Source: Synergistales bacterium
GTDB lineage: Bacteria > Synergistota > Synergistia > Synergistales > JAFGMB01
Reading direction: 5' to 3'
Assembly (NCBI GenBank): GCA_963666205.1
Contig: OY762654.1
Location: 1,440,001 to 1,504,000 of the forward strand
Length of the DNA stretch: 64,000 nt
Below the pieces are notes generated by a model. The model had not been told where the DNA came from and searched no databases. It saw nothing but the letters and a program-made list of their open reading frames with translations. Shown here piece after piece: positions 1 to 64,000 of the stretch. Both the position numbers and the translations under genes were made by a program. Position 1 is the stretch's first letter, and the number at the start of each line of letters is the position of its first letter.

Positions 1-558
1 ATCTATTACATGTACAGGACACTTATCAATACAGATCGAACAGTTCGTATTACAAGGATTTTTCTCGAGCACTTTATCACACTCAAGCTTAGCGGATGTA
101 ATTATTGCACCAAGCCACACCATATTCCCATATTCTGGAGTTATCAATAATGTATTCTTTCCGATAACGCCTAATCCAGCTTGATAAGCAGCATTCTTTA
201 ATGAGATCAAGCCTGTTTTCTTTTCGATCTCATGATTGTAATTACATGGATCAATTGCACCAGTCGGAATGGCAGAATAGCCATTATCCTCAAGATAATA
301 CGCTAGTTGAACAGTAATATCATCAATATATCTGCTAAGATTATTCCTCAGAATAGTATAAGGGATTGTACTATTAGATTTTACTGTGCTACCAAGAAAC
401 TTTTTAGCAACGGCAATGACTGACTTTGCATCAGGAAGCAATGCTACAGGATTTGATTGTCCCGGCATATAGAGGAAACGGTCAGTTGAAGCAATACCAC
501 ATAAATCACAGCCGATCTGTTTCGCTTTCTCTTTAATAGCAGCTGCTGTAATGCCCAT
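1..558 (-). CDS. QueG-like / reductive-dehalogenase-like cobalamin 4Fe-4S protein (3' end runs off window)
   Basis: Hand-translated, not in ORF track: ATG at 558, MGITAAAIKEKAKQIGCDLCGIA...AAYQAGLGVIGKNTLLITPEYGNMVWLGAIIT...CNTNCSICIDKCP; open to position 1. Confidence 0.8.
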   Translation of the reverse strand, partial: MGITAAAIKEKAKQIGCDLCGIASTDRFLYMPGQSNPVALLPDAKSVIAVAKKFLGSTVKSNSTIPYTILRNNLSRYIDDITVQLAYYLEDNGYSAIPTGAIDPCNYNHEIEKKTGLISLKNAAYQAGLGVIGKNTLLITPEYGNMVWLGAIITSAKLECDKVLEKNPCNTNCSICIDKCPVHVID

Positions 559-613
559 AGAATTTTTCCCTTCCTTGTCTTCAGAGATATCATCCTATTA
601 CAGTTGAAAATCA

Positions 614-691
614 AATTGACATATTACGTATGCACTGGCATTAATTCAACTGGCATATTCACCTTTTGTCCAGTGCATGCAAATGTTATGT
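614..691 (-). other. Degenerate attC-like inverted repeat
   Basis: Minus strand ACATAAC..TGCATGCACTGG...CCAGTGCATACG..GTCAATT, lying between two co-oriented AT-rich genes. Confidence 0.35.
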
Positions 692-731
692 TATTTTTCT
701 GAGTTAAACAGTATATTTCCTGTATTCTTTA

Positions 732-1775
732 TTACATCAATTTATTAAGAATTTTTATCATGACCTGAAATGCCAAACCGGGCTTTGCCTGCTGATTTAC
801 AGTACCCGTTATGTAGATATCCATATCCGGCACATAAAATGCTACTGATCCAGTGGAACCGCAATGGCCTATCATTTCGGGCACGGGATGGAAGGGTGAC
901 AGTATTCGGGATATTTTGAATTTCTGTATGCCTATTCCGTATTTAAATGGAGAGAAAATGCTATTCCATTTCTCCAGTTCATTCAGCCTTTCCTTGGGGA
1001 AAAAGTAACCATTGAAGAATGCTTTTAAAAACGTCATCTGGTCCTTTGCGGTTGAAATAATGTCACATTGCGTAGAAGCAAAGAAAAGGGGCAGGTGTAT
1101 GATTTCCGATTTATAACGGATAGGAACATAACCTTTATCATCTGTATCTTTGCAAACATATGTCTCCGTAAGGTTAAGCTCCTTGAACAGGTTCTGAAGG
1201 ACAATATTTACCGGCTTTCCTGTAACCTTTTCTACAACCAGACTCAGTAAGTGATGATTCGTGTCGGCATATTTTGCCTTGCCCTCCTCACCGGGAGGGA
1301 AATGGGCTTTCATTTTTTTCACTTCTCTTATGACTTTATCAATTGGCCAGGGTTGATCAAGACCTGCTTCAAGCTCATCCATTACCTTTTTTCCGTTAGA
1401 TTGTTTATCCATCAGATAACAGGGGAGACCGGAGGTATGGGACACCAGATGGCCGATGGTTATATCATTCGAGTAATCTCTGCCTTTATAAGAATGCAAT
1501 CCCTGGATCAGATCAGCCGACAAGTATTTTGAGATCTTGTCCTCCAGATCTAATGTGTTTTCGGCATATAATTTCAGGATGATCGCAGAGATAAACAACT
1601 TATTTATACTGGCGATATAGTATTGGCTGTTTTCTTTTATTTCCCCGGATGCGCTTATCATGTCAATGCTACTATTGCCAGTGGAAACGCAAAAAACAGC
1701 TCCGTAAATATTTTTCTTTTCGACGATATCACTTACTAATTGATCCAGGATCGAGTTATCAAGTTTTTCCTTCAT
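732..1775 (-). CDS. Serine hydrolase, beta-lactamase/PBP-like family
   Basis: SxxK (SINK), YxD (YAD) and GHCG motifs; start placed at ATG 1775 after GGAGG (ORF track starts at 1892). Confidence 0.85.
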   Translation of the reverse strand: MKEKLDNSILDQLVSDIVEKKNIYGAVFCVSTGNSSIDMISASGEIKENSQYYIASINKLFISAIILKLYAENTLDLEDKISKYLSADLIQGLHSYKGRDYSNDITIGHLVSHTSGLPCYLMDKQSNGKKVMDELEAGLDQPWPIDKVIREVKKMKAHFPPGEEGKAKYADTNHHLLSLVVEKVTGKPVNIVLQNLFKELNLTETYVCKDTDDKGYVPIRYKSEIIHLPLFFASTQCDIISTAKDQMTFLKAFFNGYFFPKERLNELEKWNSIFSPFKYGIGIQKFKISRILSPFHPVPEMIGHCGSTGSVAFYVPDMDIYITGTVNQQAKPGLAFQVMIKILNKLM

Positions 1776-2180
1776 TTGTTCCTCCGATACAATGGGGTAA
1801 TGATTTTCAGACTTCATCCCCAAACCCAGAGACCATAGTGCGCCAGGTCCGGCAATAACGATACAAAAAAATAACAATTTTGTATCGTTCATTATTCTTT
1901 TCTTTACTTACATTACAATTCCTTCACATTAAGGTTACTAGATTTTCAATAAAAACATCGGCAATATTCTGGTATATTTTTAACTTATTAGGAGATCAAT
2001 TGTTTGTCAAGACATAGATTCATCTTGCAGAAAGAAACAGTGACAAACTAATGTTGACTTTAGCCAACCAAAAGAAATTTTTGTAAAATGTAATCAGCAA
2101 TCGAAAACCAGGAATTGTGAAATACCCTGCAGACCCCTCGATGAGTTGAAACGCACCCTGCGGGTTTCAGGAAAGAAATA

Positions 2181-2226
2181 TAAAAAGGGGAATTGATGCG
2201 ATTTACCACACCAATTCCCCTTTTTA
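2181..2226. terminator. Bidirectional intrinsic terminator
   Basis: AAAAAGGGGAATTG...CAATTCCCCTTTTTT just downstream of the amidohydrolase. Confidence 0.75.
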
Positions 2227-2255
2227 ATTCCAGGATGCGCTACAGATTATAATCA

Positions 2256-3416
2256 TTACTGTTCTTTTCTGTAAACCACTTCTCCATCGATCATTGTCAT
2301 AAGGGCGCTGGATCTGCTGTCCAGGGGATCTCCGTCCCACATTACGAGATCAGCATCCTTTCCTTTTTCAATGCTTCCAACCCTGTCCTGAATTCCGAGA
2401 TGCTCTGCTGCATAGAGGGTTATGCACTTCAATGCATCCTCCCTTGAAAGACCTGCCCGGAAGGCGAGGGATGCGCAGAGGGACAGATGCTCTATGGGGA
2501 TGACAGGGTGATCTGTGATCATGCACACGTGGCATCCTGCGTCAAGAAGTTTTTTCATGGTTTCCCAGCTCTTGTTCTTCAACTCCAGTTTCGATCTGCT
2601 GGACATGGTGGGACCCACCGCGGCCATTACTTTTTTCTTTCCCAGATATCCAGCAATGATATGACCTTCCGTACAGTGTTCAATGGTATATTTCACGCCA
2701 AATTCCTCGCAGATCCTTATGGCCGTTGCTATATCGTCAGCCCTGTGGGCATGGATGCTCAAAGGTATTTCTCCTTCAAGCACAGGGACCAGGGATTCCC
2801 ATGCCAGGTCCCGCTCGTGGAAACTTTCTTTTTCTGAAGCGTCCATTTCTTTTTCAATGTAGTTCTGAGCTTTTATAAAGGCATCCCTCATACAGGCGGC
2901 ATTTCCCATTCTGGTGGTGGGAAGAACCTTCTTCTCCTTGTAGACTCCTATGGGATTTTCACCCAGGGCTGCTTTCATTGAAGAAGGGGCGAGTATGACC
3001 ATCTCATCCACAATGGTGCCGCGGGTTTTTATGACGGCACCCTGCCCGCCTATGACATTGGCACTTCCTGGCAGGGTCTGTACACAGGTCACCCCTCCCG
3101 AAAGGGCATCCTGAAAAGCTGTATCCTGAGGTGTGAAAGAATCTATTATCCTCAATTGAGGGGTTACGGGAGATGTCATCTCATTGCCGTCAGTGAATGA
3201 TTCCGGGATCCCCTGCTCAAAGGCCCCTATATGAGTATGGGCATCGATAAGGCCTGGTGTTATGAAGCGGTCTTCCGCATCAATGATCCCGGCATCGGGG
3301 GGAATGGTCACGTCACTGCCAACAGCAATTATTTTGTTTCCATCCACGAGGATAACGCCGTCTTCAATTGTCCCGTCCGATATCGTTTCGATCCTTGCAT
3401 TTATAAAGGCTTTCAT
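2256..3416 (-). CDS. Amidohydrolase family protein
   Basis: PGLIDAHTH metal-binding motif, HAHRADD, TDHP, GSIEKGKDADLV. Confidence 0.9.
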   Translation of the reverse strand: MKAFINARIETISDGTIEDGVILVDGNKIIAVGSDVTIPPDAGIIDAEDRFITPGLIDAHTHIGAFEQGIPESFTDGNEMTSPVTPQLRIIDSFTPQDTAFQDALSGGVTCVQTLPGSANVIGGQGAVIKTRGTIVDEMVILAPSSMKAALGENPIGVYKEKKVLPTTRMGNAACMRDAFIKAQNYIEKEMDASEKESFHERDLAWESLVPVLEGEIPLSIHAHRADDIATAIRICEEFGVKYTIEHCTEGHIIAGYLGKKKVMAAVGPTMSSRSKLELKNKSWETMKKLLDAGCHVCMITDHPVIPIEHLSLCASLAFRAGLSREDALKCITLYAAEHLGIQDRVGSIEKGKDADLVMWDGDPLDSRSSALMTMIDGEVVYRKEQ

Positions 3417-3618
3417 TATTTTCCTCCTGTCATATCTTTTCCCTGGATCTTGTGAATGGACCTTATTTTCAGATCACATCATTTCAGCATAGGTCAAACT
3501 CACGGTTGATCCTGTCATGGGCTTACCTGAAAAAGTTTAATGAGGGAAATATCCTGACCCCTGAAACCGCTGGCATGATAAGGAAATACCAGGCCGGAAA
3601 ATTCGTAGAATTACCGGA

Positions 3619-4218
3619 TCATGTCAATTCGGAAAGACTGCCGTTCTCCTCGATCAGATCTTCAAGTTCGACTACTACCCTTCGGAGTTCATTCACCAGG
3701 GGTCTGTGGTACTGGCAGGCATCATATATCTCGAGAAGGCTTTTATAGTACCAGAGCTGTTTTTCGGGAGGAGCACTGAAACGCTTCCAGAAGTCTTCGA
3801 AGCTGCTGGTGTGCTGAAGGTCCAGCAGGGTACACCTCGCATTGTGGAGCTTGTCAGAAAGAGACACCAGCAGAACAGAAGGGTCTGCGGTCCTCATATC
3901 CTCTATGTACCGGGCTTTTCTCGGCTCCCAGGGAGGCTTTGGATTAGTGTAGGCATCCGTGCAGTGGTCGACAATTTCGGCAACCCTGTCACCGAAAAGG
4001 CTACGAATCTCTTCAAGGGCCTTTTCCCCACCCTGATCCTCCACCACATCATGAAGGAGAGCAGCAATGGCTTCATCCTCATTCCCCCCATGTTCGATCA
4101 CGAGGCCGGAAACGGCCATCAGATGGGAAATATAAGGGGTACTGGATCCTTTACGGATCTGATCCTTATGTTTTATGAAGGCATATTCGAAGGCCTTCAG
4201 ATATTTTTCTGAAAGCAA
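3619..4218 (-). CDS. Stand-alone HD-domain protein, Mesh1/small alarmone hydrolase-like
   Basis: HxxQxRK, PYISH, AALLHDVVED and DKLHN motifs of RelA/SpoT hydrolase domains. Confidence 0.85.
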   Translation of the reverse strand: MLSEKYLKAFEYAFIKHKDQIRKGSSTPYISHLMAVSGLVIEHGGNEDEAIAALLHDVVEDQGGEKALEEIRSLFGDRVAEIVDHCTDAYTNPKPPWEPRKARYIEDMRTADPSVLLVSLSDKLHNARCTLLDLQHTSSFEDFWKRFSAPPEKQLWYYKSLLEIYDACQYHRPLVNELRRVVVELEDLIEENGSLSELT

Positions 4219-4299
4219 ATGTCATCTCCCCTCCTCTGATCCTGTTTTTATGAAATATCCAGCATTCCTCTATTCAGATAATTATTCAGTATATCATTT

Positions 4300-4752
4300 T
4301 CAGGGATATCTGGGCTCATCCTTTATTTTCTCATAATAGCTCTTCATACCAAGTTCTTTCATCAGTTGATTGTTACTTTCCCAACTCTGTTTCAGACCTT
4401 CCGGGAAACCGTGTCTGTCACATGGAAACTGGTCACACTGAAAACAGAAGTCCACTTCTTTTTCCCTGATGCAGTCTTTGACCTGACAGGCCTTAAAAAG
4501 ACACTCCCCATTGCGGCAGCCTTTGCATGTTCCGCCAGTAAGATGATCCAGAAGTTCAGAAAAGGCAGGGTAATTTGTAAAAACAGGATCCATAGCAGAA
4601 AACCTGGAAGCATAGGCGGCAAAATTATCCCCAAGTAAATGTTTCAGATTTTCTGCCGTTCTCTGTATATCTCCTCCTTCAAAGGCCAGACACTTTCCGC
4701 AGTTCAGTCCGCATGGTCCCAATATTTTCAGGAAATCTTCATAGTCTTCCAT
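4300..4752 (-). CDS. DUF3795-type Cys-rich protein
   Basis: PCGLNCGKC, CKGCR, C..KDC, FCFQCDQFPC pattern. Confidence 0.8.
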   Translation of the reverse strand: MEDYEDFLKILGPCGLNCGKCLAFEGGDIQRTAENLKHLLGDNFAAYASRFSAMDPVFTNYPAFSELLDHLTGGTCKGCRNGECLFKACQVKDCIREKEVDFCFQCDQFPCDRHGFPEGLKQSWESNNQLMKELGMKSYYEKIKDEPRYP

Positions 4753-5034
4753 TGCTATTCTCCTTTTTTCGTACAATTATGAGAGGATCCACTGATAAAG
4801 TTCGTCCTGTCAATTTCTGAGATCTTTCTTCCATGTTGATATTAATATATCTTCCCGCAGAAGGAATAGAATGGAAAGGTCATAATGAAAATATCAGATA
4901 AAATATTTACTGAGGTTCGGCTAATGAAGCCAGATGCCTTACCTTTTTTCTTCTGTTCCTTTTCTTCCTCTTTATAACTTCTAACCGGAACATTTTTTAC
5001 CACTATGAAAGGGTAGACATAAGAAATGGCGGTA

Positions 5035-7221
5035 TCACTTATACATTGAAAAAAATGGAATAGCAGGGGCTTCATATAACAAATGACCTTCGGTTCTGAA
5101 ATTATCGGAAAGCTCTACTATATAGGCCTTCCCGTCTGAAAAGAAGGGATCTCCTGCAAAGTTTTTACCCAATCCCGGTGGGGAAAGCTGTACTATGGAA
5201 AAATGTTTTACTGAGCCGCTTTTCTCTAGATCTGAAAAAAGGAGCTCCCTTTCCGTATCCAGGTCAGGCCCTATCCTGTGGGTTACCGCCCATTTTATGC
5301 CACTGTCGAAACTGACTGTCATCACGAGAATATCCTGCCCTTCATCACTTTTCATTCCCGTTCCCCAGATCCTGCAATGATGGCGTTTTCTTATGCTGAC
5401 CTCCTCGGTAGGCTTCTGAAACCCGAACTCATGAACCTTGCCATTCCAGAAGGAAGGGGTCATGGGTGCATTGTTATAACCTCTATTTAAAATTGCAGCC
5501 CGGGCAGCCAGGGAGAGAGATGAAAATGATACTTCATCTGCCATGAACCACCCGGAGCTTTTAAAGATATCTATCACTTCCTGGCTGTTATTAACTAACA
5601 AGACCATGCTTATGGGTTCCTGGGGTGAACCCGTCAGAGACTCGGTATGAGCAGGAAGCTTTCCTTCCTGAAAAAGACTCGCTATATCCGGCCCTGCGAC
5701 CTGGATTAAGGGAGACTGATGAACCATTTCGACAGGGTTATACACCATTCCATAGATCCCGTAAAATATCAGCTGCGATGCCAGGATCACCCCGGTAATA
5801 ACTTTAACAATGGAAGGATCAGTTGGTGGAAGAACTCGCTGTTCCTTCTTTTCTGACCCTTCTCTCCATTCCTGGAAACTTACCGCAGGAATAAGCCAGA
5901 GCATCCCGAGGAGGTATCCGGCCAGGACATCGCTGAGGTAATGAACACCAAGGTAAAGCCTGCTTAACCCTATAGCAAAGATGATAAGGGAACCGCCAAA
6001 GAAAAGGTTTACCTTCCTGCTCCAGCCATGAATATTACGTACCAGGAAATAGGTAATAAAACCATAGAAAGCCACAGCTACCGATGCATGACCACTGGGA
6101 AAGGAGAAAGTATTTTCAAGGTAGAAGGCAACCTCAGGCCTGGGCCTATGAAAGGCCAGCTTGCCTACCTGGGTAAAAAGCTGACTGCCGGCAATTGCTC
6201 CCCAGAGGGGCAGAATATAGCTCCCCTTCCCCCAGATCCTGAAAAGAACAGATGCGGAAATTGCGAAAAACAGAATGACCCATGATCTTCCGAGGAGGGT
6301 TATCCATAGAAAAACCCTTATGGTCGTTGGGTGTCGAAATACAGAAATGAGATTTTCTATTCTTATATCAGTGGCAACAACAGGATCAGCCATGAGCAGG
6401 TCTCCTATTAAGCCAAGAAGCAGGGAAAGAACATATATGAAGGTTATGATAAGGAGGGTTACAGGCATTCCAGTAAAACGGGTCCTGTCCAGACGTTTCC
6501 GGACAAACATCACAAGCACGGGGTGCTTTCTTACGAAAAACCGGATACCCTCATTTTTCCAGAAAGCTTCCCTTACCGCTTGGGAAATGTCTGCGAGAAG
6601 GGAAAATATCTGGCGGCCATACCTGGAGACAAAAACCTTCGCAAAATACACAACGCTGAATAAAAGGATAAAAATACCTGCTGCCAGTCCGGCTCTTGTA
6701 GTCCAGATCTCAATGATCTGCCAGGTTCTACCAAAGAAATATCCCAGGGAGAGGTAAAAAATGGCCCAGAGAAAAGCCCCGAAGATATTCCAGGGGAGGT
6801 ACCGTCCCGGATTCATGGCGGAAATTCCAGCAATAAACGGGATAAATGGTCTAAGGGGTCCTATGAATCTGGCAAGGAGAATACTTACTCCTCCCTTTTT
6901 CCCAAAATACTGCACTCCTCTTTTATAAAGGGCTGACTTGAAGATCCTGCTTTCCGGGTTAAAGAACCTGCTACCTTTTCTTCCGAGATAAAAGCTGATG
7001 CCATCTCCCATCATGGCTCCAATGGCAGCAAACCAGATGAGATCCCCCATGTCAAAAAGACCCCGGGAAGAAAGGAACCCGGCAAAAACGACAATGATAC
7101 TTCCAGGGACCGCAATCCCTGCAAAGGCTATGGCATCTGTCATACACACGAGCAGTATTAACCAGTACCCCGGGATCCGGAAATGTTCAAGAGCCGGTAA
7201 AAGCAGATCCATGGTCTTCAT
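5035..7221 (-). CDS. DedA-PAP2 phosphatase-LssY C-terminal fusion membrane protein
   Basis: N-terminal DedA motifs (GD..SFYLGR, ARFIGPLR); PAP2 motifs KxxxxRPRP, SFPSGH, SRLYLGVHYLSDV; C-terminal RHHCRIW. Confidence 0.88.
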   Translation of the reverse strand: MKTMDLLLPALEHFRIPGYWLILLVCMTDAIAFAGIAVPGSIIVVFAGFLSSRGLFDMGDLIWFAAIGAMMGDGISFYLGRKGSRFFNPESRIFKSALYKRGVQYFGKKGGVSILLARFIGPLRPFIPFIAGISAMNPGRYLPWNIFGAFLWAIFYLSLGYFFGRTWQIIEIWTTRAGLAAGIFILLFSVVYFAKVFVSRYGRQIFSLLADISQAVREAFWKNEGIRFFVRKHPVLVMFVRKRLDRTRFTGMPVTLLIITFIYVLSLLLGLIGDLLMADPVVATDIRIENLISVFRHPTTIRVFLWITLLGRSWVILFFAISASVLFRIWGKGSYILPLWGAIAGSQLFTQVGKLAFHRPRPEVAFYLENTFSFPSGHASVAVAFYGFITYFLVRNIHGWSRKVNLFFGGSLIIFAIGLSRLYLGVHYLSDVLAGYLLGMLWLIPAVSFQEWREGSEKKEQRVLPPTDPSIVKVITGVILASQLIFYGIYGMVYNPVEMVHQSPLIQVAGPDIASLFQEGKLPAHTESLTGSPQEPISMVLLVNNSQEVIDIFKSSGWFMADEVSFSSLSLAARAAILNRGYNNAPMTPSFWNGKVHEFGFQKPTEEVSIRKRHHCRIWGTGMKSDEGQDILVMTVSFDSGIKWAVTHRIGPDLDTERELLFSDLEKSGSVKHFSIVQLSPPGLGKNFAGDPFFSDGKAYIVELSDNFRTEGHLLYEAPAIPFFSMYK

Positions 7222-7357
7222 ATAATCCTCTTTTCATTGGCTGAAACATAATTTCTGACCGTTGTAATATAATATCACTATAACTGGCTGAAACGAATAG
7301 TTGAGGTATTCCTATTGTTTATGTCAGGGAAACTGTTTTCCCCGGGGAGGGAAACCC

Positions 7358-8479
7358 ATGAATCTCATAGATATTTTTTATGTAACTGCCGGAGGGGGTC
7401 ACAGATCTGCAGCTCTTGCACTCAGAGAATCCCTTGCCGGACTGGGCAGGCTCAACATTATGACAGATCTGCTTGATTTCTCCAACAGGATATTTAAATG
7501 GACCTACAGCAGCGGATATGAATTTATCAGCGAGCACATACAGACCGCCCTCAAGGGCATGTACCGGCTTACCGATCAGGACAGGAAATCAAGCAGCTTT
7601 CTGCATATGGTCGATCTTCTGAGCCAGATGAACGTTCCTGGATTTGCGCACTATATAACAGATAATCCTGACATAACCTCTGTATGTACTCATTTTTTCC
7701 CTTCCACCGTCCTGTCAAGACTCAAAGAAGAGGGGAAATATAGAGGTAAGATCTATGTCTGCATAACGGATTACGGTTTTCATAAAATGTGGTTCACCGA
7801 AGGCGTTGACAGATTCTTTGTTGGAAGCACTACAGTAAAGGACAGTCTTCTGGACCTGGGGGTAAGGGAAGAAAGAATATCTCTGACGGGTATTCCCATA
7901 AAGAAAGTATTCAGCCTGCCAAAGGATAAAACCGGGATCCAGAACCGTGAGGATCTGAAAAAAGGCAAATTCACCCTGCTCTTCGTCACAAGCTCCATCC
8001 CTGATGCGGATGTGCTGGAAATACTTGACAGGCTATCTATTTGGGAACCGGACCTTAACCTTCTCATAGTATCGGGAAGAAATATGTCAATAAAGGAAAA
8101 ACTGTCCGGGATCAACTCAAGGGGAGATCTTACGATCAGAAAATACGGTTTTATTGATAATATGGATGAACTTATGGCCATCAGCGATCTTATGATAACA
8201 AAGCCAGGCGGATTGACATCCAGTGAAGCCCTTGCGATGGGAGTTCCCCTTCTGATGTACAGACCCATTCCGTACCAGGAGACCAACAATGCGGAATATA
8301 TTGAAAAGAGTGGATCCGGTCTGCTGGCTATATCCGAAGAGGATCTTCTGGAAAAAATACAATTCCTTTATTCCGGACCTTCGAAGTTGAAACAGATGGC
8401 CCATAACACCAGAAGTATAGCCTTTCCCAAATCCTCAGAGACGATCATCCGTACAATTCTGTCTGAGGAGACATCTTGA
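7358..8479 (+). CDS. GT28 diacylglycerol glycosyltransferase (UgtP/MGDG synthase-like), copy 1
   Basis: AGGGHRSAA, CTHFFP, ITDY, TGIPI, ITKPGGLT..EA, QETNNA. Confidence 0.88.
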   Translation: MNLIDIFYVTAGGGHRSAALALRESLAGLGRLNIMTDLLDFSNRIFKWTYSSGYEFISEHIQTALKGMYRLTDQDRKSSSFLHMVDLLSQMNVPGFAHYITDNPDITSVCTHFFPSTVLSRLKEEGKYRGKIYVCITDYGFHKMWFTEGVDRFFVGSTTVKDSLLDLGVREERISLTGIPIKKVFSLPKDKTGIQNREDLKKGKFTLLFVTSSIPDADVLEILDRLSIWEPDLNLLIVSGRNMSIKEKLSGINSRGDLTIRKYGFIDNMDELMAISDLMITKPGGLTSSEALAMGVPLLMYRPIPYQETNNAEYIEKSGSGLLAISEEDLLEKIQFLYSGPSKLKQMAHNTRSIAFPKSSETIIRTILSEETS

Positions 8480-8552
8480 CAGCTTAAACAAAGAGCTCTT
8501 TCCGGTCCGGGTAACTCCCTGAGAAACATAAATATCTCGAAAACATCGGGTG

Positions 8553-9287
8553 CTATCGTTTAAACTTCATTACTGCTGAATTATCTCCAAGATCAAGGTA
8601 CAGAGAACTTCCATCTATGTCAAAGGCTTTCACTTCAGTAAGATCCTTGAGAAATTTATCGTACAGGGATTGAGACAGGCACCAGGCAAGAGTTGAATGG
8701 GTTATAACGATCTCCAGCCTGTTGCCTCTGACTGTGAATGTACCTCCGGCATTATTGCAGTCGGCCTTTATTCTTATACTGCCATCGGGAAGGAACCTCA
8801 GGGTGTAATTTTCGGGATCACCTGGTACTCCTTTATCCTTGTTGTAGTAAATAGTTTCCTGCCATTTCCAGAGGGACTCCTTTTCCGGGGTTATCTTACT
8901 GTTTATTCTATCCCCCGCATCCTTTCCAAAGAGTATTTCCGTCAGCTCCCTGTCTGCTTCGCCGCTGCTGAAACAGATTTCTTCCATTTTCAGAAAATAG
9001 ATGGAGGGAGAAAGGTCTACACGATACCCGAATATTTCCTCGGCTGCCATGTTTCTCAATCGATCCAGAAGGACCTTTGCTGCATTCTCTCCCAGAAACA
9101 TTTCTGTGTATGCGATGCTGGGGCCAAACTTGTCATAACATATCTGTTCATCCAGATTACAGAGAACTCCCTGTTCAGGTGATGATAGATCTTTCGGAAG
9201 AGCAAATACAGGCGAAACTGATAGGATGAAAAAGATTAACAGGATCCCCCACAGGATAAATTTTCTTTCAAGATGCCCAATGAACAT
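8553..9287 (-). CDS. Exported protein with YcgJ/Fels-1-like N-terminal domain and META domain
   Basis: Signal peptide; SPEQGVLC..ICYD..GPS..YT..FLG; C-terminal YTLRF.PDG..KADCN...STLAWC. Confidence 0.65.
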   Translation of the reverse strand: MFIGHLERKFILWGILLIFFILSVSPVFALPKDLSSPEQGVLCNLDEQICYDKFGPSIAYTEMFLGENAAKVLLDRLRNMAAEEIFGYRVDLSPSIYFLKMEEICFSSGEADRELTEILFGKDAGDRINSKITPEKESLWKWQETIYYNKDKGVPGDPENYTLRFLPDGSIRIKADCNNAGGTFTVRGNRLEIVITHSTLAWCLSQSLYDKFLKDLTEVKAFDIDGSSLYLDLGDNSAVMKFKR

Positions 9288-9489
9288 CTGTCATACCTCC
9301 TCTGCAAGGAATAATATATCTGCAAGCAGGCTTTCTCCGTTGTGAAGACTGAAAAGAGGTGAAAGGGGAAGTTCCATGGAAATAAAGAAATAGAAGAAAG
9401 AAGCGATTCTATTGCTAAATACTAATATCATTTATTTAACAGGTCAACAAGATAAAACAGGATTGTTCCTTGAATTTTATAATCTGATG

Positions 9490-9879
9490 CTAGTATCCTT
9501 CCTGGAAATGAAGGGAATATCTCAGATTTTCTGAAGATCTTGTACAGAAGCTTTCATGAAAGAACGCTTCACCCCCCGATGGAAGATCAAAACAGACAAC
9601 ATTGAAAAAATTGCAGCATTGACCAGAATCATCATGGACTTTGATCTGAAATCTGATAAAGGAGTAGTCACTGCCGGATGAATTGACAATAGTACCCTGA
9701 CAATGAATAAATGGCCCTTCTGAAGTTGATGAAAGATCAGTGATACTGAATTCTGAACCTGTAAACATTATGATATGCCCCACCTCTGAATTGAAGTTTT
9801 TCAAGTCAATACTCTCTTTTATAGAATACGGACTTTTCAAGGCGAGATATATTTCCGAAGAAGGAAGGGTTTTGAACAT
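9490..9879 (-). CDS. FxLYD-like domain protein
   Basis: GTIVNSSGSDYSFIRFQIKVHDDSG resembles the FxLYD pattern. Confidence 0.5.
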   Translation of the reverse strand: MFKTLPSSEIYLALKSPYSIKESIDLKNFNSEVGHIIMFTGSEFSITDLSSTSEGPFIHCQGTIVNSSGSDYSFIRFQIKVHDDSGQCCNFFNVVCFDLPSGGEAFFHESFCTRSSENLRYSLHFQEGY

Positions 9880-9985
9880 TAAGACCTAAAATATATAGGT
9901 CTCAGGAACTATATAACTTAGGATTTGTGTATGATCCGGTTAAACATGAACTATCCTGTTACTTCTGGATGGATATGGATGGCTA

Positions 9986-10606
9986 TCAACCAGGTTTTCG
10001 GGCCACCATAACGATCTGCCCCTTCTTCTGCATAAGCTCAAGCTTTTCAATGGTAAAACCTGCACCTTCAAGGGCTTTTCTGAAATCTTCAGGAGAATGA
10101 AGATTGAAATATTTTTCCAGTTTTGCCGCTTCCTTTTCGTTCCTGGCATACTTGTTGACTATTACAAGGTGTCCCGAAGGCTTTATGACCCTGTACACCT
10201 CACCAAGATCTTTGGGTATATCCGGCCAGAAATGAATGGTCTCACTTGCTACTACAAGATCAAAAAGGGAATCTTCGAAGGGCATAGTGGAGACGGAAGC
10301 CTGGATCACTTCTACCCGGTCCTTGCTGATAAGCTGTCGGTTCAGCTTTGAGGCCATCCTGACCATTTCAGGGGAATAGTCCATTCCATAAACTTTGCCC
10401 TGGGGAACCTTTTCAGCCAGAATGGAAAGGGATCTGCCGGCACCGCATCCTATGTCCAGAATACTGTCCCTGGATCCTATGGGGACCTGCTTCAGGAATA
10501 ACTGATAGAAAGGCACGTGGGCCAGGTTCATAAGCCTGCCCATGACATTCCCCCAGAATCCTGCCGGTTTCCTGCTCTGTTCAAATACCTTATCCATAAG
10601 ACTCAT
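9986..10606 (-). CDS. Class I SAM-dependent methyltransferase
   Basis: ILDIGCGAG, GMDYSPEM, FDLV, RVIKPSG. Confidence 0.9.
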   Translation of the reverse strand: MSLMDKVFEQSRKPAGFWGNVMGRLMNLAHVPFYQLFLKQVPIGSRDSILDIGCGAGRSLSILAEKVPQGKVYGMDYSPEMVRMASKLNRQLISKDRVEVIQASVSTMPFEDSLFDLVVASETIHFWPDIPKDLGEVYRVIKPSGHLVIVNKYARNEKEAAKLEKYFNLHSPEDFRKALEGAGFTIEKLELMQKKGQIVMVARKPG

Positions 10607-10916
10607 TTGTGATCCTCCCGTGAAAGATATCCGGGAAAATCTCTGATTAGATACGGTCGGATGGATAAAATCACAGAAAAACCCGGTCAGGACAATTTTA
10701 AATCAAATTATAAAAGAAATGGAAGGGCTATATTGCTCGTGATCAACGGGGAAATTCCCTTTGATCAGTTCAGAGCCAGCATAATTACTCTCTTTCACTC
10801 AGAAGGAACTACCCTTGTTATCCTTTCAGATGTCACTTTTTCGATTTATCTTTTTACCTTAGTGCTATTTACTGTTAATATATTCTATATGAAGGAAATA
10901 GTGGGAGGTGGAGAAA

Positions 10917-11708
10917 ATGAATGGAAGCATTTTTTATTTTACGGGAACAGGAAACTCTCTGGCTGCAGCTGAAGAACTGGCTTCCATACTGGATATTTCA
11001 GAAATAATACCAATGGCCGGAGTATTGCAGAATGGCGATCCCGCCTGCAATAAAGATGTGGCTGGCTTTGTGTTTCCCCTGTATTACTGGGGGCTTCCCG
11101 AGATCGTTGAAAGATTCCTCGCAGAAGTCAACCTGGAGAAATGCAGTTATATTTTCGCTGTTGTAACAAGAAGTGGATCCAAGGGCAAGGTCTTTGATGA
11201 TATGAAAAAGATCCTTAATGAAAAAGGCAAAAACCTTAACGCAGGTTTCTACCTTACTATGCCGGGGAATTATATCCCCATGTACGACGTCGGTTCCAAA
11301 GATAAACAAAGACAACAGCTCGAAAAGGCCTCGGATACACTGAACAGGATAGCAGGAACGATCCTGGAAAGTCAGGATGAGGTAGACCAGGAGGGTGTTT
11401 TCCTGAAGGCTATGTCAAGCATAATCCACTCCAGGTGGAAGCAGAAAGTTCATAAAAAGGACGTCCTTTTCTCCCTGAAGCAGAACTGTACTTCCTGCGA
11501 ACTATGCTCAAGAGTCTGCCCGGTGGACAATATCAGGATGGTCAACGGCAGGCCAGTGTGGCTTCATCATTGCCAGGAGTGCATGGCCTGCATTCATGCC
11601 TGCCCGGTTGAGGCAATACAGTTCGGCAGAAAGACCGAGGGAAGAAGAAGATACCATCATCCGGATATCAGCTGGGAGAAGATCGCGGAGCAGAAAAAAC
11701 CCCTGTAA
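10917..11708 (+). CDS. EFR1-family flavodoxin-ferredoxin fusion
   Basis: FYFTGTGNS flavodoxin motif, MPGNY, two CxxCxxCxxxCP motifs. Confidence 0.9.
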   Translation: MNGSIFYFTGTGNSLAAAEELASILDISEIIPMAGVLQNGDPACNKDVAGFVFPLYYWGLPEIVERFLAEVNLEKCSYIFAVVTRSGSKGKVFDDMKKILNEKGKNLNAGFYLTMPGNYIPMYDVGSKDKQRQQLEKASDTLNRIAGTILESQDEVDQEGVFLKAMSSIIHSRWKQKVHKKDVLFSLKQNCTSCELCSRVCPVDNIRMVNGRPVWLHHCQECMACIHACPVEAIQFGRKTEGRRRYHHPDISWEKIAEQKKPL

Positions 11709-12120
11709 TTCCGGATCGCGGATTTTGGATTATTAAGATTTCAAGGGCTTGAACTTCAATCGGCAATCGAAAATCCAAAATCTAAAATTGCGACACCGCA
11801 GAGGACTTCCGCCAGAAAACACTGAATAACCCGAGGCGGACCTTCGGTCCGGTAGGAGATAGTTGAGTTCCACGTCAACGTTCGTTAAGATGAAATGCCG
11901 CTTTGTCTGAGGTTTTGTGTGTCACAAGATCGTAGATCTGTGACAAGGAAATCAGAAAGGAAGTTGACACAACTTTAAATAATAATTCTTTCCTTTTTCG
12001 ACACTATGAAATAAGTCATTTTTCGGATGATATGAATGTCCCAATGGGCTAAGATGTTCATGAATGACTTGTCAGAACTTGCTTTCTGAAATAGTCTTGA
12101 GAAAGAGAGAGTTTTTAGAA

Positions 12121-12903
12121 ATGAACAGGGATCCGGAAAATAGTGATCTGGAATACATAAAGGAAAAACTTAAGGAAAAATACGATAAGGCAGCTCTGAA
12201 TCCGAGGGGATTATTTCCCTATCCAGTGGGCCGGGACGGACTGAAAGCCCTTGATTATGACATGGACCTTGTAAATAAGCTCGATCCGGAGATTACCAGG
12301 TTCTTCTGCGGGGTAGGAAATCCTTTCTCCCTGGGCAAAATAAGACGGGGTGACAGGGTCCTGGACATTGGATGCGGTGGGGGTGTTGATACTCTCATTG
12401 CTGCTCTAATGGCGGGACCGGATGGCAGGGCTGTCGGAGTAGAAATTGTTGAGTCCATGTACGAGAGAGCCTGCAGCAATCTAAGGCTTTCCGGCCTCAT
12501 GAATGTAAGGTTCTTCCACGGTTCGGCTGAAAATCTTCCATTTAAAGAAAATTCCTTTGATATTATAATTTCCAATGGAGCCTTTAATCTTATAATCAAT
12601 AAGGAACAGGGGCTTAAAGAAGCCATAAGAGTCCTGAAACCCGGGGGTAGATTTATGGTCTCCGATCAGGTACAAAAGGATATATATTACTTTGATATGG
12701 AAGACCAGGGTGGCTGAAAGGGCAGGACTATTCCGGGAATGGATTTCCTGGTAATGATGAAAAAAACCGGTTTTACCGAAGTTGAAGCTATTGAAAAGAG
12801 AGGTTTCGAGAGTTCTGAAGAAACTGCAGCAATGTATTTCAGGGGGAAAAAACCCTGTGAAAAGACATTATCAGAATTAGACCGTCGGAGAAGGGGTTGT
12901 TAA
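12121..12903 (+). CDS. ArsM-like SAM-dependent methyltransferase, probable selenoprotein (Sec at UGA 12715-12717)
   Basis: CGVGNP and LDIGCGGG motifs; frame stays open past TGA (GG-U-KGRTIPGMDFLVMMKKTGF...RGKKP...GC) to TAA 12901-12903; SECIS-like hairpin follows. Confidence 0.8.
12730..12755 (+). promoter_or_regulatory. Bacterial SECIS-like hairpin
   Basis: ATT-CCGGGAA-TGGAT-TTCCTGG-T-AAT; apical loop with G at position 2 begins about 22 nt after the UGA. Confidence 0.7.
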
Positions 12904-12904
12904 T

Positions 12905-13162
12905 ATGGACGAAACAAGGCTTGAAATTCTACGCTCAGAAATTGACAGGATCGATGATTCCATAGTAGCTCTTCTTGAAAAGCGTCTTGAGGTAGCAAGA
13001 CAGATAGCCCTGGTTGACTGGAAGAAACCTGTTTTTGACCAGGTCAGACAGAAAACTATCCTTAAAAGACTCCATGAACAATTCCCCGAAATGGACAACA
13101 AGGCCCTGACTGCCATTTACGACGAGATAATGAAAATGTGCAGGGCTGTCTATAAAGAATAA
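12905..13162 (+). CDS. Chorismate mutase type II (AroQ class), copy 1
   Basis: LRSEIDRIDDSIVALLEKR...K.PVFDQVR pattern. Confidence 0.85.
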   Translation: MDETRLEILRSEIDRIDDSIVALLEKRLEVARQIALVDWKKPVFDQVRQKTILKRLHEQFPEMDNKALTAIYDEIMKMCRAVYKE

Positions 13163-13171
13163 TATAAAACA

Positions 13172-13205
13172 CAGATATCCCCGGGTTCTCATCCGGGGAT
13201 ATCTG
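13172..13205. terminator. Hairpin between convergent genes
   Basis: CAGATATCCCCGG...CCGGGGATATCTG. Confidence 0.55.
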
Positions 13206-13273
13206 CAGGCAAAGGGGGTCTCTGCCTCTTTTTCCAAGGAATAATGGTACTAGAAGGAGGGGGACTCCTTAAA

Positions 13274-14563
13274 CTATTGTTCTGTTATGATACCTGCTCC
13301 GACACTGTTCATGACTTCATAAAAGTTCGGGAATGAAACTGCAACACATTCACCTTCGGATACAGTCGTTTCGCCTTCGGCAGCAAGTCCTGCCACCTGA
13401 AGGGCCATGGCTATCCGGTGATCGTCATGTGAATCGACGGCTGCTCCCTTCACTTTTCCACCCTTTATGGTCAGGGTCCCATGGGTCTCTTCAACTTCAA
13501 CACCCATTTTTGCAAGTTCCTGGTGCATGAGAGCGACCCGGTCAGTTTCCTTGATGCGGACCATTTCCACGTTGGTAAGAGTTGTAGTTCCTTCAGCAAA
13601 AGCTCCAGCCACTGCCAGGACAGGTACCGCATCCGGAATATCAGAACAGTCTATTGTAATGCCCCTGAGAGGACTTCCTCCCCTGACTGTCAGACTTGAC
13701 CCTTCCCTGTTCAGAGTGATATCCGCGTTCATGGCTTTGAGCACATCAACGATCTGGTCATCTCCCTGACTTCCACTCAGATCCAGGTTCTCTATGGTTA
13801 TTTCGGAATCTGTTATCGCAGCGGCTACCAGTGGAAAGGCTACAGATTCCCAGTCGCTTGGAATAGCTGAATTTACAGCCTTGTATTTCTGTGGTCCCGT
13901 GATCTCAAAATACTTATAATTCTCATTGTCAAAATCAAAGGTTATACCCTGCTGTTCCATCCAGCCCGCTGTCATATCAAGATAGGGTCTTTCAATAGCA
14001 TTAGCTATTTCAATTCGCGTTGTCCCTTCAAGAAGGGGCGATACAAGCATGACCGCAGACACATACTGGGAAAAGTTGCCCTCAAGATGTATGGTCCCGG
14101 ATTTTATGGGACCTCTGAGAACTGCAGGAGGAGATTTTACTCCCTTTCTGGTTGTAAAACCTTCGGCACCAAGCTCGGAGAGGGCTTCGATGAGGGGAGC
14201 AATGGGTCGTTTGCGGATCTGATGGTCACCTGTAAGGACTGTCCAGTCTTCAAGGAGGGCTGCCATGGCTGCCACAAAATAGAGGGTAGTTCCGGAATTC
14301 CCCACGTCCAGGACATCTTCGGGAACCTGCAGTTTTCCTGCAAGCCCTTCCACGGTCCAGAGATTCTCCATTTCCTCCGTTACAGAACCGAAGGCACGGG
14401 CTGCTTTCATGGAAGACAGACAGTCGCGGCTTGGCAGTGGATTATGTATAAAGGATTTACCTTCCGCCATGGCTGCTATAAGGACAGCTCTGATAGTATG
14501 ACTCTTTGAACCGGGTACGGACAGTGTCCCTGATAGATTCCCTGGTTTAACTCTAGCTAACAT
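13274..14563 (-). CDS. aroA: EPSP synthase-like enolpyruvyl transferase, divergent second copy
   Basis: PGSKSHTIR, GNSGTT, RP, RIKETDR, DHRIAM; overlaps the tctA stop. Confidence 0.85.
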   Translation of the reverse strand: MLARVKPGNLSGTLSVPGSKSHTIRAVLIAAMAEGKSFIHNPLPSRDCLSSMKAARAFGSVTEEMENLWTVEGLAGKLQVPEDVLDVGNSGTTLYFVAAMAALLEDWTVLTGDHQIRKRPIAPLIEALSELGAEGFTTRKGVKSPPAVLRGPIKSGTIHLEGNFSQYVSAVMLVSPLLEGTTRIEIANAIERPYLDMTAGWMEQQGITFDFDNENYKYFEITGPQKYKAVNSAIPSDWESVAFPLVAAAITDSEITIENLDLSGSQGDDQIVDVLKAMNADITLNREGSSLTVRGGSPLRGITIDCSDIPDAVPVLAVAGAFAEGTTTLTNVEMVRIKETDRVALMHQELAKMGVEVEETHGTLTIKGGKVKGAAVDSHDDHRIAMALQVAGLAAEGETTVSEGECVAVSFPNFYEVMNSVGAGIITEQ

Positions 14564-16058
14564 TTGTTTTCCTCCTTCTGAAGATGGAACTGAAAACCTG
14601 CCTGCAGGCAGGGATATTTGACATGATAGAAATAATTATCAATACCAGAAGGGTCAGACTTATGGGACGCATGAAAAGGGAAACCATAATGCTGTCACCG
14701 GCTTCTGCAAGGTTTATGGCCCTCCTGAGGCTGGAATCCATTATTCCTCCCAGCACCAGACCCAGAACCATTGGTGCAACAGAATAATTCCGCTGGCGCA
14801 TTACAAAACCAAGGAATCCGAAGATGATCATCAGAAGAACTTCAAAAAGGCTTGAGTTTACAGCATAGGCCCCTATGACACAGAGGACCGTGACAACAGG
14901 CATGAGTATTTTCTTTGGAACAAGAACTACCCTTGCAAGCTGGGGTACCACCGTTACTCCCAGAAGAAGCATCATGAAAGCTCCCAGGAAACCTCCAGCA
15001 AGGATTATGGAGAATAGTTCCGGTGTCTCCAGGAAAAGGAGAGGACCAGGCCTTAGTCCGTGTACATAAAAAGCCGCAAGGATAACAGCCGTTACAGCAT
15101 CACCCGGTATGGCAAGAGTAAGCATGGGAATAAGGGCTCCTCCCACACATGCGTTATTAGCAGCCTCACTGGCTACAATACCTTCAACTGCTCCTTCACC
15201 GAAGGGCCGGCTGGGATTCCTGACTGTTTTTCTGGCCTGATCATATGCTATGAGAGACGCTACAGGTCCTCCTGCTCCAGGAAGAGCTCCGATTATGGTC
15301 CCTATGGCTGCAGACCTGAGAGAAAGAGGAAGGTATTTCAGCATCCCTTTAATATCGATCTTCATTCGTCCTGCTTTGGTAGCAATGGCTTTGAGGGTGC
15401 CCTGCCCCACCTGGGTAAGGACCTCTGAAAATCCGAAAAGTCCTATAAGGACCGGTATAAGGGCAATTCCTGCCTGAAGGTTCATGCTTCCGAAGGTGAA
15501 CCGGGTGGAACCCATTATGGGATCCATTCCTACAAGGCTGAACATTATTCCAAGTAATGCACTGATGAGTCCCTTTATAAAGCTCTTTGAAGTCAGTGAA
15601 CCTACGGTAGTCAGACCGAACAGGGCAAGGAGAAAATAATCCAGGGGGGAAAAAGCCAGGGCTATGGACGTAATTGGTTTTGCCACCATAGACAGGACAA
15701 GAAGACCGAAAATGGTTCCTATGAAGGACTGGAAAGTGGCTGCCCACAGGGCTTCCGAGGCTTCACCCTTCTGAGCCATGGGAAATCCGTCAAGTGTGGT
15801 GGCTACTGCAGCAGGAGCACCAGGGATATTTATGAGTATTGCAGATACAGCACCTGCGAAAACTCCCGAAACATAAACTCCCATGATAACAGCTATGGCG
15901 CTCTTTACGCTCCAGCTGAAAGTGATCGATACAAGCAGAGCGGTAGCCATGGTGACTGAAAGTCCCGGAATTGCTCCAACCAGCAACCCTCCCATGGAAC
16001 CGACAAGAACCAGAATAATAAAATTAAGATCAATAACTGAAAGCATCTGAAGTAACAT
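14553..16058 (-). CDS. tctA: Tripartite tricarboxylate transporter permease TctA
   Basis: GAIPGL, NIPGAPA, GALPGAG, EAANNA, TLAIPG, PGPLLF. Confidence 0.92.
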   Translation of the reverse strand: MLLQMLSVIDLNFIILVLVGSMGGLLVGAIPGLSVTMATALLVSITFSWSVKSAIAVIMGVYVSGVFAGAVSAILINIPGAPAAVATTLDGFPMAQKGEASEALWAATFQSFIGTIFGLLVLSMVAKPITSIALAFSPLDYFLLALFGLTTVGSLTSKSFIKGLISALLGIMFSLVGMDPIMGSTRFTFGSMNLQAGIALIPVLIGLFGFSEVLTQVGQGTLKAIATKAGRMKIDIKGMLKYLPLSLRSAAIGTIIGALPGAGGPVASLIAYDQARKTVRNPSRPFGEGAVEGIVASEAANNACVGGALIPMLTLAIPGDAVTAVILAAFYVHGLRPGPLLFLETPELFSIILAGGFLGAFMMLLLGVTVVPQLARVVLVPKKILMPVVTVLCVIGAYAVNSSLFEVLLMIIFGFLGFVMRQRNYSVAPMVLGLVLGGIMDSSLRRAINLAEAGDSIMVSLFMRPISLTLLVLIIISIMSNIPACRQVFSSIFRRRKTNVS

Positions 16059-16077
16059 CGATATCGACCATCCGGAT

Positions 16078-16542
16078 TCAGGGTAAAAGAACTTTAAGCA
16101 TGCTGCCAAAAATGAAATAGATGACGAGTGTCGTGGAAACCGAGACCAGCCCTACCATCCATATCCGCCTCTCTCCTATATAAAAGAGAAACAATGCAAG
16201 AAAAGCCACGGTAGATATTACAAAATGAAACAGGGGAAGAACCGTTATATAGACAAGACTGATAAGGGTCACAACCAGGACAGACTTCCACCTGGTCCCC
16301 TGGGCCTCATCTTTCCCTGCCGAGACAATGCCCTTTTTTATCCCTTTGAAAAGAAGACCCAGGGCAAGAAAAAAAAGTACCACAGCTCCAAGAGCCGGAA
16401 AGGTACCTGGAGACAGTACGGTTTCACCAAAACCATCCATTCTGGTAGAGAGAAAGAATATAAAAAGGGAAAGGATAAGAAAAAGAGCACTGTCTAAAAG
16501 ATCTTTATTACGGTTCAGAAACCACCTTGACAACACGATCAT
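16078..16542 (-). CDS. tctB: Tripartite tricarboxylate transporter TctB
   Basis: 4-TM protein with PGTFP and a C-terminal LP, between tctC and tctA. Confidence 0.88.
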   Translation of the reverse strand: MIVLSRWFLNRNKDLLDSALFLILSLFIFFLSTRMDGFGETVLSPGTFPALGAVVLFFLALGLLFKGIKKGIVSAGKDEAQGTRWKSVLVVTLISLVYITVLPLFHFVISTVAFLALFLFYIGERRIWMVGLVSVSTTLVIYFIFGSMLKVLLP

Positions 16543-16613
16543 CCCTTCAGATATATTTACGGGAACATGTGAAGGGAGGAAGGGAAAGCCCTTCCTCCCT
16601 GTCTAAACTGTAA

Positions 16614-17633
16614 CTATAGCTTCGGAATATTGAACTCGGCAGGGCTCTTTTTTGTGACTCCTGCATCATAGAGGAGCCATGTTACTATGGACTGCCATTT
16701 CTTCCAGTAGTCCATGACAGCCTGTCCCTTAAGTTCGTCCAGCTTCACATACATGCTGCTTTTACTGAAATTGATCCATTCAGGTTCCATTACAGCCTTT
16801 TCTGCTGCTTCGAGAAGGACCTTCTGAACTTCCTCAGGAGTACCCTTGTTTACAAGGAGGCAGTTGGGGAAGACAAGGGGCAGGAACTTATCCAGCTCGG
16901 GAAGAGCATCAGTCATAGCAGGCACTCCATCCAGGAACATGCTGGGCCCGTTGGAGAAAGCCGCCAGAGGACGAAGTTTTCCAGACTTGATGTAGTCAAG
17001 AACGGTTCCCAGGTTGGAAAAGGTGAAGTCAACCTGTCCGCCAAGCACTGCCAGAAGGGCCGGGTTTCCTCCTCCAAAGGGGGTCATGGAAACATCAAGA
17101 CCGGCGTTGTTTGTCAGCAGCAGACCCTGGATATGACCGCTGGCCCCAGGTCCGGAATAGGACATGCGCACCTTTCCGGGACGGGCCTTGATGTCATTGA
17201 TGAGATCTTCAAAGGTTTTGTAGGGAGAATCGGCTGGCACCACGATCATTTTTTCGGTATAGACAAGCATCATGAGGGCTTCAAAATCTTCAAAACCGAG
17301 ATTGCTGGTACCCATTACCTTGAAAACAGCAGGGGTTTCGGCAGAAAGAAGGACAGTATATCCATCTGCTGGTTTGGAATGGGCAAAGTCTGTTCCGATA
17401 GCACCGGAGGCTCCAGGCCTGTTCACTATCACTACGGACTGTCCGAGATGTTTTTCCCAGAGAGGAGCAAATACCCTGGCGGTCCTGTCAGTGATACCGC
17501 CTGCCGACCAGGGAACTACAAGGGTTATGCTCTTTGAGGGAAAATCAGCTGCAAATACTGAAAGGGACATTACAAACAAGAGGATCATAGCCAGAACGCT
17601 CATAATTACGCTCTTTTTCATACTTAATTTCAT
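16614..17633 (-). CDS. tctC: TTT substrate-binding protein TctC/Bug
   Basis: Signal peptide, FPSKSITLVVPWSAGGITD, NRPGASG, KPADGYT. Confidence 0.92.
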   Translation of the reverse strand: MKLSMKKSVIMSVLAMILLFVMSLSVFAADFPSKSITLVVPWSAGGITDRTARVFAPLWEKHLGQSVVIVNRPGASGAIGTDFAHSKPADGYTVLLSAETPAVFKVMGTSNLGFEDFEALMMLVYTEKMIVVPADSPYKTFEDLINDIKARPGKVRMSYSGPGASGHIQGLLLTNNAGLDVSMTPFGGGNPALLAVLGGQVDFTFSNLGTVLDYIKSGKLRPLAAFSNGPSMFLDGVPAMTDALPELDKFLPLVFPNCLLVNKGTPEEVQKVLLEAAEKAVMEPEWINFSKSSMYVKLDELKGQAVMDYWKKWQSIVTWLLYDAGVTKKSPAEFNIPKL

Positions 17634-17681
17634 GATCTTTACCTCCTCGGAGTTTTTCTTATTTCTTTGATCCTGAATTAT

Positions 17682-17695
17682 TGTAAACGTTTACA
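17682..17695. promoter_or_regulatory. LacI-family operator 1
   Basis: Perfect palindrome TGTAAACGTTTACA just downstream of the tctC promoter. Confidence 0.75.
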
Positions 17696-17709
17696 TCTTT
17701 TCCAGACTT

Positions 17710-17738
17710 ATTCTATTTTAGCGGAAGGAATCTGTCAA
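17710..17738 (-). promoter_or_regulatory. Sigma70 promoter of tctCBA-aroA
   Basis: TTGACA-17-TAGAAT. Confidence 0.75.
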
Positions 17739-17751
17739 TAACAGTAATGCC

Positions 17752-17780
17752 TTGACTAGCATCACCTCCTGATTTATAGT
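17752..17780 (+). promoter_or_regulatory. Sigma70 promoter of MFS-lacI
   Basis: TTGACT-17-TATAGT. Confidence 0.65.
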
Positions 17781-17836
17781 TACAATAACTGAAATTACAT
17801 CGTTTATAAAAAAAACTAAAGGAGCGGCTTTTCTAT

Positions 17837-17850
17837 TGGAAACGTTTACA
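17837..17850. promoter_or_regulatory. LacI-family operator 2
   Basis: TGGAAACGTTTACA, one mismatch to operator 1. Confidence 0.65.
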
Positions 17851-17883
17851 AAAACTGAATCTTCCTTTAATTCTTCATCTGTA

Positions 17884-19185
17884 ATGCAGTCATACCTGAT
17901 ATATTCACTGCTCATATCAGCTTATTTCTTTTCCTTCTTTTTCAGGGTATCTGCATCGGTAGTTCTTCCCGATCTGGCCCTGAAGTGGGGCATGAGCGCG
18001 ACTCTTACAGGTTTTATCTCAAGTCTTTATTTTTATGCCTACGCCCTCATGCAGCCTGTAAGCGGCAACCTGAACGACAGGTTCGGGCCATTGAGAGTAG
18101 TCTCTTCAGGTCTCGTCGTTACTGCTCTCGGAGCTACAATGTTCGCATATGGATCAAATCCATTCATAATCGGCACGGGAAGACTGCTGACCGGGCTTGG
18201 ACTCGCACCAATGCTTTCCGGAGCTCTGGTTTTTCAGGCTTCGTCCTTTCCTTCAAACAGGTATGCCTTCTTCTCCGGGATAACATACACCATCGGCAAT
18301 TTCGGCGCTGTAGCGTCGGTATCACCCCTGGGATATGCCCTCGATGCGTGGGGAAGATCCTGGGTATTCATGATACTGGCCCTTCTTAACATCCTTCTTG
18401 CAGCAGCACTTATCTTCAATCGGAAGAAAGATCCTTTATTGTTGAAGAATACAGAAGCTTCTTCCGGAAAGGGTTTCTCTCCTTCCCATATTCTGGGAGA
18501 ACTTAAAAGGGCCTTCGGAATTATCCGGAAATCCCGTCAGCTGAAGAGGATGAGTTTCTTCTGGGCAGCCTCTACTGCTTCCATAATGGCCTTTCAGGGT
18601 CTTTGGGCAGTCTCCTGGTACAAGGCTGTTTATGATGTTTCCCAGGGAAGGGCCCGATTCTGGGCTACAATGATAGGGGTGGGAGTTCTTGTGGGCAGTT
18701 TCCTGGGAGCCCAGATAGCACCGGATGCGAAGGACCGCAAAAAGGCTATCTTCCTTTCAGGCTCAGCCTACTGCACTCTCTGGGGCATCCTGCTTCTTTG
18801 CGCTTTGTTCAAAGCTCCCCTTCCGGTTACCGGGATCACAGGTTTTCTCATAGGTCTGTCGGCAGGGGTTGCCTTCGATCATCTGACAGCCGGCGTGAAT
18901 GATATAGCAGAACCGGGCTTCAAAGGTTCCCTTTTCGGGGCAATGAATCTCCTGAACTTTACCGGAGTGATAATTTTTCAGTGGGGAACGGGGGCTGTTA
19001 TATCCCTTTTCCCTTCGGCTGTCCCGGGAGGCTATTCCGCTCCCGGTTATAATATAACCTTCGGACTCGTAGTAATTTTCATATGGCTTGCCTTTTCAAT
19101 GATACCCGGACTTGATTCATTTGATAAAGCCAGCCTTACAGAAGGGGTCTTCAGGGGGGTTGAACTTGAAAAAAAGATCAAATGA
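17884..19185 (+). CDS. MFS transporter
   Basis: About 12 TM segments, GNLNDRFGPLR motif A, GRLLTGLG. Confidence 0.88.
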   Translation: MQSYLIYSLLISAYFFSFFFRVSASVVLPDLALKWGMSATLTGFISSLYFYAYALMQPVSGNLNDRFGPLRVVSSGLVVTALGATMFAYGSNPFIIGTGRLLTGLGLAPMLSGALVFQASSFPSNRYAFFSGITYTIGNFGAVASVSPLGYALDAWGRSWVFMILALLNILLAAALIFNRKKDPLLLKNTEASSGKGFSPSHILGELKRAFGIIRKSRQLKRMSFFWAASTASIMAFQGLWAVSWYKAVYDVSQGRARFWATMIGVGVLVGSFLGAQIAPDAKDRKKAIFLSGSAYCTLWGILLLCALFKAPLPVTGITGFLIGLSAGVAFDHLTAGVNDIAEPGFKGSLFGAMNLLNFTGVIIFQWGTGAVISLFPSAVPGGYSAPGYNITFGLVVIFIWLAFSMIPGLDSFDKASLTEGVFRGVELEKKIK

Positions 19186-20251
19186 AAGAATTCCGACACT
19201 TAATGAAGTTGCACGCCTGGCAGGAGTATCTGTAGCAACCGTTTCAAGGGTCCTCAACGGAAAGGGTGCCCGGCCTGAAGTAGAGACAAGGGTACTTGCT
19301 GCAGCCAAGGAACTCCGGTATAAACCTAATCCGGGAGCCCGCTTTATGAAAGGCAAAAGAGCGGAAAACATCGGACTTCTTCTGCCAATGATATCCCATC
19401 CCTTCTTCGGAGCTCTTGCCGAAGGGGCCCTGGAAGAAGCAGGCAAAAACGACCAGGTGGTTGTTATAGCCAGTTCCCGGGGAAACCGGGAACTGGAAAA
19501 ACAGAAACTGGAACAGTTTTCAAGGTCCTTTCTCGATGGCATGATCTATTTCCCCGTTGAAAAGGGAGAGACATTTCCCGAAATAGAACATTTCCGTAAC
19601 ATTCCCCTCGTAGTCGCAGGAAGAAGAGCCATCTTCCCGAATAAACCCCATGTATATTCGGATAACCTCAAGGGCGGCTACCTTGCCACGAAGTATCTTT
19701 TAAGGCTGGGAAGAGAAAAAATAGCCTTTTTCGCCGGTTTCTGGACTCCTCCCTGCACTCATAAAAACATCAGAGAAGCCTCTGAAGGCCCAAGTTCCGG
19801 GGCTTTTTCATCCCTGGACAGATTCCGGGGCTACCTTAAAGCCCTTGAAGAAGCTTCCCTTGATCTTGATACAGACCTTGTAACGGTATGCGGTTATGAC
19901 TTCAAATCAGGAATAGAGGCAGCAAAGGAACTTACTGCCAGAATGGTCAACGTTGATGCCCTTATCTGTCCCAATGACCTTGTTGCAGCCGGAGCGATCC
20001 AGTTCCTTGAACAGCAGGGCATGAAAATCCCCGAAGACATCTCCGTCGCCGGGTATGATGACGACCCCATCGCAGTCATGACAACCCCCACCCTTACCAC
20101 TATCAGGCAGCAGACAACCCGTATAGGGATAGAATCCGTAGGGTTGATCAACAGCCTTATCAGGGGAAAAACTGTTGATGACGTTGTGGTGGACGTGGAT
20201 CTGATTATAAGGAATTCAACCTCCCATACCAGGAAAGACTCACTGTCATAG
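19166..20251 (+). CDS. LacI-family transcriptional regulator
   Basis: TLNEVARLAGVSVATVSRVLN HTH, YKPN, IPEDISVAGYDD; start approximate. Confidence 0.92.
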   Translation: MKKRSNERIPTLNEVARLAGVSVATVSRVLNGKGARPEVETRVLAAAKELRYKPNPGARFMKGKRAENIGLLLPMISHPFFGALAEGALEEAGKNDQVVVIASSRGNRELEKQKLEQFSRSFLDGMIYFPVEKGETFPEIEHFRNIPLVVAGRRAIFPNKPHVYSDNLKGGYLATKYLLRLGREKIAFFAGFWTPPCTHKNIREASEGPSSGAFSSLDRFRGYLKALEEASLDLDTDLVTVCGYDFKSGIEAAKELTARMVNVDALICPNDLVAAGAIQFLEQQGMKIPEDISVAGYDDDPIAVMTTPTLTTIRQQTTRIGIESVGLINSLIRGKTVDDVVVDVDLIIRNSTSHTRKDSLS

Positions 20252-20266
20252 GGGAGGATGATCCTC

Positions 20267-20533
20267 CTAACCAGTCTTCTTCATCTGGACGGAACGGCAC
20301 AGGGCAATGATCTCTGTATAAACGGACGCCAGGGCTTCTCCATCTATATCAGGGGCAAGATCCTGAAGTCTTCTTATAACTGCCATTTCCCTTTCCGGGT
20401 CATAGACAGGCCTGCTGCCCTTGGCTTCTCCTATCTCCCTGGCCACGGCCACCCTTTCCCGGAGCATCTTTATTATTGAATTATCGATGGAATCTATCTT
20501 CAGTCTGAGTTCCTTCAACCTTGTTTCATTCAT
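20267..20533 (-). CDS. Chorismate mutase type II, copy 2 (end of aro operon)
   Basis: LRLKIDSIDNSIIKMLRER...K..PVYDPERE. Confidence 0.88.
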   Translation of the reverse strand: MNETRLKELRLKIDSIDNSIIKMLRERVAVAREIGEAKGSRPVYDPEREMAVIRRLQDLAPDIDGEALASVYTEIIALCRSVQMKKTG

Positions 20534-20564
20534 GGAATTGCACTTCCTTCGGTCATAGATCTCT

Positions 20565-21023
20565 TTATTTACAAAGGCCCTGCTGAATAATATTCCGAAG
20601 AGCTTCCAGGGCCAGGATATAGCCATGGCTTCCAAATCCTGCTATTCGGCCCCTTACAACGGGAGCTATGACGCTTTTATGGCGAAATTCCTCCCTGGCC
20701 TCCGGATTGGATATATGAACTTCTATTACAGGAATGGCAAGGGCTGTTATGCAGTCCCTCAAGGCGTAACTATAATGGGTATAGGCTCCTGCATTGAGAA
20801 CAGCTCCCTGGGCCTCCTTTCGATTTTCCTGCAGTATATCGATAAGGACTCCTTCGGAATTGCTCTGGGAACACCTGACCTCGATCCCCTTACTGTCTCC
20901 CCAGTTACGGCACTTCTCTTCCAGGTCTTCCAGGGTTTCATGTCCATAGACAGAGGGTTCACGCTCACCCAGAAGGTTCAGATTGGGACCGTTAACCACA
21001 AGAAAGACCGGTTTTTTCTCCAT
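20565..21023 (-). CDS. aroQ: Type II 3-dehydroquinate dehydratase
   Basis: NGPNLNLLGEREP..YG, NAGAYTHYS, EVHISN. Confidence 0.95.
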   Translation of the reverse strand: MEKKPVFLVVNGPNLNLLGEREPSVYGHETLEDLEEKCRNWGDSKGIEVRCSQSNSEGVLIDILQENRKEAQGAVLNAGAYTHYSYALRDCITALAIPVIEVHISNPEAREEFRHKSVIAPVVRGRIAGFGSHGYILALEALRNIIQQGLCK

Positions 21024-22602
21024 AGAGCATCACCTCCCTGTAAGCATTTTCAAGATCCTCAAGTCCTGCATTATCGACAAGAAGGCTGTTCCCTATCCCC
21101 TGGGGAATAACCAGTCGCGGCTGGCGGGAAATGAATTTTTTGTCCCTTTTTATGTAGGGAAGTATCTCTTCCCAGGGAATATCAGATCTGACAGGAAGAC
21201 CAAAGGTCTTCAGCAGACCATGGAGTTCCTCAAATTCGAGGATACTCATATTTCCCCTTCCCACGGAGATGAGTGCTGCCACCATCATTCCCACTGCAAC
21301 AGAATCTCCATGTTTCCAGTTCCTGTAGCCGGAGGCTGCCTCGAGGGCATGTCCGATGGTATGGCCAAGATTAAGTCTTGCCCGCTCTCCCTTCTTTTCC
21401 TTTTCATCTTTTTCTACTATTTCCAGCTTGATCCTGGTACACCACTCCACCATCCGGACCAGAACATCCTTCTGGCGGGAGAGAATGAGTCCGGCATGGA
21501 GAGTGAGCCAGGAAAAGAGATCCCTGTCATGGCCAAGACCGTACTTTGTCACTTCGGCAAGGCCCTGCCGGAATTCAACACCGGAAAGAGAAACAAGGCA
21601 GTCCACATCGGAAAAAACCGCCATGGGCTGATGAAAGGCTCCAACCATATTTTTGCCCCCGGGCAGATTAATTCCCGTTTTACCTCCAAGAGCGCTGTCA
21701 ACCTGGGCAAGGAGGGTGGTGGGACACTGTATGAAATTTATGCCCCTCATCCATGAAGCAGCGGCAAAACCGGCTACATCTCCTACAGTCCCTCCTCCAA
21801 GGGCAAGGATACATCCTGATCGGTCTTCACCGGCCTCCTGGAGCTGATTGAATATATTCTGAAGCTGCGTAAGGGTTTTGGCTTCCTCTCCCCTGGGAAG
21901 CAGGCTCAGTTTTTTCCCCGACAGCACCTTATCAGCATAAAGCGGACCTGTTATCTCATCGGCAACAACAACAGGAAGTCTGTCGGAACCGGAGAGCAGG
22001 TCTTCCATGGAGGCAAGGATACCGCTGCCTATGTATACAGGATAGGAATTTACCCCGGTACGTCCCTGGAGAACTACCCCTTCCGGCTTTTCAGCCAGAG
22101 GCTGAAGATTCAGACCTTCCATGATCCTCTCCACTTCTTCCTCCACTGTCAGCTGGTCTGTCTCTATTATCAGATGACCATTGGAATAGGCAGGTATTCT
22201 CTTTTTCCACAGGGCATTTACATTCAGGGGATCAAGGAGGGGACGCTTTCCCTTCTCCGAGGCTGCTCTTTTCAGAGCCGTTTCCGGAAGTACGGACAAA
22301 ACAACAAGGATCCCCTTCTCCATGATGGTTTCCTTCAGTTCCGGATCGGCAAGGATACCGCCGCCAAGGGCTATGATCATTCCCTGGAGTTCGCAGAGTT
22401 CCCGTACAACATTTTGTTCCATGAGGCGGAAAACTGATTCTCCCGAAGTAGCAAAGATCCGGGCGACGCTCATTCCGGCTCTCTGTTCAATTATCTGATC
22501 CGTATCGACAAAGGGTCTTCCTGTCTTTGCTGCGAGGTCCTTTCCGACGGAAGTCTTTCCTGCCGCCATGAAACCGCCGAGAAAAATATTCTTTCTAGCC
22601 AT
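20992..22602 (-). CDS. aroKB: Shikimate kinase / 3-dehydroquinate synthase fusion (AroK-AroB)
   Basis: GFMAAGKT P-loop, then GGGTVGDVAGF, PTTLLAQVDS, GGKTG, LNLGHT. Confidence 0.93.
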   Translation of the reverse strand: MARKNIFLGGFMAAGKTSVGKDLAAKTGRPFVDTDQIIEQRAGMSVARIFATSGESVFRLMEQNVVRELCELQGMIIALGGGILADPELKETIMEKGILVVLSVLPETALKRAASEKGKRPLLDPLNVNALWKKRIPAYSNGHLIIETDQLTVEEEVERIMEGLNLQPLAEKPEGVVLQGRTGVNSYPVYIGSGILASMEDLLSGSDRLPVVVADEITGPLYADKVLSGKKLSLLPRGEEAKTLTQLQNIFNQLQEAGEDRSGCILALGGGTVGDVAGFAAASWMRGINFIQCPTTLLAQVDSALGGKTGINLPGGKNMVGAFHQPMAVFSDVDCLVSLSGVEFRQGLAEVTKYGLGHDRDLFSWLTLHAGLILSRQKDVLVRMVEWCTRIKLEIVEKDEKEKKGERARLNLGHTIGHALEAASGYRNWKHGDSVAVGMMVAALISVGRGNMSILEFEELHGLLKTFGLPVRSDIPWEEILPYIKRDKKFISRQPRLVIPQGIGNSLLVDNAGLEDLENAYREVMLYGEKTGLSCG

Positions 22603-23764
22603 GGATAAAACACCCCACTCTTTTTTCATAGCTTCTCCATCGTTCTCTGAGGTCTTCAAGGGTATCTCCGCCGAACTGTTCCATAACAGCTCCGGCAAGT
22701 ACCCAGGAGAACATGGCCTCTCCTACAATACAAGCGGCGGGAAGGGCACAGACATCGCTTCGTTCGAAGGCCGCTTCTACTTCAAGGCCGCTGTTAATGT
22801 CTATTGATCTGAGGGGTTTCTTAAGGGTCGGAATGGGTTTCATTGCTGCAGAGAGGATCAGTTCCTCTCCATTGGTCATTCCACCCTCAAGGCCTCCAGC
22901 ATTGTTGGTAAGCCTCTGCCAGCCCTTTTCGCAAGGAAGGATCTCATCATGGGCTACGCTGCCCTGTATGCGGGCAAGTTCAAATCCCCTTCCTGTCTCC
23001 ACACCCTTGATGGCGGGTATGGACATTATGGCCCCGGCCAGCCGGCCGTCCAGACGTCGGTCCCATTCGGCATGTGAGCCTATACCGGGAAGCAGTCCCA
23101 TGGCGGACAGAAGAAAGGTCCCTCCAAGGGTGTCACCCTCTTCCCCGCATTTCCTGATCCTTTCCATAAGCCTCTGCTCGTCTTCCCTTCTGGGACATCC
23201 AAGGTCCGAAGCAGCTGCATGATCCCATTCAGACGGACTTTCAGGGGGAGCCACTTCTACTCCTCCTATGGATGTAACGGAGCTTCGGATGGTCACTCCC
23301 AGTTCTTCGAGAAGGAGGCGGGCAATTGTCCCCGCTACGGTCCAGGCTGCTGTAGATCTTGCACTGGCCCTTTCCAGTACATTGCGGATATCATCATGGC
23401 CGTATTTGACAGCACCAGGAAGATCCGCATGTCCGGGTCTGGGTCTGGTAACCCTCTTCAGCGAGGCTTTTCCCTCATCAGTTTTCCATGGATCCAGAAG
23501 GGACTTCCACTTGTCCCATTCAGTATTCTCAAGGGAGAAACTGAGGGGAGAACCGACGGTGAACCCGTTTCGCAGCCCGCTCCAGGCTGTGAGCCTGTCC
23601 CTCTCGAGCTTCATTCTGGGGCCGCGGCCATAGCCTCTGCGGCGCCTGGACAGCTCGCCGGCTATTCTCTCTTCCTTTATTTCCAGATGTGAGGGCAGAC
23701 CCTCAAGAATAAGCATGAGACCTCTGCCATGGGATTCTCCGCTGGAAAGAAAACGAAGGGTCAT
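22595..23764 (-). CDS. aroC: Chorismate synthase
   Basis: SGESHG, RPGHAD, ERASAR, KPIPT, ERSDVC. Confidence 0.96.
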   Translation of the reverse strand: MTLRFLSSGESHGRGLMLILEGLPSHLEIKEERIAGELSRRRRGYGRGPRMKLERDRLTAWSGLRNGFTVGSPLSFSLENTEWDKWKSLLDPWKTDEGKASLKRVTRPRPGHADLPGAVKYGHDDIRNVLERASARSTAAWTVAGTIARLLLEELGVTIRSSVTSIGGVEVAPPESPSEWDHAAASDLGCPRREDEQRLMERIRKCGEEGDTLGGTFLLSAMGLLPGIGSHAEWDRRLDGRLAGAIMSIPAIKGVETGRGFELARIQGSVAHDEILPCEKGWQRLTNNAGGLEGGMTNGEELILSAAMKPIPTLKKPLRSIDINSGLEVEAAFERSDVCALPAACIVGEAMFSWVLAGAVMEQFGGDTLEDLRERWRSYEKRVGCFIHG

Positions 23765-23766
23765 TA

Positions 23767-24615
23767 TCAGTCCCTCTCCCTCTGGACAAGGGCATTACGC
23801 ATGACTTCCACTGGAGCCGTTCTTCCTGTGAAAAGCTCAAAAGCTGCAACTCCCTGGAAAAGGAGGACTTCTTCTCCTCCAACTGCAGGAATGCCTCTTT
23901 CTGAAGCAGCAGACACAAGAGGGGTTCTGCCTTCTCTGCTGTAAACCATGTCCAGAACCTTACCTCTGCCTGCAGCAGCAAGGATATCTTCAAGGAAAGG
24001 ACCGGGCCAGATATTGTCTTCAAGACCAAGGGATGTAGCATTTACAAGAATGTCAATTTCCCCTTCCGGGACTGCTCCCCATGGGATGATCTCTATTTCA
24101 GTATTCTCCATCAGGGGAAGGAGGTCTTCCTTAAGGGAACAGGCCCTGGAAAGGGTCCTGTTGGCCAGGATTATGGGAGAAAACCCTTCTTCTCCAAGGG
24201 CACATACAACTCCCCTTGCGGCACCTCCCGCACCTAGCACCATGGCCCTCTTTCCATCGGGTCTGAAGCGGGACAGTACCTCTCTTACTCCAGTAATGTC
24301 CGTATTGTGTCCTATGGTCTTTCCGTCCCTGAAAAGAACCGTGTTTACGGCACCGGCCTTCTCCGCTGATGGCGCGAGCTCATCAACCCATTGAAAGGCC
24401 CCTTCCTTGTGAGGAACTGTTATATTTGTTCCCACCGCTCCAAGGGACGCCATGCCTTCCAGGGCGGAAACAAGTTTTTCCCCCTTTACATCAAAAGCCA
24501 TATAGTGCATATCAAGATCCAGGTGGATCATTGCAGCGTTGTGCATGACAGGGGAAAGGCTATGGTCTACCGGGCTCCCGAGGAGACCTACGAGGCGGTT
24601 GGTATTGGTTCTCAT
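23767..24615 (-). CDS. aroE: Shikimate dehydrogenase
   Basis: HSLSP, NITVPHK, AVNT, NTD, GAGGAAR. Confidence 0.95.
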   Translation of the reverse strand: MRTNTNRLVGLLGSPVDHSLSPVMHNAAMIHLDLDMHYMAFDVKGEKLVSALEGMASLGAVGTNITVPHKEGAFQWVDELAPSAEKAGAVNTVLFRDGKTIGHNTDITGVREVLSRFRPDGKRAMVLGAGGAARGVVCALGEEGFSPIILANRTLSRACSLKEDLLPLMENTEIEIIPWGAVPEGEIDILVNATSLGLEDNIWPGPFLEDILAAAGRGKVLDMVYSREGRTPLVSAASERGIPAVGGEEVLLFQGVAAFELFTGRTAPVEVMRNALVQRERD

Positions 24616-25901
24616 GCAGCATTCCTCCCCCTGACCTTCTCCATATTTTCAAAGAATCCGGGATCGGATATTGCTACTGAGGAGGTGTCGTCGATAGTGA
24701 TCTCCCCTTCAGAAACAAGGGAGGCTATGGACAGGGTCATTACGATCCTGTGGTCATTGTAACTACGCACCTTTGCTCCATGTAGATGGCAGGGACCCTT
24801 GATGATCCAGCCGTCATCCTGTTCCCGGATATCAGCACCGAGGGCGGAAAGGCCTTCTGCTACAGCATGGATACGGTCACACTCCTTGAATCTCAGTTCC
24901 CTGGCTCCCCTTACTTCTGTAATTCCCTGCGCCTGTGTCGCTGCAAGGGCAAGAATGGGAAGTTCGTCCACCAGGGAGGGGATCTCTTCCGCATCTATGA
25001 CAGTTCCTCTCAGGACAGATGTTCTGACAAAAAGATCAGCTACATTCTCTCCACCCCATTTCCTGAGATTGCGGATCTCGGGGTTAAGACCCATCCTCTC
25101 CAGAACCCTGAGGGCGCCAGTCCTGGTGGGGTTCATTCCTGTATCCTCTATTTTCAGGCCTCTTTCAGAACAGAGGACTCCTGCAACTATCCAGAATGAG
25201 GCTGCAGAGAAATCTCCGGGGACAGTCCAGCTTCCTCCGGGTATCTCATTGCAGGGGTAGACCGTAACTGAAAGGCCTTCTCTCTGGAGTGGCACTTCGA
25301 GGAAATCCAGCATTATCTCGGTATGATCCCGGGTAAGCCTTTTTTCATTGACAGTAGTACTGCCGGAAGCGGAAAGCCCTGCAAGAAGGAGGGCCGTCTT
25401 CACCTGGGCGCTGGCAACGGAAGGAGAATGTTCACCACCTGAAAGCCGGGCCCCTCTTATGGCAAGGGGAAGCCTTTCTCCACCTTCGCATCCGTCGATC
25501 CGGGCCCCCATAGCCTGAAGGGGACGGACTACTCTCGCCATGGGGCGCATTCGCAGGCTTTCATCTCCTGAAATCACGGCAAAGAAACCGGGTATTCCGG
25601 CAAGGAGTCCCGTCATCAGACGGGCTGTAGTCCCTGAATTTCCTGCATCCAGTACTCCCTGGGGATCAAGAACTCCCTCTCCGCTGCTTATGTTCACCAT
25701 GCCGTCCTTCCTGACAACGCGACAGCCAAGCCGGGAGAGGCATTTCAATGTGCTGGCACAGTCTGCTCCTGGAGAAAAATTATCAACTGTGACCCCTTCC
25801 CGGGAAAGAGCACCTAGGAAGGCTGCCCTGTGTGAAATGGATTTGTCCCCCGGAAGGGTTATGGTTCCTGCTATTTTCCCCATTCTCTCAATGGTCTTCA
25901 T
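24612..25901 (-). CDS. aroA: EPSP synthase (class II type, operonic copy)
   Basis: PGDKSISHR, GNSGTTAR, ASAQVK, RDHTE, KECDR, DHRI. Confidence 0.95.
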   Translation of the reverse strand: MKTIERMGKIAGTITLPGDKSISHRAAFLGALSREGVTVDNFSPGADCASTLKCLSRLGCRVVRKDGMVNISSGEGVLDPQGVLDAGNSGTTARLMTGLLAGIPGFFAVISGDESLRMRPMARVVRPLQAMGARIDGCEGGERLPLAIRGARLSGGEHSPSVASAQVKTALLLAGLSASGSTTVNEKRLTRDHTEIMLDFLEVPLQREGLSVTVYPCNEIPGGSWTVPGDFSAASFWIVAGVLCSERGLKIEDTGMNPTRTGALRVLERMGLNPEIRNLRKWGGENVADLFVRTSVLRGTVIDAEEIPSLVDELPILALAATQAQGITEVRGARELRFKECDRIHAVAEGLSALGADIREQDDGWIIKGPCHLHGAKVRSYNDHRIVMTLSIASLVSEGEITIDDTSSVAISDPGFFENMEKVRGRNAA

Positions 25902-25920
25902 GGCCTCTCCCTGTCCTTTC

Positions 25921-26985
25921 CTAGATCACTGGAATGGCGCCGCAGATCTTTTCTCTCTCCTCCTGAACAGGAAGAGCGGGTATAAGACGGGCTATCATAT
26001 CCATGAGCTGCGAGAATTCACTGCAGGACAGAGACTGGTCTCCATCGCACAAAGCTTCTTCAGACCTTGGGTGGACTTCTATGATCAGTCCATCGGCACC
26101 AGCGGCCAGAGAAGCCATGCTCATGGGTGTGACCAGGCTGCGAATACCCGTTCCGTGGCTTGGATCAACTATCACCGGCAAGTGGGACAGGGATTTTACA
26201 AGGGGTACTATATTGAGATCGAGAGTATTCCTTGTCCTGGTCTCAAAGCTCCTGATACCCCGCTCGCAGAGGATAACATTGAAATTGCCTCCACAGAGAA
26301 TGTATTCCGCCGCCTGAAGCCATTCATCTACTGTTGACATGGCTCCCCTTTTAAGGAGTACGGGTTTGTCTACTTTTCCCAGGGCCTTCAGAAGGGGGAA
26401 GTTCTGCATATTACGGGCTCCCACCTGGAAAATATCTATATGAGGTTCCAGCCATTCTATGGCTTCAATGGACATGACTTCCGTCACTATGGGAAGACCG
26501 GTTTCCTCTTTGGCTTCACGGAGAAGGGCGATCCCTTCGCTTCCAAGACCCTGAAAGGAGTAGGGATTTGAACGGGGTTTGAAGGCTCCGCCACGAAGAA
26601 CTGATGCTCCAGCCTTTTTAACGGCCAGGGCGGCATCTCTGATCTGTCGTCTGTTCTCAACCGCACAGGGTCCGGCCATGATGATCCTGTTACCTCCGCC
26701 TATGGTCACACCCGGTGCTATCTTTACGATACTGCTCTTTCCCCCGGTAAGTTCCCTGCTGGCGAGAGGAAAGGGACTATCTGTGGTTATTACTTCCATC
26801 ACGCCCGGGAGTCCCTGCAGTGCCAGTTCCCTTTTCATTGTTCCTTCGACCATTACCAGGCATCCGTCGTAATAGGGGATAAAGCGAGCTTTGCAGCCTT
26901 CTTTTTCAACTTTCTGAAACACATTAGCCACATTGACGTTGGATGTACTGTTCTGCATTCTGATGATCGTTCGCTTATTTCCCAT
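25921..26985 (-). CDS. aroF: DAHP synthase type I-beta with N-terminal regulatory domain
   Basis: AGPCAVE, GGAFKPRSNPYSFQG, GARNMQN, DPSHG. Confidence 0.95.
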   Translation of the reverse strand: MGNKRTIIRMQNSTSNVNVANVFQKVEKEGCKARFIPYYDGCLVMVEGTMKRELALQGLPGVMEVITTDSPFPLASRELTGGKSSIVKIAPGVTIGGGNRIIMAGPCAVENRRQIRDAALAVKKAGASVLRGGAFKPRSNPYSFQGLGSEGIALLREAKEETGLPIVTEVMSIEAIEWLEPHIDIFQVGARNMQNFPLLKALGKVDKPVLLKRGAMSTVDEWLQAAEYILCGGNFNVILCERGIRSFETRTRNTLDLNIVPLVKSLSHLPVIVDPSHGTGIRSLVTPMSMASLAAGADGLIIEVHPRSEEALCDGDQSLSCSEFSQLMDMIARLIPALPVQEEREKICGAIPVI

Positions 26986-27034
26986 TTTTACTTACCTCCC
27001 TGATATCTGTTTAATAAATTTTAATAAAGGATAT

Positions 27035-27073
27035 AAAAAAAGCCGGAACCCGGTGAAAACCGGGTTCCGGCTT
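27035..27073 (-). terminator. Attenuator terminator upstream of aroF
   Basis: AAGCCGGAACCCGGT-TTTC-ACCGGGTTCCGGC followed by T7 on the minus strand. Confidence 0.9.
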
Positions 27074-27103
27074 AATAATGTCTGATTTTCAGCTTATTGC
27101 TTT

Positions 27104-27259
27104 TTACAGCTGTATGCCAGGTTCATCAAGACAGGCCGATAACCGATTTTCACGTACTGAAAGACCACTGGCATAGGAATAAAGCCACTGGCCGCTGGTA
27201 AAGTAGAAATAATAGTATGCGAAAGAGCTATCGATGGTCTTACCAGGTACGTGCATCAT
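27104..27259 (-). CDS. aro operon leader peptide, 51 aa (MMHVPGKTIDSSFAYYYFYFTSGQWLYSYASGLSVRENRLSACLDEPGIQL)
   Basis: GAGGAG RBS; cluster of Phe/Tyr/Trp codons; lies between promoter and terminator. Confidence 0.85.
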   Translation of the reverse strand: MMHVPGKTIDSSFAYYYFYFTSGQWLYSYASGLSVRENRLSACLDEPGIQL

Positions 27260-27321
27260 TATCGAACGTGTCTCCTCTCTTCAAAAAGATTTTGTCTGAC
27301 TTTTCAAATATATTGTCGGCC

Positions 27322-27350
27322 ATGATAAAGCCCTCAGAGCCTTTTGTCAA
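27322..27350 (-). promoter_or_regulatory. Sigma70 promoter of aro leader/operon
   Basis: TTGACA-17-TATCAT. Confidence 0.8.
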
Positions 27351-27369
27351 GGCTATTATGTAAAAAAGT

Positions 27370-28179
27370 CTAAAAGGTCCTGTCGGTCCATCTGGAAAGG
27401 GCTTTTTTTATTCCGCCCCGGGCACTGTGTTCTATGAGCCATCTGTCAATTACTTTCTTGAAACCATATTCCCCCGGGCCCAGCATGAAGGCAAATCTGG
27501 CGCAGGTAAAGGGCCGGTGGGGATTAATGGCCTTGAGAAGGGGACATCGTTTTTCCCAGACCATGGCCTCAATGGCATCGGTTATCATAATATCGGCCTC
27601 TCCCCTGATTATCATGTCAAAAACGGTCATATTGTCCTTGTGGACTGTAATTGTTGCTCTACTGAGCTTTTTCCTGGCAAAGGCTTCATTGGTCCCTCCC
27701 GGATTGACGATCACTCTCACCCCTGGACGGTCTATGTCTTCCAGGCTGTCAAAGAGGCGGGCCCTCTCTCTGGATGAGATGGGAGCTTTTCCTGTCCTGA
27801 AATAGGTGGCACTGAAAAGGGCTTTCTTTCTACGCTCCTTCGAAATGGCAATGCCTCCCACTGCAATATGAAATTTCTCTGACAGAAGATCATCCATGAG
27901 ATCTCTCCAGGAGGTGGGGATGAACTGAATGCCCACTCCGAGGAAACGGGCAAAGTTCTCTGCCGTATCTATATCTATACCCTCGAGACACTCCCCGTTA
28001 TCGTAACTGAAGGGAAGATAATCTGCAGGAGTGCCCACCCGGAGAATCTGACAATCCCTGATCTCCTCAAGAACGGATATTTTCTCGCGGTTTTCCCGAA
28101 TCTTTACCATCTCTCCATATTTCCAGTGAATAGATGGATAGAAAGGTTCGCTTTTACCTCCTGGTTTTGTCTGGATCAT
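27370..28179 (-). CDS. pheC: Cyclohexadienyl dehydratase (PheC-like, SBP family 3 fold)
   Basis: GTPADYLPFS, VNPGGTNE, MITDAIE motifs; aro context; Phe-only leader upstream. Confidence 0.78.
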   Translation of the reverse strand: MIQTKPGGKSEPFYPSIHWKYGEMVKIRENREKISVLEEIRDCQILRVGTPADYLPFSYDNGECLEGIDIDTAENFARFLGVGIQFIPTSWRDLMDDLLSEKFHIAVGGIAISKERRKKALFSATYFRTGKAPISSRERARLFDSLEDIDRPGVRVIVNPGGTNEAFARKKLSRATITVHKDNMTVFDMIIRGEADIMITDAIEAMVWEKRCPLLKAINPHRPFTCARFAFMLGPGEYGFKKVIDRWLIEHSARGGIKKALSRWTDRTF

Positions 28180-28213
28180 TCTTATTCCTCCCTCTCTCTA
28201 ACAGCCTTAAAAT

Positions 28214-28246
28214 AAAAAAGCCGGGACCCTGAAAAGGGTCCCGGCC
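28214..28246 (-). terminator. Attenuator terminator upstream of pheC
   Basis: GCCGGGACCCT-TTTC-AGGGTCCCGGC followed by T6 on the minus strand. Confidence 0.9.
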
Positions 28247-28261
28247 TGAAAAAGCTTCTGG

Positions 28262-28354
28262 TCAAATAGCATCCAGAGCTCCAGGAGGGGACCCGCAGCT
28301 AAAAAAGAAGCTAAAAAAGGAAGATACATTATTAAATATGTTATGGAGCTTCAC
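28262..28354 (-). CDS. Phe leader peptide, 30 aa (MKLHNIFNNVSSFFSFFFSCGSPPGALDAI)
   Basis: AGGAGGTG RBS, GTG start, six Phe codons and no Tyr/Trp. Confidence 0.85.
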   Translation of the reverse strand: MKLHNIFNNVSSFFSFFFSCGSPPGALDAI

Positions 28355-28389
28355 GGGTTTCACCTCCTGATGGAATCTGATTTCAGACG

Positions 28390-29256
28390 CTATTTCACTG
28401 CTATGTCCCTGAGAATAGCCTCACGGGAGATCCTGCCCTCTTCAGCCATCACTTCAAACTTTTCGGGAGAAGAGTTTTTGAAATTCTGCAGTATTTCTAT
28501 CAATCTGTCAAGGAGAACTTCCATATTTTCATGATTTGTAGCCCACATATCAGCTGCAAGCCAGGCCGGACCTGAAGCCACCCTGGATGTATCCCTGAAA
28601 CCCCCTCCTACCATTCTGGGCAGGTTGGGAAAACTTTTTTTCTGTTCATCCGCCAGTAATGCAAGGGATGAAGCAAGTATGGTGGGGATATGGCTCACAC
28701 AGGCAAGGATCCTGTCATGTTCGACGGGATCCAGATAGACCGCATTTGAACCTATGGAGGACACTATTTCCGCAGCCAGTTCCATTGCCCGGGGATCGGT
28801 CAGACCATGGGGAACAATAGCACAGTCAGCCTTCCTGAACAGGTCGGGAGATGCATTTTCGATCCCGCTGTACTCCTTTCCTGCCATTGGATGGAGTCCT
28901 ACATAGGCCCCTCCCCAGATCCTTGACAGGGTTTCCCCTATCTCTTTTTTAGTACTCCCCACATCCATAACGGCAGCGGGGGTCTGGGCAAAAAAAGGTT
29001 TCAACATGAGACTTACCTCCTCCATGTTACGGAGGGGGACTGCCAGGATCAGTAAATCAATGGCGTCTGCAAATTCCGCAGCAGTGTAACAGGGCTCGAA
29101 CACAAAACCCATATCAAGGGCAGTTCTCAGAGCTTCGGGGTTCCGGTTCCATCCAAAAACCTGCTTTGCCGCTCCCGATCCTCCAAGGGACGCCGCAAGG
29201 GAACCTCCTATAAGACCAAGTCCTGCTATTCCAACGTTAAGATCTGATAATGTCAT
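28390..29256 (-). CDS. tyrA: Prephenate/arogenate dehydrogenase
   Basis: GLGLIGGS, DVGSTK, HPMAGKE, HD..A.VSH, GGGFRDTSRVA. Confidence 0.93.
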   Translation of the reverse strand: MTLSDLNVGIAGLGLIGGSLAASLGGSGAAKQVFGWNRNPEALRTALDMGFVFEPCYTAAEFADAIDLLILAVPLRNMEEVSLMLKPFFAQTPAAVMDVGSTKKEIGETLSRIWGGAYVGLHPMAGKEYSGIENASPDLFRKADCAIVPHGLTDPRAMELAAEIVSSIGSNAVYLDPVEHDRILACVSHIPTILASSLALLADEQKKSFPNLPRMVGGGFRDTSRVASGPAWLAADMWATNHENMEVLLDRLIEILQNFKNSSPEKFEVMAEEGRISREAILRDIAVK

Positions 29257-29292
29257 ATTTTTCTCATCTTCTTTTCAGGGTAATTGTCGGGA

Positions 29293-29321
29293 ATCATAAA
29301 CTTGAGGGTCTATTGTGTCAA
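29293..29321 (-). promoter_or_regulatory. Sigma70 promoter of tyrA
   Basis: TTGACA-17-TATGAT. Confidence 0.7.
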
Positions 29322-29478
29322 GGCAAACTGGAGCGAGCCTGGAAAAACCTTATGAACTCCGGACAAAACCCTATTCTCTCGCGGAGAGAAGGGAAGGGAA
29401 ATGGGAAACACGGAAGAAATCGAAATGGCTGTCTACTTGGAACTTATTGCGAAAATGGCATTAACCCCAAGTCAACCT

Positions 29479-29521
29479 GAAGATACAGGCCGGACATTAA
29501 TTCTGTCCGGCCTGTATCTTC
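29479..29521. terminator. 18-bp perfect hairpin downstream of the glyoxylate reductase gene
   Basis: GAAGATACAGGCCGGACA-7-TGTCCGGCCTGTATCTTC. Confidence 0.55.
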
Positions 29522-29552
29522 CTGTTTTTTCAGCTAACTGTCCGGTGCTGGA

Positions 29553-30536
29553 CTATTTTTTCAGAACTTCTGGATTCAGAAGATCTGGCGGCGTCTTTCC
29601 TTCCAGCCCCGCAAGGAGGTTAGTCACTGCCTTGATGGCCATATCCTCTCTGGTCTTTGTACTTGCGCTTCCAAGGTGGGGCGTCATGGCGATGTTATCA
29701 AGCAGCAGAAGGGGGTCTTCGGCATCCATGGGCTCCTTCTCGAAAACATCCAGGCCGGCTCCGGCGATCCACTCCTCCTTCAAGGCTCTGGCAAGGGCTT
29801 TCTGATCAACGACAGGACCCCTGCTGGTATTGATGAGAATGGCTGTTTTCTTCATCATCTTCAGTTCCTTTTCTCCTATGAGACTCCTGGTCTCCGGAGA
29901 GAGGGGACAGTGAATAGATATAAAATCACAGGTTCCCAGGAGATCCTCAAAGGAAAGGAATGATATTCCCAGTTCTTTTTCCAGTTCCGGTCTCCTGTTC
30001 CTTCCTGTATAGCAAAGCTTCATATCAAAACCCTTTGCCCTCTTTGCCATTGCCTGGCCTATCCGGCCAAGGCCTATTATTCCAAGGGAGGATCCTGCCA
30101 CCTGCTGGCCCAGGAGCATTCTGGGACCCCAGTACCTCCAGCCTCCGGATCGCATGAGCCGTTCTCCTTCGCTCATCCTTCTGGCAGCCATAAGAAGAAG
30201 GCCAAAGGCCAGGTCTGCGGTCGCATCTGTGAGCACTCCAGGTGTATTGGTAACAAGGATGCCCTTCTCTGTGGCATAAGCCACATCTATATGATCGTAA
30301 CCCACGCTGTAACTGCTTATGATCCTCAGATTCCTGCCTGCATCAATTGCTTCCCGATCCATTTTTGTTGTCGCTCCAGGAATGGCTACCACTCCATCGG
30401 CAATGGAGATCTGTTCAAGAAAATACTCCCTTACAGGCGGCTCAATGTCTCTCCATATCTCAAAATTAGCCTTTGTCAGAAGCATATCGAGGCCTATATC
30501 GGGGATATTAGTCGCAATAAATACTCTTGGTAACAT
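29553..30536 (-). CDS. D-glycerate dehydrogenase / glyoxylate reductase (D-2-hydroxyacid dehydrogenase family)
   Basis: VGYDHID, GIIGLGRIG, INTSRG, GLDVFEKEP, PHLGSA. Confidence 0.92.
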   Translation of the reverse strand: MLPRVFIATNIPDIGLDMLLTKANFEIWRDIEPPVREYFLEQISIADGVVAIPGATTKMDREAIDAGRNLRIISSYSVGYDHIDVAYATEKGILVTNTPGVLTDATADLAFGLLLMAARRMSEGERLMRSGGWRYWGPRMLLGQQVAGSSLGIIGLGRIGQAMAKRAKGFDMKLCYTGRNRRPELEKELGISFLSFEDLLGTCDFISIHCPLSPETRSLIGEKELKMMKKTAILINTSRGPVVDQKALARALKEEWIAGAGLDVFEKEPMDAEDPLLLLDNIAMTPHLGSASTKTREDMAIKAVTNLLAGLEGKTPPDLLNPEVLKK

Positions 30537-30741
30537 GGAAGAGTCCCTCCAGTAACGGCATTCTGCCGGGCTGTCAGTATTATAACTTAACTTTTCGAAG
30601 TAGAGGATAAACGCAACGATTATACACTATACACGGTCAGGGTATTATCTAAATATTCCGAAAAAATATAATTGCTAAAACAATGTCAAGAGTTTACACT
30701 ATTCCCTATAATGCATCAAAACAATTTTAGGGGGGAATTTG

Positions 30742-31695
30742 ATGTTCAGGAAAGGTTTCAGCATCGCTTTTTGCGCTGCAGCGCTAGTCGGATTAATGGT
30801 TTGCTCCGCAGGAGCAGTGACATTTGTCAACATCGGAACGGGTAGCACGGGAGGTTCGTACTATCCGCTGGGAGCTACAATGGCCAAGATCTGGAACGAC
30901 CACATCGACGGGATCAAAGCCAGCGCACAGTCCACGGGGGGAACTGTGAACAATATCGAACTTATGGGAAGTAAAGAGGCTGATGCCGCATTCATGGACG
31001 GTCTCTATTATTATGCTTACCTGGGCAGAGGAAAGTACGAAAACAATCCTCAGAAATTCATAAGGGCAATGGTACCTCTCTATCCTGAACCAACCCAGCT
31101 TATGGTCGCCAAAGGCAGCGGGATCAAAACCCTCGCCGATTTCAGGGGCAAAAGAGTATCCATAGGCGCAGTCGCCAGTGGAACAGAGGTCACTGCAAAA
31201 CAGCTTTTAAAAGCAGCCGGAATAGATCCCGATAAGGATATCAAAGCCGAGAACCTGGGTGTAGGAGACACAGCCAAAGCATTCGGCGACAAACGCATTG
31301 ATGCAGCCGTCATGGTCGGATCCCTTGGCATGGCTGGAGTGGTAGAAGTAACTACTCTGGGACTGGTTGATTTTATCGATGTGCCGAAGGATGTCATGGA
31401 CAAGGTTATCAACGATACTCCCTACTGGGTTCCCTTCGATATCCCCGCGAACTACTACAAGGGACAGACGAACCCCGTAAAGACCTACGCAAGCTGGAAT
31501 ATTATAGCCATCAACGAAGCAGTGGATGCCGAACTTGTCTACAATATGACAAAATCGCTCTTTGAATGCAAGGAAGACCTCCTCGCAGTAAGGGCAAAAA
31601 TGGAAACAATGACTCAAGAGAACATCAAGTACATTCTTGTCCCCCTCCACGAGGGTGCAGAAAAATATTACAAGGAAGCAGGTGTTCTGAACTAG
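30742..31695 (+). CDS. TAXI-family TRAP solute-binding protein
   Basis: Signal peptide, GTGSTGGSYY, STGGTVNN, PLHEGAEKYY. Confidence 0.92.
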   Translation: MFRKGFSIAFCAAALVGLMVCSAGAVTFVNIGTGSTGGSYYPLGATMAKIWNDHIDGIKASAQSTGGTVNNIELMGSKEADAAFMDGLYYYAYLGRGKYENNPQKFIRAMVPLYPEPTQLMVAKGSGIKTLADFRGKRVSIGAVASGTEVTAKQLLKAAGIDPDKDIKAENLGVGDTAKAFGDKRIDAAVMVGSLGMAGVVEVTTLGLVDFIDVPKDVMDKVINDTPYWVPFDIPANYYKGQTNPVKTYASWNIIAINEAVDAELVYNMTKSLFECKEDLLAVRAKMETMTQENIKYILVPLHEGAEKYYKEAGVLN

Positions 31696-31711
31696 GAAGG
31701 AATAATATTCC

Positions 31712-31745
31712 AGGGGATAGATTCCGTAAGGTCTATCCCCTTTTT
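31712..31745 (+). terminator. Intergenic terminator/stabiliser after the TAXI SBP gene
   Basis: GGGGATAGATT..GGTCTATCCCC followed by a T-run. Confidence 0.65.
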
Positions 31746-31774
31746 CGTGCCTTATATGTAAAGGGGTGCAGTCA

Positions 31775-33757
31775 ATGGAAAAAATAGACAAGCCGGATGA
31801 TGCTCTTATCGTCGAAAAACAGACTTTTGAAGAAGAGGATATACAGCATCTGGTAGAACAATATGATGTTGAAAGCCGTTACAGGCGCCTTGAGGGATTA
31901 CAGGGGAAAATAGTGTCCTTGTGGCTGGTGGCCATGTCCTGTTTTCACATGTATACGGCAGGAATAGGTCTTCTCCCTACTTCCATTCACAGAGCGGTAC
32001 ATCTTACCTTCGCGATAGTAGCGGTTTTCCTTCTATACCCTGCTAAAATTACCATGAACAGGAACGCTATACCCTGGTATGACTGGATCCTGGCACTTTT
32101 TGGAGGCATAGGAACAGCCTACATAGTTTTTTTCTTCAACGTGATCGCGGAGAGAGGAGCACAAGTTCAGCCTCATGAGATCTGGTTGGGAATAATGACC
32201 ATTATCCTTGTCCTTGAAGCAGGAAGAAGGGTGGTTGGAAATGTCCTTCCCTGTCTGAGCACTCTATTTCTGCTTTACTGTTTTTTCGGAAGATATATGC
32301 CGGAAATGTTCATGCACAGGGGATACTCCATTTCAAGAATAATCCAGCATATGTACCTTACCCAGGAAGGAATATTCGGAGTAGCTCTGGGGGTTTCAAG
32401 TACTTTTGTCTTCATGTTCATCCTTTTCGGAGCCTTTCTCAGTAAAAGCGGAGGGGCAAGATTTTTCAATGAGCTTTCCCTTGCTGTTGCAGGCCATTCT
32501 CCCGGGGGCCCGGCAAAGGTGGCCATAGTTGCATCAGGAATGCTGGGAACGATCAACGGCTCTTCTGTTGCCAACGTTGCAACCACAGGTGCATTTACCA
32601 TACCGCTGATGAAAAAGGTGGGATATAAACCCGAGTTCGCCGGAGCCGTCGAAGCCTGCGCCTCTACAGGCGGACAGTTTATGCCGCCCATAATGGGAGC
32701 CGGAGCTTTCATCATGAGCGAATTTCTGGGTATTTCATACCTGAGAATAGCAGCAGCGGCAATAATTCCTGCCATCCTTTACTATTCTGCCCTGTTTATT
32801 GCCGTCCATATCCGGGCCAGGGACAAAAAACTGGAGGGACTTCCCCGGGAATCTCTACCAAGGATCAAGGAAGTCATGTCAAAAGATGGACACCTCCTTA
32901 TTCCGCTGGCAGTAATCATTTTCATGCTGCTGAGAAAATATACTCCCCTCGCCGCCGCCTTCTGGGGGATCCTTTCCGTACTGGGGGTAGCCCAGATCAG
33001 GCAGCATACCAGGATGGGTTTCAGATCCGTATTTAAAGCCATGGAAGAAGGTGCACGAGGAGCCCTGGGAGTTGCACTGGCATGTGCCCTCGTGGGTTTT
33101 GTCGTTGGGACATCCTCTCTGACAGCCCTTGGACTTACAATTTCCAACAACATCATAGAAATAGCAGGGGGAAGACTCCTTCTTACCCTGGTAATGGCCA
33201 TGGTGGCATGCCTTGTGCTGGGAATGGGGCTTCCCACAACAGCCAACTACATTGTCACCAGCACCATGATAGCCCCTGCACTCATCAAGATGAGCGTTCT
33301 CCCCCTGGCAGCACATCTCTTTGTCTTTTATTTCGGGATAATGGCTGACCTTACACCCCCGGTATGTCTTGCCGCATTTACAGGTGCCGGAATAGCGGGT
33401 GGAAATCCGAGCCAGACCGGCTTTAACGCCACAAGGATAGCCATGGTAGCCTATCTGATACCCTATACATTTATCTACAGCCCCATGATACTCCTTGAAA
33501 ATCCAAGTATGGTACCCCTTATGATCCTTGTATTTTCAGCCTTTACAGGAGTTATAGGATTGGCGGCAGCTCTTCAGGGATGGATGTTCATACGATTGAA
33601 TTCCATGATCAGGCTTATCTTCCTCTGCTGTTCCATAGCAGCATTTCTTCCTGGAACTGCTTTCAAGATCGGGGGCACCATGTCAATGGGAATTCTCTTC
33701 ATTATTCTGAAAAAGTGGTCAAGCCGGGGAACCGAACTCGAATTACAGGAGGGATAG
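31775..33757 (+). CDS. TRAP fused permease (4TM/12TM)
   Basis: GGPAKVA, GSSVANV, ASTGGQFMPP, GMGLPTTANY, TPPVCLAAF. Confidence 0.93.
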   Translation: MEKIDKPDDALIVEKQTFEEEDIQHLVEQYDVESRYRRLEGLQGKIVSLWLVAMSCFHMYTAGIGLLPTSIHRAVHLTFAIVAVFLLYPAKITMNRNAIPWYDWILALFGGIGTAYIVFFFNVIAERGAQVQPHEIWLGIMTIILVLEAGRRVVGNVLPCLSTLFLLYCFFGRYMPEMFMHRGYSISRIIQHMYLTQEGIFGVALGVSSTFVFMFILFGAFLSKSGGARFFNELSLAVAGHSPGGPAKVAIVASGMLGTINGSSVANVATTGAFTIPLMKKVGYKPEFAGAVEACASTGGQFMPPIMGAGAFIMSEFLGISYLRIAAAAIIPAILYYSALFIAVHIRARDKKLEGLPRESLPRIKEVMSKDGHLLIPLAVIIFMLLRKYTPLAAAFWGILSVLGVAQIRQHTRMGFRSVFKAMEEGARGALGVALACALVGFVVGTSSLTALGLTISNNIIEIAGGRLLLTLVMAMVACLVLGMGLPTTANYIVTSTMIAPALIKMSVLPLAAHLFVFYFGIMADLTPPVCLAAFTGAGIAGGNPSQTGFNATRIAMVAYLIPYTFIYSPMILLENPSMVPLMILVFSAFTGVIGLAAALQGWMFIRLNSMIRLIFLCCSIAAFLPGTAFKIGGTMSMGILFIILKKWSSRGTELELQEG

Positions 33758-33776
33758 CTGTCTTGTCGGGAAAAGA

Positions 33777-34349
33777 TCACTCCATCATCTCAAAGAGTAC
33801 ATGAAAGCTTTGAACAGTTTCCTTTGCTCCTCTCCGGAATCTTGTAAAAAGAAAGTAGACCAGAAAGGGCGGCCATAGTACATGGATCATCTGAAAGACC
33901 TGAAGGGTCTGCCATCTTAAGGCCGGAACGCTGCTTGAGAGGGCAAAAAACCATACGATCAGGGAGATGCCGAATATAAAAAGAGGTTCCACTACAAGGA
34001 CAAGGATCGCCATTATTGTGACCATAACCCTTTTGAGCCCTGTCATATCAAGAACAGAGGACAGACTGGAACCAGCATCTTTTTTTTCGATACTCATCTG
34101 AAGACGGGACAGGCCGATCTTCATCACAAGGGCTCCGTCCCCTGTTCTGGTGACGGGAAATTTTTCAGACAGACGAAGGGAGATCTCCCTGAGCGCTTTT
34201 TCGGATCCTATCTGCAGATTATCAGTCCTCGCCGACAAAAGGCGGGGACTTTCCCTTATGGAGAGAAAAAGGAATATGGAAAATATCCAGGACAGGATCC
34301 CGCAGGATACCGCTGCAAGCCAGATGATCCACGAAAGGACCGGGGTCAT
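33777..34349 (-). CDS. Hypothetical membrane protein
   Basis: GGAGG RBS, three hydrophobic segments. Confidence 0.6.
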   Translation of the reverse strand: MTPVLSWIIWLAAVSCGILSWIFSIFLFLSIRESPRLLSARTDNLQIGSEKALREISLRLSEKFPVTRTGDGALVMKIGLSRLQMSIEKKDAGSSLSSVLDMTGLKRVMVTIMAILVLVVEPLFIFGISLIVWFFALSSSVPALRWQTLQVFQMIHVLWPPFLVYFLFTRFRRGAKETVQSFHVLFEMME

Positions 34350-34461
34350 GATATACCTCCAGGAAATAAAGTTTCCAAGTGTTTCAATATTAATATAATT
34401 CAGTATAATAAAAAAGAGCAGATAAAGTCTTCTAGAGTGCAGAGAAGAAGGATGCGATAAT

Positions 34462-35580
34462 ATGAGACCGGTCAATCTTTTCTATATCACTGCAGGAAGC
34501 GGACACAGATCAGCAGCAGATGCGCTGAGGGAAGCCCTTGATGAAAGAGATATACCCAGCGTCCTTCTGGATATACTTTCCTTTTCCAACAAGCTTTTCA
34601 AATGGACCTACAGCGATGGTTATGAATTCGCCAGTGAACATGCCCAAATAGCCCTTAAAGGTCTTTATAAGCTGACCAACCAGGACAGGGACTCGAGCAA
34701 CCTCGTCCAGTTCCTTGAAGAATTCAACACCAGGAACGTGGAAGGCTTTCTTGAATATATAAGGGATAATCCCCTTGTATCTTCCATATGTACTCATTTT
34801 TTCCCCGCCTATGTTCTCTCTAAACTTAAAAACGAAGGAGCTTATAGTGGGAAGATCTATGTGAACATTACCGATTACGGGTTTCATAAAATGTGGTACA
34901 TGGAGGGAATAGACAGGTATTTTGTGGCCAGTGATAACGTAAAGCAGAAACTGTTGGAGATGGGCGCGGAAGAAAACCGAATTTCCCTTTCCGGTATACC
35001 CATTTCCCGAAGATTCAGCAACATTGAAGACCCTGAAAAGATCCTTGGGGAGAACAACCTGGACGGGCGAAAATTTACCCTGCTTTTCATTACCAGCTCC
35101 ATATCTGACAGCGTGGCACTCAGGATACTGGATAACCTTTATCTTTCGGATATGGAAATGAACATCCTGGTCGTTGCAGGTCGGAACAGAGATCTTTTTT
35201 CCAGCCTTGCCACCTATCATTCCCAGAACGGCATCACCTTTCGCAAGTATGAATTCATCGACAACATGGATGAACTAATGTCGATCTCCGACCTCCTGAT
35301 AACCAAACCGGGAGGACTTACGGTAAGTGAGGCACTAAGCAGCGGATTACCCCTTCTCATGTTCAGGCCTATCCCCTACCAGGAAACCAATAACGCATCA
35401 CACGTTGAAGAAATAGGTGCAGGAGTTCTTGCGGTCAATGAAGTGGAGATCATGGAAATAATCGAAAAACTTTACTTCAATCCCCACATGCTCGAAACAA
35501 TGAAGACAAACTGCCTGAAAAATGCCTGCCCCTTTGCCGCAGACACCATCATTGAAAGCATAATGGAAGACCTGGATTAA
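34462..35580 (+). CDS. GT28 diacylglycerol glycosyltransferase, copy 2
   Basis: Same motifs as 7358-8479; clear paralogue. Confidence 0.88.
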   Translation: MRPVNLFYITAGSGHRSAADALREALDERDIPSVLLDILSFSNKLFKWTYSDGYEFASEHAQIALKGLYKLTNQDRDSSNLVQFLEEFNTRNVEGFLEYIRDNPLVSSICTHFFPAYVLSKLKNEGAYSGKIYVNITDYGFHKMWYMEGIDRYFVASDNVKQKLLEMGAEENRISLSGIPISRRFSNIEDPEKILGENNLDGRKFTLLFITSSISDSVALRILDNLYLSDMEMNILVVAGRNRDLFSSLATYHSQNGITFRKYEFIDNMDELMSISDLLITKPGGLTVSEALSSGLPLLMFRPIPYQETNNASHVEEIGAGVLAVNEVEIMEIIEKLYFNPHMLETMKTNCLKNACPFAADTIIESIMEDLD

Positions 35581-35699
35581 TATCAGCTATTGATGGGTAT
35601 GAATTTTTTTCAGATCCAATGTCTTTCAACCTTTCTTTAAATACTATCCCGGAAGGCTTTTTTAAATCGTGCTATTGACAAAAATTATCAGCTCGTATT

Positions 35700-35721
35700 A
35701 TACCTATAGGGTGTAGGGTAT
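35700..35721. promoter_or_regulatory. CsoR/CstR-type operator candidate
   Basis: ATACCTATAGGGTGTAGGGTAT overlapping the -10 region of a TTGACA (35675) promoter. Confidence 0.5.
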
Positions 35722-35778
35722 TTCATTCAATAAGTTATAAAGTTCACATGCAGTGTGACCATTAGAGGAGGAGAAGAA

Positions 35779-37467
35779 ATGAGCAAAAGAATTCTTATCG
35801 TTGGAGGAGTCGCCTGCGGAGGTAAAACCGCCGCGCGCCTTATGAGGATAGATCCCGAAGCTGAAGTGACCATGCTGGAGAAGGGGGAATATCTGAGTTA
35901 TGCAGGATGCGGCCTTCCATACTATGTGGGTGGAGTGGTCCATGAATACAAGGACCTCCTTTCCACAGCCATCGGAGTAGTGAGGGACGAGAACTATTTC
36001 CGAAAGGTCAAGAACGTTGAGGTAAAGACAAAACACATGGCCACAAAGATCGACCGGGAAAAGAAAGAGGTCACAGCCCTGGATCTTGCAAGCGGAGAAG
36101 AGAAGATCTTTCCCTACGACAAGCTGGTCCTTGCAACAGGTGCAAGTCCTGTAAAACCACCCATTCCAGGTTCAGACCTGAACAGGGTCTTCACCCTGTG
36201 GACCATGCCCGATGCACTGGGCATGAGAGCCGCCCTTGACAGCGGAAAAATAAAGAAAGCTGTGGTAGTTGGAGCAGGTCTAATAGGTATGGAAGTAGTG
36301 GAAGCCCTTCATGACAGGGGTGTGGAGGTCTCCGTTGTGGACTTCCTTCGCTCTCCTCTACCCGCCCTTGTGGATGAGGAATTTGGAAACAGGGTGAATT
36401 GTGTACTGAAGTGCAAGGGAATAAACTTCTACGGCGGCGAAAAAGTGGTTGAAATCCTTGGAGAGGAAGGTTACGTTACCGGAGTAAAGACAGATAAACG
36501 TGAGCTTGAGGCAGATATGATCCTTATGGCTATCGGTGTAAGGCCCAATACCATCCTCGCAAAGGAAGCCGGGCTCGAGATGGGTGATTTCGGTGCCATA
36601 GCTGTGGATTCCCACATGCGCACCAGCGATCCCGATATATACTCCGGAGGAGACTGTGCCATAGGACGACACATCGTTACCGGTAAGCCCTGCTGGCAGC
36701 CCATGGGCTCCACGGCCAACCGCCAGGGAAGGGTCATAGCCGACAATATCGCAGGCAAGGGGACATGCTTCAAAGGTGTCCAGAGTACGGCCATAATGAA
36801 ACTCTTCGAGTACACGGTAGGAAAGACAGGGCTTACGGAAGAGCAGGCCCGTGATAACGGTTTCGATGCCGTTTCCATGACTATCGTTGACCCCGACAAG
36901 CCTCACTTCATGCCCCAGGGCGGAGTGGTCATGATAAAACTGGTGGCGGACAGGTGGTCCAGAAAAGTGCTGGGAGCCCAGTCCTTCGGAACAGGCAAGA
37001 TAGACAAGCGTCTGGATGTCCTGGTAGCTGCTGTTAACGGCGGACTGACCATAGACGACCTGGCAGACCTGGATATAGCTTACGCTCCGCCCTTCACTAC
37101 TGCTCTCGATCCGGTAACCCATGCAGCCAATTCCCTGAAGAACAAGATGGACGGCCTGGTTAAGACCTATTCCGCCTCCGAGCTCAAAAAGAAGATGGAC
37201 GATGGAGATAACCCCGTTCTGGTGGACCTCAGGACCCAGCCGGAGATAGAATCACAGGGACAGCTTCCCTACGAACAGGTGGTCCATATCCCCCTGGGAC
37301 AGTTCTGGGAAAAGGCTCCGGAACTACCGAAAGACAGGGAGATAATAACCTATTGCAAGGTCTCCATAAGGGGATGGGACGCTTATACCATTCTCAACAG
37401 GCTCGGATTCAAAAAGATCGCTTTACTCGAAGGCGGAATTCTCGGCTGGCCTTTTGAAAAGAAATAG
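35779..37467 (+). CDS. CoA-disulfide/persulfide reductase with C-terminal rhodanese domain
   Basis: GGVACG, SYAGC active site, GAGLIG, AYAPPF, rhodanese YCKVSIRG. Confidence 0.92.
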   Translation: MSKRILIVGGVACGGKTAARLMRIDPEAEVTMLEKGEYLSYAGCGLPYYVGGVVHEYKDLLSTAIGVVRDENYFRKVKNVEVKTKHMATKIDREKKEVTALDLASGEEKIFPYDKLVLATGASPVKPPIPGSDLNRVFTLWTMPDALGMRAALDSGKIKKAVVVGAGLIGMEVVEALHDRGVEVSVVDFLRSPLPALVDEEFGNRVNCVLKCKGINFYGGEKVVEILGEEGYVTGVKTDKRELEADMILMAIGVRPNTILAKEAGLEMGDFGAIAVDSHMRTSDPDIYSGGDCAIGRHIVTGKPCWQPMGSTANRQGRVIADNIAGKGTCFKGVQSTAIMKLFEYTVGKTGLTEEQARDNGFDAVSMTIVDPDKPHFMPQGGVVMIKLVADRWSRKVLGAQSFGTGKIDKRLDVLVAAVNGGLTIDDLADLDIAYAPPFTTALDPVTHAANSLKNKMDGLVKTYSASELKKKMDDGDNPVLVDLRTQPEIESQGQLPYEQVVHIPLGQFWEKAPELPKDREIITYCKVSIRGWDAYTILNRLGFKKIALLEGGILGWPFEKK

Positions 37468-37477
37468 TTAACTTATT

Positions 37478-37527
37478 GAAATAAAAAAGGGGCTCTTCCA
37501 GAGTTGGAAAAGCCCCTTTTTTATTTC
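37478..37527. terminator. Bidirectional terminator
   Basis: AAAAAAGGGGCT..AGCCCCTTTTTT. Confidence 0.85.
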
Positions 37528-37556
37528 GAGGAATTCTTTCTATACCAGATTAAAGG

Positions 37557-37941
37557 ATGGTAAAATCATTACGAATTACCAGGAGCTGGATAAAAACTGA
37601 AATGTCTATCCTGCCCGGAGGATCCAGAAAACAGAAAATTCCGAAGGACCAAAAAAAATCTTTTTCCACCATTTGCTGTTGCAGCTTCGTATTTCTAAAA
37701 GGACAGGGCCAATACGTTGAGACAGAAGCCGGAACATGATTCACACTATATACCAGATAATGCCGGTATGGGTTACACATTAATGGCCAATCTTTTTCCA
37801 GGAGAAATCTTTGGGAAGATAGCCATGCTGGAGGGCGCTATACCGGGCTGCCCTTCGAAAAGAAATCCTTCCGATATACAGAGGGTTTCAAATGTTGCAT
37901 GCCATCTCTGCATATTGTATAATCCGGTCGATTGCAGTTAA
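37557..37941 (+). pseudogene. Possible degraded cNMP-binding (Crp/Fnr-like) gene fragments
   Basis: Short broken ORFs; LFPGEIFGKIAMLEG resembles the PGD.FGE.AL motif. Confidence 0.3.
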
Positions 37942-37983
37942 TATCTGATGAAACAATTTTTCTTGACTAGGAGGGAATTTCTT

Positions 37984-38151
37984 ATGGCAGCAAAGATCGA
38001 CAAAGATACATGCGTAGGTTGCGAAACCTGTGTTGGAACCTGTCCTGTAGAGGCTATTTCCATGGTTGATGGCAAAGCTGAGGTTAACGACAGCTGCGTC
38101 GAATGCGGCGCCTGTGTTTCCGTTTGCCCCGTAGAGGCTATTTCTGTATAG
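37984..38151 (+). CDS. 2[4Fe-4S] ferredoxin
   Basis: Two CxxCxxCxxxCP motifs in 55 aa; GGAGG RBS. Confidence 0.95.
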   Translation: MAAKIDKDTCVGCETCVGTCPVEAISMVDGKAEVNDSCVECGACVSVCPVEAISV

Positions 38152-38173
38152 CATAGGCTCTAAGCAAGTTAGA

Positions 38174-38216
38174 TATAAGAAAAGGACTGCCCCCAAAGGC
38201 AGTCCTTTTCTTATAT
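38174..38216. terminator. Bidirectional terminator after ferredoxin
   Basis: TATAAGAAAAGGACTGCC..GGCAGTCCTTTTCTTATA. Confidence 0.85.
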
Positions 38217-38234
38217 AGAGGTCAGAAAGAGATT

Positions 38235-38498
38235 AAAAAGGGAATCCCTAAAGGGGGGCGGGATTCCCTTGGATTCGAGGTCGGAAAAGGTTGAATTATC
38301 CTTTTTATGGAACCTGCCAGAAGATATTTTTAAAAGACTTTTGCGTGCCCGGAGGTGGGGGTATCTACTCCGGAAAAGTTTTATAAAAATAGCCCTGTAA
38401 AACAAGGTCCATTCTATTAGAGGGGGGGAACCACAGTAATAGAAAATAGCAACATTTTCTCGACACTCTAGCCTGAACAAGCAGGCAAAACGAATAAT
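38235..38498 (-). ncRNA. Candidate structured sRNA A (~265 nt)
   Basis: Own promoter TTGACA-17-TAAAAT (38533-38505) and own terminator (38270-38235); no RBS-led ORF; C-rich loops. Confidence 0.6.
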
Positions 38499-38603
38499 GT
38501 AGGGATTTTATACGTGGATGTGTATTTTGTCAAGTTTAGCTTTTGCATATTTATTAGTTTATTTTGATACTACCAGACTTATCGTTTTATACCGTGGAAC
38601 AGT

Positions 38604-38902
38604 AAAAAAGGCCCAGCCTATGAACTGGGCCTTTTCTGATAAGAAGTAGAGGTATGATCGCGATAATGGCGTTATCGGCAAAATTAACGGGTCAAGGAGA
38701 GAGGTTATTACCCTTTTTTTAACAAAGGTAAAGGGGGAATTTGCGTGCTCCAGGAGGCAGATCCGGATAACCTTCGGGGAAAAGGGCCGAATCCTTGGCG
38801 GTAATAACCTCTTGAAATAAACCTTGAAACCCAAATAACGTAAGGGGGAACCAAACGTTCAAAGAGTATGCTTCATATATTTTCAAAGCTCGTTCTTTGT
38901 TG
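38604..38902 (-). ncRNA. Candidate structured sRNA B (~300 nt)
   Basis: Own promoter TTGACA-17-TAAAGT (38937-38909) and terminator (38635-38604); 12-bp long-range stem; motifs shared with A. Confidence 0.6.
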
Positions 38903-39227
38903 GCGTATACTTTATACTGCATATATAATTTTGTCAACCGTATTTTTGGCTTTTTTGTAAAGATAAAGTAAAATTAGGGTTTTAAAGAATAGTTAATGTA
39001 TGCTGAATAAACCCCTAAATTGAACACTCCGTTACGAAATTAACGCCTTTTAAAATGAAGATCTCCAGCCTTTGAAATGAAAGCAATAACCGGAAACTAC
39101 CTTTGACGGGTATACAACGAGAAATCGGGGATATTGTCAAAAACCTGAAACTTCAGGTACTTCACGGAGGGGAAGGCTTCGACAATATCCCCGGAGATAG
39201 GGGGTAAAGAACTCTTTTCTCCCTTCC

Positions 39228-39335
39228 CTATCGAAGACAGGGAAGATATGGGGGGGTATTGGGGAAAGAAAGTTCCCTTGCTCCTGTTTCTTTCTTTTTT
39301 CCTGCCTTCTGTTTTTCATCTTTGATCTGTGCCAT
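39228..39335 (-). CDS. Small ORF, 35 aa (MAQIKDEKQKAGKKKETGARELSFPNTPPYLPCLR)
   Basis: GGGAGGT RBS upstream of ATG; may be a truncated gene. Confidence 0.4.
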   Translation of the reverse strand: MAQIKDEKQKAGKKKETGARELSFPNTPPYLPCLR

Positions 39336-39375
39336 TTCTATAGACCTCCCTGATATTTTTCGTTTATATCTGCTT

Positions 39376-39543
39376 TCAGTACTTCCACCATCGGGGAATG
39401 GAAATACTCTTTACCTCTTCCTTTCTTTGAAAGGGTCCAGGCTTGTTCTCGGGAAGAAAGGGCGAATATCTGAACCCCGAAAGAGGTGTATCCATCACCT
39501 GCTCCTCCGGTATGCTTCGCCAGAAAAGGCTTTCTTCATCCAT
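39376..39543 (-). pseudogene. 55-aa ORF after the orphan attenuator, possibly a TrpE N-terminal relic
   Basis: AGGAGTGAGG RBS; DTPLSGF-RYSPFLPENKPG weakly resembles TrpE DTPLS...YSFLLES..G. Confidence 0.35.
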
Positions 39544-39571
39544 ATCCCTCACTCCTTTCCTCAAAGACCAT

Positions 39572-39610
39572 AAAAAAAACCGGGCTCCCTTAAAGTTCGG
39601 GAACCCGGCC
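39572..39610 (-). terminator. Attenuator terminator (orphan)
   Basis: GCCGGGTTCCC-loop-GGGAGCCCGG followed by T8. Confidence 0.88.
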
Positions 39611-39633
39611 TGAGATCTACTGGTCAACGCCTG

Positions 39634-39720
39634 TCAGACGCCGACCACCTCAGGTGAGTCCCCGCCGCTAAACCAGTAATAAAAGTAATAGCTGTTACTG
39701 TAAGAACTATTCTTTTTCAC
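39634..39720 (-). CDS. Aromatic leader peptide, 28 aa (MKKNSSYSNSYYFYYWFSGGDSPEVVGV)
   Basis: GAGGTG RBS, GTG start, seven consecutive aromatic codons YYFYYWF. Confidence 0.85.
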   Translation of the reverse strand: MKKNSSYSNSYYFYYWFSGGDSPEVVGV

Positions 39721-39775
39721 AGAGACACACCTCGCCTTCATCAATTCGTTTAAATTTTCAGAATTATTGCCGAAT

Positions 39776-39804
39776 ACTTTATACCCCTTATCCCCATTTG
39801 TCAA
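39776..39804 (-). promoter_or_regulatory. Sigma70 promoter of the orphan leader
   Basis: TTGACA-17-TAAAGT. Confidence 0.7.
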
Positions 39805-39975
39805 TACGCAACCTGAGAAAAAAAGAAAGAATATTTTCTCAGGTTGACAACCATACAATTCAAAAATTTCCCTGGGTGTTTTGAAATGGATTATACTAAA
39901 GAAAGTCAGGCAAAATTCCTGTAAAACAGATTATCAGCTAATTGTCCTGGGCATATGGACGGGGGGCATTAAACT

Positions 39976-40716
39976 TTGAAAAAACCAGAAGATTTCAGAA
40001 TCCTTCCAGCAGGAGAATCCTGCATCTTTGTAGATTTCGGATCCATGGTAAACCTTGAGATCAACGGCAGGGTCCAGGCATTAAAGAAAAAGGTTGAAAC
40101 AGAACAGCTTACCGGGATAAGGGAAGTTGTTCCAACCTACCGTTCACTGGCCATATATTTCGATCCTGTATTGCTGGACCTGGAAAGATTCATAAAAAGG
40201 CTCAAAGATATAATTCCCGGTACTGCATCCCTCCAGAATGAAACAGCAAGAACGGTGGTCATTCCCGTATGTTATGGCGGGGAATTCGGCCCGGACCTGG
40301 AAAGAGTGGCATCCCTCAAGGGACTGACCTGTGAGGAGGTTATTCGGAGGCACTCTTCAAGGGACTACTACTGCTACATGTTGGGATTTACCCCGGGTTT
40401 TCCATATCTTGGAGGAATGGATGAATCCATATCCGCACCGCGTCTGGAAAGCCCCAGGGAGGTAATACCAGCCGGCAGCGTCGGCATCGCAGGCACACAG
40501 ACCGGCATCTACCCCATAAGCAGCCCAGGGGGCTGGCAGCTTATCGGCCGGACACCCCTGACGCTCTTTGATCCACACAGAGAACCTCCCATACTCCTCG
40601 AATCGGGTATCTGGATCCGCTTTCGTCCTGTTTCAGAGGAAACATACCGAAAGATCTCGGAAAAGGCCGATTCCGGTAACGGGGATATGGAGCCACTGGA
40701 AAGAGGGCGATCCTGA
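39976..40716 (+). CDS. pxpB: 5-oxoprolinase subunit B
   Basis: VPTYRSL, PVCYGGEFGPDL, GFTPGFPY, SPGGWQLIG. Confidence 0.92.
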   Translation: MKKPEDFRILPAGESCIFVDFGSMVNLEINGRVQALKKKVETEQLTGIREVVPTYRSLAIYFDPVLLDLERFIKRLKDIIPGTASLQNETARTVVIPVCYGGEFGPDLERVASLKGLTCEEVIRRHSSRDYYCYMLGFTPGFPYLGGMDESISAPRLESPREVIPAGSVGIAGTQTGIYPISSPGGWQLIGRTPLTLFDPHREPPILLESGIWIRFRPVSEETYRKISEKADSGNGDMEPLERGRS

Positions 40717-41786
40717 TGGACTTCAAAGTAGATCATCCTGGAATGTTAACCACCGTTCAGGATCTGGGCAGATGGGGTTTCCTTGGCAAGGGAATGCCCA
40801 TTGCAGGTGCCATGGATCCTGCTGCCCTGCAAATGGGCAATATCATGGTGGGTAATCCTGCAAACACTGCTGCCCTGGAGATAACCATTATGGGACCCAC
40901 CCTTACCGTAACCGCAGGAGAAGCAATGGCTGTACTTACCGGAGCTGATCTTGGCCTAACCATAAATGGCAAATTAACACCGGCCTGGAAGTGCTTAATG
41001 ATAAGATCAGGCGATAACCTTGCCTTCAGAGGATCTTCGGCGAGGGGGTCCAGGGCTTATCTGTGCCTCAGCGGAGGAATAGAAGTAGACCCGGTTATGG
41101 GGAGCCGTTCCACCTATCTCAGGGGGAAAATGGGCGGTTTCAATGGAAGACCCCTTGCAAAGGGAGATGTTATCCATACAGGAAAGCCTCATCTGCTCTG
41201 GAAAAGATTCGATGACTTTGAATGCCCTGAAGACCTTATACCGGACTATGGGCAGCAAACAAAACTGAAGGCTGTTCCAGGACCGCAGGATAATCTTTTC
41301 ACTGAGAATGGGCTGAAAACCTTTTTCTCCTCTGAATATACCATCACAACTTCGGCTGACAGAATGGGTTACCGCCTGGAAGGACCCGTAATAGAACATC
41401 TTGGAGGTCCCGACATAATCTCAGATGCAATTCCTCCGGGATCGGTCCAGGTTCCCGGAAACTGCCAGCCCATAGTGATGCTTGCTGACGGGCAGACAAC
41501 CGGAGGATATGCCAAGATCGCCGTCCTGACGACCCTGGCCCGCTGCATGCTGGCACAACGTCTTCCGGGACAGACAGTATTCTTCGAAAGGACGGATCAG
41601 GATTCAGCCATCCTGGAAGCACGGCAGTTTGCAGAGAAGATCAGCAGACTGGCAATAGCAAGGGCAGCATTTTCGACAGGTCATACCATATTTCACCCGG
41701 AAGAAAGAGAATCGGCTTCGGGTTCCATGAAGATGAAAATCAATGACAGGATATGGAAAGTCGACTGGGAACTTCTTGATAAATAG
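40716..41786 (+). CDS. pxpC: 5-oxoprolinase subunit C
   Basis: TTVQDLGR, GAMD, DRMGYRL, QTTGGYAKI. Confidence 0.9.
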   Translation: MDFKVDHPGMLTTVQDLGRWGFLGKGMPIAGAMDPAALQMGNIMVGNPANTAALEITIMGPTLTVTAGEAMAVLTGADLGLTINGKLTPAWKCLMIRSGDNLAFRGSSARGSRAYLCLSGGIEVDPVMGSRSTYLRGKMGGFNGRPLAKGDVIHTGKPHLLWKRFDDFECPEDLIPDYGQQTKLKAVPGPQDNLFTENGLKTFFSSEYTITTSADRMGYRLEGPVIEHLGGPDIISDAIPPGSVQVPGNCQPIVMLADGQTTGGYAKIAVLTTLARCMLAQRLPGQTVFFERTDQDSAILEARQFAEKISRLAIARAAFSTGHTIFHPEERESASGSMKMKINDRIWKVDWELLDK

Positions 41787-41803
41787 GAAAGGGAGGAAGG
41801 ACT

Positions 41804-42577
41804 ATGTTCAAAATAGACCTGAACAGCGATCTTGGAGAAAGCTTCGGACCCTGGAAAATGGGACGGGACAAAGATGTTATGAAGAACGTTACATCTGCTA
41901 ACTTAGCATGTGGATTTCATGCAGGAGATCCCCTTGTAATGGCAGGAACTGTCGAACTGGCAGTATCTGCAGGAGTGGGTATAGGAGCCCATCCCGGCTA
42001 TCCCGACCTCCAGGGCTTCGGACGGCGGAAAATGATCTGTTCTGCGGAAGACATCTATACGGACACCCTTTACCAGATAGGCGCCCTTTCTGCCTTCTGC
42101 ACGGCAGCAGGCACCGAATTACAGCATGTGAAGGCCCATGGAGCCTTATACAACACTGCGGCAAAGGATATGGAGATAGCCCTTGCAATAACAAGGGCAG
42201 TCAAGGACTTCAGGGAAGATCTCATCCTTATGGGTCTGGCCAACTCCCTTTTCGAGAAAGCAGCAAAGGAGATGGAAGTCCCCTTCGCATCTGAAGCCTT
42301 CGCCGACAGGGCATACCAGGAGGACGGATCCCTTGTTCCCAGAAAAATGGAGGGTTCTGTCATTCATGACAGCCAGGTTGCAGCTCAACGGGTAATAAGA
42401 ATGGTAAAGGAAGGATCTGTTGAAACCATTACAGGTAAGATAATTTCTCTTAAACCCCATTCCATCTGCCTCCATGGCGATACCCCCGAAGCGGTGGAAA
42501 TGTCAGCGGCAGTAAAGGAAGCTCTTATCCGGGAGGGGATACAGGTGGTTCCTCTGAAAAAGGTGTTGCTGGGGTAA
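41804..42577 (+). CDS. pxpA: 5-oxoprolinase subunit A (LamB/YcsF)
   Basis: DLNSDLGES, ACGFHAGD, GAHPGYPD, HVKAHGALY, CLHGD. Confidence 0.95.
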   Translation: MFKIDLNSDLGESFGPWKMGRDKDVMKNVTSANLACGFHAGDPLVMAGTVELAVSAGVGIGAHPGYPDLQGFGRRKMICSAEDIYTDTLYQIGALSAFCTAAGTELQHVKAHGALYNTAAKDMEIALAITRAVKDFREDLILMGLANSLFEKAAKEMEVPFASEAFADRAYQEDGSLVPRKMEGSVIHDSQVAAQRVIRMVKEGSVETITGKIISLKPHSICLHGDTPEAVEMSAAVKEALIREGIQVVPLKKVLLG

Positions 42578-42610
42578 CATTATTGCAGGATTACCAGGTT
42601 TAACGAATTT

Positions 42611-42662
42611 TCTGGTAACAGATGGGCCAGGGCAGCAATGCCCTGGCCCATCTGTTACCAGA
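42611..42662. repeat. Perfect 24-bp inverted repeat with GCAA loop
   Basis: TCTGGTAACAGATGGGCCAGGGCA-GCAA-TGCCCTGGCCCATCTGTTACCAGA. Confidence 0.85.
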
Positions 42663-42795
42663 CCTGATTGTTAATCTTTTGTTTGATCAACAACTGCTCC
42701 AGTGAGTGAAGCCTTTTAAGATCCTCGTCGTTTTTTTCTTTCCTGTTCAACAGGCATGCCATAAAGGATCGGAGGAGAATGGCTTTCAATTATTT

Positions 42796-42874
42796 CGATA
42801 TAAATGTTCCGACTATTGACAAATATCGGAATAAGTATATCATGAATATCATTCGCGGAACAATAATTCCGTTT
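42796..42874 (+). promoter_or_regulatory. Promoter/operator copy 1 (dctPQM)
   Basis: TTGACA-16-TATCAT; palindrome CGGAACAATAATTCCG at 42856-42871. Confidence 0.8.
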
Positions 42875-43101
42875 CAATGATAATTAGAAACAATCTAATC
42901 CTTTTCCAAAAAATACAAAAGTCGAAACCTCCAGATGTCCAGTCCTGGTAATCCCGAGATGATTGCCTTGACTGAGAGCGATCAGTGGAATCAGACAGTA
43001 ATTGGTCATTCAGAAACCTTAAGAGAGAGGGGGCTTCGGGTTAATCTCATTTCTGGTGTGGGGAAAACTGGGAAACTAAAATATGAGAGGAGAAAAATTA
43101 A

Positions 43102-44166
43102 ATGAAAAAGAAAATGTTCCTGGCTTCTTTAGTCTTGCTAGCTGTTAGCCTCGCTGCTGTAGTGTTCACTCCAATAACTGCAATATCGGCGGAGAAACCG
43201 ATCGTGTGGAGAAATGCGATAATGTGTGGAGGCACTGAGGATGCATTTAACTGGGTAGAGCTCGCAGAAGAAGTGAAAACGGCTACAGATGGCCGACTCG
43301 TGATAGAGCTTTATTTACCAGGTGAACATCCCTATGGTCCTGCTGATTCACTTAGAGCAGTTCGGGATAATGAGTTCCAGATAACGGGGCTTACAGGTGG
43401 TTATGTAACTGGTGTTGACCCAAGGCTTGGGGTTCTGGACCTTCCGATGTTACTGCCTGGCGGCGACTATGAAACCTTCCTCAAAGTTCATGATGTTTTC
43501 GACAAGTACCTTGGCAAAGTTCTCACAGAAGACTGGAACTCCGAGGTTTTGATCCATCATAACTGGGGGAACATGCAGTTTTTCATGAAAAAGGGTTTTG
43601 TAGAGAATTGGGATAGCTTCAAGGGGAAAAAGGTCAGGGTATGGAGTGCCGAGATCGCCGACCTCGTAACTCTTCTTAACGGTACACCGGTCAACATCGC
43701 ATGGGGAGAGGTTTACACATCGCTGGCAACAGGTCTTGTGGACGGATTGACCACCGACTTCTTTTCTGCCTATAGCACCAGGCTTACTGAACTGGCCCCG
43801 GATGTGACCATGATGTCATATATGTTCGGTACCAATAACTACATCGTAAATAAAGATGCGTTGAATTCATTACCCGAAGACGTGAAGAAGATCCTACTCG
43901 ATGTAATGGCCAGGAAAGATCATTCCTTCCGAACTGCAACCGTACTAAAAGATGGCCTCGCGCTTCAGGAAGCGTTTCTGAAAGATAACATCAAGGCACA
44001 CGGAATATCCAAGGCCTTTTTTGACGATGTCAGAAAAAAATCATATGATGCCATATGGAAACCATGGATCGAGCGAAGTGGCTCGGAAGGCGCCGCAGCT
44101 TTTGATGAGGTAGCCAGACTCATAATAGATCTGGGATATGACGTTCCCGGTTATACGCCGAAGTAA
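43102..44166 (+). CDS. dctP: TRAP DctP solute-binding protein
   Basis: Signal peptide, TDGRLVIELY, KGKKVRV, WGEVYTSLATGLVDG. Confidence 0.9.
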   Translation: MKKKMFLASLVLLAVSLAAVVFTPITAISAEKPIVWRNAIMCGGTEDAFNWVELAEEVKTATDGRLVIELYLPGEHPYGPADSLRAVRDNEFQITGLTGGYVTGVDPRLGVLDLPMLLPGGDYETFLKVHDVFDKYLGKVLTEDWNSEVLIHHNWGNMQFFMKKGFVENWDSFKGKKVRVWSAEIADLVTLLNGTPVNIAWGEVYTSLATGLVDGLTTDFFSAYSTRLTELAPDVTMMSYMFGTNNYIVNKDALNSLPEDVKKILLDVMARKDHSFRTATVLKDGLALQEAFLKDNIKAHGISKAFFDDVRKKSYDAIWKPWIERSGSEGAAAFDEVARLIIDLGYDVPGYTPK

Positions 44167-44208
44167 AGCAGGAGAACAGGCGTATCAAATACAGATAGGA
44201 GATATTGC

Positions 44209-44718
44209 GTGGGAAACATTCTTAATAAATTATCAAAGGCTGTTTCAATCAGTTTGGCAAGTGTAGCTGCCATAACCCTTGTTTCCTGGGTATTTGTGAT
44301 AGTGGTATTTGTCTTTGCTCGTGCCATTTTCAATGTGCAGTGGATGTTCGTAGAGGAATACACCGGTTATTGCATGGTTCTTTTGACTTCCTTTTCCTTT
44401 GCATACGCTCTGAGACGGGGAGCACACATAAATGTAACGGCTGTTGTGGATAATATTCCAAAGGGAATGCAAAAACCTTTGAGGATATTCGCTGATCTGG
44501 TAGGTCTGATAGTCACAGTTTACCTGACCTGGCACGGGATACGATGGCTGTTGCATGGATTACAGGGAGGAGAACGTTCCTGGTTCCCCAGCCGAACTCT
44601 TTTGTGGCCAGTTTACGCATTGATCCCTATAGGTCTGGCAGCTCTATCTCTGGAGTTTCTTAATCAGTTATTATCCAGTATAGCCAGCTTCCGCGAGGGT
44701 TGGACAGAACGAAAGTAA
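44209..44718 (+). CDS. dctQ: TRAP small permease
   Basis: 4 TM segments, EE...Y, GAHINV. Confidence 0.88.
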   Translation: MGNILNKLSKAVSISLASVAAITLVSWVFVIVVFVFARAIFNVQWMFVEEYTGYCMVLLTSFSFAYALRRGAHINVTAVVDNIPKGMQKPLRIFADLVGLIVTVYLTWHGIRWLLHGLQGGERSWFPSRTLLWPVYALIPIGLAALSLEFLNQLLSSIASFREGWTERK

Positions 44719-44731
44719 GGGGGCAGATATT

Positions 44732-46042
44732 GTGCCATTGTGGTGGTTGATAATCCGACTCGTTATGCCTCTGTTTATATTGCTGGCAAGCGGGGTATAT
44801 ATTGCAGTTTCTCTTGCGGCCTCGGGTATTCTTGGCTTGGAATTTATTGTAAAAGTTCCCCAGCTTATCGGTAACCTGATGTTCAAAAATCTGAATAGCT
44901 ACACCCTTTTAGCTATTCCTCTGTACATCTTCATGGGAGAGATAATGCTCCACAGTGGTATAAGCCGTGGTCTTTTCAGTGGAGCTTCCAAGTTGACAAA
45001 GGTCGTACCCGGTTCATTACTACACACTAATATTTTAAGCTGCGCCTTTTTCGCTGCAGTCTCAGGTTCAAGCCTTGCTACTGCAGGTACTATAGGTAAA
45101 ATAGCCTATTCTGAAGAAAAAGCGCGCGGATACAAGCGGTCGATGATAGGCAGCACCATAGCAGCCGGGGGTTGTCTGGGTATTCTCATTCCCCCATCCA
45201 TAGATATGATCATCTATTGCGTTATCGTACGTGCTTCTGTGGGACGTCTCTTTGCGGCCGGTCTGATCCCTGGAATACTTCTGGCCCTGATCTTCAGCCT
45301 ATATATCGGAATAAGGGCTACTCTTGACCCGACGACATCAGAGCCCCGGGAAAAAGTGACCCTGGGTTATATCAGAGGCATCCCCGCTGCGCTTGGAGAA
45401 CTGTGGCCCCTGTTCCTGATAATGGGAATCGTTTTCGGTGGCATATATGGCGGTATATTCACACCTACCGAAGCTGCAGCGGTGGCCAGTGTCGCAGCAT
45501 TAGTAATAGCGGCTTTCTATGGGGAACTCACCTTCACACTATTGAAAGGAGCTGCTATGGCAGCCCTGGAAACAACCGCCATGATCCTTTTCATCATGCT
45601 CGGTGCCCAGATCTTTGCAATTGCCCTGTCCATGCTGAAGATACCTGCCCATTTATGTGCCATGGTGTCCAGTTTGCCGATCCATCCACTGATAATATGG
45701 TTCTTTGGTATTATCCCGCTCTATCTTGTTTTGGGATGCTTCCTGGATTGTGTTTCAATGATCGTGCTTACCGTTCCCATAATATATCCAATTGTGGTTG
45801 GCACATTCGGCTTTGACCCGATCATGTTCGGTGTGGTACTTGTTATACTGATCGAGTGTTCACTGCTGACCCCACCTGTGGGGATGAACATATTTGTTGT
45901 TCATAATGTTACCGGCGGAGGGGACATTATGGAGCTGTTCAAGGCGGCCGTTCCTTTCGTAGTATGTTTGCTGCTGGTAATTGCCATCCTTACATTTTTC
46001 CCGCAGATAGCTCTGTTTCTGCCTTCTCTTGTATTTGACTAA
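44732..46042 (+). CDS. dctM: TRAP large permease
   Basis: AIPLYIFMG, SGSSLAT, LIPPS, FTPTEAA, TPPVG. Confidence 0.92.
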   Translation: MPLWWLIIRLVMPLFILLASGVYIAVSLAASGILGLEFIVKVPQLIGNLMFKNLNSYTLLAIPLYIFMGEIMLHSGISRGLFSGASKLTKVVPGSLLHTNILSCAFFAAVSGSSLATAGTIGKIAYSEEKARGYKRSMIGSTIAAGGCLGILIPPSIDMIIYCVIVRASVGRLFAAGLIPGILLALIFSLYIGIRATLDPTTSEPREKVTLGYIRGIPAALGELWPLFLIMGIVFGGIYGGIFTPTEAAAVASVAALVIAAFYGELTFTLLKGAAMAALETTAMILFIMLGAQIFAIALSMLKIPAHLCAMVSSLPIHPLIIWFFGIIPLYLVLGCFLDCVSMIVLTVPIIYPIVVGTFGFDPIMFGVVLVILIECSLLTPPVGMNIFVVHNVTGGGDIMELFKAAVPFVVCLLLVIAILTFFPQIALFLPSLVFD

Positions 46043-46046
46043 AATA

Positions 46047-46082
46047 TTAAAAAAGCCCGGCCACATTGCCGGGCTTTTTTAA
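46047..46082. terminator. Bidirectional terminator
   Basis: AAAAAAGCCCGGC..GCCGGGCTTTTTT. Confidence 0.88.
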
Positions 46083-46107
46083 TATTGTGATTGTGGTCCG
46101 GATCATA

Positions 46108-46986
46108 CTAATTGTTGATCCCCCGGTCTACCAGAAGTTTTTCCAGCGAATGGAGGCGTTCAAGGACCTCTCCCCTCTTTCGCTTTCCTATCTCCACGAT
46201 AAGAGCATCAAGGATAGTCATTATGGGAACCAGAGAATAATGAGTCGAAGTGGAAGGAACACAGATCACCTCTGAAGCAAAAGGAACAGCCCTGTTTGCC
46301 AGGTCATCAGTGATAAGAATTACAGGAACTCCTTTTTCATTCGCATATTCAACAGCCTCAATGGTCCGGATTGCATAGTGGGGTCCACCCGCTGATATGG
46401 CCAGGAGGACATCCTCTTTTTCGAGATCTATCAACTGTTCATACATATGATCGCTTCCAAGACAGGCTGGAAGCCTTACGTTTGGAAGAAGCTGCCTGCA
46501 CAGAGTGAAAAAAGCTTCGGCGGCAGCGCGGGAAGACCGCATTCCCAGGATCAGGATCTGCCCTGCCTCGCATAAGCGTTCCACTGCACTGTGAAAGGCA
46601 TCGATATTCAGGGTAGAAAGACACTGGGTTATGGTATTGGCATTTTCCTGGACTACCTGTTCAAGGGAACCATCCATTGCCTTGTCTGTGGAAAAGGACT
46701 GCTCCAGTCTCCACCAGACAGAGGAATTGGTGGATATCATGATCTTATGAAGCTGGTTCTGGAAATCAACAAAAGAAGAATAACCCAGGCTGTTGATAGT
46801 CCTCATAACAGTAGCAGGACCCACACTTGTTTTTTCCGCAATAGCCTTGACGGTCAGGAAAGCAGCCTCCCTATAATTATGAAGGAGGAACTCACAAACC
46901 TGCTTCTGCTGAGTAGGAAGGGTCTCCATGCCTTCCTGAAGTTTTTCAAAGACCGTGATTTTGACTTCACCATGTGGCACCATCAA
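46108..46986 (-). CDS. MurR/RpiR-family regulator
   Basis: N-terminal HTH (ATVMR...LGYSSF) plus SIS domain (ILGMRSS, AIS, ITD). Confidence 0.9.
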   Translation of the reverse strand: MMVPHGEVKITVFEKLQEGMETLPTQQKQVCEFLLHNYREAAFLTVKAIAEKTSVGPATVMRTINSLGYSSFVDFQNQLHKIMISTNSSVWWRLEQSFSTDKAMDGSLEQVVQENANTITQCLSTLNIDAFHSAVERLCEAGQILILGMRSSRAAAEAFFTLCRQLLPNVRLPACLGSDHMYEQLIDLEKEDVLLAISAGGPHYAIRTIEAVEYANEKGVPVILITDDLANRAVPFASEVICVPSTSTHYSLVPIMTILDALIVEIGKRKRGEVLERLHSLEKLLVDRGINN

Positions 46987-47031
46987 TTACCCCCTATTTA
47001 TTGAACTTAAGGAATATGATCTCCTGCTATC

Positions 47032-47110
47032 CGATATATATATTCCGGCTATTGACAATCTTTGGAATAAGTATATCATAAATACTATTCGCGGAACAAT
47101 AATTCCGTTT
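47032..47110 (+). promoter_or_regulatory. Promoter/operator copy 2 (aor operon)
   Basis: Near-identical to 42796-42874; palindrome at 47092-47107. Confidence 0.8.
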
Positions 47111-47175
47111 ACTCTATAAAACAGAATAAAAATGATTCGTACGGATTTTCATGGGATAAACAGGGAGGTAGTTTC

Positions 47176-49341
47176 ATGAATGCTAAAACTCCAATAGAAA
47201 AAATGAATATCATCAAGTCTTTTAATTATGAACCCGCAGATATCAGAAAAGGTTACACGGACCGGATACTCCATCTGAATATCTCAGAACATTCCTTTGA
47301 GAACAAGGCAGTACCTTCGGATATGAAAAGGAATTTCATCGGAGGAAAGGGTTATGGGATGAAACTTCTATGGGATGCAGTCGATGGAAGAACATCCTGG
47401 GATCATCCTGATAATGAATTCATAGTCTCACCTGGGCCAGTATGTGGAACAACACAATACCCCGGCTGCGGCAAATCAATAGTAGTGACCCTCTCCCCAC
47501 TTACAGGAACTGCTATAGACAGCAATGTTGGAGGATACTTCGGCCCCCTTATGAAATGCGCAGGCTGGGATGTCCTGGAAATAAAAGGGAAATCGGATAA
47601 AGACATCATTATAGTAATAGACGGCGATAAAGGACAGATACTCCTCATAGAAGATTACCTCGATAGTAGTGACAGCCACCTTGTTGCAGCCCAGCTCACC
47701 AGGGATATGGCAAGGGATGAAACAGACAGGCCCAATGTTGCAGTTGTCTCCGCGGGCAGGGGAGCTGAGAACTCTCTCTGGGGAATGGTTAATTTTTCCC
47801 TTTATGACCGCCGCCGCAAGGATGTTCGGCTAAAGCAGGCCGGCAGGGGTGGTACTGGAACAGTCCTGAGAAACAAAGGAATAAAAGCCATTGTTGTCAG
47901 ATCCTCTATTTACCTTGGAGACATGAACAAGGCTCAGGATCCTGCCATTGTAAGAGATCTAGGGCTCAAGGTCCACAAAGAGATATTTACCCTGGACAAC
48001 AAACAGATCAAGATGAGGAAAAGCGGCACTTCCTTCCTTGTCGAACTCTGCAACAGCTATGAACTTCTCCCCGTAGAAAATTACAAGTATGGATCAAGCC
48101 CCGAACACTACAAGGTTAAAAGGGAGGTCTGGGAAAAAGCATTTACCCAGGGTATTCCTGATGGCTGCTGGTACGGATGCAGCATCCAGTGTGCAAAAGC
48201 AGTAGACGGATTTACCCTTGCCACAGGACCATACAAAGGAGAAAAAGTCATCGTGGATGGGCCTGAATATGAGACTATCGGTGCCCTTGGAACAAATTGC
48301 GGGATATTTGATCCTGTCCATATCCTGGAAGCTAATTTTTACTGCGATACATACGGTCTTGACACAATAGGAGTAGGAACCGGAACGGCCTTCGTAATGG
48401 AATGTTATGAACTTGGAATTCTTGACAGGGAAAAAACGGGGGGACTGGAACTTACCTTCGGTAATAAGGATGCCGCCATTGAACTTCTCCATCAGATTGG
48501 GAATGGAGAGGGTTTTGGAAAGATCGCCGGGAAGGGCATAAAGAAAATGAAAGAACACTTCATCAGGGAATTCGGTTCCGACCCGGTTATTCTGAATGAT
48601 ATCGGAATGGAAACCAAGGGACTTGAGTATTCGGAGTATGTGACTAAAGACTGTATCTCTCAACAGGCAGGTTTTGCCATGGCCAACAAGGGACCTCAAC
48701 ATGATGAAACATGGATGATGGGTATGGAAGTAATAAACAAGGAACTGCCTTCTTTGGGAGATAAGGTGGAAGCTATCTACTGGTTCTCTCTCTTCAGGAC
48801 ATGGTTCAGCCTTAATGGAACATGCAAAATGCCCTGGGCAGATATCGTACCAAAGGACAACTATCTTAAACCCAAAGCTGCAAGGGTCCCTGAACACGTG
48901 GAGAATCTTGTAAAACTCTACAGTGCAGTTACAGGGAATGAGATAGATGAAGAAGAAATGATACGGCAGTCCGAGCGGGTACACAACCTTCAGCGGGTCC
49001 TGAATGTCAAGATGGGAATCTGGGGAAGAGAAAAGGATACACCCCCCTACAGGGCAATGGGACCTGTAACTGAAGAAGAATATCTTCACAGAAAAGAATA
49101 TTACGATGAAATGATTCGGTCTCAGATCAAAGGAATACCCGATACCATGAAAATTAAGGAAAAACTTTCAGTCATAAGGGAATATAAGGAGGACAATTAC
49201 AGAACCCTCCAGCAGATGATCTATCAGAAAAGAGGATGGAATGAAGAAGGTGTGCCAAAACCGGAAACCCTTAAAAGATTGGGTATAGATTATCCGGACC
49301 TTATGAATACGGTTGAGAAAGCACTGGTTCAAAAAAATTAA
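47176..49341 (+). CDS. Aldehyde:ferredoxin oxidoreductase (tungstopterin family)
   Basis: SPLTG..DSNVGG, AGRGG, CWYGCSIQC, GPEYET, DTYGLDT, RGWNEEGVP. Confidence 0.92.
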   Translation: MNAKTPIEKMNIIKSFNYEPADIRKGYTDRILHLNISEHSFENKAVPSDMKRNFIGGKGYGMKLLWDAVDGRTSWDHPDNEFIVSPGPVCGTTQYPGCGKSIVVTLSPLTGTAIDSNVGGYFGPLMKCAGWDVLEIKGKSDKDIIIVIDGDKGQILLIEDYLDSSDSHLVAAQLTRDMARDETDRPNVAVVSAGRGAENSLWGMVNFSLYDRRRKDVRLKQAGRGGTGTVLRNKGIKAIVVRSSIYLGDMNKAQDPAIVRDLGLKVHKEIFTLDNKQIKMRKSGTSFLVELCNSYELLPVENYKYGSSPEHYKVKREVWEKAFTQGIPDGCWYGCSIQCAKAVDGFTLATGPYKGEKVIVDGPEYETIGALGTNCGIFDPVHILEANFYCDTYGLDTIGVGTGTAFVMECYELGILDREKTGGLELTFGNKDAAIELLHQIGNGEGFGKIAGKGIKKMKEHFIREFGSDPVILNDIGMETKGLEYSEYVTKDCISQQAGFAMANKGPQHDETWMMGMEVINKELPSLGDKVEAIYWFSLFRTWFSLNGTCKMPWADIVPKDNYLKPKAARVPEHVENLVKLYSAVTGNEIDEEEMIRQSERVHNLQRVLNVKMGIWGREKDTPPYRAMGPVTEEEYLHRKEYYDEMIRSQIKGIPDTMKIKEKLSVIREYKEDNYRTLQQMIYQKRGWNEEGVPKPETLKRLGIDYPDLMNTVEKALVQKN

Positions 49342-49370
49342 ATATCAGAAATACCAGGATCAAGGAGGTC

Positions 49371-50480
49371 TTGAAATTGCCAGTACCAAGTGTAAAAACA
49401 TTAATGCTTTCCCAGGATGATCTCATCAAAGTAGGAGTCCAGGACATGCCCAAATGCGTGGATGTCATAGAGGGTGTTTTCGAACTTCTGGGTAAAGGCG
49501 ACTACATGATGGGTGGTCCCCGGGAGAACGAGCACGGCCAGATGATCTGGTTCCCTGAAGAAAAAAGATTCAATATTCCAGTTACCGGCCCCGACAGACG
49601 TTTCATGGCTATGATCGCCTATCTCGGCGGAGAGTACAATATCTGCGGAGAAAAATGGTATGGCTCAAATGCGGAAAACAAGAAGAAGGGCCTCCCAAGA
49701 TCTATCCTGACCACCATTCTTAACGACGCTGATACAGGAATCCCCTTTGCGATCATGTCCGGTAACATGATAAGCGCCATGAGGACAGGGGCTGTTCCCG
49801 GAGTGGCAGCAAGACATCTTGGCCGCAAGGGCTCAAAAGTCATAGGAGCCATTGGCGCAGGCGTTATCAATAAAACATGCACCCTTGCCATCGCAGCAGG
49901 CGTAGGAACTATAGAAGAAGCAGTAGTCTACGATCCATTTCCCTCCGCTTCCAGGGCCTATGCTGAGGAAATGAAGGAGAAGCTCGGTATCAGTGTACGT
50001 ATAGTAGACACAATTAAAGAAGCTGTTGAAAATGCAGATGTCATTACTATCGCCACCTCTGGAGAAAACTTCCCCCGCATTGAAACGGAATGGCTGAAGA
50101 AGGGGGTCCTTCTAACCATGACAGGTGCGGCAGACATGGATGAAGAGGCTTTCCACAAATGTACCCTTTTTGCAGATAACTGGAAGATGCACCAGGCATT
50201 TATAGCCGATGGAAACGAACATCCCAAGGGTTTCACCGCTCTTGAAGTAATTGCACCTTCATACCCGCTTATCAAGCTTGTCAATGAAGGCAAAATTGAC
50301 GAAAAGGTCATCCGTAACCTTGGAGAAGTTGTTCTTGGTACCGATTCCGGCAGAAAAGACGATGATGAGAAGATCATTTTCGTTACCGGAGGGATGCCCG
50401 TACACGACCTGGCATGGGGTATGACCTTGTACAGGGAAGCGGTAAAACAGGGGCTTGGATCTGAATTCACGTTCTTTTAA
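49371..50480 (+). CDS. Ornithine cyclodeaminase/mu-crystallin family protein
   Basis: RFMAM, KWYGSN, SAMRTGA, IGAGVI, GGMPVHDLAW. Confidence 0.88.
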   Translation: MKLPVPSVKTLMLSQDDLIKVGVQDMPKCVDVIEGVFELLGKGDYMMGGPRENEHGQMIWFPEEKRFNIPVTGPDRRFMAMIAYLGGEYNICGEKWYGSNAENKKKGLPRSILTTILNDADTGIPFAIMSGNMISAMRTGAVPGVAARHLGRKGSKVIGAIGAGVINKTCTLAIAAGVGTIEEAVVYDPFPSASRAYAEEMKEKLGISVRIVDTIKEAVENADVITIATSGENFPRIETEWLKKGVLLTMTGAADMDEEAFHKCTLFADNWKMHQAFIADGNEHPKGFTALEVIAPSYPLIKLVNEGKIDEKVIRNLGEVVLGTDSGRKDDDEKIIFVTGGMPVHDLAWGMTLYREAVKQGLGSEFTFF

Positions 50481-50617
50481 AACCTGAATAAAACTCATAA
50501 AGCAGATAATATTTACACCTCTATGGGGCCCGGATCTTTTCGGGCCCCTTTACTTTTGTTATTCTGTAATTTAACATAGTAGTGTTATGCATAATATAAA
50601 CACAGGAGGGATAGTAA

Positions 50618-51238
50618 ATGATAGATCTTAAAAGAATGCCAGCCCTGCTATTGCTTGTAACTTTTATTCTAACTGCACTTTTACTGACTGGGGGCTTTGC
50701 CCAGGAACCGAGTTCCCGTTGCGGCCTTGTGACCCTCAATGATAAACCCCTGACTCTTGCGGGTGCAGAACTGAAAGTGGGAGACAAGGCTCCCGGATTT
50801 GAACTTCTTGATGTGGATAGTAACACTGTTTCAAAAGAGACATTCAAGGGAAAGATCATGGTTATCTCCGTCATGCCTTCCATCGACACTCCTACCTGAA
50901 TGAGCCAGATCCAGTGGCTGGCCGGTCAGGCTGGCGATCTCAAGGAGAATGTGGTCATCATCAACGTGAGTGTGGATCTTCCCTATGCCCTCAAAAGATA
51001 CAGGGAGGAAAAAGCAATTGAAAATGCGGTATTTCTCTCAGATCACCTCAACGGAAGCTTCGGAAAGGACTGGGGTGTTCTTCTGGAAGAGATAAGGCTT
51101 CTCGCCCGGGGACTTTTTATCGTCGACGAAAATGACATCATCCGTTATACCCAGGTAAGCCATGACGATCTCTTCTCAAAGAGCCTGAATTATGAGGAGA
51201 TCTCCATGGCACTGGATGAACTTAAGCTTTACAGATAA
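50618..51238 (+). CDS. tpx: Exported thiol peroxidase (Tpx-type peroxiredoxin), probable selenoprotein (Sec at UGA 50897-50899)
   Basis: Two in-frame ORFs separated only by TGA at the peroxidatic site PSIDTPT-U (Tpx PSIDTxVC); downstream SVDLPYA, FLSDH, FG..WGV, LARG. Confidence 0.85.
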
Positions 51239-51250
51239 CTGAAGTATTCT

Positions 51251-51295
51251 TAAGAGAAAGGGGGGAACCCGGAGGAAGGGATCCCCCCTTTCTTA
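51251..51295. terminator. Hairpin between convergent genes
   Basis: AGAAAGGGGGGA..TCCCCCCTTTCT. Confidence 0.65.
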
Positions 51296-51308
51296 TGATC
51301 AGCACAAC

Positions 51309-52100
51309 TTAAAAACTATATCCTACACTGGCATAAAGACCATCAAGATCTGTTCGGGCAAAATCACCGCTATCTTTAGCCTTTATCACCATGTTCCTGT
51401 ATCCGAGTGTAAGGAAAGCCCTGTCTGAAAAATGATAGGCAAGAATAGCTTTTCCATCGTAGATATAGCCGTAATCTTCAACAGATACCCCGGAAAAATA
51501 GAAATTGAAATTCCACTTTTCCGTAAATGGCCAGTCAAAACCAAAGCCCAGAACAGGAATTCCAATGAGAGTATCCTCAAACTCCCTTCTAGTATCCGGT
51601 TCTCCTGCTTCTTCAAGAGAAGCTTCGATCCGGTATCCCCTTATTCCTGCAAGCCAGAAAATCCGGCCCTTTCTGTTATTCAGATCATATTCCCGGAGAG
51701 GGAATTCCCAGTCAATGCCATACTGGGTTAACTCAAAGGTTCCCATGACCAGGGAATCAACTGGATATATTTCATCTTCCCATTCGATATCCCCTTCAAG
51801 ATGTTTGGTCCCGGAATTATCAGTAACCATATACTCAAAGGTCATGTGGGTACCGCTGCGATATATCCATCGAAGCCTTATTCCAAGAACACTGTCATCT
51901 GAGAAGCCGAAGAGATCAGTAAAATTTATAACTCTACCTGCATCACCGGCCTCAGATGTAAGATCATTACTCGGATCCCAGTAGAAAATCTCGGCCGAAA
52001 AATCCGTTGCTGTTGAAAGACCGCTCCATGCAAGCAATAGAAGCACTCCAATAAATAATGGTTTAAAAAATAGCTTCCCATTTACAAGTCTCATACTCAT
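51309..52100 (-). CDS. Putative outer-membrane beta-barrel protein
   Basis: Signal peptide, amphipathic strands, C-terminal VGYSF. Confidence 0.7.
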   Translation of the reverse strand: MSMRLVNGKLFFKPLFIGVLLLLAWSGLSTATDFSAEIFYWDPSNDLTSEAGDAGRVINFTDLFGFSDDSVLGIRLRWIYRSGTHMTFEYMVTDNSGTKHLEGDIEWEDEIYPVDSLVMGTFELTQYGIDWEFPLREYDLNNRKGRIFWLAGIRGYRIEASLEEAGEPDTRREFEDTLIGIPVLGFGFDWPFTEKWNFNFYFSGVSVEDYGYIYDGKAILAYHFSDRAFLTLGYRNMVIKAKDSGDFARTDLDGLYASVGYSF

Positions 52101-53782
52101 CCTTGCCTTTTCTCAAAAGTTTCCACAGCCTTGTCAAGGTTATAGAACATTCTCTCCTGTCCAAGGATCTCTCCCAATGGAGCTTTCCTCACCATTTCAA
52201 GGAAACTGGGGTTCAGACCGGCTAGCCAGAGTGTTATACCTGCTTCTGATAGCTTCTCCTCGAATTCCGTCATAACCTGAAGGGCAGTATATTCAATATC
52301 CGGAACGGCTGACAGTTCAAATATGAGAACCCGGGGTTCGTATCTATGTATAAAAGCCCACATTTTTTCCCCAAGCCTGGGTACGCTGGCGAAATTCATA
52401 CGTCCTTCTGTTCGAACAACAAGCAGGCCAGGCAAAGTCTCATCCTCTGGATGCTTTGGGGAAAGGGGTCGGTATATCCTGGTCCCGGGTTTCCTGCCAA
52501 CTGCATACAGTGGAGGATGGTTGGCCTGGTAAAGAAGGGTTACAAGAGATATAGCCACGGCCACCAGAATTCCCCTCAGGGTTCCCAGGAAAACCACTCC
52601 AGTCAGTGCAGCTATCCCCCACCAGAACTCTGTTTCTCTAACCCTTCTTATAGCTATGAAATCTGCGGGATTCAGCAGTCCAATGGTAGTAGCTACTACC
52701 ACTACTGCCAGGGTAGCCTTGGGCATGAGCTCTATAACAGGGGAAAGGAACAGGAGCACACCCAGAACAACCAAAAGAGTTACCACCTGGGATATCTGGC
52801 TACGAGCACCTGCATTACTGTTTACAGCCGTCTGGGAGGTTCCTCCTCCTGCGGGCAGGGCCTGGGAAAAAGCTCCCAACATATTGGCTATACCCAGTGC
52901 CCTCAGTTCCTGGTCAGGAACGGGACGGGGATCACCATGCCGGGCAAAGGTCCGACCGGCAGCAACTGTTTCCGTAAAGGACATGAGCGATATGCCGAGA
53001 GCACCAGGCCAAAGGACGGTAGAAAGAGACAGGGCCGGCATCCTCAGGGCAGGGAGGCCAGCCTGAACCTCGCCGATCAGTTCAACTCCCCATCGATCCA
53101 GACCCAGAATGAAGGAAAGGAGTATTCCTGTTATGACCGCAAAAAGCGGACCAGGGGCTTTGGGAATTGAATGCTTGAAGAAAATCAGAAGAGCTATCAT
53201 AAGTATAGAAACACAGAGAGTGGCAGGGACAGTTTCCGGAACATGATAAAGGATGGAAAGTATATCCCTGAAAAATCCGGCCTTGTCGATATGGATCCCC
53301 AGAAGCTTGGGAACCTGGTCAAGTATTATTACCAGGCCTATACCTGATTTGAATCCTGTCAGGACAGGGGTGGAAATAAAATTTGCGATAAAACCAAGAT
53401 GTAACAAACCTGCCAGAAACAGAAAAACCCCTGAGAGAAAAGCGAGCATGGCCGCAACTTCAAGAACCCCTTGGGACCCCACAGCACCAGTGACCAGAGA
53501 AAGCTCCGCGGCAACAAGAATAGCAATGGTGGAAGTGGAACTCACACTAAGTACCCTGGATGTACCCATAAACACATACACCAGCATGGGAAGGAAGGCT
53601 ACATATAACCCGACCTCAACGGGTAAACCCGCAATAGTGGCATATGCCATGGCCTTGGGAATGACAACAGCAGAAGCTGTAAGGCCCGCAATAAGATCTG
53701 AAGGCAACCACTCAGACCTGTAAAGGGGAAGCCATTCCAGTACGGGTAAAAGATCTGACAATTTTACAGAACTTATTTTCAT
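52097..53782 (-). CDS. SulP/SLC26 anion transporter with STAS domain
   Basis: DLIAGLT..IPKAMAYA.IAGLP...GLY, DQELRALG.AN, C-terminal STAS. Confidence 0.92.
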   Translation of the reverse strand: MKISSVKLSDLLPVLEWLPLYRSEWLPSDLIAGLTASAVVIPKAMAYATIAGLPVEVGLYVAFLPMLVYVFMGTSRVLSVSSTSTIAILVAAELSLVTGAVGSQGVLEVAAMLAFLSGVFLFLAGLLHLGFIANFISTPVLTGFKSGIGLVIILDQVPKLLGIHIDKAGFFRDILSILYHVPETVPATLCVSILMIALLIFFKHSIPKAPGPLFAVITGILLSFILGLDRWGVELIGEVQAGLPALRMPALSLSTVLWPGALGISLMSFTETVAAGRTFARHGDPRPVPDQELRALGIANMLGAFSQALPAGGGTSQTAVNSNAGARSQISQVVTLLVVLGVLLFLSPVIELMPKATLAVVVVATTIGLLNPADFIAIRRVRETEFWWGIAALTGVVFLGTLRGILVAVAISLVTLLYQANHPPLYAVGRKPGTRIYRPLSPKHPEDETLPGLLVVRTEGRMNFASVPRLGEKMWAFIHRYEPRVLIFELSAVPDIEYTALQVMTEFEEKLSEAGITLWLAGLNPSFLEMVRKAPLGEILGQERMFYNLDKAVETFEKRQG

Positions 53783-53850
53783 AAGAGCGCTCCCTGATAA
53801 AAAAGATGACCCGGAACCGGTTGAAATGTTCCAGGCCATCTTCCACAATG

Positions 53851-56217
53851 TCACTGTTTCATCATAAGTTTATTCATTTCAGCCTCGTCATCCTGAATGA
53901 GGTTTCCTGAAACATCTATGGTCACATGATCTATGGTGCCTGTAAATTCAAATGCTCCCTTGTAATCCTCAGGCACCACTGAATCTGCCGCATCATAACC
54001 GCAGCTGAGGCCTATGATCCCGAAACTTGAGGGAACAGTATAGGGGAACTCAACGTTTGCAACAAGTTTTCCATTGACATAGAGCTGTCCCTTTCCTTGC
54101 GAACCCTTCCCTACTGAAAAATCAGGTTTGCCGGTGGGCTCAAATTCATAGCGGAGGGAAAGCTTTCCAGCAGGCAACTTGTCAGGGGAGGAAACCCTGA
54201 ATTTCTCCAATGCCAGGTAGTTGTGAACATAATGGAGTCTGCCATCTTTAATGTAGAGAGCATAACCGCCATGACGGTTTCCATGGGCCAGAAGAACCCC
54301 TTCGGCACCAGCTTCAGGGATCTCCACTTCGGCAGTTATGCTGTGAGACCTGTTGAAAACTCTGGGGGTGGCTGCAAAGGGAACGGGGGATCCGCCCGGA
54401 TAGTAGGTAAAGGTACTCCTGTCCTTTGAGATCTTTGGTCTTGGAACGTTCATCCGGTTTATGTCCGCAGTTGCAAGAGGAAGTACTCCGTATTTGCCGG
54501 CCTCCGTGTACCATCGCTGGATCATTTCGTTGAGCTTTTCAGGATCCTTATCAGCCAGGTTATTTATCTCCGAAGGATCCTTCGCCACATGGTAGAGTTC
54601 CCAGCCATTCTTATCCAGATCTTTCAATACTTCGATTGTCAGGGGGCTCCCGAAAGCCCTGCCCTTGGTGGCTGCCTCGGCAAAACTTGGGCCGGGGAAG
54701 GGGCATACGGCCCTCCATCCATCATGGTAGATGGAACGATGGCCGAACATCTCGAAGTGTTGCGTAATGTGCCTGCTCTCTGCAGAAGCATCCTCGAAGG
54801 AGTTTGCAAAACTCACCCCCTGAATATCGGACTGGGCCACGCCTCTTATCGATTCAGGCGGATCCATATCAAGAGCTTCAAGGACCGTGGGAACCAGGTC
54901 GATAGCATGGGCGAACTGGGCACGGGTTTCCCCTCCTGCCTTTATTCTCTTCGGCCAGAAAACGATGCAGGGGTCACTTATACCTCCCCTGTAGGTCTCC
55001 CTCTTCCACCTTCTGAAAGGAGTATCTCCGGCCCAGGTCCATCCCCAGGAGTAATGACAGAAGGTATCGGGCCCTCCCCATTTATCTATGGCCTCTATGT
55101 TGTCTTCCAGTCTCTCGGGAACATGGTTGAAGAAAAGCCCTTCGTTGATAGAACCGTCAGGTCCACCCTCCGCGCTGGCACCGTTATCGGATATCACAAC
55201 GACCATGGTGTTATCCAGCGCTCCAAGTTTTTCCAGAAAATCGAGGATCCGGCCGAAATGATAGTCCGTCTGGGACACGAATCCCGCAAAGACCTCCATC
55301 TGCCTGGCATAAACCTTTTTTGCGATATCTGAAAGGGAATCCCAGGCGGAGATATCTGGATCTCTTTCGGACAATACTGTATCCGGTGGGACTATCCCCA
55401 TCTCTTTCTGCTTCTCCAGGACTATCTCCCTGTACCTGTCCCAGCCCATATCGAATTTTCCCTTGTACCTGTCGGCCCACTCCTTCTCCACATGGTGGGG
55501 AGCATGACCTGCGCCGGTGGCATAATAGAGGAAGAAGGGTTTATCAGGAGCATTGACATGGGCATCCTTGATAAAATCGATTGCATGATCTGCCAGATCG
55601 ATATTCAGGTGATAACCCTCTTCGGGGGTCTTCGGAGGTACCACACTGTGGTTGTCATAGGTCAGGTCAGGGTACCACTGGTCCGTATCCCCTCCCATGA
55701 ATCCATAATACCTTTCGAATCCTCTTCCAAGAGGCCATCCGCGATATGGACCGGCAGGGGTGGTCTCCTCGGGGGCGGTCAGGTGCCATTTGCCTATGCA
55801 GAAGGTGTTATAGCCTTTCTCCTGAAGCATCTCGGGGAGAAAACCGTGTTCAAGCCCCACCATTCCGTTATGGGCAGGGAAACCCATGGAAAGCTCCGTA
55901 ATTGCAGACAATCCCAGGGTATGATGGTTCCGTCCGGTGAGGATACAGCCCCTGGTGGGAGAACAGAGGGCCGTGGTATGCATATTTGTATAACGGAGCC
56001 CCTTTTCGGCCAGACGATCCAGATTGGGAGTCTCCACCAGTCCTCCAAAGGGAGAAAGCTGCCCGAAACCCACATCGTCAATGACGAAGAAAATAATATT
56101 GGGAGAACCTTCCCTGGCTCTGACCGGAGAAGGCCAGGCCGAAGTAGATTCATCCAGGGTCCTGCCTATCTTGCCGGGAAAGGGAGTCCCCGGCTTGTAT
56201 TCTCTTATCTCATCCAC
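53851..56217 (-). CDS. Arylsulfatase (Cys-type, C-terminal LamG-like domain)
   Basis: DDVGFG, CSPTR, GKWHL, SDNG. Confidence 0.93.
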   Translation of the reverse strand: MDEIREYKPGTPFPGKIGRTLDESTSAWPSPVRAREGSPNIIFFVIDDVGFGQLSPFGGLVETPNLDRLAEKGLRYTNMHTTALCSPTRGCILTGRNHHTLGLSAITELSMGFPAHNGMVGLEHGFLPEMLQEKGYNTFCIGKWHLTAPEETTPAGPYRGWPLGRGFERYYGFMGGDTDQWYPDLTYDNHSVVPPKTPEEGYHLNIDLADHAIDFIKDAHVNAPDKPFFLYYATGAGHAPHHVEKEWADRYKGKFDMGWDRYREIVLEKQKEMGIVPPDTVLSERDPDISAWDSLSDIAKKVYARQMEVFAGFVSQTDYHFGRILDFLEKLGALDNTMVVVISDNGASAEGGPDGSINEGLFFNHVPERLEDNIEAIDKWGGPDTFCHYSWGWTWAGDTPFRRWKRETYRGGISDPCIVFWPKRIKAGGETRAQFAHAIDLVPTVLEALDMDPPESIRGVAQSDIQGVSFANSFEDASAESRHITQHFEMFGHRSIYHDGWRAVCPFPGPSFAEAATKGRAFGSPLTIEVLKDLDKNGWELYHVAKDPSEINNLADKDPEKLNEMIQRWYTEAGKYGVLPLATADINRMNVPRPKISKDRSTFTYYPGGSPVPFAATPRVFNRSHSITAEVEIPEAGAEGVLLAHGNRHGGYALYIKDGRLHYVHNYLALEKFRVSSPDKLPAGKLSLRYEFEPTGKPDFSVGKGSQGKGQLYVNGKLVANVEFPYTVPSSFGIIGLSCGYDAADSVVPEDYKGAFEFTGTIDHVTIDVSGNLIQDDEAEMNKLMMKQ

Positions 56218-56352
56218 TTCAATTACCTCCTTTCGATTTTTTCGAGGAGAGAGTTGAAGTTTGGTAAACAGAAAAAGGGAAATGACATTGTCAGAAATAT
56301 ATCTCTCGACCAGGAAAAGTTAATTGGGGTATTTTATGAATAAACCCAACCA

Positions 56353-57843
56353 CTAATGTTTTGCTCCGCCGCTGCTGTCCTCGAGTTGTTCAAGCACTGC
56401 ATCCAGATTGAAGGATGCCGGTTTCTGCCGGGGAGGGAAATTCCTGAAGGATTCGATCTGATCCGCAACCAGTGCCTGCATTCCGTAGATCAGGTAAGCG
56501 TGGGAGATCAGCCAGTCCCAGTACGTGTTTGAATTGTGATCGGCACGCTCGAAGGGATCCCTGCGAAGATTGAAAATCTTGGGGCCTCTAAGCTTCACGA
56601 AGGGCTCAAACCAGCAGAATAACTGTCTCTCTCGCTGTTCCATGAGCACAGCCTTCCAGTCTTTGTGCCGGATAGCCAGGACATCACCATCATCACTGAT
56701 GTAGAAAAAGCTCTCCCTGGGACTATCTTTCACTTCGCCCGTCAGATAGGACAGCATGTTGAAGCCATCGATGTGACAGTTAAAGGTCTTTTCCCCCACC
56801 TTACAGCCCTTGAGAAGCTTTTCCTTAACCTCCCCATCTCCTGCCGCCGCCAAAAGTGTGGGCAGCCAGTCCTGATGAGACACGATACCGTTCAGGACAG
56901 ACCCTGACTCGATCTTCCCGGGCCAGCGAACAAAGGCTGGTACCCTCCAGCCGCCTTCCCAGTTGGTGTTCTTCTCACTGCGGAAGGGGGTAATTCCGGC
57001 ATCAGGCCAGGTGTTATAGTGTGGTCCGTTATCTGTGGAGTACATTACAATGGTGTTATCCGCTATTCCCAGTTCGTCCAGCTTATTCAGCAGTTCGCCA
57101 ACATGTTCATCATGAGCAACCATGGCATCGTTGTAGAATCCCTGGCCACTCTTGCCTTTATGCTTTTCAGCAACGTGTGTCCGGAAATGCATAGCCGTCG
57201 TGTTGTACCATACAAAGAAGGGTTTGTCCTCCCTGTGAGCATCCTCTATGAAACGCAGGGAATGGCCGGTGGCCTCATCGTCGATGGTCTCCATCCGTTT
57301 CCTGGTCAGCGGCCCGGTATCCTCGATCTTCTGTCCGCCTTTTCCATCGGCATGGCAGTGTAACACACCCCGGGGGCCGAACCGCTTTCTGAACTTAGGA
57401 TCTTTTGGATAATCCGGATCTTCAGGCTCCTCTTCAGCATTCAGATGGTACAGATTGCCGAAAAACTCATCAAAACCATGCATGGTGGGGAGAAACTCGT
57501 CTCTGTCACCAAGGTGATTCTTCCCGAACTGCCCCGTTTTATAGCCCATGGGTTTCAGCAGCTCTGCTATTGTAGGATCTTCTGCGGGCATACCCACAAC
57601 TGCTCCAGGCATGCCCACTTTGGTCAGCCCTGTCCGGATGGGATTCTGGCCGGTTATAAAGGCAGCCCTGCCAGCAGTGCAGCTCTGCTGGGCATAGTAA
57701 TCGGTAAAGGCAACCCCTTCGTTTGCTATCCTGTCAATGTTCGGGGTCCGGTACCCCATCTGCCCCCTGCTGTTGTAGCTTATGTTCCACCATCCTATAT
57801 CATCTCCCCATATAATGAGGATATTCGGCTTTTTATCAGCCAT
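56353..57843 (-). CDS. Arylsulfatase (Cys-type)
   Basis: PNILIIWGDDIG, CTAGR, GKNHLG, TDNG. Confidence 0.93.
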   Translation of the reverse strand: MADKKPNILIIWGDDIGWWNISYNSRGQMGYRTPNIDRIANEGVAFTDYYAQQSCTAGRAAFITGQNPIRTGLTKVGMPGAVVGMPAEDPTIAELLKPMGYKTGQFGKNHLGDRDEFLPTMHGFDEFFGNLYHLNAEEEPEDPDYPKDPKFRKRFGPRGVLHCHADGKGGQKIEDTGPLTRKRMETIDDEATGHSLRFIEDAHREDKPFFVWYNTTAMHFRTHVAEKHKGKSGQGFYNDAMVAHDEHVGELLNKLDELGIADNTIVMYSTDNGPHYNTWPDAGITPFRSEKNTNWEGGWRVPAFVRWPGKIESGSVLNGIVSHQDWLPTLLAAAGDGEVKEKLLKGCKVGEKTFNCHIDGFNMLSYLTGEVKDSPRESFFYISDDGDVLAIRHKDWKAVLMEQRERQLFCWFEPFVKLRGPKIFNLRRDPFERADHNSNTYWDWLISHAYLIYGMQALVADQIESFRNFPPRQKPASFNLDAVLEQLEDSSGGAKH

Positions 57844-57991
57844 TTCTTAATCACTTCCTTTCTGAAAAATCTTCAAACCAGAGCAGAATATAGATTCCAT
57901 CAGTAAGAAGGATGTTATTACGGCTTGAACTATTCCATTTTATCTGGTTGTACCATCTATCCTTCCCCTCCGCTCAGGATGGGAATATAGC

Positions 57992-59221
57992 TCACATCTG
58001 CTTACGCAGAGGAGTTGCAGCTGACTTCTCCTCCATGGCCAGAATATCCATGATCTCGTCGGCATAATGTCCTTTACTTAACAGCTCCGCCATTATCTGC
58101 ATGGGCTGTGCAGTATGGACAAAAAATGCCTTCAGCCCCGAACAGAGCCAGTTGAGGCCTGGCTCTCCATCAGGTGTTTTCAGTACCCGGTTCTTGGGAC
58201 ATTCACCATTACAGGCGAAGAGGTATTCGCACTCCCGGCAGTACCTGGGAAGGGTGTCAGATTTAGCTCTGCCGAAGGCTGCCTGTTTCTCCGACCGCAC
58301 CAGTTCTCCCACAGGGGTTTCTGTGATATTACCAAGGAGATGGGCAGGTTCAACGAAATGATCGCAGGAATAGACGTCACCGTTGTGTTCAAGGGCGACC
58401 CCGTCGCCGCAGGTGGGACGGAATATGCATATGGATGAATACCCTCTGATCCATGAAGCTACGGTGGCATCGAACATCTGGATGAACATGCTGCCCACGT
58501 CATTTCTTACCCATTCGTCAAAGATTGTGTTAAGGAACCTGCCGTACTGGTCAGGGTCCACAGTCCGGTCCGTAAGTTTCGTGCCTTCCTGGTTTCCGGT
58601 TTCATTGTCCCTTTCGACAATGGGGATGAACTGGAGGTAGGGGGTCTTCATCTCGTCGCGGAAGAAATGGTAGACCTCCAGGGGATGTCTGCTGTTGGCA
58701 GAATTCACAGTGCAAAGGATGTTGAACTCCACACCCCATTCCTGCATCAGCCTGGCAGCCTTGACCACCCTTTTGAAAACGCTCTTTCCAGCCTTGTCCA
58801 GACGGTACATGTCGTGGAATTTTCTGGGTCCATCCAGGCTCAGCCCCACCAGAAAATTGTTTTCTTTCAGAAACCGGCACCATTCTTCGTCTATGAGGGT
58901 GCCGTTTGTCTGGATGGTATTTTCGAAGGTCATGCCGGGCCTGGCATACTTCTTTTCCACTTCCATGGCCCTGCGGTAGAAGTCCACTCCCATAAGGGTG
59001 GGCTCACCTCCCTGCCAGGCGATGGTCACCCGGGGGATCCGGTGAGCCTCGATGGTCTGTCTTATGTACATCTCCATGAGTTCATCGGACATGGTGAAAT
59101 CGCTTCCCGGGTAAAGGTTCGCCTTCTTCAGAAAGAAACAGTAGGCACAGTTCATATTGCATCTTGCTCCTGTAGGTTTTGCCATCACGTGAAAAGCAGG
59201 ACGTTCATCGGGTTTTACCAT
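57992..59221 (-). CDS. Anaerobic sulfatase-maturating radical SAM/SPASM enzyme
   Basis: CNMNCAYC, WQGGEP, CDHFV, CRECEY..CNGECP. Confidence 0.93.
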   Translation of the reverse strand: MVKPDERPAFHVMAKPTGARCNMNCAYCFFLKKANLYPGSDFTMSDELMEMYIRQTIEAHRIPRVTIAWQGGEPTLMGVDFYRRAMEVEKKYARPGMTFENTIQTNGTLIDEEWCRFLKENNFLVGLSLDGPRKFHDMYRLDKAGKSVFKRVVKAARLMQEWGVEFNILCTVNSANSRHPLEVYHFFRDEMKTPYLQFIPIVERDNETGNQEGTKLTDRTVDPDQYGRFLNTIFDEWVRNDVGSMFIQMFDATVASWIRGYSSICIFRPTCGDGVALEHNGDVYSCDHFVEPAHLLGNITETPVGELVRSEKQAAFGRAKSDTLPRYCRECEYLFACNGECPKNRVLKTPDGEPGLNWLCSGLKAFFVHTAQPMQIMAELLSKGHYADEIMDILAMEEKSAATPLRKQM

Positions 59222-59618
59222 GGGAGGCCTCCTTTTTTCTCATGATCCCTGAAAAGATCCTGTTGGATATTCCTCTGGAAAAGGAATAGGGAACCCCCAT
59301 TATGAAAGTTCCTACAAGAAGAGCTGGAAGGGGCCGGATATGTTTGAATATCAGATACTGGGCTATGGCATCCAGCGCTATCCCCACTATTACAGGGGTA
59401 AACAGTGAATGAAGGGCATTTCGGAACTGTCTTCGATAATGTTCTTTTTTGAAGATAACGTTGTATATGAATGGAGGCGTCCCCGCCTTCGCATCAAGCC
59501 TTCCGTCACGGATCCCGAGTATCACTGCCACCATGGGCTGTATAATAAACCTGAAACTCATGGGACCGGCTATCCGGGCGACCATATCATCCAGAAACTC
59601 ACTCGAGAAAATATACAT
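59205..59618 (-). CDS. Hypothetical membrane protein
   Basis: Three hydrophobic segments; overlaps the maturase start. Confidence 0.7.
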   Translation of the reverse strand: MYIFSSEFLDDMVARIAGPMSFRFIIQPMVAVILGIRDGRLDAKAGTPPFIYNVIFKKEHYRRQFRNALHSLFTPVIVGIALDAIAQYLIFKHIRPLPALLVGTFIMGVPYSFSRGISNRIFSGIMRKKEASHGKTR

Positions 59619-60398
59619 TCATGGATCACCCCTCTGAAAAAGAAGCAATAGTATGGCAGTATATAAAACTGCCCCTGAGAGGAAAGCCCAGAACTTGCTC
59701 TCCTCCCGTTTGGGAAGTTCGATTATCATGGTGTTCATGATCACCGCACCGGCAATAAAAGCTCCCAGGGTAACCAGAAAAGGAAGGGGCAGTACGATGA
59801 TTTTGTAACAGCCCCAGCCCGCAAGAGGTGCCAGAGCAAGCAGATTTTTACCCTTACGGCTATAGAAAACCCCATAGTCCATGAGAAGATAAAAGTCCAC
59901 GAGTATAAAATGAGAACTCATGGCTACGATATAGAGAACCAGCGGAACAGCACCTTCACGAATCTGGAATCCGAGGAGATAGGTTATGAGCCAGGAATAA
60001 AGAAAGAACTCGGAAACAGCTATATACAAACCTTTCCGGACTCCTCCCGGCTCTTTGACATCAGATGGCGGCTTACTGTCCGATAGTCTGCTGGAGGTAG
60101 CCCAGTGATATAGACCGTAGGAAATAATAAATCCGGCCAGTGTCGCAAGGTAGATCCGGTGTTCACCAAAAGGATAACCCAGACCTTCGGAACTCTGGAG
60201 AAAGAGTTTCCTGGCATGTTCGAGCTCGGGCAGAAGCTCCGCAAAGATATAGGCAACAGATATCCCTCCCGCAAAGGAAAGAAACCTTCGATAATATCTC
60301 TCTCCCCTTCTGGGGAAATGGATCTTCACCCCGAAGTAGAAAATACCGGAAAAGATCAGTGCTACCAGAAGGAGCTGAATATCATTCGCATTTTCCAT
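59619..60398 (-). CDS. Multi-pass membrane protein (ZIP-like)
   Basis: About 8 TM segments, SFAGG.SVAY.F..LLPEL, ELP. Confidence 0.65.
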   Translation of the reverse strand: MENANDIQLLLVALIFSGIFYFGVKIHFPRRGERYYRRFLSFAGGISVAYIFAELLPELEHARKLFLQSSEGLGYPFGEHRIYLATLAGFIISYGLYHWATSSRLSDSKPPSDVKEPGGVRKGLYIAVSEFFLYSWLITYLLGFQIREGAVPLVLYIVAMSSHFILVDFYLLMDYGVFYSRKGKNLLALAPLAGWGCYKIIVLPLPFLVTLGAFIAGAVIMNTMIIELPKREESKFWAFLSGAVLYTAILLLLFQRGDP

Positions 60399-60404
60399 GA
60401 TCTA

Positions 60405-60812
60405 TCAGAAAACCTCTCTGTTCATCAGTATTGTGATAAAAAGGAAAAGCCCCATGATCCCTATAAGACTGGCCAGAACCACCGGGAATTTACGCATCTG
60501 GGCTCCATAAGACTTCAGCTGGGAAATGATATCCCTGTATTCCAGTAACCCCAGAACAAGACATGCTGTCCCCAGCCCGATGAGAAAAAGACCAATATTT
60601 CTGGGACCATAGGTCCTGATAGTCACCTCTGTCAGATCTTCCTTCACATACTGGAGAAACTTGTAAATGGTAAAACCAAAACTGATCATGGAGAGACCCG
60701 TCCGTATCCAGGCCATGAGAGATCGCTCAGCTGCCAGGATGGTTCTCTCCGCGGCAAGGAGCGTCCGTTTCTGTGCCAACCTGTCCGATAATTTCAGTTC
60801 GTCTTCAGCCAT
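60405..60812 (-). CDS. DUF202/YidH membrane protein
   Basis: LAAERSLMAWIRT motif. Confidence 0.88.
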   Translation of the reverse strand: MAEDELKLSDRLAQKRTLLAAERTILAAERSLMAWIRTGLSMISFGFTIYKFLQYVKEDLTEVTIRTYGPRNIGLFLIGLGTACLVLGLLEYRDIISQLKSYGAQMRKFPVVLASLIGIMGLFLFITILMNREVF

Positions 60813-61244
60813 ATTTGATCTCCTTTCGCACTTCACTCATTGATATGAAATAAAGGGAAAACATAATGGGCAAAATATGCTTCGATAACTGAAAAGGGAT
60901 GTGATCCGGAAATTAAAACCAGCAAAAGAGGAAGGGAAAAACAGCAAATGAACAGAAAATGAGCAAAAAACGATCTAAGACCAACTCTTTACTTATCTGC
61001 TACGTTGTTTTATTATATTAGTGGTTTGTCTAATTCATGTCAAATATTAACTTAATATGAAGATTTCTCTTTTCTCATTCCCCTTCAGAACGTCCATTCC
61101 GGTAAACATATCTTCAGAACGATCTTAATATCCCAAAACTATTTTCATGGACATTATGCAGTTTACAGCCTGATCAGTTCTTCACAGGAAGACAGAAGCT
61201 CTATGGGCAAGCAGGCAGATCCTGGGTAAAGAGAGATAAGTACC

Positions 61245-61385
61245 ATGAAGTTCACAAAGGAAAACCTGAAAATTAATGGCGACGGGTCCTTCGACATTTC
61301 ATTTGGTCCGCAGGGACCTGCAAACAAAGAGGATAACTGGATCCAGACCATTCCCGGCAAAGGATGGAATAATTCAGGTTCCTGA
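61245..61385 (+). pseudogene. Remnant of a DUF1214(/DUF1254) gene
   Basis: Hand translation LKINGDGSFDISFGPQGPANKEDNWIQTIPGKGW matches the DUF1214 C-terminal pattern; only 46 codons open. Confidence 0.65.
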
Positions 61386-61397
61386 GGGAGGTTCTTT

Positions 61398-62567
61398 ATG
61401 GAAAAGAAAAAATATCAGGACCATTTATTTACATCCCTGTTGAGACCATTTCTTTCATTGATCCTGATCTCATTACTGATCCTTTTACTGAGTATTATCA
61501 GTTACCCGGATAATGCCATCCATGCAATTGAACAGACTCTAGAGGAAGAAACCGCCGAAAAAGCAGCTGAAAAAGCCGTAGAAAAAGCCGCTGAAAAGGC
61601 GGAAGAAGAGGAAGCTGAAAAGGCAGAACTTACAGCCAGGCGTCCTGGCGAATGGAGAGGTCCCACAAAGATCTACTTCCTTATTTTTATTCTTGATATC
61701 GATGAAATAGATGATGCCAACCAGAATTTTATGGCTAATGTCTATCTTCAACTTCGCTGGCAGGACGAACGCCTTGTTAACCCAGGCGGAACTACCCGTC
61801 AGATACCCATGGAAGATATCTGGAATCCCAGGATCCTCATATCCAATCGACAGGGCCTTGTTTCGAGGTCCCTTCCCGAAGTTGCCCAGGTCAATTCTGA
61901 CGGAACTGTATACTATCGTCAGCGATACAGCGGCAGACTGTCTCAACCACTCACTTTAAAGGACTTCCCCAGGGACAGCCATACCTTCAACATCCATTTT
62001 GTGGCAGCCGGTTATCCTGCAAAGGAACTTGATTTTATCCCCGATGAAATGGGCACTTTTGTCGGAGGATCCATGGCAAAGGAACTTTCTCTCCCCGACT
62101 GGGAGATTCTCAAATATGAAGCTCTTAATCTTCCCTACAAACCAATTGAAGGAATAAGCACTGCAGGCTGTGCCTTCCGTTTTGAAGCGAAGAGGTACTC
62201 CATCTATTATCTATGGCAGGTAGTATTGCCCCTCGCTATTGTTGTATTCATGTCCTGGGCAGCCTTCTGGGTAGGACCTGAACATGTGGGTGTGAGAATA
62301 GGTATTGCAACCAGTTCAGTTCTGACACTCATAGCGAACCGCTTTCTCCTGGCAAGTCTTCTTCCCCGTCTCCCCTATATGACACGGCTGGACTATTTTA
62401 CGGTGGGGAGTACTATCCTTGTGTTTCTGGCTCTTGTCACTGTGATAATGACAGCCTTTCTTGTGGAGCAGCAGAAAGAAGAAGGAACCCGAAAGATCGA
62501 TATGGCAGCCCGTTTGGTCTTTCCAGCAGTCTATCTTGCTTTTTTTAGCTGGTTTATTTTTGCGTGA
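61398..62567 (+). CDS. Prokaryotic pentameric ligand-gated ion channel (GLIC/ELIC-like)
   Basis: WQDERL, IWNP, FPRD Pro-loop, R..YYLW pre-M1, four TM helices, LPRLPYMT M2-M3 loop. Confidence 0.85.
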   Translation: MEKKKYQDHLFTSLLRPFLSLILISLLILLLSIISYPDNAIHAIEQTLEEETAEKAAEKAVEKAAEKAEEEEAEKAELTARRPGEWRGPTKIYFLIFILDIDEIDDANQNFMANVYLQLRWQDERLVNPGGTTRQIPMEDIWNPRILISNRQGLVSRSLPEVAQVNSDGTVYYRQRYSGRLSQPLTLKDFPRDSHTFNIHFVAAGYPAKELDFIPDEMGTFVGGSMAKELSLPDWEILKYEALNLPYKPIEGISTAGCAFRFEAKRYSIYYLWQVVLPLAIVVFMSWAAFWVGPEHVGVRIGIATSSVLTLIANRFLLASLLPRLPYMTRLDYFTVGSTILVFLALVTVIMTAFLVEQQKEEGTRKIDMAARLVFPAVYLAFFSWFIFA

Positions 62568-62651
62568 ATCAACAGAAGTGAATTCAGTTCATAAATTTTA
62601 CAGGTACTATTCCAGGACAAAATATAGAGATTAATAAAGGAGGGAAAAGTA

Positions 62652-63407
62652 ATGAAGAAAAAAGCCATGATCCTAGCCTTGGTGATCTGCATATCACTGG
62701 TTCCACTTTCAGTCCAGGCTTCAACCCGGGATAACGCCTGGAAATACTCCTTTTCTCCCTATTTGTGGTTCGCCGGAACGGACGGAAATATAACTGCAGG
62801 AGGAGAGACCTACCCGGTGGATATGAGTTTCAGCGATGTACTTGATGACCTTGACTTGGCCATGATGTTCCGTTTTGAAGGGTGGAAGGCCAAATGGGGA
62901 TACTACCTGGAAACATTTTTTATAGATACCACTTCCAGGTTTACTACTAATGGAACTCTTCTGCTCAAAGTAGATGTTGATATGTGGATAATCGACCTGG
63001 GAGCCGGTTACAGGATGCATGAATTTACCACAGAAAAAGGCCTTCCCGGGACCTTCGATCTTCTCGCCGGCATCAGATATTACGATTCAAGTACGGATCT
63101 CTTCGAAATTGAAGCAGGCAATTTCTCTTCAGGAACTGACTGGACAGATTTCGTGATCGGCGGAAGGCTTTCCTATCCCCTTTCAGAACAGTGGATATTC
63201 CGTTTAAGGGGAGACCTGGCTTTCGGCGGTTCTGACCTCACATGGAACGCCGTCGCAGCCTTTGATTACAAATGGAAAGAAAACTGGTCCCTGCTTATAG
63301 GTTACAGGATCCTTGATATCGACTATGAAGACGGAAGCGGAGCTAACAGAAAGGCCTTCGACCTTCAGATGGACGGACCTGCTTTGGCGCTGACATATAG
63401 CTGGTGA
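62652..63407 (+). CDS. Putative outer-membrane beta-barrel protein
   Basis: Signal peptide, PYLW, GYR...DY, C-terminal LTYSW. Confidence 0.75.
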   Translation: MKKKAMILALVICISLVPLSVQASTRDNAWKYSFSPYLWFAGTDGNITAGGETYPVDMSFSDVLDDLDLAMMFRFEGWKAKWGYYLETFFIDTTSRFTTNGTLLLKVDVDMWIIDLGAGYRMHEFTTEKGLPGTFDLLAGIRYYDSSTDLFEIEAGNFSSGTDWTDFVIGGRLSYPLSEQWIFRLRGDLAFGGSDLTWNAVAAFDYKWKENWSLLIGYRILDIDYEDGSGANRKAFDLQMDGPALALTYSW

Positions 63408-63439
63408 TGGTGCAACAAATATTAAAGGAGATGATCTGA

Positions 63440-64000
63440 ATGGTAAGGTTTATTCAAAAATCCTTTCCAGAATTTATCATCGTAATATTTGTCCTTATTT
63501 TTCTTTGCTCTTCATCGGCTGCCGATACCGATCCCGGTGAACTGGCCAGGAAAGCACAGAATCCCGTTGCAAACATGATCAGTGTCCCCTTTCAGTATAA
63601 TCTTTCACCACAGACCGGCCCTTATGAAAGGCCTTTACACATACTGAACATCCAGCCTGTTATACCCTTTCCACTGGATGAAAACTGGAATGTCATAACT
63701 CGAACTATTATCCCGGTAATAAGTCAGCCCCAATTCATCTCCGGGCAGGGGCGGGAAACAGGACTGGGAGATATTAATATGACTTTTTTCTTCTCTCCCA
63801 GGAAGGTGGAGAAGCTTATCTGGGGTATTGGCCCTGTCTTTCAGTTTCCAACAGCAACGGATGACCGGCTGGGAACGGATAAGTGGTGCGCCGGAATAGC
63901 AGGAGTGGCCCTCAAGATGAAGGGTCCCTGGGTCTATGGTGCTCTGATAAATAACATATGGTCCTTTGCTGGAGATGATGACCGGGATGATGTAAACCAG
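63440..64000 (+). CDS. Putative outer-membrane channel (QNPVA/QPVIP family), runs off window
   Basis: Hand-translated: signal peptide, ELARKAQNPVANMISVPFQ, NIQPVIP, GLGD, PTATD..LG..KW. Confidence 0.75.
   Translation, partial: MVRFIQKSFPEFIIVIFVLIFLCSSSAADTDPGELARKAQNPVANMISVPFQYNLSPQTGPYERPLHILNIQPVIPFPLDENWNVITRTIIPVISQPQFISGQGRETGLGDINMTFFFSPRKVEKLIWGIGPVFQFPTATDDRLGTDKWCAGIAGVALKMKGPWVYGALINNIWSFAGDDDRDDVNQ

Follow-up and report, generated by a model that had tools for sequence, protein, structure and literature searches.

Among the closest described systems are the enterobacterial leaders trpL, pheL, hisL, thrL, leuL and ilvL (Rfam RF00513, RF01859, RF00514, RF00506 and RF00512), in which a run of cognate codons lies within a short open reading frame (ORF), antiterminator and terminator are mutually exclusive, the terminator precedes the first structural gene, and each operon has a separate, unrelated leader RNA. 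The Leu/phe leader of Lactococcus lactis (Rfam RF01743), one motif carrying Leu or Phe runs upstream of different operons, is a precedent; it has two specificities in one species.

For Synergistota, Stav et al. (2019, BMC Microbiol 19:66, PMC6429828) catalogued the PBC-10 motif, found from Thermovirga lienii (Synergistetes) and named 'cautiously' as a protein-binding candidate. According to the parts of that report drawn on here, its 53-58 examples come mostly from Synergistaceae and metagenomes, combine an intrinsic terminator with an alternative pairing, are always oriented into the downstream gene, and are present several times in one genome, upstream of different genes. The genes so preceded are most frequently those for acetolactate synthase small subunit and phenylacetate-CoA ligase, the others being amino-acid transporter or metabolism genes. 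The same parts describe two aromatic attenuators in Firmicutes, uORF-12 and uORF-13, and in Actinobacteria the aroR attenuator; in uORF-13, which lies upstream of aroF (DAHP synthase) and shikimate genes, the P1 loop contains the Phe/Tyr codons of a short ORF and a terminator comes next.

Here we analyse three units (hereinafter U1, U2 and U3) on the minus strand of a 64,000-nt stretch of Synergistales DNA (the window). All three are present where a first-pass annotation had placed them and share one layout: a ribosome-binding site (RBS), a short ORF with an aromatic codon block, an antiterminator overlapping the ORF end, and a strong terminator. We put at roughly 85% the probability that U1, U2 and U3 are ribosome-mediated (leader-peptide) transcription attenuators, a reading in which the trpL/pheL-type logic proposed earlier is supported by anatomy, conservation and alternative folds. 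Very likely, Synergistota employ one conserved frame repeatedly within a genome, U2 and U3 being two of its copies, and with similar confidence U1 represents locally a second family, present in single copy and dedicated to DAHP synthase. The first-pass interpretation thus stands for the attenuator logic and for a duplicated and retuned frame, and fails for the homology of U1, the restriction to an aromatic trio and the orphan status of U3. Our computations show the parts and how far they are conserved, the alternative pairings, and the agreement of codons with downstream genes.

Anatomy of the three units

U1 precedes an operon encoding DAHP synthase, EPSP synthase, shikimate dehydrogenase, chorismate synthase and a shikimate kinase/3-dehydroquinate synthase fusion.

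27322..27350, minus strand: promoter-like site, sigma-70-like (TTGACA, 17 nt, TATCAT; 11 of 12 matches)
27104..27259, minus strand: leader ORF, 51 codons, conserved in relatives upstream of DAHP synthase
27200-27223, minus strand: control block, 7 Phe/Tyr codons in 8
27163..27193, minus strand: hairpin P1 with Tyr codons in its loop, pairing kept in the alignment
27134..27151, minus strand: predicted antiterminator 5′ strand within the leader ORF (truncated fold), conserved in relatives
27033..27073, minus strand: intrinsic terminator (27040-27073) and T-run, 15-bp stem with 10 G-C pairs
20992..26985, minus strand: operon under U1, DAHP synthase start at 26985

Two additional Tyr codons of the leader ORF lie in the P1 loop. 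P1 is paired in 98.5% of 198 alignment cells, compared with 25-42% in slid controls, and both sides change in three of its nine pairs. In the truncated fold, the antiterminator 5′ strand is predicted to pair with the terminator 5′ arm and loop. A U1-type leader lies upstream of DAHP synthase in 22 genomes, G000 included; of 26 loci inspected in relatives, 4 escaped the motif search.

U2 precedes a gene of the PheC/CDT type.

28262..28354, minus strand: leader ORF, 30 codons, GTG start at 28354, RBS 8 nt upstream
28301-28318, minus strand: control block, 5 Phe codons in 6
28206..28309, minus strand: structured core (antiterminator 5′ strand, apical hairpin, terminator), 90.2 bits against covariance model R1
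28262-28264, minus strand: leader stop codon, in the antiterminator apical loop within the long hairpin
28212..28247, minus strand: intrinsic terminator (28218-28247) and T-run, 13-bp stem with 9 G-C pairs
27370..28179, minus strand: cyclohexadienyl (prephenate/arogenate) dehydratase gene, PheC/CDT type, Pfam SBP_bac_3

The product of this gene matches solved cyclohexadienyl dehydratases with E-values of 1e-59 to 4e-66, and no signal peptide is evident on it. A search of the genome for the PF00800 PDT domain found none, the control search being positive in 14 of 14 genomes, and by sequence the gene appears to be the only candidate prephenate dehydratase of the genome.

U3 has the following parts.

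39776..39804, minus strand: promoter-like site (TTGACA, 17 nt, TAAAGT)
39634..39720, minus strand: leader ORF, GTG start, 28 codons
39670-39690, minus strand: control block, 7 codons (4 Tyr, 2 Phe, 1 Trp)
39565..39678, minus strand: structured core, member of the scaffold family (R1, 68.5 bits)
39580-39610, minus strand: terminator stem
39572-39579, minus strand: T-run
39376..39543, minus strand: conserved, aromatic-rich ORF of 55 codons directly downstream of U3
39228..39335, minus strand: second small ORF, 35 codons, with a conserved C-terminal L-P-C-L-R/C

The 55-codon ORF has a full-length counterpart of 49% identity in another genus, where it again directly follows an R1 match, and a Pfam search assigned it to no known family. 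Because conserved small ORFs lie downstream, two in all, U3 is not the orphan it had been called. A TTGACA box is similarly placed in the U3 orthologues of G002 and G003, and the Tyr/Phe/Trp block is kept in those of three genomes (G001, G002 and G003). For U2, an SBP_bac_3 gene follows the Phe run of the orthologue in another genus, so that leader ORFs and aromatic codons are conserved in relatives for all three units.

The folds of U1, U2 and U3 are more stable than shuffled sequences (z = -4.65, -4.07 and -5.64, respectively), with none of 200 shuffles equal. Metatranscriptome contigs place pieces of the region in RNA libraries and are uninformative on transcript ends or levels.

A re-used frame and a dedicated one

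U2 and U3 are alignable, as reported in the first-pass annotation, and the R1 model of their frame finds 10 strong matches (68-100 bits) and two further weak or degenerate copies (38.7 and 36.8 bits) in this genome. Matches are present in 50 of 61 relatives at E<=0.001 and, across the phylum at E<=1e-5, in 92 of 151 sampled Synergistota genomes and 42 of 54 genera, reaching about 12-19 matches per genome at most; no true site was found in two other phyla (151 and 101 genomes). An RBS and an ORF ending within the core accompany all 32 top matches. Of 60 further matches, 55 pass a strict RBS test; in the remaining five an in-frame ORF is present, but its RBS is weaker or its start codon is ATT. 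The frame is no aromatic trio: it has about 12 copies here and across the phylum serves Ile/Val/Leu, Leu, Met, Thr, Phe and Phe/Tyr/Trp. We consider it highly probable that R1 is one conserved RNA frame with a near-constant structured part, in which only the control-codon block differs to suit the operon, supporting for U2 and U3 the earlier view of a lineage-specific frame duplicated and retuned through its control codons.

U1 had been counted as a homologue of U2 and U3, and descent of all three from one ancestral attenuator, with U1 diverged past recognition, would account for their common logic, ORF layout and G+C-rich terminator type, as well as for the 27.5 bits (E 5e-4) that U1 scores against R1. 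Most of that score, however, comes from the terminator, which is of a type common in this genome, and several plain gene-end terminators in this genome score 18-27 bits. Alignment of U1 to U2 and U3 reveals no similarity past the terminator, and the elements that U1 conserves across about 10 families (P1 with its Tyr loop codons and a distinct antiterminator strand) define a separate single-copy family. Common ancestry is thus unlikely, and we treat U1, which has no detectable homology to U2 and U3, as a member of its own family, modelled as R2. R2 matches 41 of 151 Synergistota genomes, as a rule with one copy per genome, and none of 151 genomes of a Firmicutes-type phylum; the likeness of U1 to uORF-13, drawn from the published description (PMC6429828), is accordingly one of layout.

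The R1 RNA is very probably the PBC-10 motif, with which we equate it by description and by the coordinates of the founding example: the R1 match in the genome of a relative (G012) at contig coordinates 318934-319043, upstream of a phenylacetate-CoA-ligase-type gene, lies inside the founding interval 318758-319077, and the downstream associations of R1 are those published for PBC-10 (PMC6429828). The parts of that report drawn on here give neither a leader ORF nor control codons, whereas R1 copies have an RBS-led ORF with operon-matched codons. The first-pass annotation knew of no description of such a system in this lineage; the RNA motif had very probably been described, and the attenuator reading and the control codons are new.

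Control codons and downstream genes

Control codons track the downstream genes across R1 copies. In this genome, R1 copies lie upstream of ilv, leu, panB-ilvE, aminotransferase and transporter genes. Two Ile-rich leaders in tandem precede an ilvN-like gene, ilvC and ilvB; panB, ilvE and the gene for a branched-chain amino-acid binding protein follow a Val run; a Leu run precedes leuCDBA, and the Phe run of U2 precedes the sole prephenate dehydratase candidate. NlpA/MetQ-type or NIL-domain ABC genes (methionine uptake) follow Met-run leaders in six of seven cases, and homoserine dehydrogenase follows both Thr-run leaders. The Leu-run leaders of relatives precede aconitase-family (leuC-type) genes three times, a leuA-type gene once and SNF transporters twice. 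An AMP-binding ligase of the phenylacetate-CoA-ligase type lies downstream of 11 Phe/Tyr leaders, and acetolactate synthase small subunit downstream of 12 Ile/Leu/Val leaders, whose mixed control resembles multivalent ilv attenuation. This logic can be checked only for copies with recognisable downstream gene families; several downstream genes belong to none that is known, namely two groups of membrane proteins, a hydratase-like group and the small ORFs that follow U3.

These associations bear on the tentative proposal of protein binding made with the PBC-10 motif (PMC6429828), by which a dimeric regulatory protein would bind a palindrome close to the main-stem base and decide terminator formation, the ORFs being incidental. 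A near-palindrome is present in the 5′ block of some R1 copies, and CodY regulons are reported to have been proposed for Synergistetes (PMC9318921). Yet the structured part is near-identical before Met, Thr, Leu, Ile/Val and Phe/Tyr genes, and the sole systematic difference is the codon block of the RBS-led ORF (32/32 and 55/60 copies, as above), which fits the downstream pathway. Such specificity could therefore not be conferred by a single protein, and the 'palindrome' is explained by a local hairpin, P0, together with the antiterminator pairings, making this explanation very unlikely.

Direct sensing of the amino acid or its tRNA by the RNA, in the manner of a riboswitch or T-box and independently of translation, is the least probable reading considered here. 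Riboswitches are present in Synergistota genomes and T-boxes are common in neighbouring phyla. Nevertheless, the window has no Rfam match at gathering score, the best scores at eight unit-bearing loci (21-25 bits against gathering scores of 40-59) are sub-threshold noise, and the invariance of the structured part across specificities leaves no ligand-specific pocket or specifier. The same searches revealed no match to the enterobacterial leaders at gathering score, hence no sequence or model similarity to them.

Alternative pairing and the proposed attenuation mechanism

When the terminator 3′ arm is removed, the antiterminator forms in the predicted fold of every distinct R1 copy, first in a set of 40 and then in all 91, including the compensatory pairings that the first-pass annotation quoted for U2 and U3; U2 folds into a long antiterminator hairpin with 10 arm-to-block pairs, and U3 forms 14. 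Arm-to-block pairs in R1 copies have a median of 11, compared with 6.4 for a shuffled 5′ block, a background that reflects the high G+C content of both strands. Cognate strands pair at -17.37 kcal/mol compared with -14.63 +/- 0.25 kcal/mol for permuted ones, with none of 5000 permutations as low. Both sides are altered in nine of 11 pairs of the terminator helix and four of seven pairs of P0, counts taken from alignments fitted to the model and from related, hence non-independent, sequences.

The peptide tail shifts reading frame between R1 copies with the RNA pairing retained, which points to selection on RNA and argues against functional small hydrophobic peptides (lipoprotein-like signal or membrane peptides) followed by a mere terminator hairpin. 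Many Ile/Leu/Val-type leaders do combine a basic N-terminus with a hydrophobic core and a lipobox-like Ser/Arg-Cys-Gly, but many copies have Ser, Gly or Arg in place of the Cys, leaders with Thr, Met or Phe/Tyr runs are unlike signal peptides, and the units are always oriented into an amino-acid gene of the pathway matching the codon run. A peptide function is accordingly hardly credible, and attenuation by the translating ribosome remains the preferred reading.

We infer the response to amino-acid supply, its timing and the role of P0 as follows. The transcript, from its own or an upstream promoter, would begin with the RBS and short ORF, whose cognate codon block lies just 5′ of the 5′ strand of the long antiterminator hairpin; the ORF would cross this strand and stop in or near the apical loop, and the antiterminator 3′ strand would double as the 5′ arm of the strong intrinsic terminator. 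With charged cognate tRNA scarce, the ribosome would stall on the control block, the free antiterminator strand would capture the emerging terminator 5′ arm, and RNA polymerase would therefore continue into the biosynthetic or uptake genes. With the amino acid plentiful, the ribosome would pass the block and cover the antiterminator strand, the terminator would form and transcription would end. P0, which lies in the 5′ strand of the U2/U3 frame, may mimic region 1:2 of the trp attenuator and may favour termination in the absence of translation. The leader stop lies 20-32 nt downstream of the antiterminator strand start, where a ribosome covers the strand only partly, so that termination would depend on timing and steric hindrance. 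Also counting against the model, a ribosome stalled at the last control codon would overlay part of the outer stem.

Like the enterobacterial leaders, these units place a cognate codon run in a short ORF and mutually exclusive hairpins ahead of the first structural gene. In contrast to those leaders, R1 has its stop codon in the antiterminator apical loop, so that the whole antiterminator 5′ strand is translated, and one frame serves at least six specificities in Synergistota. It also exceeds the Leu/phe leader RF01743 in specificities (at least six), copy number and phylum-wide spread, and matches no Rfam model at gathering score. The operon-matched codon run in an RBS-led ORF leads us to read the PBC-10 motif as a ribosome-mediated attenuator: the kind of mechanism is known, and what is new is the attenuator reading and a variant with multiple specificities.

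The three leader units and the genes they precede

The first-pass annotation described three aromatic-tuned attenuators (here U1, the pheC unit U2 and the 'orphan' U3). All three lie on the minus strand where it had placed them, with every part present, and their predicted folds are far more stable than dinucleotide shuffles (z = –4.65, –4.07 and –5.64 for U1, U2 and U3; 0 of 200 shuffles as stable). Each unit carries an RBS-led short ORF in the 5′ leader of an amino-acid operon. The U2 leader stop codon lies within a long hairpin, and the hairpin and terminator of U3 are of the same kind.

Features of the three units in the window
27350–27322, minus: U1 promoter-like site, TTGACA-17-TATCAT
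27104–27259, minus: U1 leader ORF, RBS-led, 51 codons
27200–27223, minus: U1 control block, 7 of 8 consecutive codons Phe or Tyr
27040–27073, minus: U1 terminator, 15 bp, then a T-run
25921–26985, minus: DAHP synthase gene just downstream of the U1 terminator, first gene of the aro operon
28390–29256: prephenate dehydrogenase gene, flanking U2
28262–28354, minus: U2 leader ORF, 30 codons, 5 Phe in a 6-codon block
28218–28247, minus: U2 terminator, 13 bp
27370–28179, minus: SBP_bac_3 gene, 269 codons, other flank of U2
39804–39776, minus: U3 promoter-like site
39634–39720, minus: U3 leader ORF, 28 codons, 7-codon Tyr/Phe/Trp block

The aro operon behind U1 encodes DAHP synthase, EPSP synthase, shikimate dehydrogenase, chorismate synthase and a shikimate kinase/dehydroquinate synthase fusion. 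The gene downstream of U2 matches solved cyclohexadienyl dehydratases at E-values of 1e-59 to 4e-66. Since a PDT-domain prephenate dehydratase is absent from this genome (G000) by a search that was positive in 14 of 14 control genomes, the Phe run of U2 precedes the sole candidate Phe-branch enzyme. Three metatranscriptomic RNA runs contain 15–18% of the sampled words, and their contigs, which are blind to ends, strand and level and may include DNA carry-over, span portions of the region, with pieces across the U1 and U2 terminators.

U3 had been called an orphan, a label that does not survive comparison with relatives. It is directly followed by a 55-codon ORF rich in aromatic residues, which is 96% identical in G001 (same genus) and, along its entire length, 49% identical in another genus, with a weak match in a third, and which always sits directly behind that genome's own copy of the leader scaffold described below. 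A second small ORF of 35 codons has a conserved C-terminal L-P-C-L-R/C. Both ORFs (39228–39543, minus) are kept in three further genomes (L198, L200, L195), no known family was found for either, and they are under the predicted control of an aromatic-type leader. The idea that the DNA behind U3 is a decayed ligase gene was rejected, as tblastn with a relative's ligase gave a best E-value of 0.15.

Elsewhere in the window (38200–38950, minus) are two adjacent non-coding units of ~260–290 nt, each with a near-consensus promoter (38937–38909 and 38533–38505) and a terminator. They have two short sequence blocks in common and no Rfam match, and could represent two related small RNAs.

A scaffold shared by U2, U3 and many other leaders

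Look-alikes carrying other codon runs were first seen by short-word BLAST of the units against their own genome; an aromatic-rich short-ORF scan and a 4-mismatch motif scan were set aside as too noisy. After a profile search, a covariance model (R1) was built on ten copies. R1 finds ten matches of 68–100 bits in G000, together with a weak match (38.7 bits) ahead of a membrane protein gene and a degenerate one (36.8 bits), devoid of a T-run, within the ilv cluster. All copies have a conserved 5′ block, a terminator and a variable apical hairpin in which the leader stop codon lies; they differ in the codon run directly upstream. The proposal of one retuned frame is thus borne out for U2 and U3, whose family is real and larger than stated, and is not supported for U1, which R1 does not place in the family.

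In G000, an ilvN-like gene, ilvC and ilvB lie behind a tandem pair of Ile-rich units. The genes panB, ilvE and one for a branched-chain amino-acid binding protein follow a unit with a Val run, and the unit ahead of leuC, leuD, leuB and leuA has a Leu run. Units of mixed type (Ile/Val/Leu, or aromatic plus Ile) stand ahead of an aminotransferase gene, a hydratase-like gene, and a membrane protein gene that is followed by a class-III aminotransferase gene. The tandem units (G000:C1:2316525-2316877, plus; L001, L016) are nearly identical, lie 241 nt apart and are kept in tandem in G001; two copies ahead of the ilv genes would sharpen the response. The degenerate copy, between ilvB and a second ilvN (G000:C1:2320045-2320156, plus; L006), may be a decayed attenuator.

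We folded copies without the terminator 3′ arm, mimicking the moment before this arm is transcribed. All 40, and then all 91, distinct copies are predicted to form one long hairpin in which the conserved 5′ block pairs with the terminator 5′ arm (median 11 pairs, minimum 6), so that each combines an intrinsic terminator with a predicted antiterminator using the terminator 5′ arm. Shuffled blocks still form a mean of 6.4 pairs with the arm, compared with the cognate median of 11, because both strands are G+C-rich. Cognate block/arm duplexes are more stable than permuted ones, at –12.07 versus –10.6 ± 0.29 for 31 pairs and –17.37 versus –14.63 ± 0.25 kcal/mol for 85 pairs, with 0 of 5000 permutations as low in either test, figures that are inflated by the relatedness of the sequences. 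The per-sequence folds and this duplex comparison took the place of column-wise covariation for the antiterminator, which was dropped because copies differ by one base in register. In a model-fitted alignment of 41 copies, 9 of 11 pairs of the terminator helix and 4 of 7 pairs of P0, a small hairpin inside the 5′ block, change on both sides, and 95% of cells are paired, compared with 35–62% in slid controls. The compensatory changes between U2 and U3 that had been pointed out earlier are one example among many. The tail of the leader peptide (commonly Ser/Cys-Gly-Ser-Pro-Pro-Gly) is altered or moves to another frame in copies whose nucleotides keep their pairing, indicating that the RNA rather than the peptide is the conserved object.

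Leader ORFs and aromatic codons are conserved in relatives, and codon classes track the downstream genes. Each of the 32 best R1 matches in relatives comes with an RBS and with an ORF ending 36–48 nt into the core. Among 60 further, lower-scoring matches from ~20 genomes, 55 pass a strict RBS/ORF test and all 60 pass relaxed ORF/RBS criteria. In the remaining five an in-frame ORF is present but its RBS is weaker, except in one case where a strong RBS is followed by ATT as the start. An alternative reading of the leaders as lipoproteins would call for a lipobox Cys; this residue is not invariant, being Ser, Gly or Arg in many copies.

Six of seven Met-run leaders stand ahead of genes for NlpA/MetQ-type binding proteins (four) or NIL-domain ABC ATPases (two), and the seventh ahead of a gene without a family. 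Both Thr-run leaders precede homoserine dehydrogenase, and a mixed Met/Thr leader precedes an aspartokinase. Leu-run leaders in relatives precede aconitase-family (leuC-type) genes (three), a leuA-type synthase (one) and SNF-family transporters (two). Acetolactate synthase small subunit genes follow 12 Ile/Leu/Val-run leaders, others of which precede SNF or DctP transport genes, a PALP enzyme or a hydratase-like family. Phe or Phe/Tyr runs precede 11 AMP-binding ligases of the phenylacetate-CoA-ligase type, and one Phe-type leader before an SBP_bac_3 gene in another genus is the orthologue of U2. Together with U1, the leaders pair a cognate codon run with its pathway for Phe (pheC-type), Phe/Tyr (DAHP synthase), Ile/Val/Leu (ilv), Leu (leuC/leuA), Met (metQ/metN-type) and Thr (homoserine dehydrogenase).

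Several downstream families recur. The phenylacetate-CoA-ligase-like genes, which many Synergistota carry downstream of a Phe/Tyr leader (L165, L215, L217, L218, L225, L230, L237, L238, L241, L247, L260), would be induced by starvation if leader-controlled, which hints that aryl acids may be used to make Phe/Tyr rather than being catabolized. Two multi-pass membrane protein families without a Pfam match, of ~8 and ~11 predicted helices (L011:95-1270, L206, L258, L245; L213, L248), sit directly behind scaffold leaders with many aromatic and Ile codons and are candidate amino-acid transporters. A soluble family of 265–288 residues, weakly similar to 2-oxopent-4-enoate hydratases (L010:276-1079, L204, L205, L212, L018), follows Ile/Leu/Val-type leaders in several genera and adjoins the leu operon in G000.

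R1 matches occur in 50 of 61 relatives at E ≤ 0.001, covering 27 of 27 sampled genera, and in 92 of 151 genomes phylum-wide at E ≤ 1e-5 (42 of 54 genera), with up to 14–19 per genome. Within the phylum sample, one family outside the order of the window has matches in 4 of 4 genomes, and one genus has them in 0 of 27. Outside Synergistota, R1 found no match in five single genomes or in 101 genomes of a Deinococcus-type phylum, and no true site in 151 genomes of a Firmicutes-type phylum, where the one borderline match was rejected as a plain gene-end terminator. A scan for the exact 17-nt core pattern returned at least 120 stretches; among 80 loci scored, three were true by R1, all of them Synergistota (an Acetomicrobium hydrogeniformans MAG and a Synergistales MAG), and the other 77 were chance. 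Two of the three score identically to R1 matches in G001.

A separate leader family upstream of DAHP synthase

U1 had been taken as a homologue of U2 and U3, and here the comparison points the other way. It scores 27.5 bits with R1, no better than ordinary terminators and far below the 68–100 bits of scaffold members; it has no full-length match including the conserved 5′ block, and no alignment with U2 or U3 outside the terminator. A conserved leader of the U1 type is instead found upstream of DAHP synthase in 22 genomes, G000 included, by a motif search that missed 4 of the 26 relatives' loci examined. Its order is a Phe/Tyr block, then a hairpin (P1), then a strand complementary to the terminator 5′ arm and loop. 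The P1 strands encode Gly-Gln-Trp and Ala-Ser-Gly around a loop with two or three Tyr codons, and the complementary strand encodes Arg-Gly-Asn-Pro in most copies. P1 is paired in 98.5% of 198 cells, with compensatory changes at 3 of 9 pairs, and U1 folded without the terminator 3′ arm forms the predicted antiterminator. A covariance model of this family (R2) matches 41 of 151 genomes of the phylum, usually once per genome, in keeping with the presence of DAHP synthase in 27 of 41 genomes (G000 included), and 0 of 151 in the Firmicutes-type phylum. U1 thus probably works like U2 and U3 but shows no detectable homology to them.

A third type of leader-peptide attenuator lies outside the window (G000:C1:1969095-1969300, plus). 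Its 15-codon ORF contains three consecutive Trp codons and, as RNA, pairs with a strand downstream, beyond which lie more hairpins and a terminator. The unit precedes a trpC-like gene, trpB and trpA, and is a member of neither R1 nor R2.

Relation to known motifs, proposed mechanism and implications

Rfam 15 has no match at the gathering score in the 64-kb window. At eight unit-bearing loci, the leader families (Phe_, Trp_, His_, Thr_ and Leu_leader, Leu/phe leader) and T-box reach at best 21–25 bits against gathering scores of 40–59; the Phe_leader match (24.7 bits, gathering 55) lies upstream of the unit itself. The scaffold does resemble PBC-10, an RNA motif 'cautiously named' after a Thermovirga lienii scan, for which the available portion of the source gives 53–58 examples, mostly in Synergistaceae, and mentions one in actinobacteria (Stav et al. 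2019; PMC6429828). PBC-10 has a terminator and an alternative structure, occurs in several copies per genome, and is found most often before genes for the acetolactate synthase small subunit and phenylacetate-CoA ligase and otherwise before those of amino-acid transport or metabolism (PMC6429828). Its authors suggested a protein dimer on a palindrome while allowing for other mechanisms, and that same portion mentions no ORF (PMC6429828). The R1 family agrees with this description in gene associations (ilvH, phenylacetate-CoA ligase), Synergistaceae-centred range, copies per genome, and terminator with alternative structure. In addition, an R1 match in a relative's genome (G012) falls within the coordinates published for the founding example (PMC6429828). 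Matched by description and this one overlap, U2 and U3 very probably belong to PBC-10.

Attenuation by aromatic amino acids was already known beyond proteobacteria: the same source, as far as available, lists uORF-12 and uORF-13 as Phe/Tyr leader-ORF attenuators in Firmicutes and cites one case in Actinobacteria (PMC6429828). Compared by description, uORF-13 has the same layout as U1 (PMC6429828). R2, as noted, matched none of the 151 Firmicutes-type genomes. In searches of openly available literature, we found no published description of leader-peptide attenuation in Synergistetes/Synergistota beyond PBC-10.

The layout of the units supports ribosome-mediated attenuation, a mechanism of a known kind. 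The scaffold control block ends ~6 nt ahead of the antiterminator outer stem, and the ORF traverses the entire 5′ strand, stopping within the apical part. If a ribosome stalls on the control block, the 5′ strand would stay free to capture the terminator 5′ arm, giving readthrough; if it translates on, it would occupy that strand while the terminator is made, giving termination. With no ribosome, P0 may hold the 5′ strand, like 1:2 in the trp attenuator. A ribosome at the stop codon would cover only part of the 5′ strand, so that the outcome should be set by kinetics and by how far loop closure is sterically hindered.

What appears new, judging from sequence comparison, is that an orphan motif can be read as a leader-peptide attenuator and that one frame is retuned to at least six specificities across a phylum. 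A Lactococcus leader is used with Leu or Phe runs, and we know of no precedent for one multi-specificity frame other than this two-specificity leader. An unlikely extension would make the frame a plug-in attenuator, one chassis duplicated and its ~5–8-codon cassette rewritten for any amino acid, which has largely assumed the roles played elsewhere by T-boxes, riboswitches and repressors. Most copies encode Pro-Pro-Gly exactly on the antiterminator strand. As part of the same long-odds proposal, this tripeptide may not simply be a by-product of pairing: it could be a programmed, EF-P-sensitive pause site, holding the ribosome on that strand and timing the decision.

On the attenuator reading, a published RNA motif without a function gains a concrete, testable one, and the scaffold family offers a compact template for engineered amino-acid sensors. 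It also aids annotation: aromatic-type leaders precede two families of membrane proteins and the small ORF rich in aromatic residues, and the Phe/Tyr leaders of the phenylacetate-CoA-ligase-like genes suggest that aryl acids are used in response to Phe/Tyr. Within a single phylum, branched-chain, aromatic, methionine and threonine genes would be under copies of one attenuator frame; as copies differ in their codon block alone, the family would constitute a natural experiment on the evolution of attenuator specificity.

What the first reader, a model, noticed from the sequence alone, without database searches (positions are those of the whole stretch)
38235..38937. Tandem pair of unrecognised, independently transcribed structured RNAs with C-rich loops
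Seen: two consecutive minus-strand units, each with a near-consensus promoter (TTGACAAAAT...GTATAAA), about 265 or 300 nt lacking an RBS-led ORF, and an intrinsic terminator. Otherwise divergent, they share TGGTTCCCCC, displayed in a hairpin loop in both (stems TTCTATTA/TAATAGAA and AACGT/ACGTT; 38433-38424 and 38853-38844), and CCTCC(T)GG(A)GCACGCAAA (core 38348-38340 and 38748-38740). Unit B has a perfect 12-bp long-range helix (38701-38712 with 38800-38811) enclosing more CCCC loops. Known: unpaired UCCC motifs are the anti-SD seeds of RNAIII, RsaE and RoxS. Inference: a pair of sibling trans-acting sRNAs of a possibly undescribed family, in a genome with many G-rich RBSs.
Basis: partly seen in the sequence, partly recalled or inferred. 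Interest (0 to 1): 0.78.

Follow-up and report, generated by a model that had tools for sequence, protein, structure and literature searches.

The report
Tandem C-rich small RNAs in Synergistales
Two neighbouring genes make structured RNAs rather than proteins; they are found in only one small family of anaerobic amino-acid-fermenting bacteria, match no catalogued RNA family, and probably switch other genes off by pairing with their ribosome-binding sites, although no target has been shown.

Summary
Unit B (about 38902-38604, minus strand) and unit A (about 38498-38235) each have a near-consensus promoter, a stably folding body, a terminator hairpin with a U-run, and no gene downstream.

- **Not a known family:** nothing in Rfam matches either unit.
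- **Unit B is a conserved RNA:** a covariance model finds it in all 5 genomes of one Synergistales family and in 0 of 146 (order sample) and 0 of 147 (phylum sample) other genomes. Five metagenome contigs also carry it. 23 of 41 base pairs show changes on both sides.
- **Not coding:** the conserved blocks are read in different frames in different genomes.
- **Unit A is a diverged copy of B,** seen only in this genus. Other genera carry a different second RNA at that position.
- **Conserved exposed motifs:** UCCCC(G/A), UGCCUCCUG and AAU(U/C)CCCCCUUU. The first hairpin's C-rich loop is not conserved.
- **Mechanism is inferred only.** The best reading is an Hfq-independent anti-Shine-Dalgarno sRNA of the RsaE/RoxS kind.
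- **"Independent" transcription is only partly supported.** B's terminator is damaged in the sister species, and RNA-library contigs bridge the units.
- **Wider locus:** the pair is linked to an aromatic-amino-acid leader-peptide attenuator with the same rare promoter type.

The parts
38909..38937 (-). Promoter of unit B (TTGACA-17-TAAAGT; extended motif TTGACAA-N13-GTATAAA)
   Evidence: 10 of 12. The motif is unique to this locus in the genome. The same architecture is found in 9 of 10 homologue loci.
38604..38902 (-). Unit B RNA, about 300 nt. The start is inferred from the -10 hexamer; the end is the U-run after the terminator.
   Evidence: Fold z -4.55. Covariance model R1 scores 223 bits on 38645-38865. 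It is conserved in 5 of 5 family genomes. RNA-library contigs cover it.
38837..38859 (-). B hairpin P1 (AACGU/ACGUU, loop with GGUUCCCCC)
   Evidence: The stem covaries: 4 of 5 pairs change on both sides. The C-rich loop is lost in the L018/L022/L023 clade.
38700..38812 (-). B core domain closed by the 13-bp long-range helix (38812-38800 with 38712-38700)
   Evidence: Helix 3 has 96.5% of cells paired; 6 of 13 pairs change on both sides and 6 never vary.
38775..38780 (-). Conserved hairpin loop UCCCCG (UCCCCA in one clade)
   Evidence: Alignment. Unpaired probability is 0.62-1.00 in 7 of 7 homologues.
38746..38759 (-). Conserved UGCCUCCUGGAGCA (CCUCC shown in a small loop closed by UGC/GCA)
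   Evidence: (helix 6). UGCCUCCUG is invariant in all full homologues.
38730..38742 (-). Conserved single-stranded AAAUUCCCCCUUU
   Evidence: Unpaired probability is 0.57-0.88.
38654..38659 (-). Invariant GAUCAU in the 3' tail of B
   Evidence: Function unknown.
38604..38635 (-). B terminator hairpin plus U-run
   Evidence: Fold. In the sister species 9 nt of the 5' arm are deleted.
38505..38533 (-). Promoter of unit A (TTGACA-17-TAAAAT)
   Evidence: 11 of 12.
38235..38498 (-). Unit A RNA, about 265 nt
   Evidence: Fold z -4.42. Against G001, 67 predicted pairs show 1 compensatory change, 7 one-sided changes that keep the pair, and 0 broken. RNA-library contigs cover it.
38412..38444 (-). A hairpin (UUCUAUUA/UAAUAGAA) with loop holding GGUUCCCCCCC
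38349..38373 (-). A hairpin CCGGAG/CUCCGG with loop UAGAUACCCCCAC, followed by GCACGCAAA
38235..38268 (-). A terminator (GGGAAUCCC/GGGAUUCCC, C-rich 11-nt loop, U-run)
   Evidence: It is 97% identical in G001.
37948..38151 (+). Convergent 2x[4Fe-4S] ferredoxin gene, a linked neighbour in all lineages
   Evidence: Pfam Fer4. It is found downstream and convergent in 8 of 10 homologue loci; the other 2 loci are cut short.
39572..39804 (-). Unit C: same promoter type, then a leader-peptide transcription attenuator. The peptide, encoded at 39720-39634, is MKKNSSYSNSYYFYYWFSGGDSPEVVGV.
   Evidence: It lies on the same contig as B in all 5 family genomes.
39228..39543 (-). Two small RBS-led ORFs (55 aa at 39543-39376; 35 aa at 39335-39228) between unit C and unit B
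   Evidence: Both are conserved in G002 and G003. Neither has a Pfam family.

Best explanation
Units B and A are genes for two related, structured, non-coding RNAs of about 300 and 265 nt.

Shown:
- Each unit has its own strong sigma-70-type promoter and, in this genome, its own intrinsic terminator.
- Unit B founds an RNA family restricted to one family of Synergistales.
- Unit A is a diverged copy of B that is specific to this genus.

Inferred (about half as likely as the claim that they are real ncRNAs):
- They act in trans.
- Several C-rich stretches are held single-stranded inside or beside a long-range helix: UCCCCG, CCUCCUGG and AAAUUCCCCCUUU in B, and GGUUCCCCCCC and ACCCCCACCUCC in A.
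- These stretches pair with G-rich Shine-Dalgarno regions of mRNAs and block translation initiation.
- They do so without Hfq, as the C-rich sRNAs of Firmicutes do.
- Transcription may also run into them from the aromatic-amino-acid attenuator operon upstream.
For: Real RNA genes:
- The promoters score 11 of 12 and 10 of 12. Their extended motif is found nowhere else in the genome and is kept in 9 of 10 homologue loci.
- The folds have z about -4.5.
- No gene lies downstream; a convergent ferredoxin gene follows.

Conservation and structure:
- Model R1 finds unit B in 5 of 5 family genomes and in 0 of 146 other genomes of the order.
- It finds B in 0 of 147 genomes of 12 other families in the phylum sample.
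- 5 of the 6 loci found by the metagenome pattern scan are confirmed as B by the model.
- Across 9 distinct sequences, 90.1% of cells are paired, against 40-51% when the partners are slid.
- 23 of 41 pairs change on both sides, and 0 of 500 shuffles reach the observed covariation.
- For unit A against G001, all 8 varied pairs stay paired.

Not coding:
- The conserved blocks are read in three different frames in G000, G002 and L023. Mismatches show no 3-periodicity (18/18/20, and similar). L020's longest ORF is 22 aa.

Exposed C-rich motifs:
- They are conserved and are predicted to be unpaired above the molecule's mean in 7 of 7 homologues.

Context:
- Hfq was not found in this complete genome.
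- The 16S rRNA tail is GGAUCACCUCCUUUCU. GGAGG lies upstream of 35% of crudely called genes.

Expression hint:
- Contigs from RNA libraries of two studies cover 38283-39748. Their word depth is 16-141, against 3.75-12.7 on the flanking genes.

Precedent:
- C-rich regions of RsaE/RoxS pair with SD sequences, and RoxS works without Hfq (PMC4409812, passages read).
Against: - No target is shown. The seeds bind RBS windows only about 1-2 kcal/mol better on average than intragenic windows, and the extremes are equal.
- The top-ranked gene (iorB) simply has the most G-rich RBS.
- The most eye-catching shared loop (P1, GGUUCCCCC) is not C-rich in one clade.
- B's helix sequence is itself strongly conserved: 6 of 13 pairs never vary. 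This could mean a protein or another partner reads it.
- B's terminator is not conserved.
- RNA-library contigs bridge promoters, so the units may be partly co-transcribed.
- The RNA evidence consists of assembled contigs from relatives. They cannot show strand, ends or level, and DNA carry-over is possible (the tool's own caveat).
- Identity of A and B between G000 and G001 (0.92) is only modestly above third-codon and spacer identity (0.83-0.93).
- The alignment used for the pair counts was fitted to the model's structure, so the counts lean towards that structure.
Confidence: 0.45

Rival explanations
1. Exapted or decaying leader-peptide attenuators. B and A descend from the attenuator family that unit C belongs to. 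Their CCUCCUGG and GGUUCCCCC motifs are the inherited anti-SD strand, which in real attenuators pairs with the leader peptide's own SD. Today they are orphan leaders with a cis role or no role, for example as promoter and terminator insulators at the end of the operon.
For: - The same rare promoter architecture occurs in C, B and A and nowhere else in the genome.
- The attenuator core GCGG(A/G)UCCCCUCCUGG resembles B's GGAUCUGCCUCCUGGAGC and A's CUGUGGUUCCCCCCCU.
- An nhmmer profile of the 7 attenuators gives its best hit on exactly that part of A, but only at E 0.059 and 2.8 bits.
- B and A always lie downstream of unit C on the same contig.
Against: - Attenuator model R3 gives no match in 38200-38950 at E up to 0.01.
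- The nhmmer hit is not significant.
- B has no conserved SD-led leader ORF.
- There is no downstream gene to regulate.
- A functionless relic would not keep 23 covarying pairs across three genera.
Confidence: 0.15
2. Protein-binding or sponge RNA. The conserved helix and the C-rich loops bind and titrate an RNA-binding protein, for example a KH- or CSD-type protein that reads C-rich loops, or another RNA, rather than mRNA RBSs.
For: - The sequence of the 13-bp helix and of GAUCAU is conserved beyond what pairing needs.
- There are several similar motifs per molecule.
- No specific mRNA target stands out.
- G-rich sponge RNAs for C-rich sRNAs exist in Firmicutes: RosA and RsaI (PMC8216469, passages read).
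Against: - No candidate protein was identified.
- CsrA is present, but its GGA motif is not repeated in conserved loops here.
- Unit C, the G-rich neighbour, offers only 5-7 bp of complementarity to B or A, and this is not conserved (my reading).
Confidence: 0.15
3. Not stand-alone genes. B and A are mainly the structured 3' part of a longer transcript that starts at the aromatic attenuator (unit C), runs through the two small ORFs, and may later be processed.
For: - One RNA-library contig bridges 39477 to 38834 across B's promoter, and another bridges 38668 to 38317 across A's promoter.
- G001 lacks half of B's terminator.
- C, B and A are linked in all five genomes.
Against: - The B promoter is conserved in 9 of 10 loci.
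- In G002 and G004, about 3.4 kb with a transporter gene and a dehydrogenase gene separates C from B.
- Unit C and, in this genome, B end in strong terminators.
- Contigs can merge overlapping transcripts or contaminating DNA.
Confidence: 0.1
4. They encode small proteins, for example the 91-aa, 72-aa or 48-aa ORFs across B, or the 33-aa ORF in A.
For: Long stop-free frames exist in B in 6 of 7 distinct homologues. G002 and G003 share one frame over about 40 codons.
Against: - The ORFs start with TTG or GTG and have no SD.
- G000, G002 and L023 read the same conserved nucleotides in different frames.
- G001 has a stop in the PP frame.
- There is no codon-position bias in the substitutions.
- BLASTP of the G000 ORF against the G002 ORF aligns only 26 residues at 38% identity.
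Confidence: 0.03

Closest known systems
RsaE / RoxS (Firmicutes), with FsrA as a related case
   Same: - Several C-rich regions are held unpaired.
- They have their own promoter and intrinsic terminator.
- They act, or are proposed here to act, on G-rich SD sequences without needing Hfq.
- They are linked to redox and central metabolism; here the neighbour is a ferredoxin gene.

Source: PMC4409812, passages read.
   Different: - There is no sequence or covariance-model similarity.
- These RNAs are 2-3 times longer, and their motifs sit inside a multi-branch domain closed by a 13-bp helix.
- They occur in a different phylum, in one family only.
- Their targets and regulators are unknown.
Staphylococcus aureus RNAIII C-rich hairpin loops (recalled, not checked in a call)
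   Same: UCCC-type motifs are displayed in hairpin loops of a long, multi-domain regulatory RNA.
   Different: RNAIII is about 500 nt, encodes a peptide, and is quorum-controlled. There is no homology.
Tandem sibling sRNAs such as PrrF1/PrrF2 (with the read-through form PrrH) or OmrA/OmrB (recalled, not checked in a call)
   Same: - Two related sRNA genes lie head to tail, each with its own promoter.
- Loss or read-through of the first terminator gives a longer fused species. That appears to be the state of G001 and of the bridging RNA contig.
   Different: Those pairs are nearly identical to each other and depend on Hfq. Here the copies are highly diverged, and only the first is conserved across genera.
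Leader-peptide transcription attenuators (classical trp, phe, leu and ilv leaders; here the family of unit C)
   Same: - The promoter type and the terminator style are shared.
- The CCUCCUGG-like C-rich segment is shared.
- The position in the same locus is shared.
   Different: - B and A have no conserved SD-led leader ORF and no downstream gene.
- Model R3 does not match them.
RosA / RsaI sponge RNAs
   Same: They are stand-alone sRNAs that belong to the C-rich/G-rich pairing network (PMC8216469).
   Different: Those sponges are G-rich and bind C-rich sRNAs. B and A are themselves the C-rich side. No convincing G-rich partner was found here.

Membership tests
RsaE/RoxS sRNA family | Match to the curated Rfam covariance model | tested here: not met
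   There are 0 matches at gathering score in the 64-kb window. The family is not among the 28 matches with E up to 10 in 38100-40000.
RsaE/RoxS sRNA family | Several conserved C-rich regions in unpaired positions | tested here: met
   Three C-rich motifs are conserved in all B homologues. They are predicted to be unpaired above the molecule's mean in 7 of 7 homologues.
RsaE/RoxS sRNA family | Base pairing with SD regions of target mRNAs that represses translation | tested here: inconclusive
   The seed-versus-RBS scan shows only a 1-2 kcal/mol mean advantage over intragenic controls. The top candidate, iorB, is not specific.
6S RNA | Match to Rfam RF00013 and a rod shape with a central bubble | tested here: not met
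   There is no 6S match in the region even at E up to 10. A full-length 6S-like match lies elsewhere in the genome, at C1:505656-505832 (36.5 bits, below the cut-off of 46.4).
Leader-peptide transcription attenuator (family of unit C, model R3) | Match to the family model | tested here: not met
   In the window R3 matches only 39572-39778, 28213-28402 and 27035-27158. The nhmmer profile's best hit on A has E 0.059.
Leader-peptide transcription attenuator (family of unit C, model R3) | SD-led short ORF with a run of regulatory codons, conserved as a peptide | tested here: not met
   B has no conserved frame. Unit C and the six other copies do have one.
Leader-peptide transcription attenuator (family of unit C, model R3) | A regulated gene downstream on the same strand | tested here: not met
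   B is followed by A, and A by a convergent ferredoxin gene.
T-box leader | Match to Rfam RF00230 | tested here: not met
   The search lists 7 matches: six of 65-120 bits at other places in the genome and one weak 14.4-bit match (E 0.885). None lies in this locus.
Stand-alone bacterial sRNA gene (generic) | Own promoter, own terminator, no ORF, and a transcript observed | tested here: inconclusive
   The promoter and the absence of an ORF are met. The terminator is met in G000 but is not conserved for B. The transcript evidence is only contigs from RNA libraries of relatives.
Sibling (paralogous) sRNA pair | Similarity between the two units beyond chance | tested here: met
   The collinear global alignment scores 28 against 11.1 +/- 3.4 in dinucleotide shuffles (z 5.0; 0 of 300 reach it). 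The best local block is the promoter alone, which 12 of 500 shuffles reach. R1 itself does not detect A (10.7 bits, E 0.46).

The most novel reading that the evidence does not exclude
The locus is one aromatic-amino-acid RNA module built from a single ancestral part.

- A leader-peptide attenuator (unit C) senses charged Tyr, Phe and Trp tRNA.
- B and A are former attenuators of the same stock. Their anti-SD strand, freed from its own leader, now works in trans on G-rich ribosome-binding sites.
- The best candidate target is the duplicated indolepyruvate:ferredoxin oxidoreductase gene iorB. Repressing it would spare arylpyruvates for amino-acid synthesis when aromatic amino acids run short.

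If true, this would document the birth of trans-acting sRNAs from cis-acting attenuators.
Probability: 0.1. Interest if true: 0.7.

Novelty: new member of a known kind. Interest (0 to 1): 0.45.

Why it matters
Regulatory RNAs are almost unknown in Synergistota. A 2022 review table lists one annotated sRNA for the whole phylum (PMC9029176, passage seen). The one genome-wide ncRNA survey that I found for the phylum, on Thermovirga lienii, reports nothing like this in the passages I read (PMC6429828; its supplements were not read).

This is a well-bounded, covariation-supported RNA family in a genome that is complete, with a defined promoter type and clear motifs to mutate. If the C-rich motifs do pair with ribosome-binding sites, the Hfq-independent "anti-SD seed" strategy known from Firmicutes would extend to a distant diderm phylum.

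The linked attenuator family may matter more in practice. It predicts amino-acid-responsive control of leu, ilv/pan and aro genes across much of the phylum, and it gives annotators a model for about 200-nt leaders that Rfam does not cover.

Tried and rejected
- **Rfam.** The whole window at gathering score gives 0 matches. At E up to 10, 38100-40000 gives 28 weak matches. The best is rimP on the plus strand (31.9 bits against a cut-off of 47), which is only the two terminator hairpins read backwards.
- **Repeat or mobile element.** BLAST of the 761-nt region against its own genome gives only the self-match.
- **6S RNA.** Rejected.
- **T-box, for unit C.** Rejected; the genome's T-boxes lie elsewhere.
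- **Small protein.** Rejected.
- **Unit A as a homologue of the second unit (A') of other genera.** Model R2 finds all 7 A' copies (100-119 bits) but nothing in 38232-38500.
- **Unit C as a G-rich sponge for B or A.** Only 5-7 bp of non-conserved complementarity, by eye. My first attempt to score it with full-length duplexfold gave a meaningless -98 kcal/mol duplex, and an earlier script timed out.
- **Ferredoxin RBS as a conserved target of the AAAUUCCCCC motif.** 8 bp in G000, 7 in G002 and 4 in L023, by eye. Not conserved.
- **Genome-wide target scan.** No signal above the intragenic controls. iorB ranks 1 of 3228 on a combined score that I chose after seeing the data. Its G004-type orthologue keeps the register with one A-U to U-A swap. 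G002 and G003 have only a paralogue with a plain AAGGAGGA site. This is a lead, not evidence.
- **Pattern scans.** The genome-contig scan found only the two MAGs already known. One of the 6 metagenome hits (L019) is a chance match in coding DNA.
- **Parts of the locus without RNA-contig cover** (for example 38185-38261 in all three RNA runs). No conclusion is drawn.
- **Earlier notes of this scan.** Nothing near the locus, nothing by sequence, and nothing relevant among the 8 findings shown for the genome.
- **Model building.** A shorter alignment worked.
Full report
**What is in the sequence**

I read 37900-39300 on the minus strand.
- The two TGGTTCCCCC copies lie at 38433-38424 and 38853-38844.
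- Both hairpin stems are present as described.
- The two GCACGCAAA cores lie at 38348-38340 and 38748-38740.
- The perfect 12-bp helix pairs 38811-38800 with 38712-38701, and one more pair extends it to 13 bp.

The promoter scan lists TTGACA-17-TAAAAT at 38533-38505 (11 of 12) and TTGACA-17-TAAAGT at 38937-38909 (10 of 12). The 2.4-kb region holds 7 promoter-like sites, against 4.1 +/- 2.5 in shuffles.

Both units end in a stable hairpin followed by a U-run in the minimum-energy folds. Both fold better than dinucleotide shuffles: B has z -4.55 (0 of 100 as good) and A has z -4.42 (0 of 200).

The simple terminator scan did not list these two terminators on the minus strand. The scan does list a weaker internal terminator-like site inside A at 38407-38393.

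No RBS-led ORF of 25 aa or more lies in either unit. The units sit in a 1.8-kb stretch with no long ORF, between a convergent ferredoxin gene (37948-38151, plus strand) and a divergent pxpB-like gene (39976 onward).

**Not a known RNA, not a repeat**

- Rfam gives 0 matches at gathering score in the whole window.
- With E up to 10 on 38100-40000 it gives 28 weak matches. None is near its family's cut-off. The best (rimP, plus strand, 31.9 against 47 bits) is just the two terminator hairpins.
- In its own complete 2.95-Mb genome the 761-nt region matches only itself.
- A 6S-like RNA lies elsewhere, at C1:505656-505832 (36.5 bits, below the cut-off).

**Unit B is a conserved, structured RNA family with a narrow range**

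BLAST against 41 related genomes found three matches outside G000:
- the whole region at 89% identity in the other species of the genus (G001);
- the centre of unit B at 69% in G002, a second genus;
- a short piece at 86% in G003, a third genus.

Read directly, G002 and G003 show the same layout: the same promoter, a first hairpin, the long-range helix, an inner hairpin with a UCCCCG loop, GCCUCCUG(G/A)AGCA, and AAUUCCCCCUUU.

Public records of G002 and G003 are titled "Synergistales bacterium".

A covariance model of the core (R1: 212 positions, 41 pairs) gave these results:
- It found unit B in all 5 genomes of that family, one of them cut at a contig end, and in 0 of 146 genomes of nine other families of the order.
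- In a phylum-wide sample it found B in all 4 family genomes drawn, and in 0 of 147 genomes from twelve other families.
- These searches use strict filters and score only about 15 candidates per genome. The right wording is therefore "not found in those searched".

A pattern scan of metagenome contigs gave 6 loci. R1 confirmed 5 of them. The sixth (L019) is a chance match inside coding DNA.

The resulting alignment has 11 rows, 9 of them distinct:
- 90.1% of cells form standard pairs, against 40-51% when the 3' partners are slid by 1-3 columns.
- 23 of 41 pairs show changes on both sides.
- 0 of 500 column shuffles reach the observed covariation score.

This alignment was fitted to the model, so the counts lean towards the structure. 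An independent RNAalifold run on four sequences had already given 9 of 36 pairs with compensatory change.

**What is conserved and what is not**

Invariant or nearly so:
- the loop UCCCC(G/A);
- UGCCUCCUG(A/G)AG;
- AAU(U/C)CCCCCUUU(U);
- most of the 13-bp helix sequence;
- a GAUCAU in the 3' tail.

The three C-rich motifs have predicted unpaired probabilities of 0.26-1.00 in 7 of 7 distinct homologues. Most values lie above the molecule's mean of 0.34-0.47. The single value below the mean is CCUCC in L022, at 0.26.

Not conserved:
- The C-rich loop of the first hairpin. It reads GAAGUUAUUUCUUC in the L018/L022/L023 clade.
- B's terminator. G001 has lost 9 nt of its 5' arm. G002 has a hairpin with no U-run, and G003 has none that I could see.

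**Not protein-coding**

B carries long stop-free frames in 6 of 7 distinct homologues, so I tested coding directly.
- The candidate ORFs start at TTG or GTG without an SD.
- The same conserved nucleotide blocks are read in different frames in G000, G002/G003 and L023. G001 has a stop in one of these frames, and L020's longest ORF is 22 aa.
- Mismatches show no codon periodicity, for example 18/18/20 and 17/20/17 by codon position.
- BLASTP of the G000 ORF against the G002 ORF aligns 26 residues at 38% identity.

Selection therefore acts on the RNA.

**Unit A**

R1 does not detect unit A (10.7 bits, E 0.46).

The other genera also carry a second promoter-to-terminator unit between B and the ferredoxin gene, which I call A'. 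It is C-rich and closed by a long helix. A model of A' (R2) recovers all 7 A' copies but nothing in 38232-38500. Unit A as such is therefore confined to genus g1.

Within G000, A and B align collinearly with a score of 28, against 11.1 +/- 3.4 for shuffles (z 5.0; 0 of 300 reach it). The best local block is the promoter alone. The aligned elements are:
- the promoter;
- TGGTTCCCCC;
- CTTTTCC(CC)G(A/G)AG;
- CCTCC-GG-GCACGCAAA;
- AAAAAGG(G/A)TAAT..AACCT.

I read A as a diverged copy of B.

Between G000 and G001, 67 pairs are predicted in A. One shows a compensatory C-G to U-A change, 7 keep pairing after a one-sided change, and none is broken.

Overall identity of the A and B bodies between the two species is 0.92. 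Third-codon positions are at 0.87 and 0.925, and three spacers are at 0.83, 0.865 and 0.93. The within-genus signal of constraint is therefore modest.

**A trio, not a pair, and what the third unit is**

The extended promoter motif TTGACAA-N13-GTATAAA occurs exactly three times in the genome, counting both strands. All three lie here: A, B and a third unit C at 39804. B homologues keep this architecture in 9 of 10 loci.

Unit C (39778-39572) ends in a strong terminator. It is 73-76% identical in all four other family genomes, always on the same contig as B and 0.8-3.6 kb upstream of it.

A model of C (R3) matched 68 of 151 genomes of the phylum sample, often several times per genome. G000 has 7 copies. 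These are not T-boxes; the genome's T-box matches lie elsewhere.

Reading the seven G000 copies shows what they are. Each has an SD, a GTG or ATG start, and a peptide of 27-33 codons that ends roughly in CGSPPG just before the terminator. Each peptide holds a run of one kind of residue that fits the genes downstream:

| Leader peptide run | Downstream genes (Pfam) |
|---|---|
| LLGLL | aconitase-family LeuC-like gene |
| VVVVV | PanB and a class IV aminotransferase |
| FFSFFF (window 28213-28402) | solute-binding protein and DAHP synthase, after prephenate dehydrogenase |

Unit C's own peptide is MKKNSSYSNSYYFYYWFSGGDSPEVVGV. The aromatic run is kept in G002 and G003 (my translation of the alignment; ORF list).

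Unit C is thus an aromatic-amino-acid leader-peptide attenuator. It precedes two small conserved ORFs of 55 aa and 35-51 aa, neither with a Pfam family. In G002 these are followed by a sodium:solute symporter gene and an Ldh_2-family dehydrogenase gene before B.

**Is it transcribed, and as what?**

No raw-read RNA data were on offer. Contigs from three metatranscriptome runs of marine sediment, from two studies, were laid at 85% likeness or more. They cover nearly all of 38283-39748 and are 85-99% alike, so they come from relatives.
- Word depths on the locus are 16-141. On the ferredoxin and pxpB genes they are 3.75-12.7.
- The tool warns that contig depth cannot rank genes, that DNA may be present in RNA libraries, and that contigs show neither strand nor ends. 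I take this as a hint of expression and no more.
- One contig runs 38317-38668, across A's promoter and B's terminator region.
- Another joins 39477 to 38834, across B's promoter. It lacks the same 163 nt that G001 lacks.

This agrees with G001's damaged terminator. In relatives, at least, the units are partly co-transcribed.

**Mechanism**

Shown:
- promoters, terminators, a conserved fold, and conserved unpaired C-rich motifs;
- no coding capacity and no downstream gene;
- conserved linkage to the ferredoxin gene, which lies convergent within 1.4 kb in 8 of 10 loci; the other two loci are cut;
- conserved linkage to attenuator C.

Context:
- Hfq was not found in this complete genome; CsrA is present.
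- The 16S tail is GGAUCACCUCCUUUCU.
- Of 3228 crudely called genes, 35% have GGAGG and 2.8% have GGGGG in the 17 nt upstream window.

Inferred: the C-rich motifs pair with G-rich RBSs, as shown for RsaE/RoxS, where RoxS regulation did not need Hfq (PMC4409812, passages read).

My own test of this is weak.
- Eight seed segments bind the -35..+15 windows of genes only 1-2 kcal/mol better on average than intragenic windows, and the extremes are similar.
- The highest-ranked gene on a combined score that I chose after seeing the data is the duplicated iorB (POR family). Its RBS, GAAGGGGAGGAGG, is simply very G-rich.
- The G004-type orthologue keeps the pairing register with one A-U to U-A swap. 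G002 and G003 have only a paralogue with an ordinary site.

I keep iorB as a lead for experiment, not as evidence.

**Rivals**

- **Attenuator origin.** B and A may descend from the attenuator family. They share the rare promoter. The attenuator core GCGG(A/G)UCCCCUCCUGG resembles motifs in B and A. However, R3 does not match them and an nhmmer profile reaches only E 0.059 on A.
- **Protein-binding or sponge role.** This would explain the conserved helix sequence and the invariant GAUCAU, but I found no partner.
- **Co-transcription with the upstream operon.** The bridging contigs support this. The conserved B promoter argues against it, as does the 3.4-kb gene insert between C and B in G002 and G004.
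- **Coding.** Rejected.

**Comparison and novelty**

Functionally the closest known RNAs are the C-rich sRNAs of Firmicutes: RsaE/RoxS, FsrA and the RNAIII loops. There is no homology with them, and the size and architecture differ.

As tandem siblings with read-through, B and A recall PrrF1/PrrF2 (recalled from memory).

The literature I could check:
- A 2022 review table lists one annotated sRNA for Synergistetes (PMC9029176).
- Full-text searches for "Synergistetes" with "small RNA", and with "leader peptide" and "attenuation", gave nothing on RNAs like these in the listings and passages that I read.
- Supplements of the Thermovirga lienii survey (PMC6429828) were not read and could hold related intergenic candidates.

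I file this as a new family of a known kind (a stand-alone C-rich sRNA), with its mechanism unproven.

**Verdict**

- That these are real non-coding RNA genes: about 0.85.
- That they act as anti-SD base-pairing regulators: about 0.45.
- Interest: 0.45.

Noticed in passing
window 39572-39804 (-); also 28213-28402 (-) and 27035-27158 (-); G000:C1 992569, 1189406, 911140, 1596458, 1748955: A multicopy family of about 200-nt leader-peptide transcription attenuators that Rfam does not cover. Each has an SD, a start codon and a peptide of 27-33 codons with a run of regulatory residues: YYFYYWF, FFSFFF, LLGLL, VVVVV or IVVIII. Each peptide has a shared C-terminal ~CGSPPG, followed by a terminator. 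The residue runs fit the downstream leu, pan/ilv and aro genes. Model R3 matches 68 of 151 genomes of the phylum sample.
   Followed up: partly
window 39376-39543 (-) and 39228-39335 (-); L035 283-574; L026 1749-2083: Two small RBS-led ORFs lie downstream of the aromatic attenuator and are conserved in three genera. One has 55 aa with GF(R/Q)Y...P(H/R)W(W/R)(K/R)(Y/S) at the end. The other has 35-51 aa, is lysine-rich, and ends in LPCL(R/C). Neither has a Pfam family. The 55-aa ORF shows 5 synonymous against 2 non-synonymous differences between G000 and G001 (my count).
   Followed up: partly
L035 842-1753 and L016 172-1251 (G002): In G002 and G004 a sodium:solute symporter gene and an Ldh_2-family dehydrogenase gene lie between the small ORFs and unit B. 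They are missing in G000, G001 and G003. The operon controlled by the aromatic attenuator may be a salvage or uptake module.
   Followed up: no
window 38963-39127: A stretch of about 130-163 nt, present in G000, is absent from G001 and from the metatranscriptome variant. A contig joins 38963 to 39127 with 32 other letters between.
   Followed up: no
window 39100-39225 (-): Another C-rich, strongly conserved non-coding stretch lies between the 35-aa ORF and B's promoter (GGAAGGGAG...UUACCCCCUAUCUCCGGGGAUA...CCUUCCCCUCC). It includes a promoter-like TTGACAATAT...TGTATAC.
   Followed up: no
L010 1260-1390; L011 1210-1340; L023 (-) 1000-905: In G002, G003 and the G004-type contigs a further short conserved unit precedes B's promoter. 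It has the promoter TTGACT-N17-TA(C/A)AAT and a conserved CAUCCUGCAUACAGG.
   Followed up: no
G000:C1:505656-505832 (-): A full-length but sub-threshold match to 6S RNA (36.5 bits, E 9.4e-6, cut-off 46.4). It is probably the genome's divergent 6S RNA.
   Followed up: no
window 38393-38407 (-): A terminator-like hairpin inside unit A (CCUUGUUUUACAGGG followed by CUAUUUUUAU) could give a shorter species of about 110 nt.
   Followed up: no
G000:C1:2511704 and 2515651: Two identical copies of an iorB-like gene (POR family) lie 4 kb apart, which implies a duplicated indolepyruvate/2-oxoacid:ferredoxin oxidoreductase operon.
   Followed up: no

Follow-up and report, generated by a model that had tools for sequence, protein, structure and literature searches.

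A tyrosine-dominated aromatic attenuator of a Synergistales bacterium has probably lost its symporter/dehydrogenase cargo and now precedes two conserved small genes

Leader-peptide attenuators are the textbook gates of amino-acid supply operons. In the enterobacterial pheL-pheA, pheM-pheST and trpL-trpEDCBA systems, a short ORF with a run of the sensed codons precedes mutually exclusive antiterminator and terminator structures and a U-tract, and the position of the ribosome decides whether transcription terminates. TnaC of Escherichia coli senses free tryptophan and acts through Rho; it is a regulatory peptide, conserved near its stop codon, that stands before the aromatic transporter/enzyme operon tnaAB. 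In Sinorhizobium meliloti, the attenuator that gives rise to rnTrpL and peTrpL controls trpE(G), and both the RNA and the leader peptide are reported from experiments to act in trans (PMC6614838, PMC7298713). A search of the literature found no description of the scaffold reported here, or of aromatic leader attenuators in the Synergistetes or before transporters of the kind described below; PMC9413887, in the part available, treats histidine.

We analyzed a window of 64,000 nucleotides from a Synergistales bacterium (GenBank assembly GCA_963666205.1, contig OY762654.1, positions 1,440,001 to 1,504,000), and the coordinates given below are positions in this window. Flanked by the divergent pxpB gene (39976-40716; Pfam CT_C_D) and a convergent ferredoxin gene (37948-38151), the attenuator unit is encoded on the minus strand. 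Its sigma-70-type promoter, TTGACA and TAAAGT separated by 17 nt (39804-39776, minus strand), matches the consensus at 10 of 12 positions, and across five genomes of the family the -35 hexamer (39804-39799) was invariant and the -10 hexamer (39781-39776) nearly so. Adjoining the -35 hexamer on its upstream side is a perfect 12-bp inverted repeat (39847-39810, minus strand), a possible operator or boundary hairpin judging by its sequence. The leader ORF begins at GTG 39720, 7 nt downstream of the Shine-Dalgarno sequence GAGGTG (39733-39728), and runs for 28 codons to a TGA at 39636-39634; start codon and Shine-Dalgarno sequence were invariant in the five genomes. Within it lies YYFYYWF (39690-39670), a run of seven aromatic codons composed of four Tyr, two Phe and one Trp. 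Changes in this run among relatives were either synonymous or Tyr/Phe swaps, and the residues stay aromatic throughout. A seven-codon aromatic run occurs once in the six frames of the 2.95-Mb genome, compared with 17 runs of length six and 99 of length five. One of the 17 six-codon runs belongs to a leader ahead of the shikimate operon in the same window.

Downstream of the aromatic run, the antiterminator forms one 67-nt hairpin (39664-39598; -42.7 kcal/mol) that carries the leader stop codon in its apical loop. The 3' base of this hairpin is also the 5' arm of an intrinsic terminator (39608-39572; -20.5 kcal/mol), which consists of a G+C-rich stem of 10 bp closed by a 9-nt loop (39608-39580) and followed by eight T (39579-39572). 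The 5' base of the antiterminator (39664-39652) has a second potential partner, the Shine-Dalgarno/start region of the leader (39732-39718), with which it can form an alternative helix. An initial annotation, made from the sequence without database searches, had described the promoter, the YYFYYWF leader, the antiterminator pairings and the terminator as intact. All of these were recovered, all on the minus strand, and the three pairings that it quoted proved to be parts of the single 67-nt hairpin. Its aromatic run stood as well; the 35-aa leader that it drew from ATG 39741 did not, since that start is not conserved and the conserved one is GTG 39720.

Beyond the terminator we found, as the initial annotation had stated, only a 55-aa ORF, a 35-aa ORF and structured non-coding DNA. 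ORF55 runs from ATG 39543 to TGA 39376 (39376..39560 with its Shine-Dalgarno site) and encodes a small protein specific to the family; ORF35, a lysine-rich micropeptide, runs from ATG 39335 to TAG 39228 behind a Shine-Dalgarno site at 39350-39345. Both of these Shine-Dalgarno sites are strong. The unit ends in a structured region (39232-39114; fold z = -3.92) composed of a hairpin that spans the ORF35 stop codon (39232-39196) and a long hairpin with an unpaired CCUCC (39193-39126), followed by a U-rich tail. Structured non-coding DNA fills the interval between ORF35 and the ferredoxin gene, and two C-rich RNAs, which we likened to a putative CCUCC anti-Shine-Dalgarno RNA, are encoded just downstream of the unit. 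Misassembly, which the initial annotation had raised as a possible explanation of the locus, is contradicted by three observations: the genome assembled into a single complete contig, collinearity with the congener G001 holds over the locus at 89-93% identity, and independent DNA runs contain 0.93-0.99 of the sampled words of the locus.

The locus resembles the enterobacterial attenuators in its short ORF with a run of sensed codons, its exclusive antiterminator and terminator, and its U-tract. It differs from them in that the segment that blocks the antiterminator is the Shine-Dalgarno/start region of the leader and not the regulatory codons, in that the stop codon lies in the antiterminator loop, and in that Tyr, Phe and Trp codons are mixed in one run. 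Its cargo, too, is of another kind, being non-biosynthetic: a symporter and a dehydrogenase in relatives, and two small ORFs here. Nor is there a relation to the Rfam leader families by sequence or covariance model; cmscan of positions 37000-41000 on both strands, at E values up to 10, placed nothing on 39560-39810. A translatable leader ORF with a codon run, a terminator with an alternative hairpin and the characteristic placement of the stop codon are all found at this locus, and only ORF55 and ORF35 occupy the place where an attenuator would be expected to have genes that supply the sensed amino acid.

The structures were assessed by folding and by comparison among relatives. The 226-nt leader folded with z = -4.18, and none of 200 shuffles gave an equally good fold. 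RNAalifold analysis of five sequences returned the terminated state, made up of the pairing between the Shine-Dalgarno/start region and the 5' base of the hairpin, the central hairpin, and the terminator. When the segment bounded by the end of the aromatic run and the terminator loop was folded by itself, the 5' base paired with the 5' arm of the terminator, and in this genome the antiterminator captures 8 of the 10 terminator-arm nucleotides, at more than twice the folding energy of the terminator itself. In a 10-sequence alignment, 84.7% of the cells of the terminated state were paired, versus at most 50% with slid partners, a control that favours both structures because they were derived from the sequence of this genome. 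Eleven pairs of the terminated state showed compensatory change in the same alignment, a result attained by 3 of 500 shuffles; the helix between the Shine-Dalgarno region and the hairpin arm was 95% paired, and the terminator was paired in 100% of cells, with compensatory change at three pairs.

The antiterminator barely varies within the close family (83.2% paired and almost invariant), and as a consequence it showed no covariation there beyond that of shuffles, of which 182 of 500 matched it. Support for the predicted antiterminator comes from a between-family comparison of 18 leaders, made without a shuffle control and comprising eight from this family and ten found before symporter genes elsewhere: in 18 of 18, drawn from six families, the segment that a stalled ribosome would expose folded so that 6-10 of the 10-14 terminator-arm nucleotides paired upstream. 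The antiterminators of these leaders ranged from -29 to -43 kcal/mol, and the helices differ in primary sequence between families. All 18 antiterminators hold the leader stop codon in their apical loop, the codon itself differing from leader to leader.

These structures suggest how the switch could operate. An unhindered ribosome would translate the 28-codon leader as far as its stop codon, which sits in the hairpin loop, and a ribosome at that position would melt the 5' arm of the long hairpin, allowing the terminator to form and transcription to stop at 39572. If the leader were not translated, the Shine-Dalgarno/start region would pair with the same 5' arm and the terminator would again form. 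A ribosome stalled in the aromatic run would leave the 5' arm free to capture the 5' half of the terminator, and the polymerase would read through.

The aromatic leader belongs to a larger set of leaders with the same build. A second leader on the minus strand (28365-28205), 11 kb away and with a run of Phe codons, aligns with the aromatic leader and precedes a gene of the SBP_bac_3 family that has tyrA and the shikimate operon as neighbours; no further aromatic leader was seen in the intergenic regions 29240-29570 and 30520-30760. A covariance model, R1, built from the alignment of the aromatic leader and the Phe copy, picked out 11 copies in this genome at E <= 3e-4, and 102 of the 151 Synergistales genomes searched also gave matches. 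The aromatic leader scored 166 bits, a match by construction in that both it and the Phe copy are in the training alignment; the nine other copies in the genome scored 35-50 bits (E 1e-8 to 3e-4), and it is on these nine copies and the 102 genomes that we base the conclusion, drawn from sequence comparison, that the R1 family is real. Ten of the 11 copies were inspected, and each has a Shine-Dalgarno sequence, a short ORF with a run of one residue class (Phe; Ile/Val/Leu; Leu; Val), a stop codon in a hairpin, and a terminator. The parts in common are the helix between the Shine-Dalgarno region and the hairpin arm, a central hairpin whose loop holds the stop codon, and the terminator. As judged from these alignments, the scaffold is a reusable attenuator switch, re-coded for different amino acids and found across the order.

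Nine of the ten inspected copies precede an ORF of at least 269 aa, located within about 100 nt of the terminator or, where one or two small ORFs intervene, within about 300 nt. From their first residues, the genes behind R1 copies look like leuC, panB, ilvN/ilvC, an aminotransferase and two membrane proteins. Small ORFs alone lie downstream of the aromatic copy and of a branched-chain copy at C1:992563-992736, which is followed only by a 49-codon ORF and a hairpin. A further copy, at C1:1188030-1188207, is followed by a 46-codon paralogue of that small ORF and then by an enzyme gene. The last eight residues are invariant throughout this second family of small proteins, which is conserved in G001 and G004 and, with two copies, in G003; a protein collection contains 22 clusters of it, and one of these bears the label Aminobacterium. 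Attenuators followed by small ORFs are thus a recurring arrangement in this group, which raises the odds that such ORFs matter, whether as proteins or as regulatory reading frames.

The genes that aromatic leaders of this design normally control were identified in relatives. An exact 20/21-mer from the 5' arm of the leader was found in the genomes of four other species and in nine metagenome contigs, and the loci are of three types. In the first (L040/L043, identical to G063, a genome of another family), a leader stands directly before a sodium:solute symporter gene (PF00474) and an Ldh_2-family dehydrogenase gene (PF02615); the leader of G063 is almost identical to that of this genome. In the second (G002 and G004, genus g2), the leader is followed by ORF55, two micropeptides and a terminator, and then by the symporter and Ldh_2 genes, and pxpB/pxpC lie upstream as pxpB does in this window. 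In the third (this genome, G001, G003 and three further distinct metagenome sequences), the leader is followed by ORF55 and one micropeptide, and there is no symporter.

Orthologues of the symporter occur in 55 of 261 genomes of the order, with an Ldh_2 gene after the symporter in the loci inspected. Twelve of 27 inspected symporter loci, from families f3, f4, f5, f7 and f10, have an upstream leader with an aromatic run, a hairpin and a terminator. No leader was seen within 1500 nt upstream of the other 15, which were rescanned, and these must be regulated otherwise. In all, aromatic leaders of this build stand ahead of the symporter, usually with the Ldh_2-family dehydrogenase, in six families. 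Because aromatic leaders precede the symporter in 12 of the 27 loci inspected, we conclude that the cognate cargo of leaders of this design is the symporter, usually together with the Ldh_2 gene. The pair presumably takes up and converts an aromatic amino acid or an aromatic 2-hydroxy/2-oxo acid, and in related Synergistales it would be the pair that the switch controls.

No orthologue of the symporter was found in this genome, where the best tblastn hit had 28-37% identity, and at E <= 1e-60 the symporter had no match in G000, G001 or G003; the pair is missing from this genome, its congener and a third genus (g3). One Ldh_2 paralogue of about 50% identity lies about 108 kb before the start of the window. 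Between 38150 and 39300, a search for traces of the symporter and dehydrogenase genes returned noise only (best E 0.37). Both flanks of the locus are syntenic with genus g2, with pxpB upstream and a C-rich small RNA downstream, and the site that the pair occupies in g2 corresponds to an indel hot spot (38964-39126): G001 lacks 129 nt of it (38964-39092), and related strains seen in RNA libraries carry 32 nt in place of all 163.

We infer loss of the pair, rather than gain, from this distribution. ORF55 is 49% identical between genera g1 and g3 and 29% identical to its g2 counterpart, values that fit a single loss in the common ancestor of g1 and g3. The loss is not recent, because it is common to two genera whose small ORFs are saturated at synonymous sites. 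The initial annotation had called the attenuator an orphan, which is borne out by the absence of the symporter/Ldh_2 pair downstream. One of its three suggestions was the recent deletion of an operon: a deletion is supported by the presence of the pair in g2 and G063, whereas its recency is contradicted by the synonymous saturation, and the missing genes are an uptake/oxidoreductase pair and not a biosynthetic operon. The synteny comparison that it had proposed likewise gave a divided answer, in that g2 relatives do carry an operon at this place and the small ORFs are nonetheless conserved.

To what extent the two small ORFs behave as genes was assessed by profile searches and by substitution patterns. 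All five genomes of the family carry both ORFs, with their Shine-Dalgarno sites kept; purine-rich sites of this kind stand ahead of all five ORF55 copies and all seven ORF35 copies examined. An ORF55 profile matched all five family genomes at E < 1e-28; across the remaining 256 genomes of the order it gave no credible match. The length of ORF55 is exactly 55 codons in 8 of 8 homologues, and it is conserved along its whole length, with dN/dS of 0.06-0.14 in close, unsaturated pairs. For ORF35, dN/dS was 0.06-0.25 within g3, and 0.55 for the G000-G001 pair alone, a value that rests on six differences. Differences in the small ORFs fall mostly at third codon positions, for example 6/9/23 and 2/5/16. 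ORF35 ends in a motif of about 10 residues, including Cys and Trp, that is present in all 10 copies, and its lysine-rich N-terminal part varies in sequence and length; between genera its conservation is confined to the C-terminus, and a downstream regulated gene is present in g2 only. ORF55 is itself rich in aromatic residues (9 of 55, counted by eye), which is odd for a protein made under aromatic scarcity.

Neither ORF resembles a known protein. No family was found for the leader, ORF55 or ORF35 in Pfam and NCBIfam, and a search of the ESM Atlas with ORF55 gave no usable match. Protein collections of 5.8 billion and 1.84 billion entries held only 5-6 clusters of ORF55, which are its own small family. 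A 238-aa repetitive protein and a 5162-aa protein that matched the ORF55 profile were taken as spurious, and two loose matches to the C-terminal motifs within this genome lay inside other genes, without a start codon or Shine-Dalgarno site, and were ascribed to chance. AlphaFold2 modelling of ORF55 from an alignment of eight rows produced no confident fold (mean pLDDT 61, pTM 0.15).

By their sequence conservation, ORF55 and ORF35 are best read as genes and not debris. Because all g3 lineages compared lack the symporter, selection acted on the ORFs in its absence. A simple decay of the locus, in which attenuator and ORFs are functionless leftovers of a deleted operon, has the missing symporter/Ldh_2 pair and the adjacent indel hot spot in its favour, yet we consider it highly improbable. 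The promoter, Shine-Dalgarno sites, leader, hairpins and ORFs are intact in all seven distinct symporter-less loci, the low dN/dS values were obtained among lineages that all lack the symporter, and the ORFs are unlike the lost genes in sequence and coexist with them in g2. The initial annotation had allowed that the small ORFs might prove to be unconserved fragments, a view that purifying selection on both of them contradicts; of its three suggestions, the one that aromatic starvation switches on micropeptides is the best supported.

We therefore favour, with a probability of roughly 60%, the reading in which the element is a working ribosome-mediated transcription attenuator that reads the charging of aromatic tRNA through its leader peptide, and in which a shortage of aromatic amino acids induces two trans-acting small proteins. 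The lineage of this genome would have lost the symporter/Ldh_2 pair, whereas the unit of ORF55 and ORF35 with its 3' hairpin was kept by selection, so that starvation for aromatic amino acids would now turn on two proteins specific to the family. The products of an attenuator may then matter beyond control of the next gene in cis, as those of rnTrpL/peTrpL do. Unlike in that system, the additional products here would be encoded by separate downstream ORFs.

The partial conservation of ORF35 also bears on a different role for the small ORFs, as cis-acting reading frames: second-tier leader or arrest peptides, in which a ribosome pausing at the C-terminal codons would set the fate of the downstream RNA. 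That RNA comprises a second terminator and the symporter gene in g2, and the 3' hairpin and the small RNAs beyond it in this genome. Several features are of the kind that such peptides would have. Only the last 10 or so residues of ORF35 are conserved between genera; in g2 a terminator follows the micropeptides after about 15-40 nt and precedes the symporter; the family with the invariant eight-residue C-terminus behind the branched-chain copies stands once directly before an enzyme gene; and ORF55 is rich in the residues that the switch senses. The arrangement in g2 has a possible analogy in tnaC-tnaAB, with g2 ORF35 in the place of tnaC, although, unlike in that operon, no transporter lies downstream in this genome. 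We nevertheless regard a cis-acting role as unlikely. Purifying selection is seen in two genera that lack the downstream symporter, ORF55 is of fixed size and conserved over its full length and not at its end only, and pairing between the stop-codon region and the downstream hairpin is limited to one 6-bp complementarity found by eye, which is within chance.

A short peptide with a conserved Cys/Trp C-terminal motif and a variable N-terminal part, duplicated in g2, could also be the precursor of a modified or secreted peptide. ORF35 would then be a RiPP or pheromone made under aromatic limitation, with ORF55 as a helper. RiPP precursors mostly combine a conserved leader with a variable core, and the conservation pattern of ORF35 is the reverse. 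Moreover, no gene for a modifying enzyme, exporter or receptor is kept alongside (the neighbours are pxpB and ferredoxin here and differ in G003 and G002), ORF35 has no signal peptide, and its N-terminal part is highly charged. This explanation is a very unlikely one.

The transcripts themselves were sought in RNA libraries. Metatranscriptome contigs from two studies cover 39127-39629, 39278-39537, 39309-39528 and 39569-39748. The first of these spans the terminator and both ORFs and ends at 39127, and the last covers the leader up to the T-run. The occurrence of the unit in RNA libraries of two studies is a weak hint of expression: contigs of this kind show neither strand nor level, their coverage gaps, depths and ends are no guide to transcript structure, and the libraries may have contained DNA from which they derive.

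The contig over the leader also fits a reading in which the main product is an RNA. This would be either the terminated leader of about 190 nt acting in trans, the third suggestion of the initial annotation, for which rnTrpL offers a precedent (PMC6614838), or the readthrough 3' hairpin, whose exposed CCUCC would make it a small RNA of anti-Shine-Dalgarno type. All five genomes of the family, which represent three genera, share an identical 26-nt stretch of the leader, the 5' arm, wobble positions included, and the 20-mer within it that served as the search query is identical in G063 also; the arm has stayed invariant while the synonymous sites of ORF55 became saturated. The CCUCC of the 3' hairpin is likewise kept unpaired, or mostly so, in 5 of the 6 relatives folded. 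Against this, the invariant stretch is under three overlapping constraints, namely coding, pairing with the Shine-Dalgarno region and pairing with the terminator arm, which may alone freeze its sequence; the contigs cannot define RNA ends; and an RNA-only role leaves the coding signal in both ORFs unexplained. An RNA as the main product is accordingly a rather improbable account, and two small proteins acting in trans remain our preferred products of the switch.

The aromatic attenuator of this genome, in which tyrosine codons dominate, is real and intact. As judged from the distribution of the symporter/dehydrogenase pair, it parted from that cargo long ago, and two conserved small genes now stand in its place. 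The attenuator has outlived its operon and persisted together with these genes over a span in which synonymous sites became saturated. For the relatives that retain the cargo, our reading predicts that the role of the symporter/Ldh_2 pair is to provide aromatic amino acids, perhaps through the salvage of aromatic 2-hydroxy acids. A broader and more tentative idea, to which we give less than even odds, is that attenuators have been co-opted in this family to drive dedicated micro-proteins, perhaps with an anti-Shine-Dalgarno RNA hairpin, as trans-acting starvation signals: ORF55 and ORF35 by the aromatic copy, and the second small-protein family by two branched-chain copies. Seen in this way, the attenuator would serve a small regulatory circuit as its sensor and would be more than the gate of a supply operon; if this is true, it would be a natural case of an attenuator used for general-purpose sensing. 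If the small proteins are made upon aromatic starvation, they would provide a handle on the starvation response of these amino-acid-fermenting anaerobes.

The design of the aromatic attenuator recurs elsewhere in the source genome (G000), and a branched-chain copy with an Ile/Val/Leu run, located outside the window at C1:992300-992760, is a second unit in which an attenuator leads into a small ORF only. Behind this attenuator lie only a 49-codon ORF (L106:826-972), preceded by a strong Shine-Dalgarno site, a hairpin and a convergent gene. The unit is kept in the congener G001, in G003 of a third genus and in G004 of genus g2. A third attenuator/small-ORF unit, also outside the window (C1:1187970-1188450), comprises a promoter, an Ile/Val/Leu leader, a terminator and a 46-codon ORF that is a paralogue of the 49-codon ORF; an enzyme-sized ORF lies 24 nt past the 46-codon ORF, and a leucine-type leader comes next. 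The eight C-terminal residues are invariant in this small-ORF family, for which the protein collection contains 22 clusters, all unnamed.

Other copies of the scaffold precede larger genes. Within the window, a paralogue of the aromatic attenuator whose leader has a phenylalanine run (28205-28365, minus strand) stands ahead of an SBP_bac_3 gene (28179-27373), and tyrA and the shikimate operon adjoin. Outside the window, two copies in tandem (C1:2316470-2316876), the second of which was read, precede ORFs resembling ilvN and ilvC. Most of the paralogous leaders in this genome encode Pro-Pro-Gly or Leu-Pro-Gly within the conserved 5' arm, immediately past the regulatory run. Ribosomes are known to pause at Pro-Pro-Gly, so the motif might set the timing of the ribosome relative to RNA polymerase in these leaders. 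The aromatic leader lacks the double proline.

Upstream of the aromatic attenuator, a perfect 12-bp inverted repeat (39810-39847) abuts the -35 hexamer of the promoter, and its arms are similar to the CCTGAG/CTCAGG helix of the attenuator. The repeat may serve as an operator, or as a hairpin that bounds the divergent transcript of pxpB; a pxpB contig from an RNA library begins at 39819.

Downstream, positions 38964-39126 form an indel hot spot. G001 lacks 129 nt of it (38964-39092), strains seen in RNA libraries carry 32 other letters in place of the 163 nt, and in genus g2 the matching position is occupied by the genes for a sodium:solute symporter and an Ldh_2-family dehydrogenase. Several families conserve this gene pair with no aromatic leader ahead of it (genera g7, g19 and g4). 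In G063, from another family, the next gene after the pair encodes a 210-aa protein that weakly matches a nucleotidyltransferase (L040:3416-4048).

Past ORF35 lies a long hairpin (39126-39193, minus strand) with an unpaired CCUCC stretch, which is kept at the same place in G001 and in the compared loci L011, L038 and L042. The C-rich small RNAs located just downstream (38937-38180) share such an unpaired CCUCC stretch, and the hairpin could be a 3'-end-derived anti-Shine-Dalgarno RNA.
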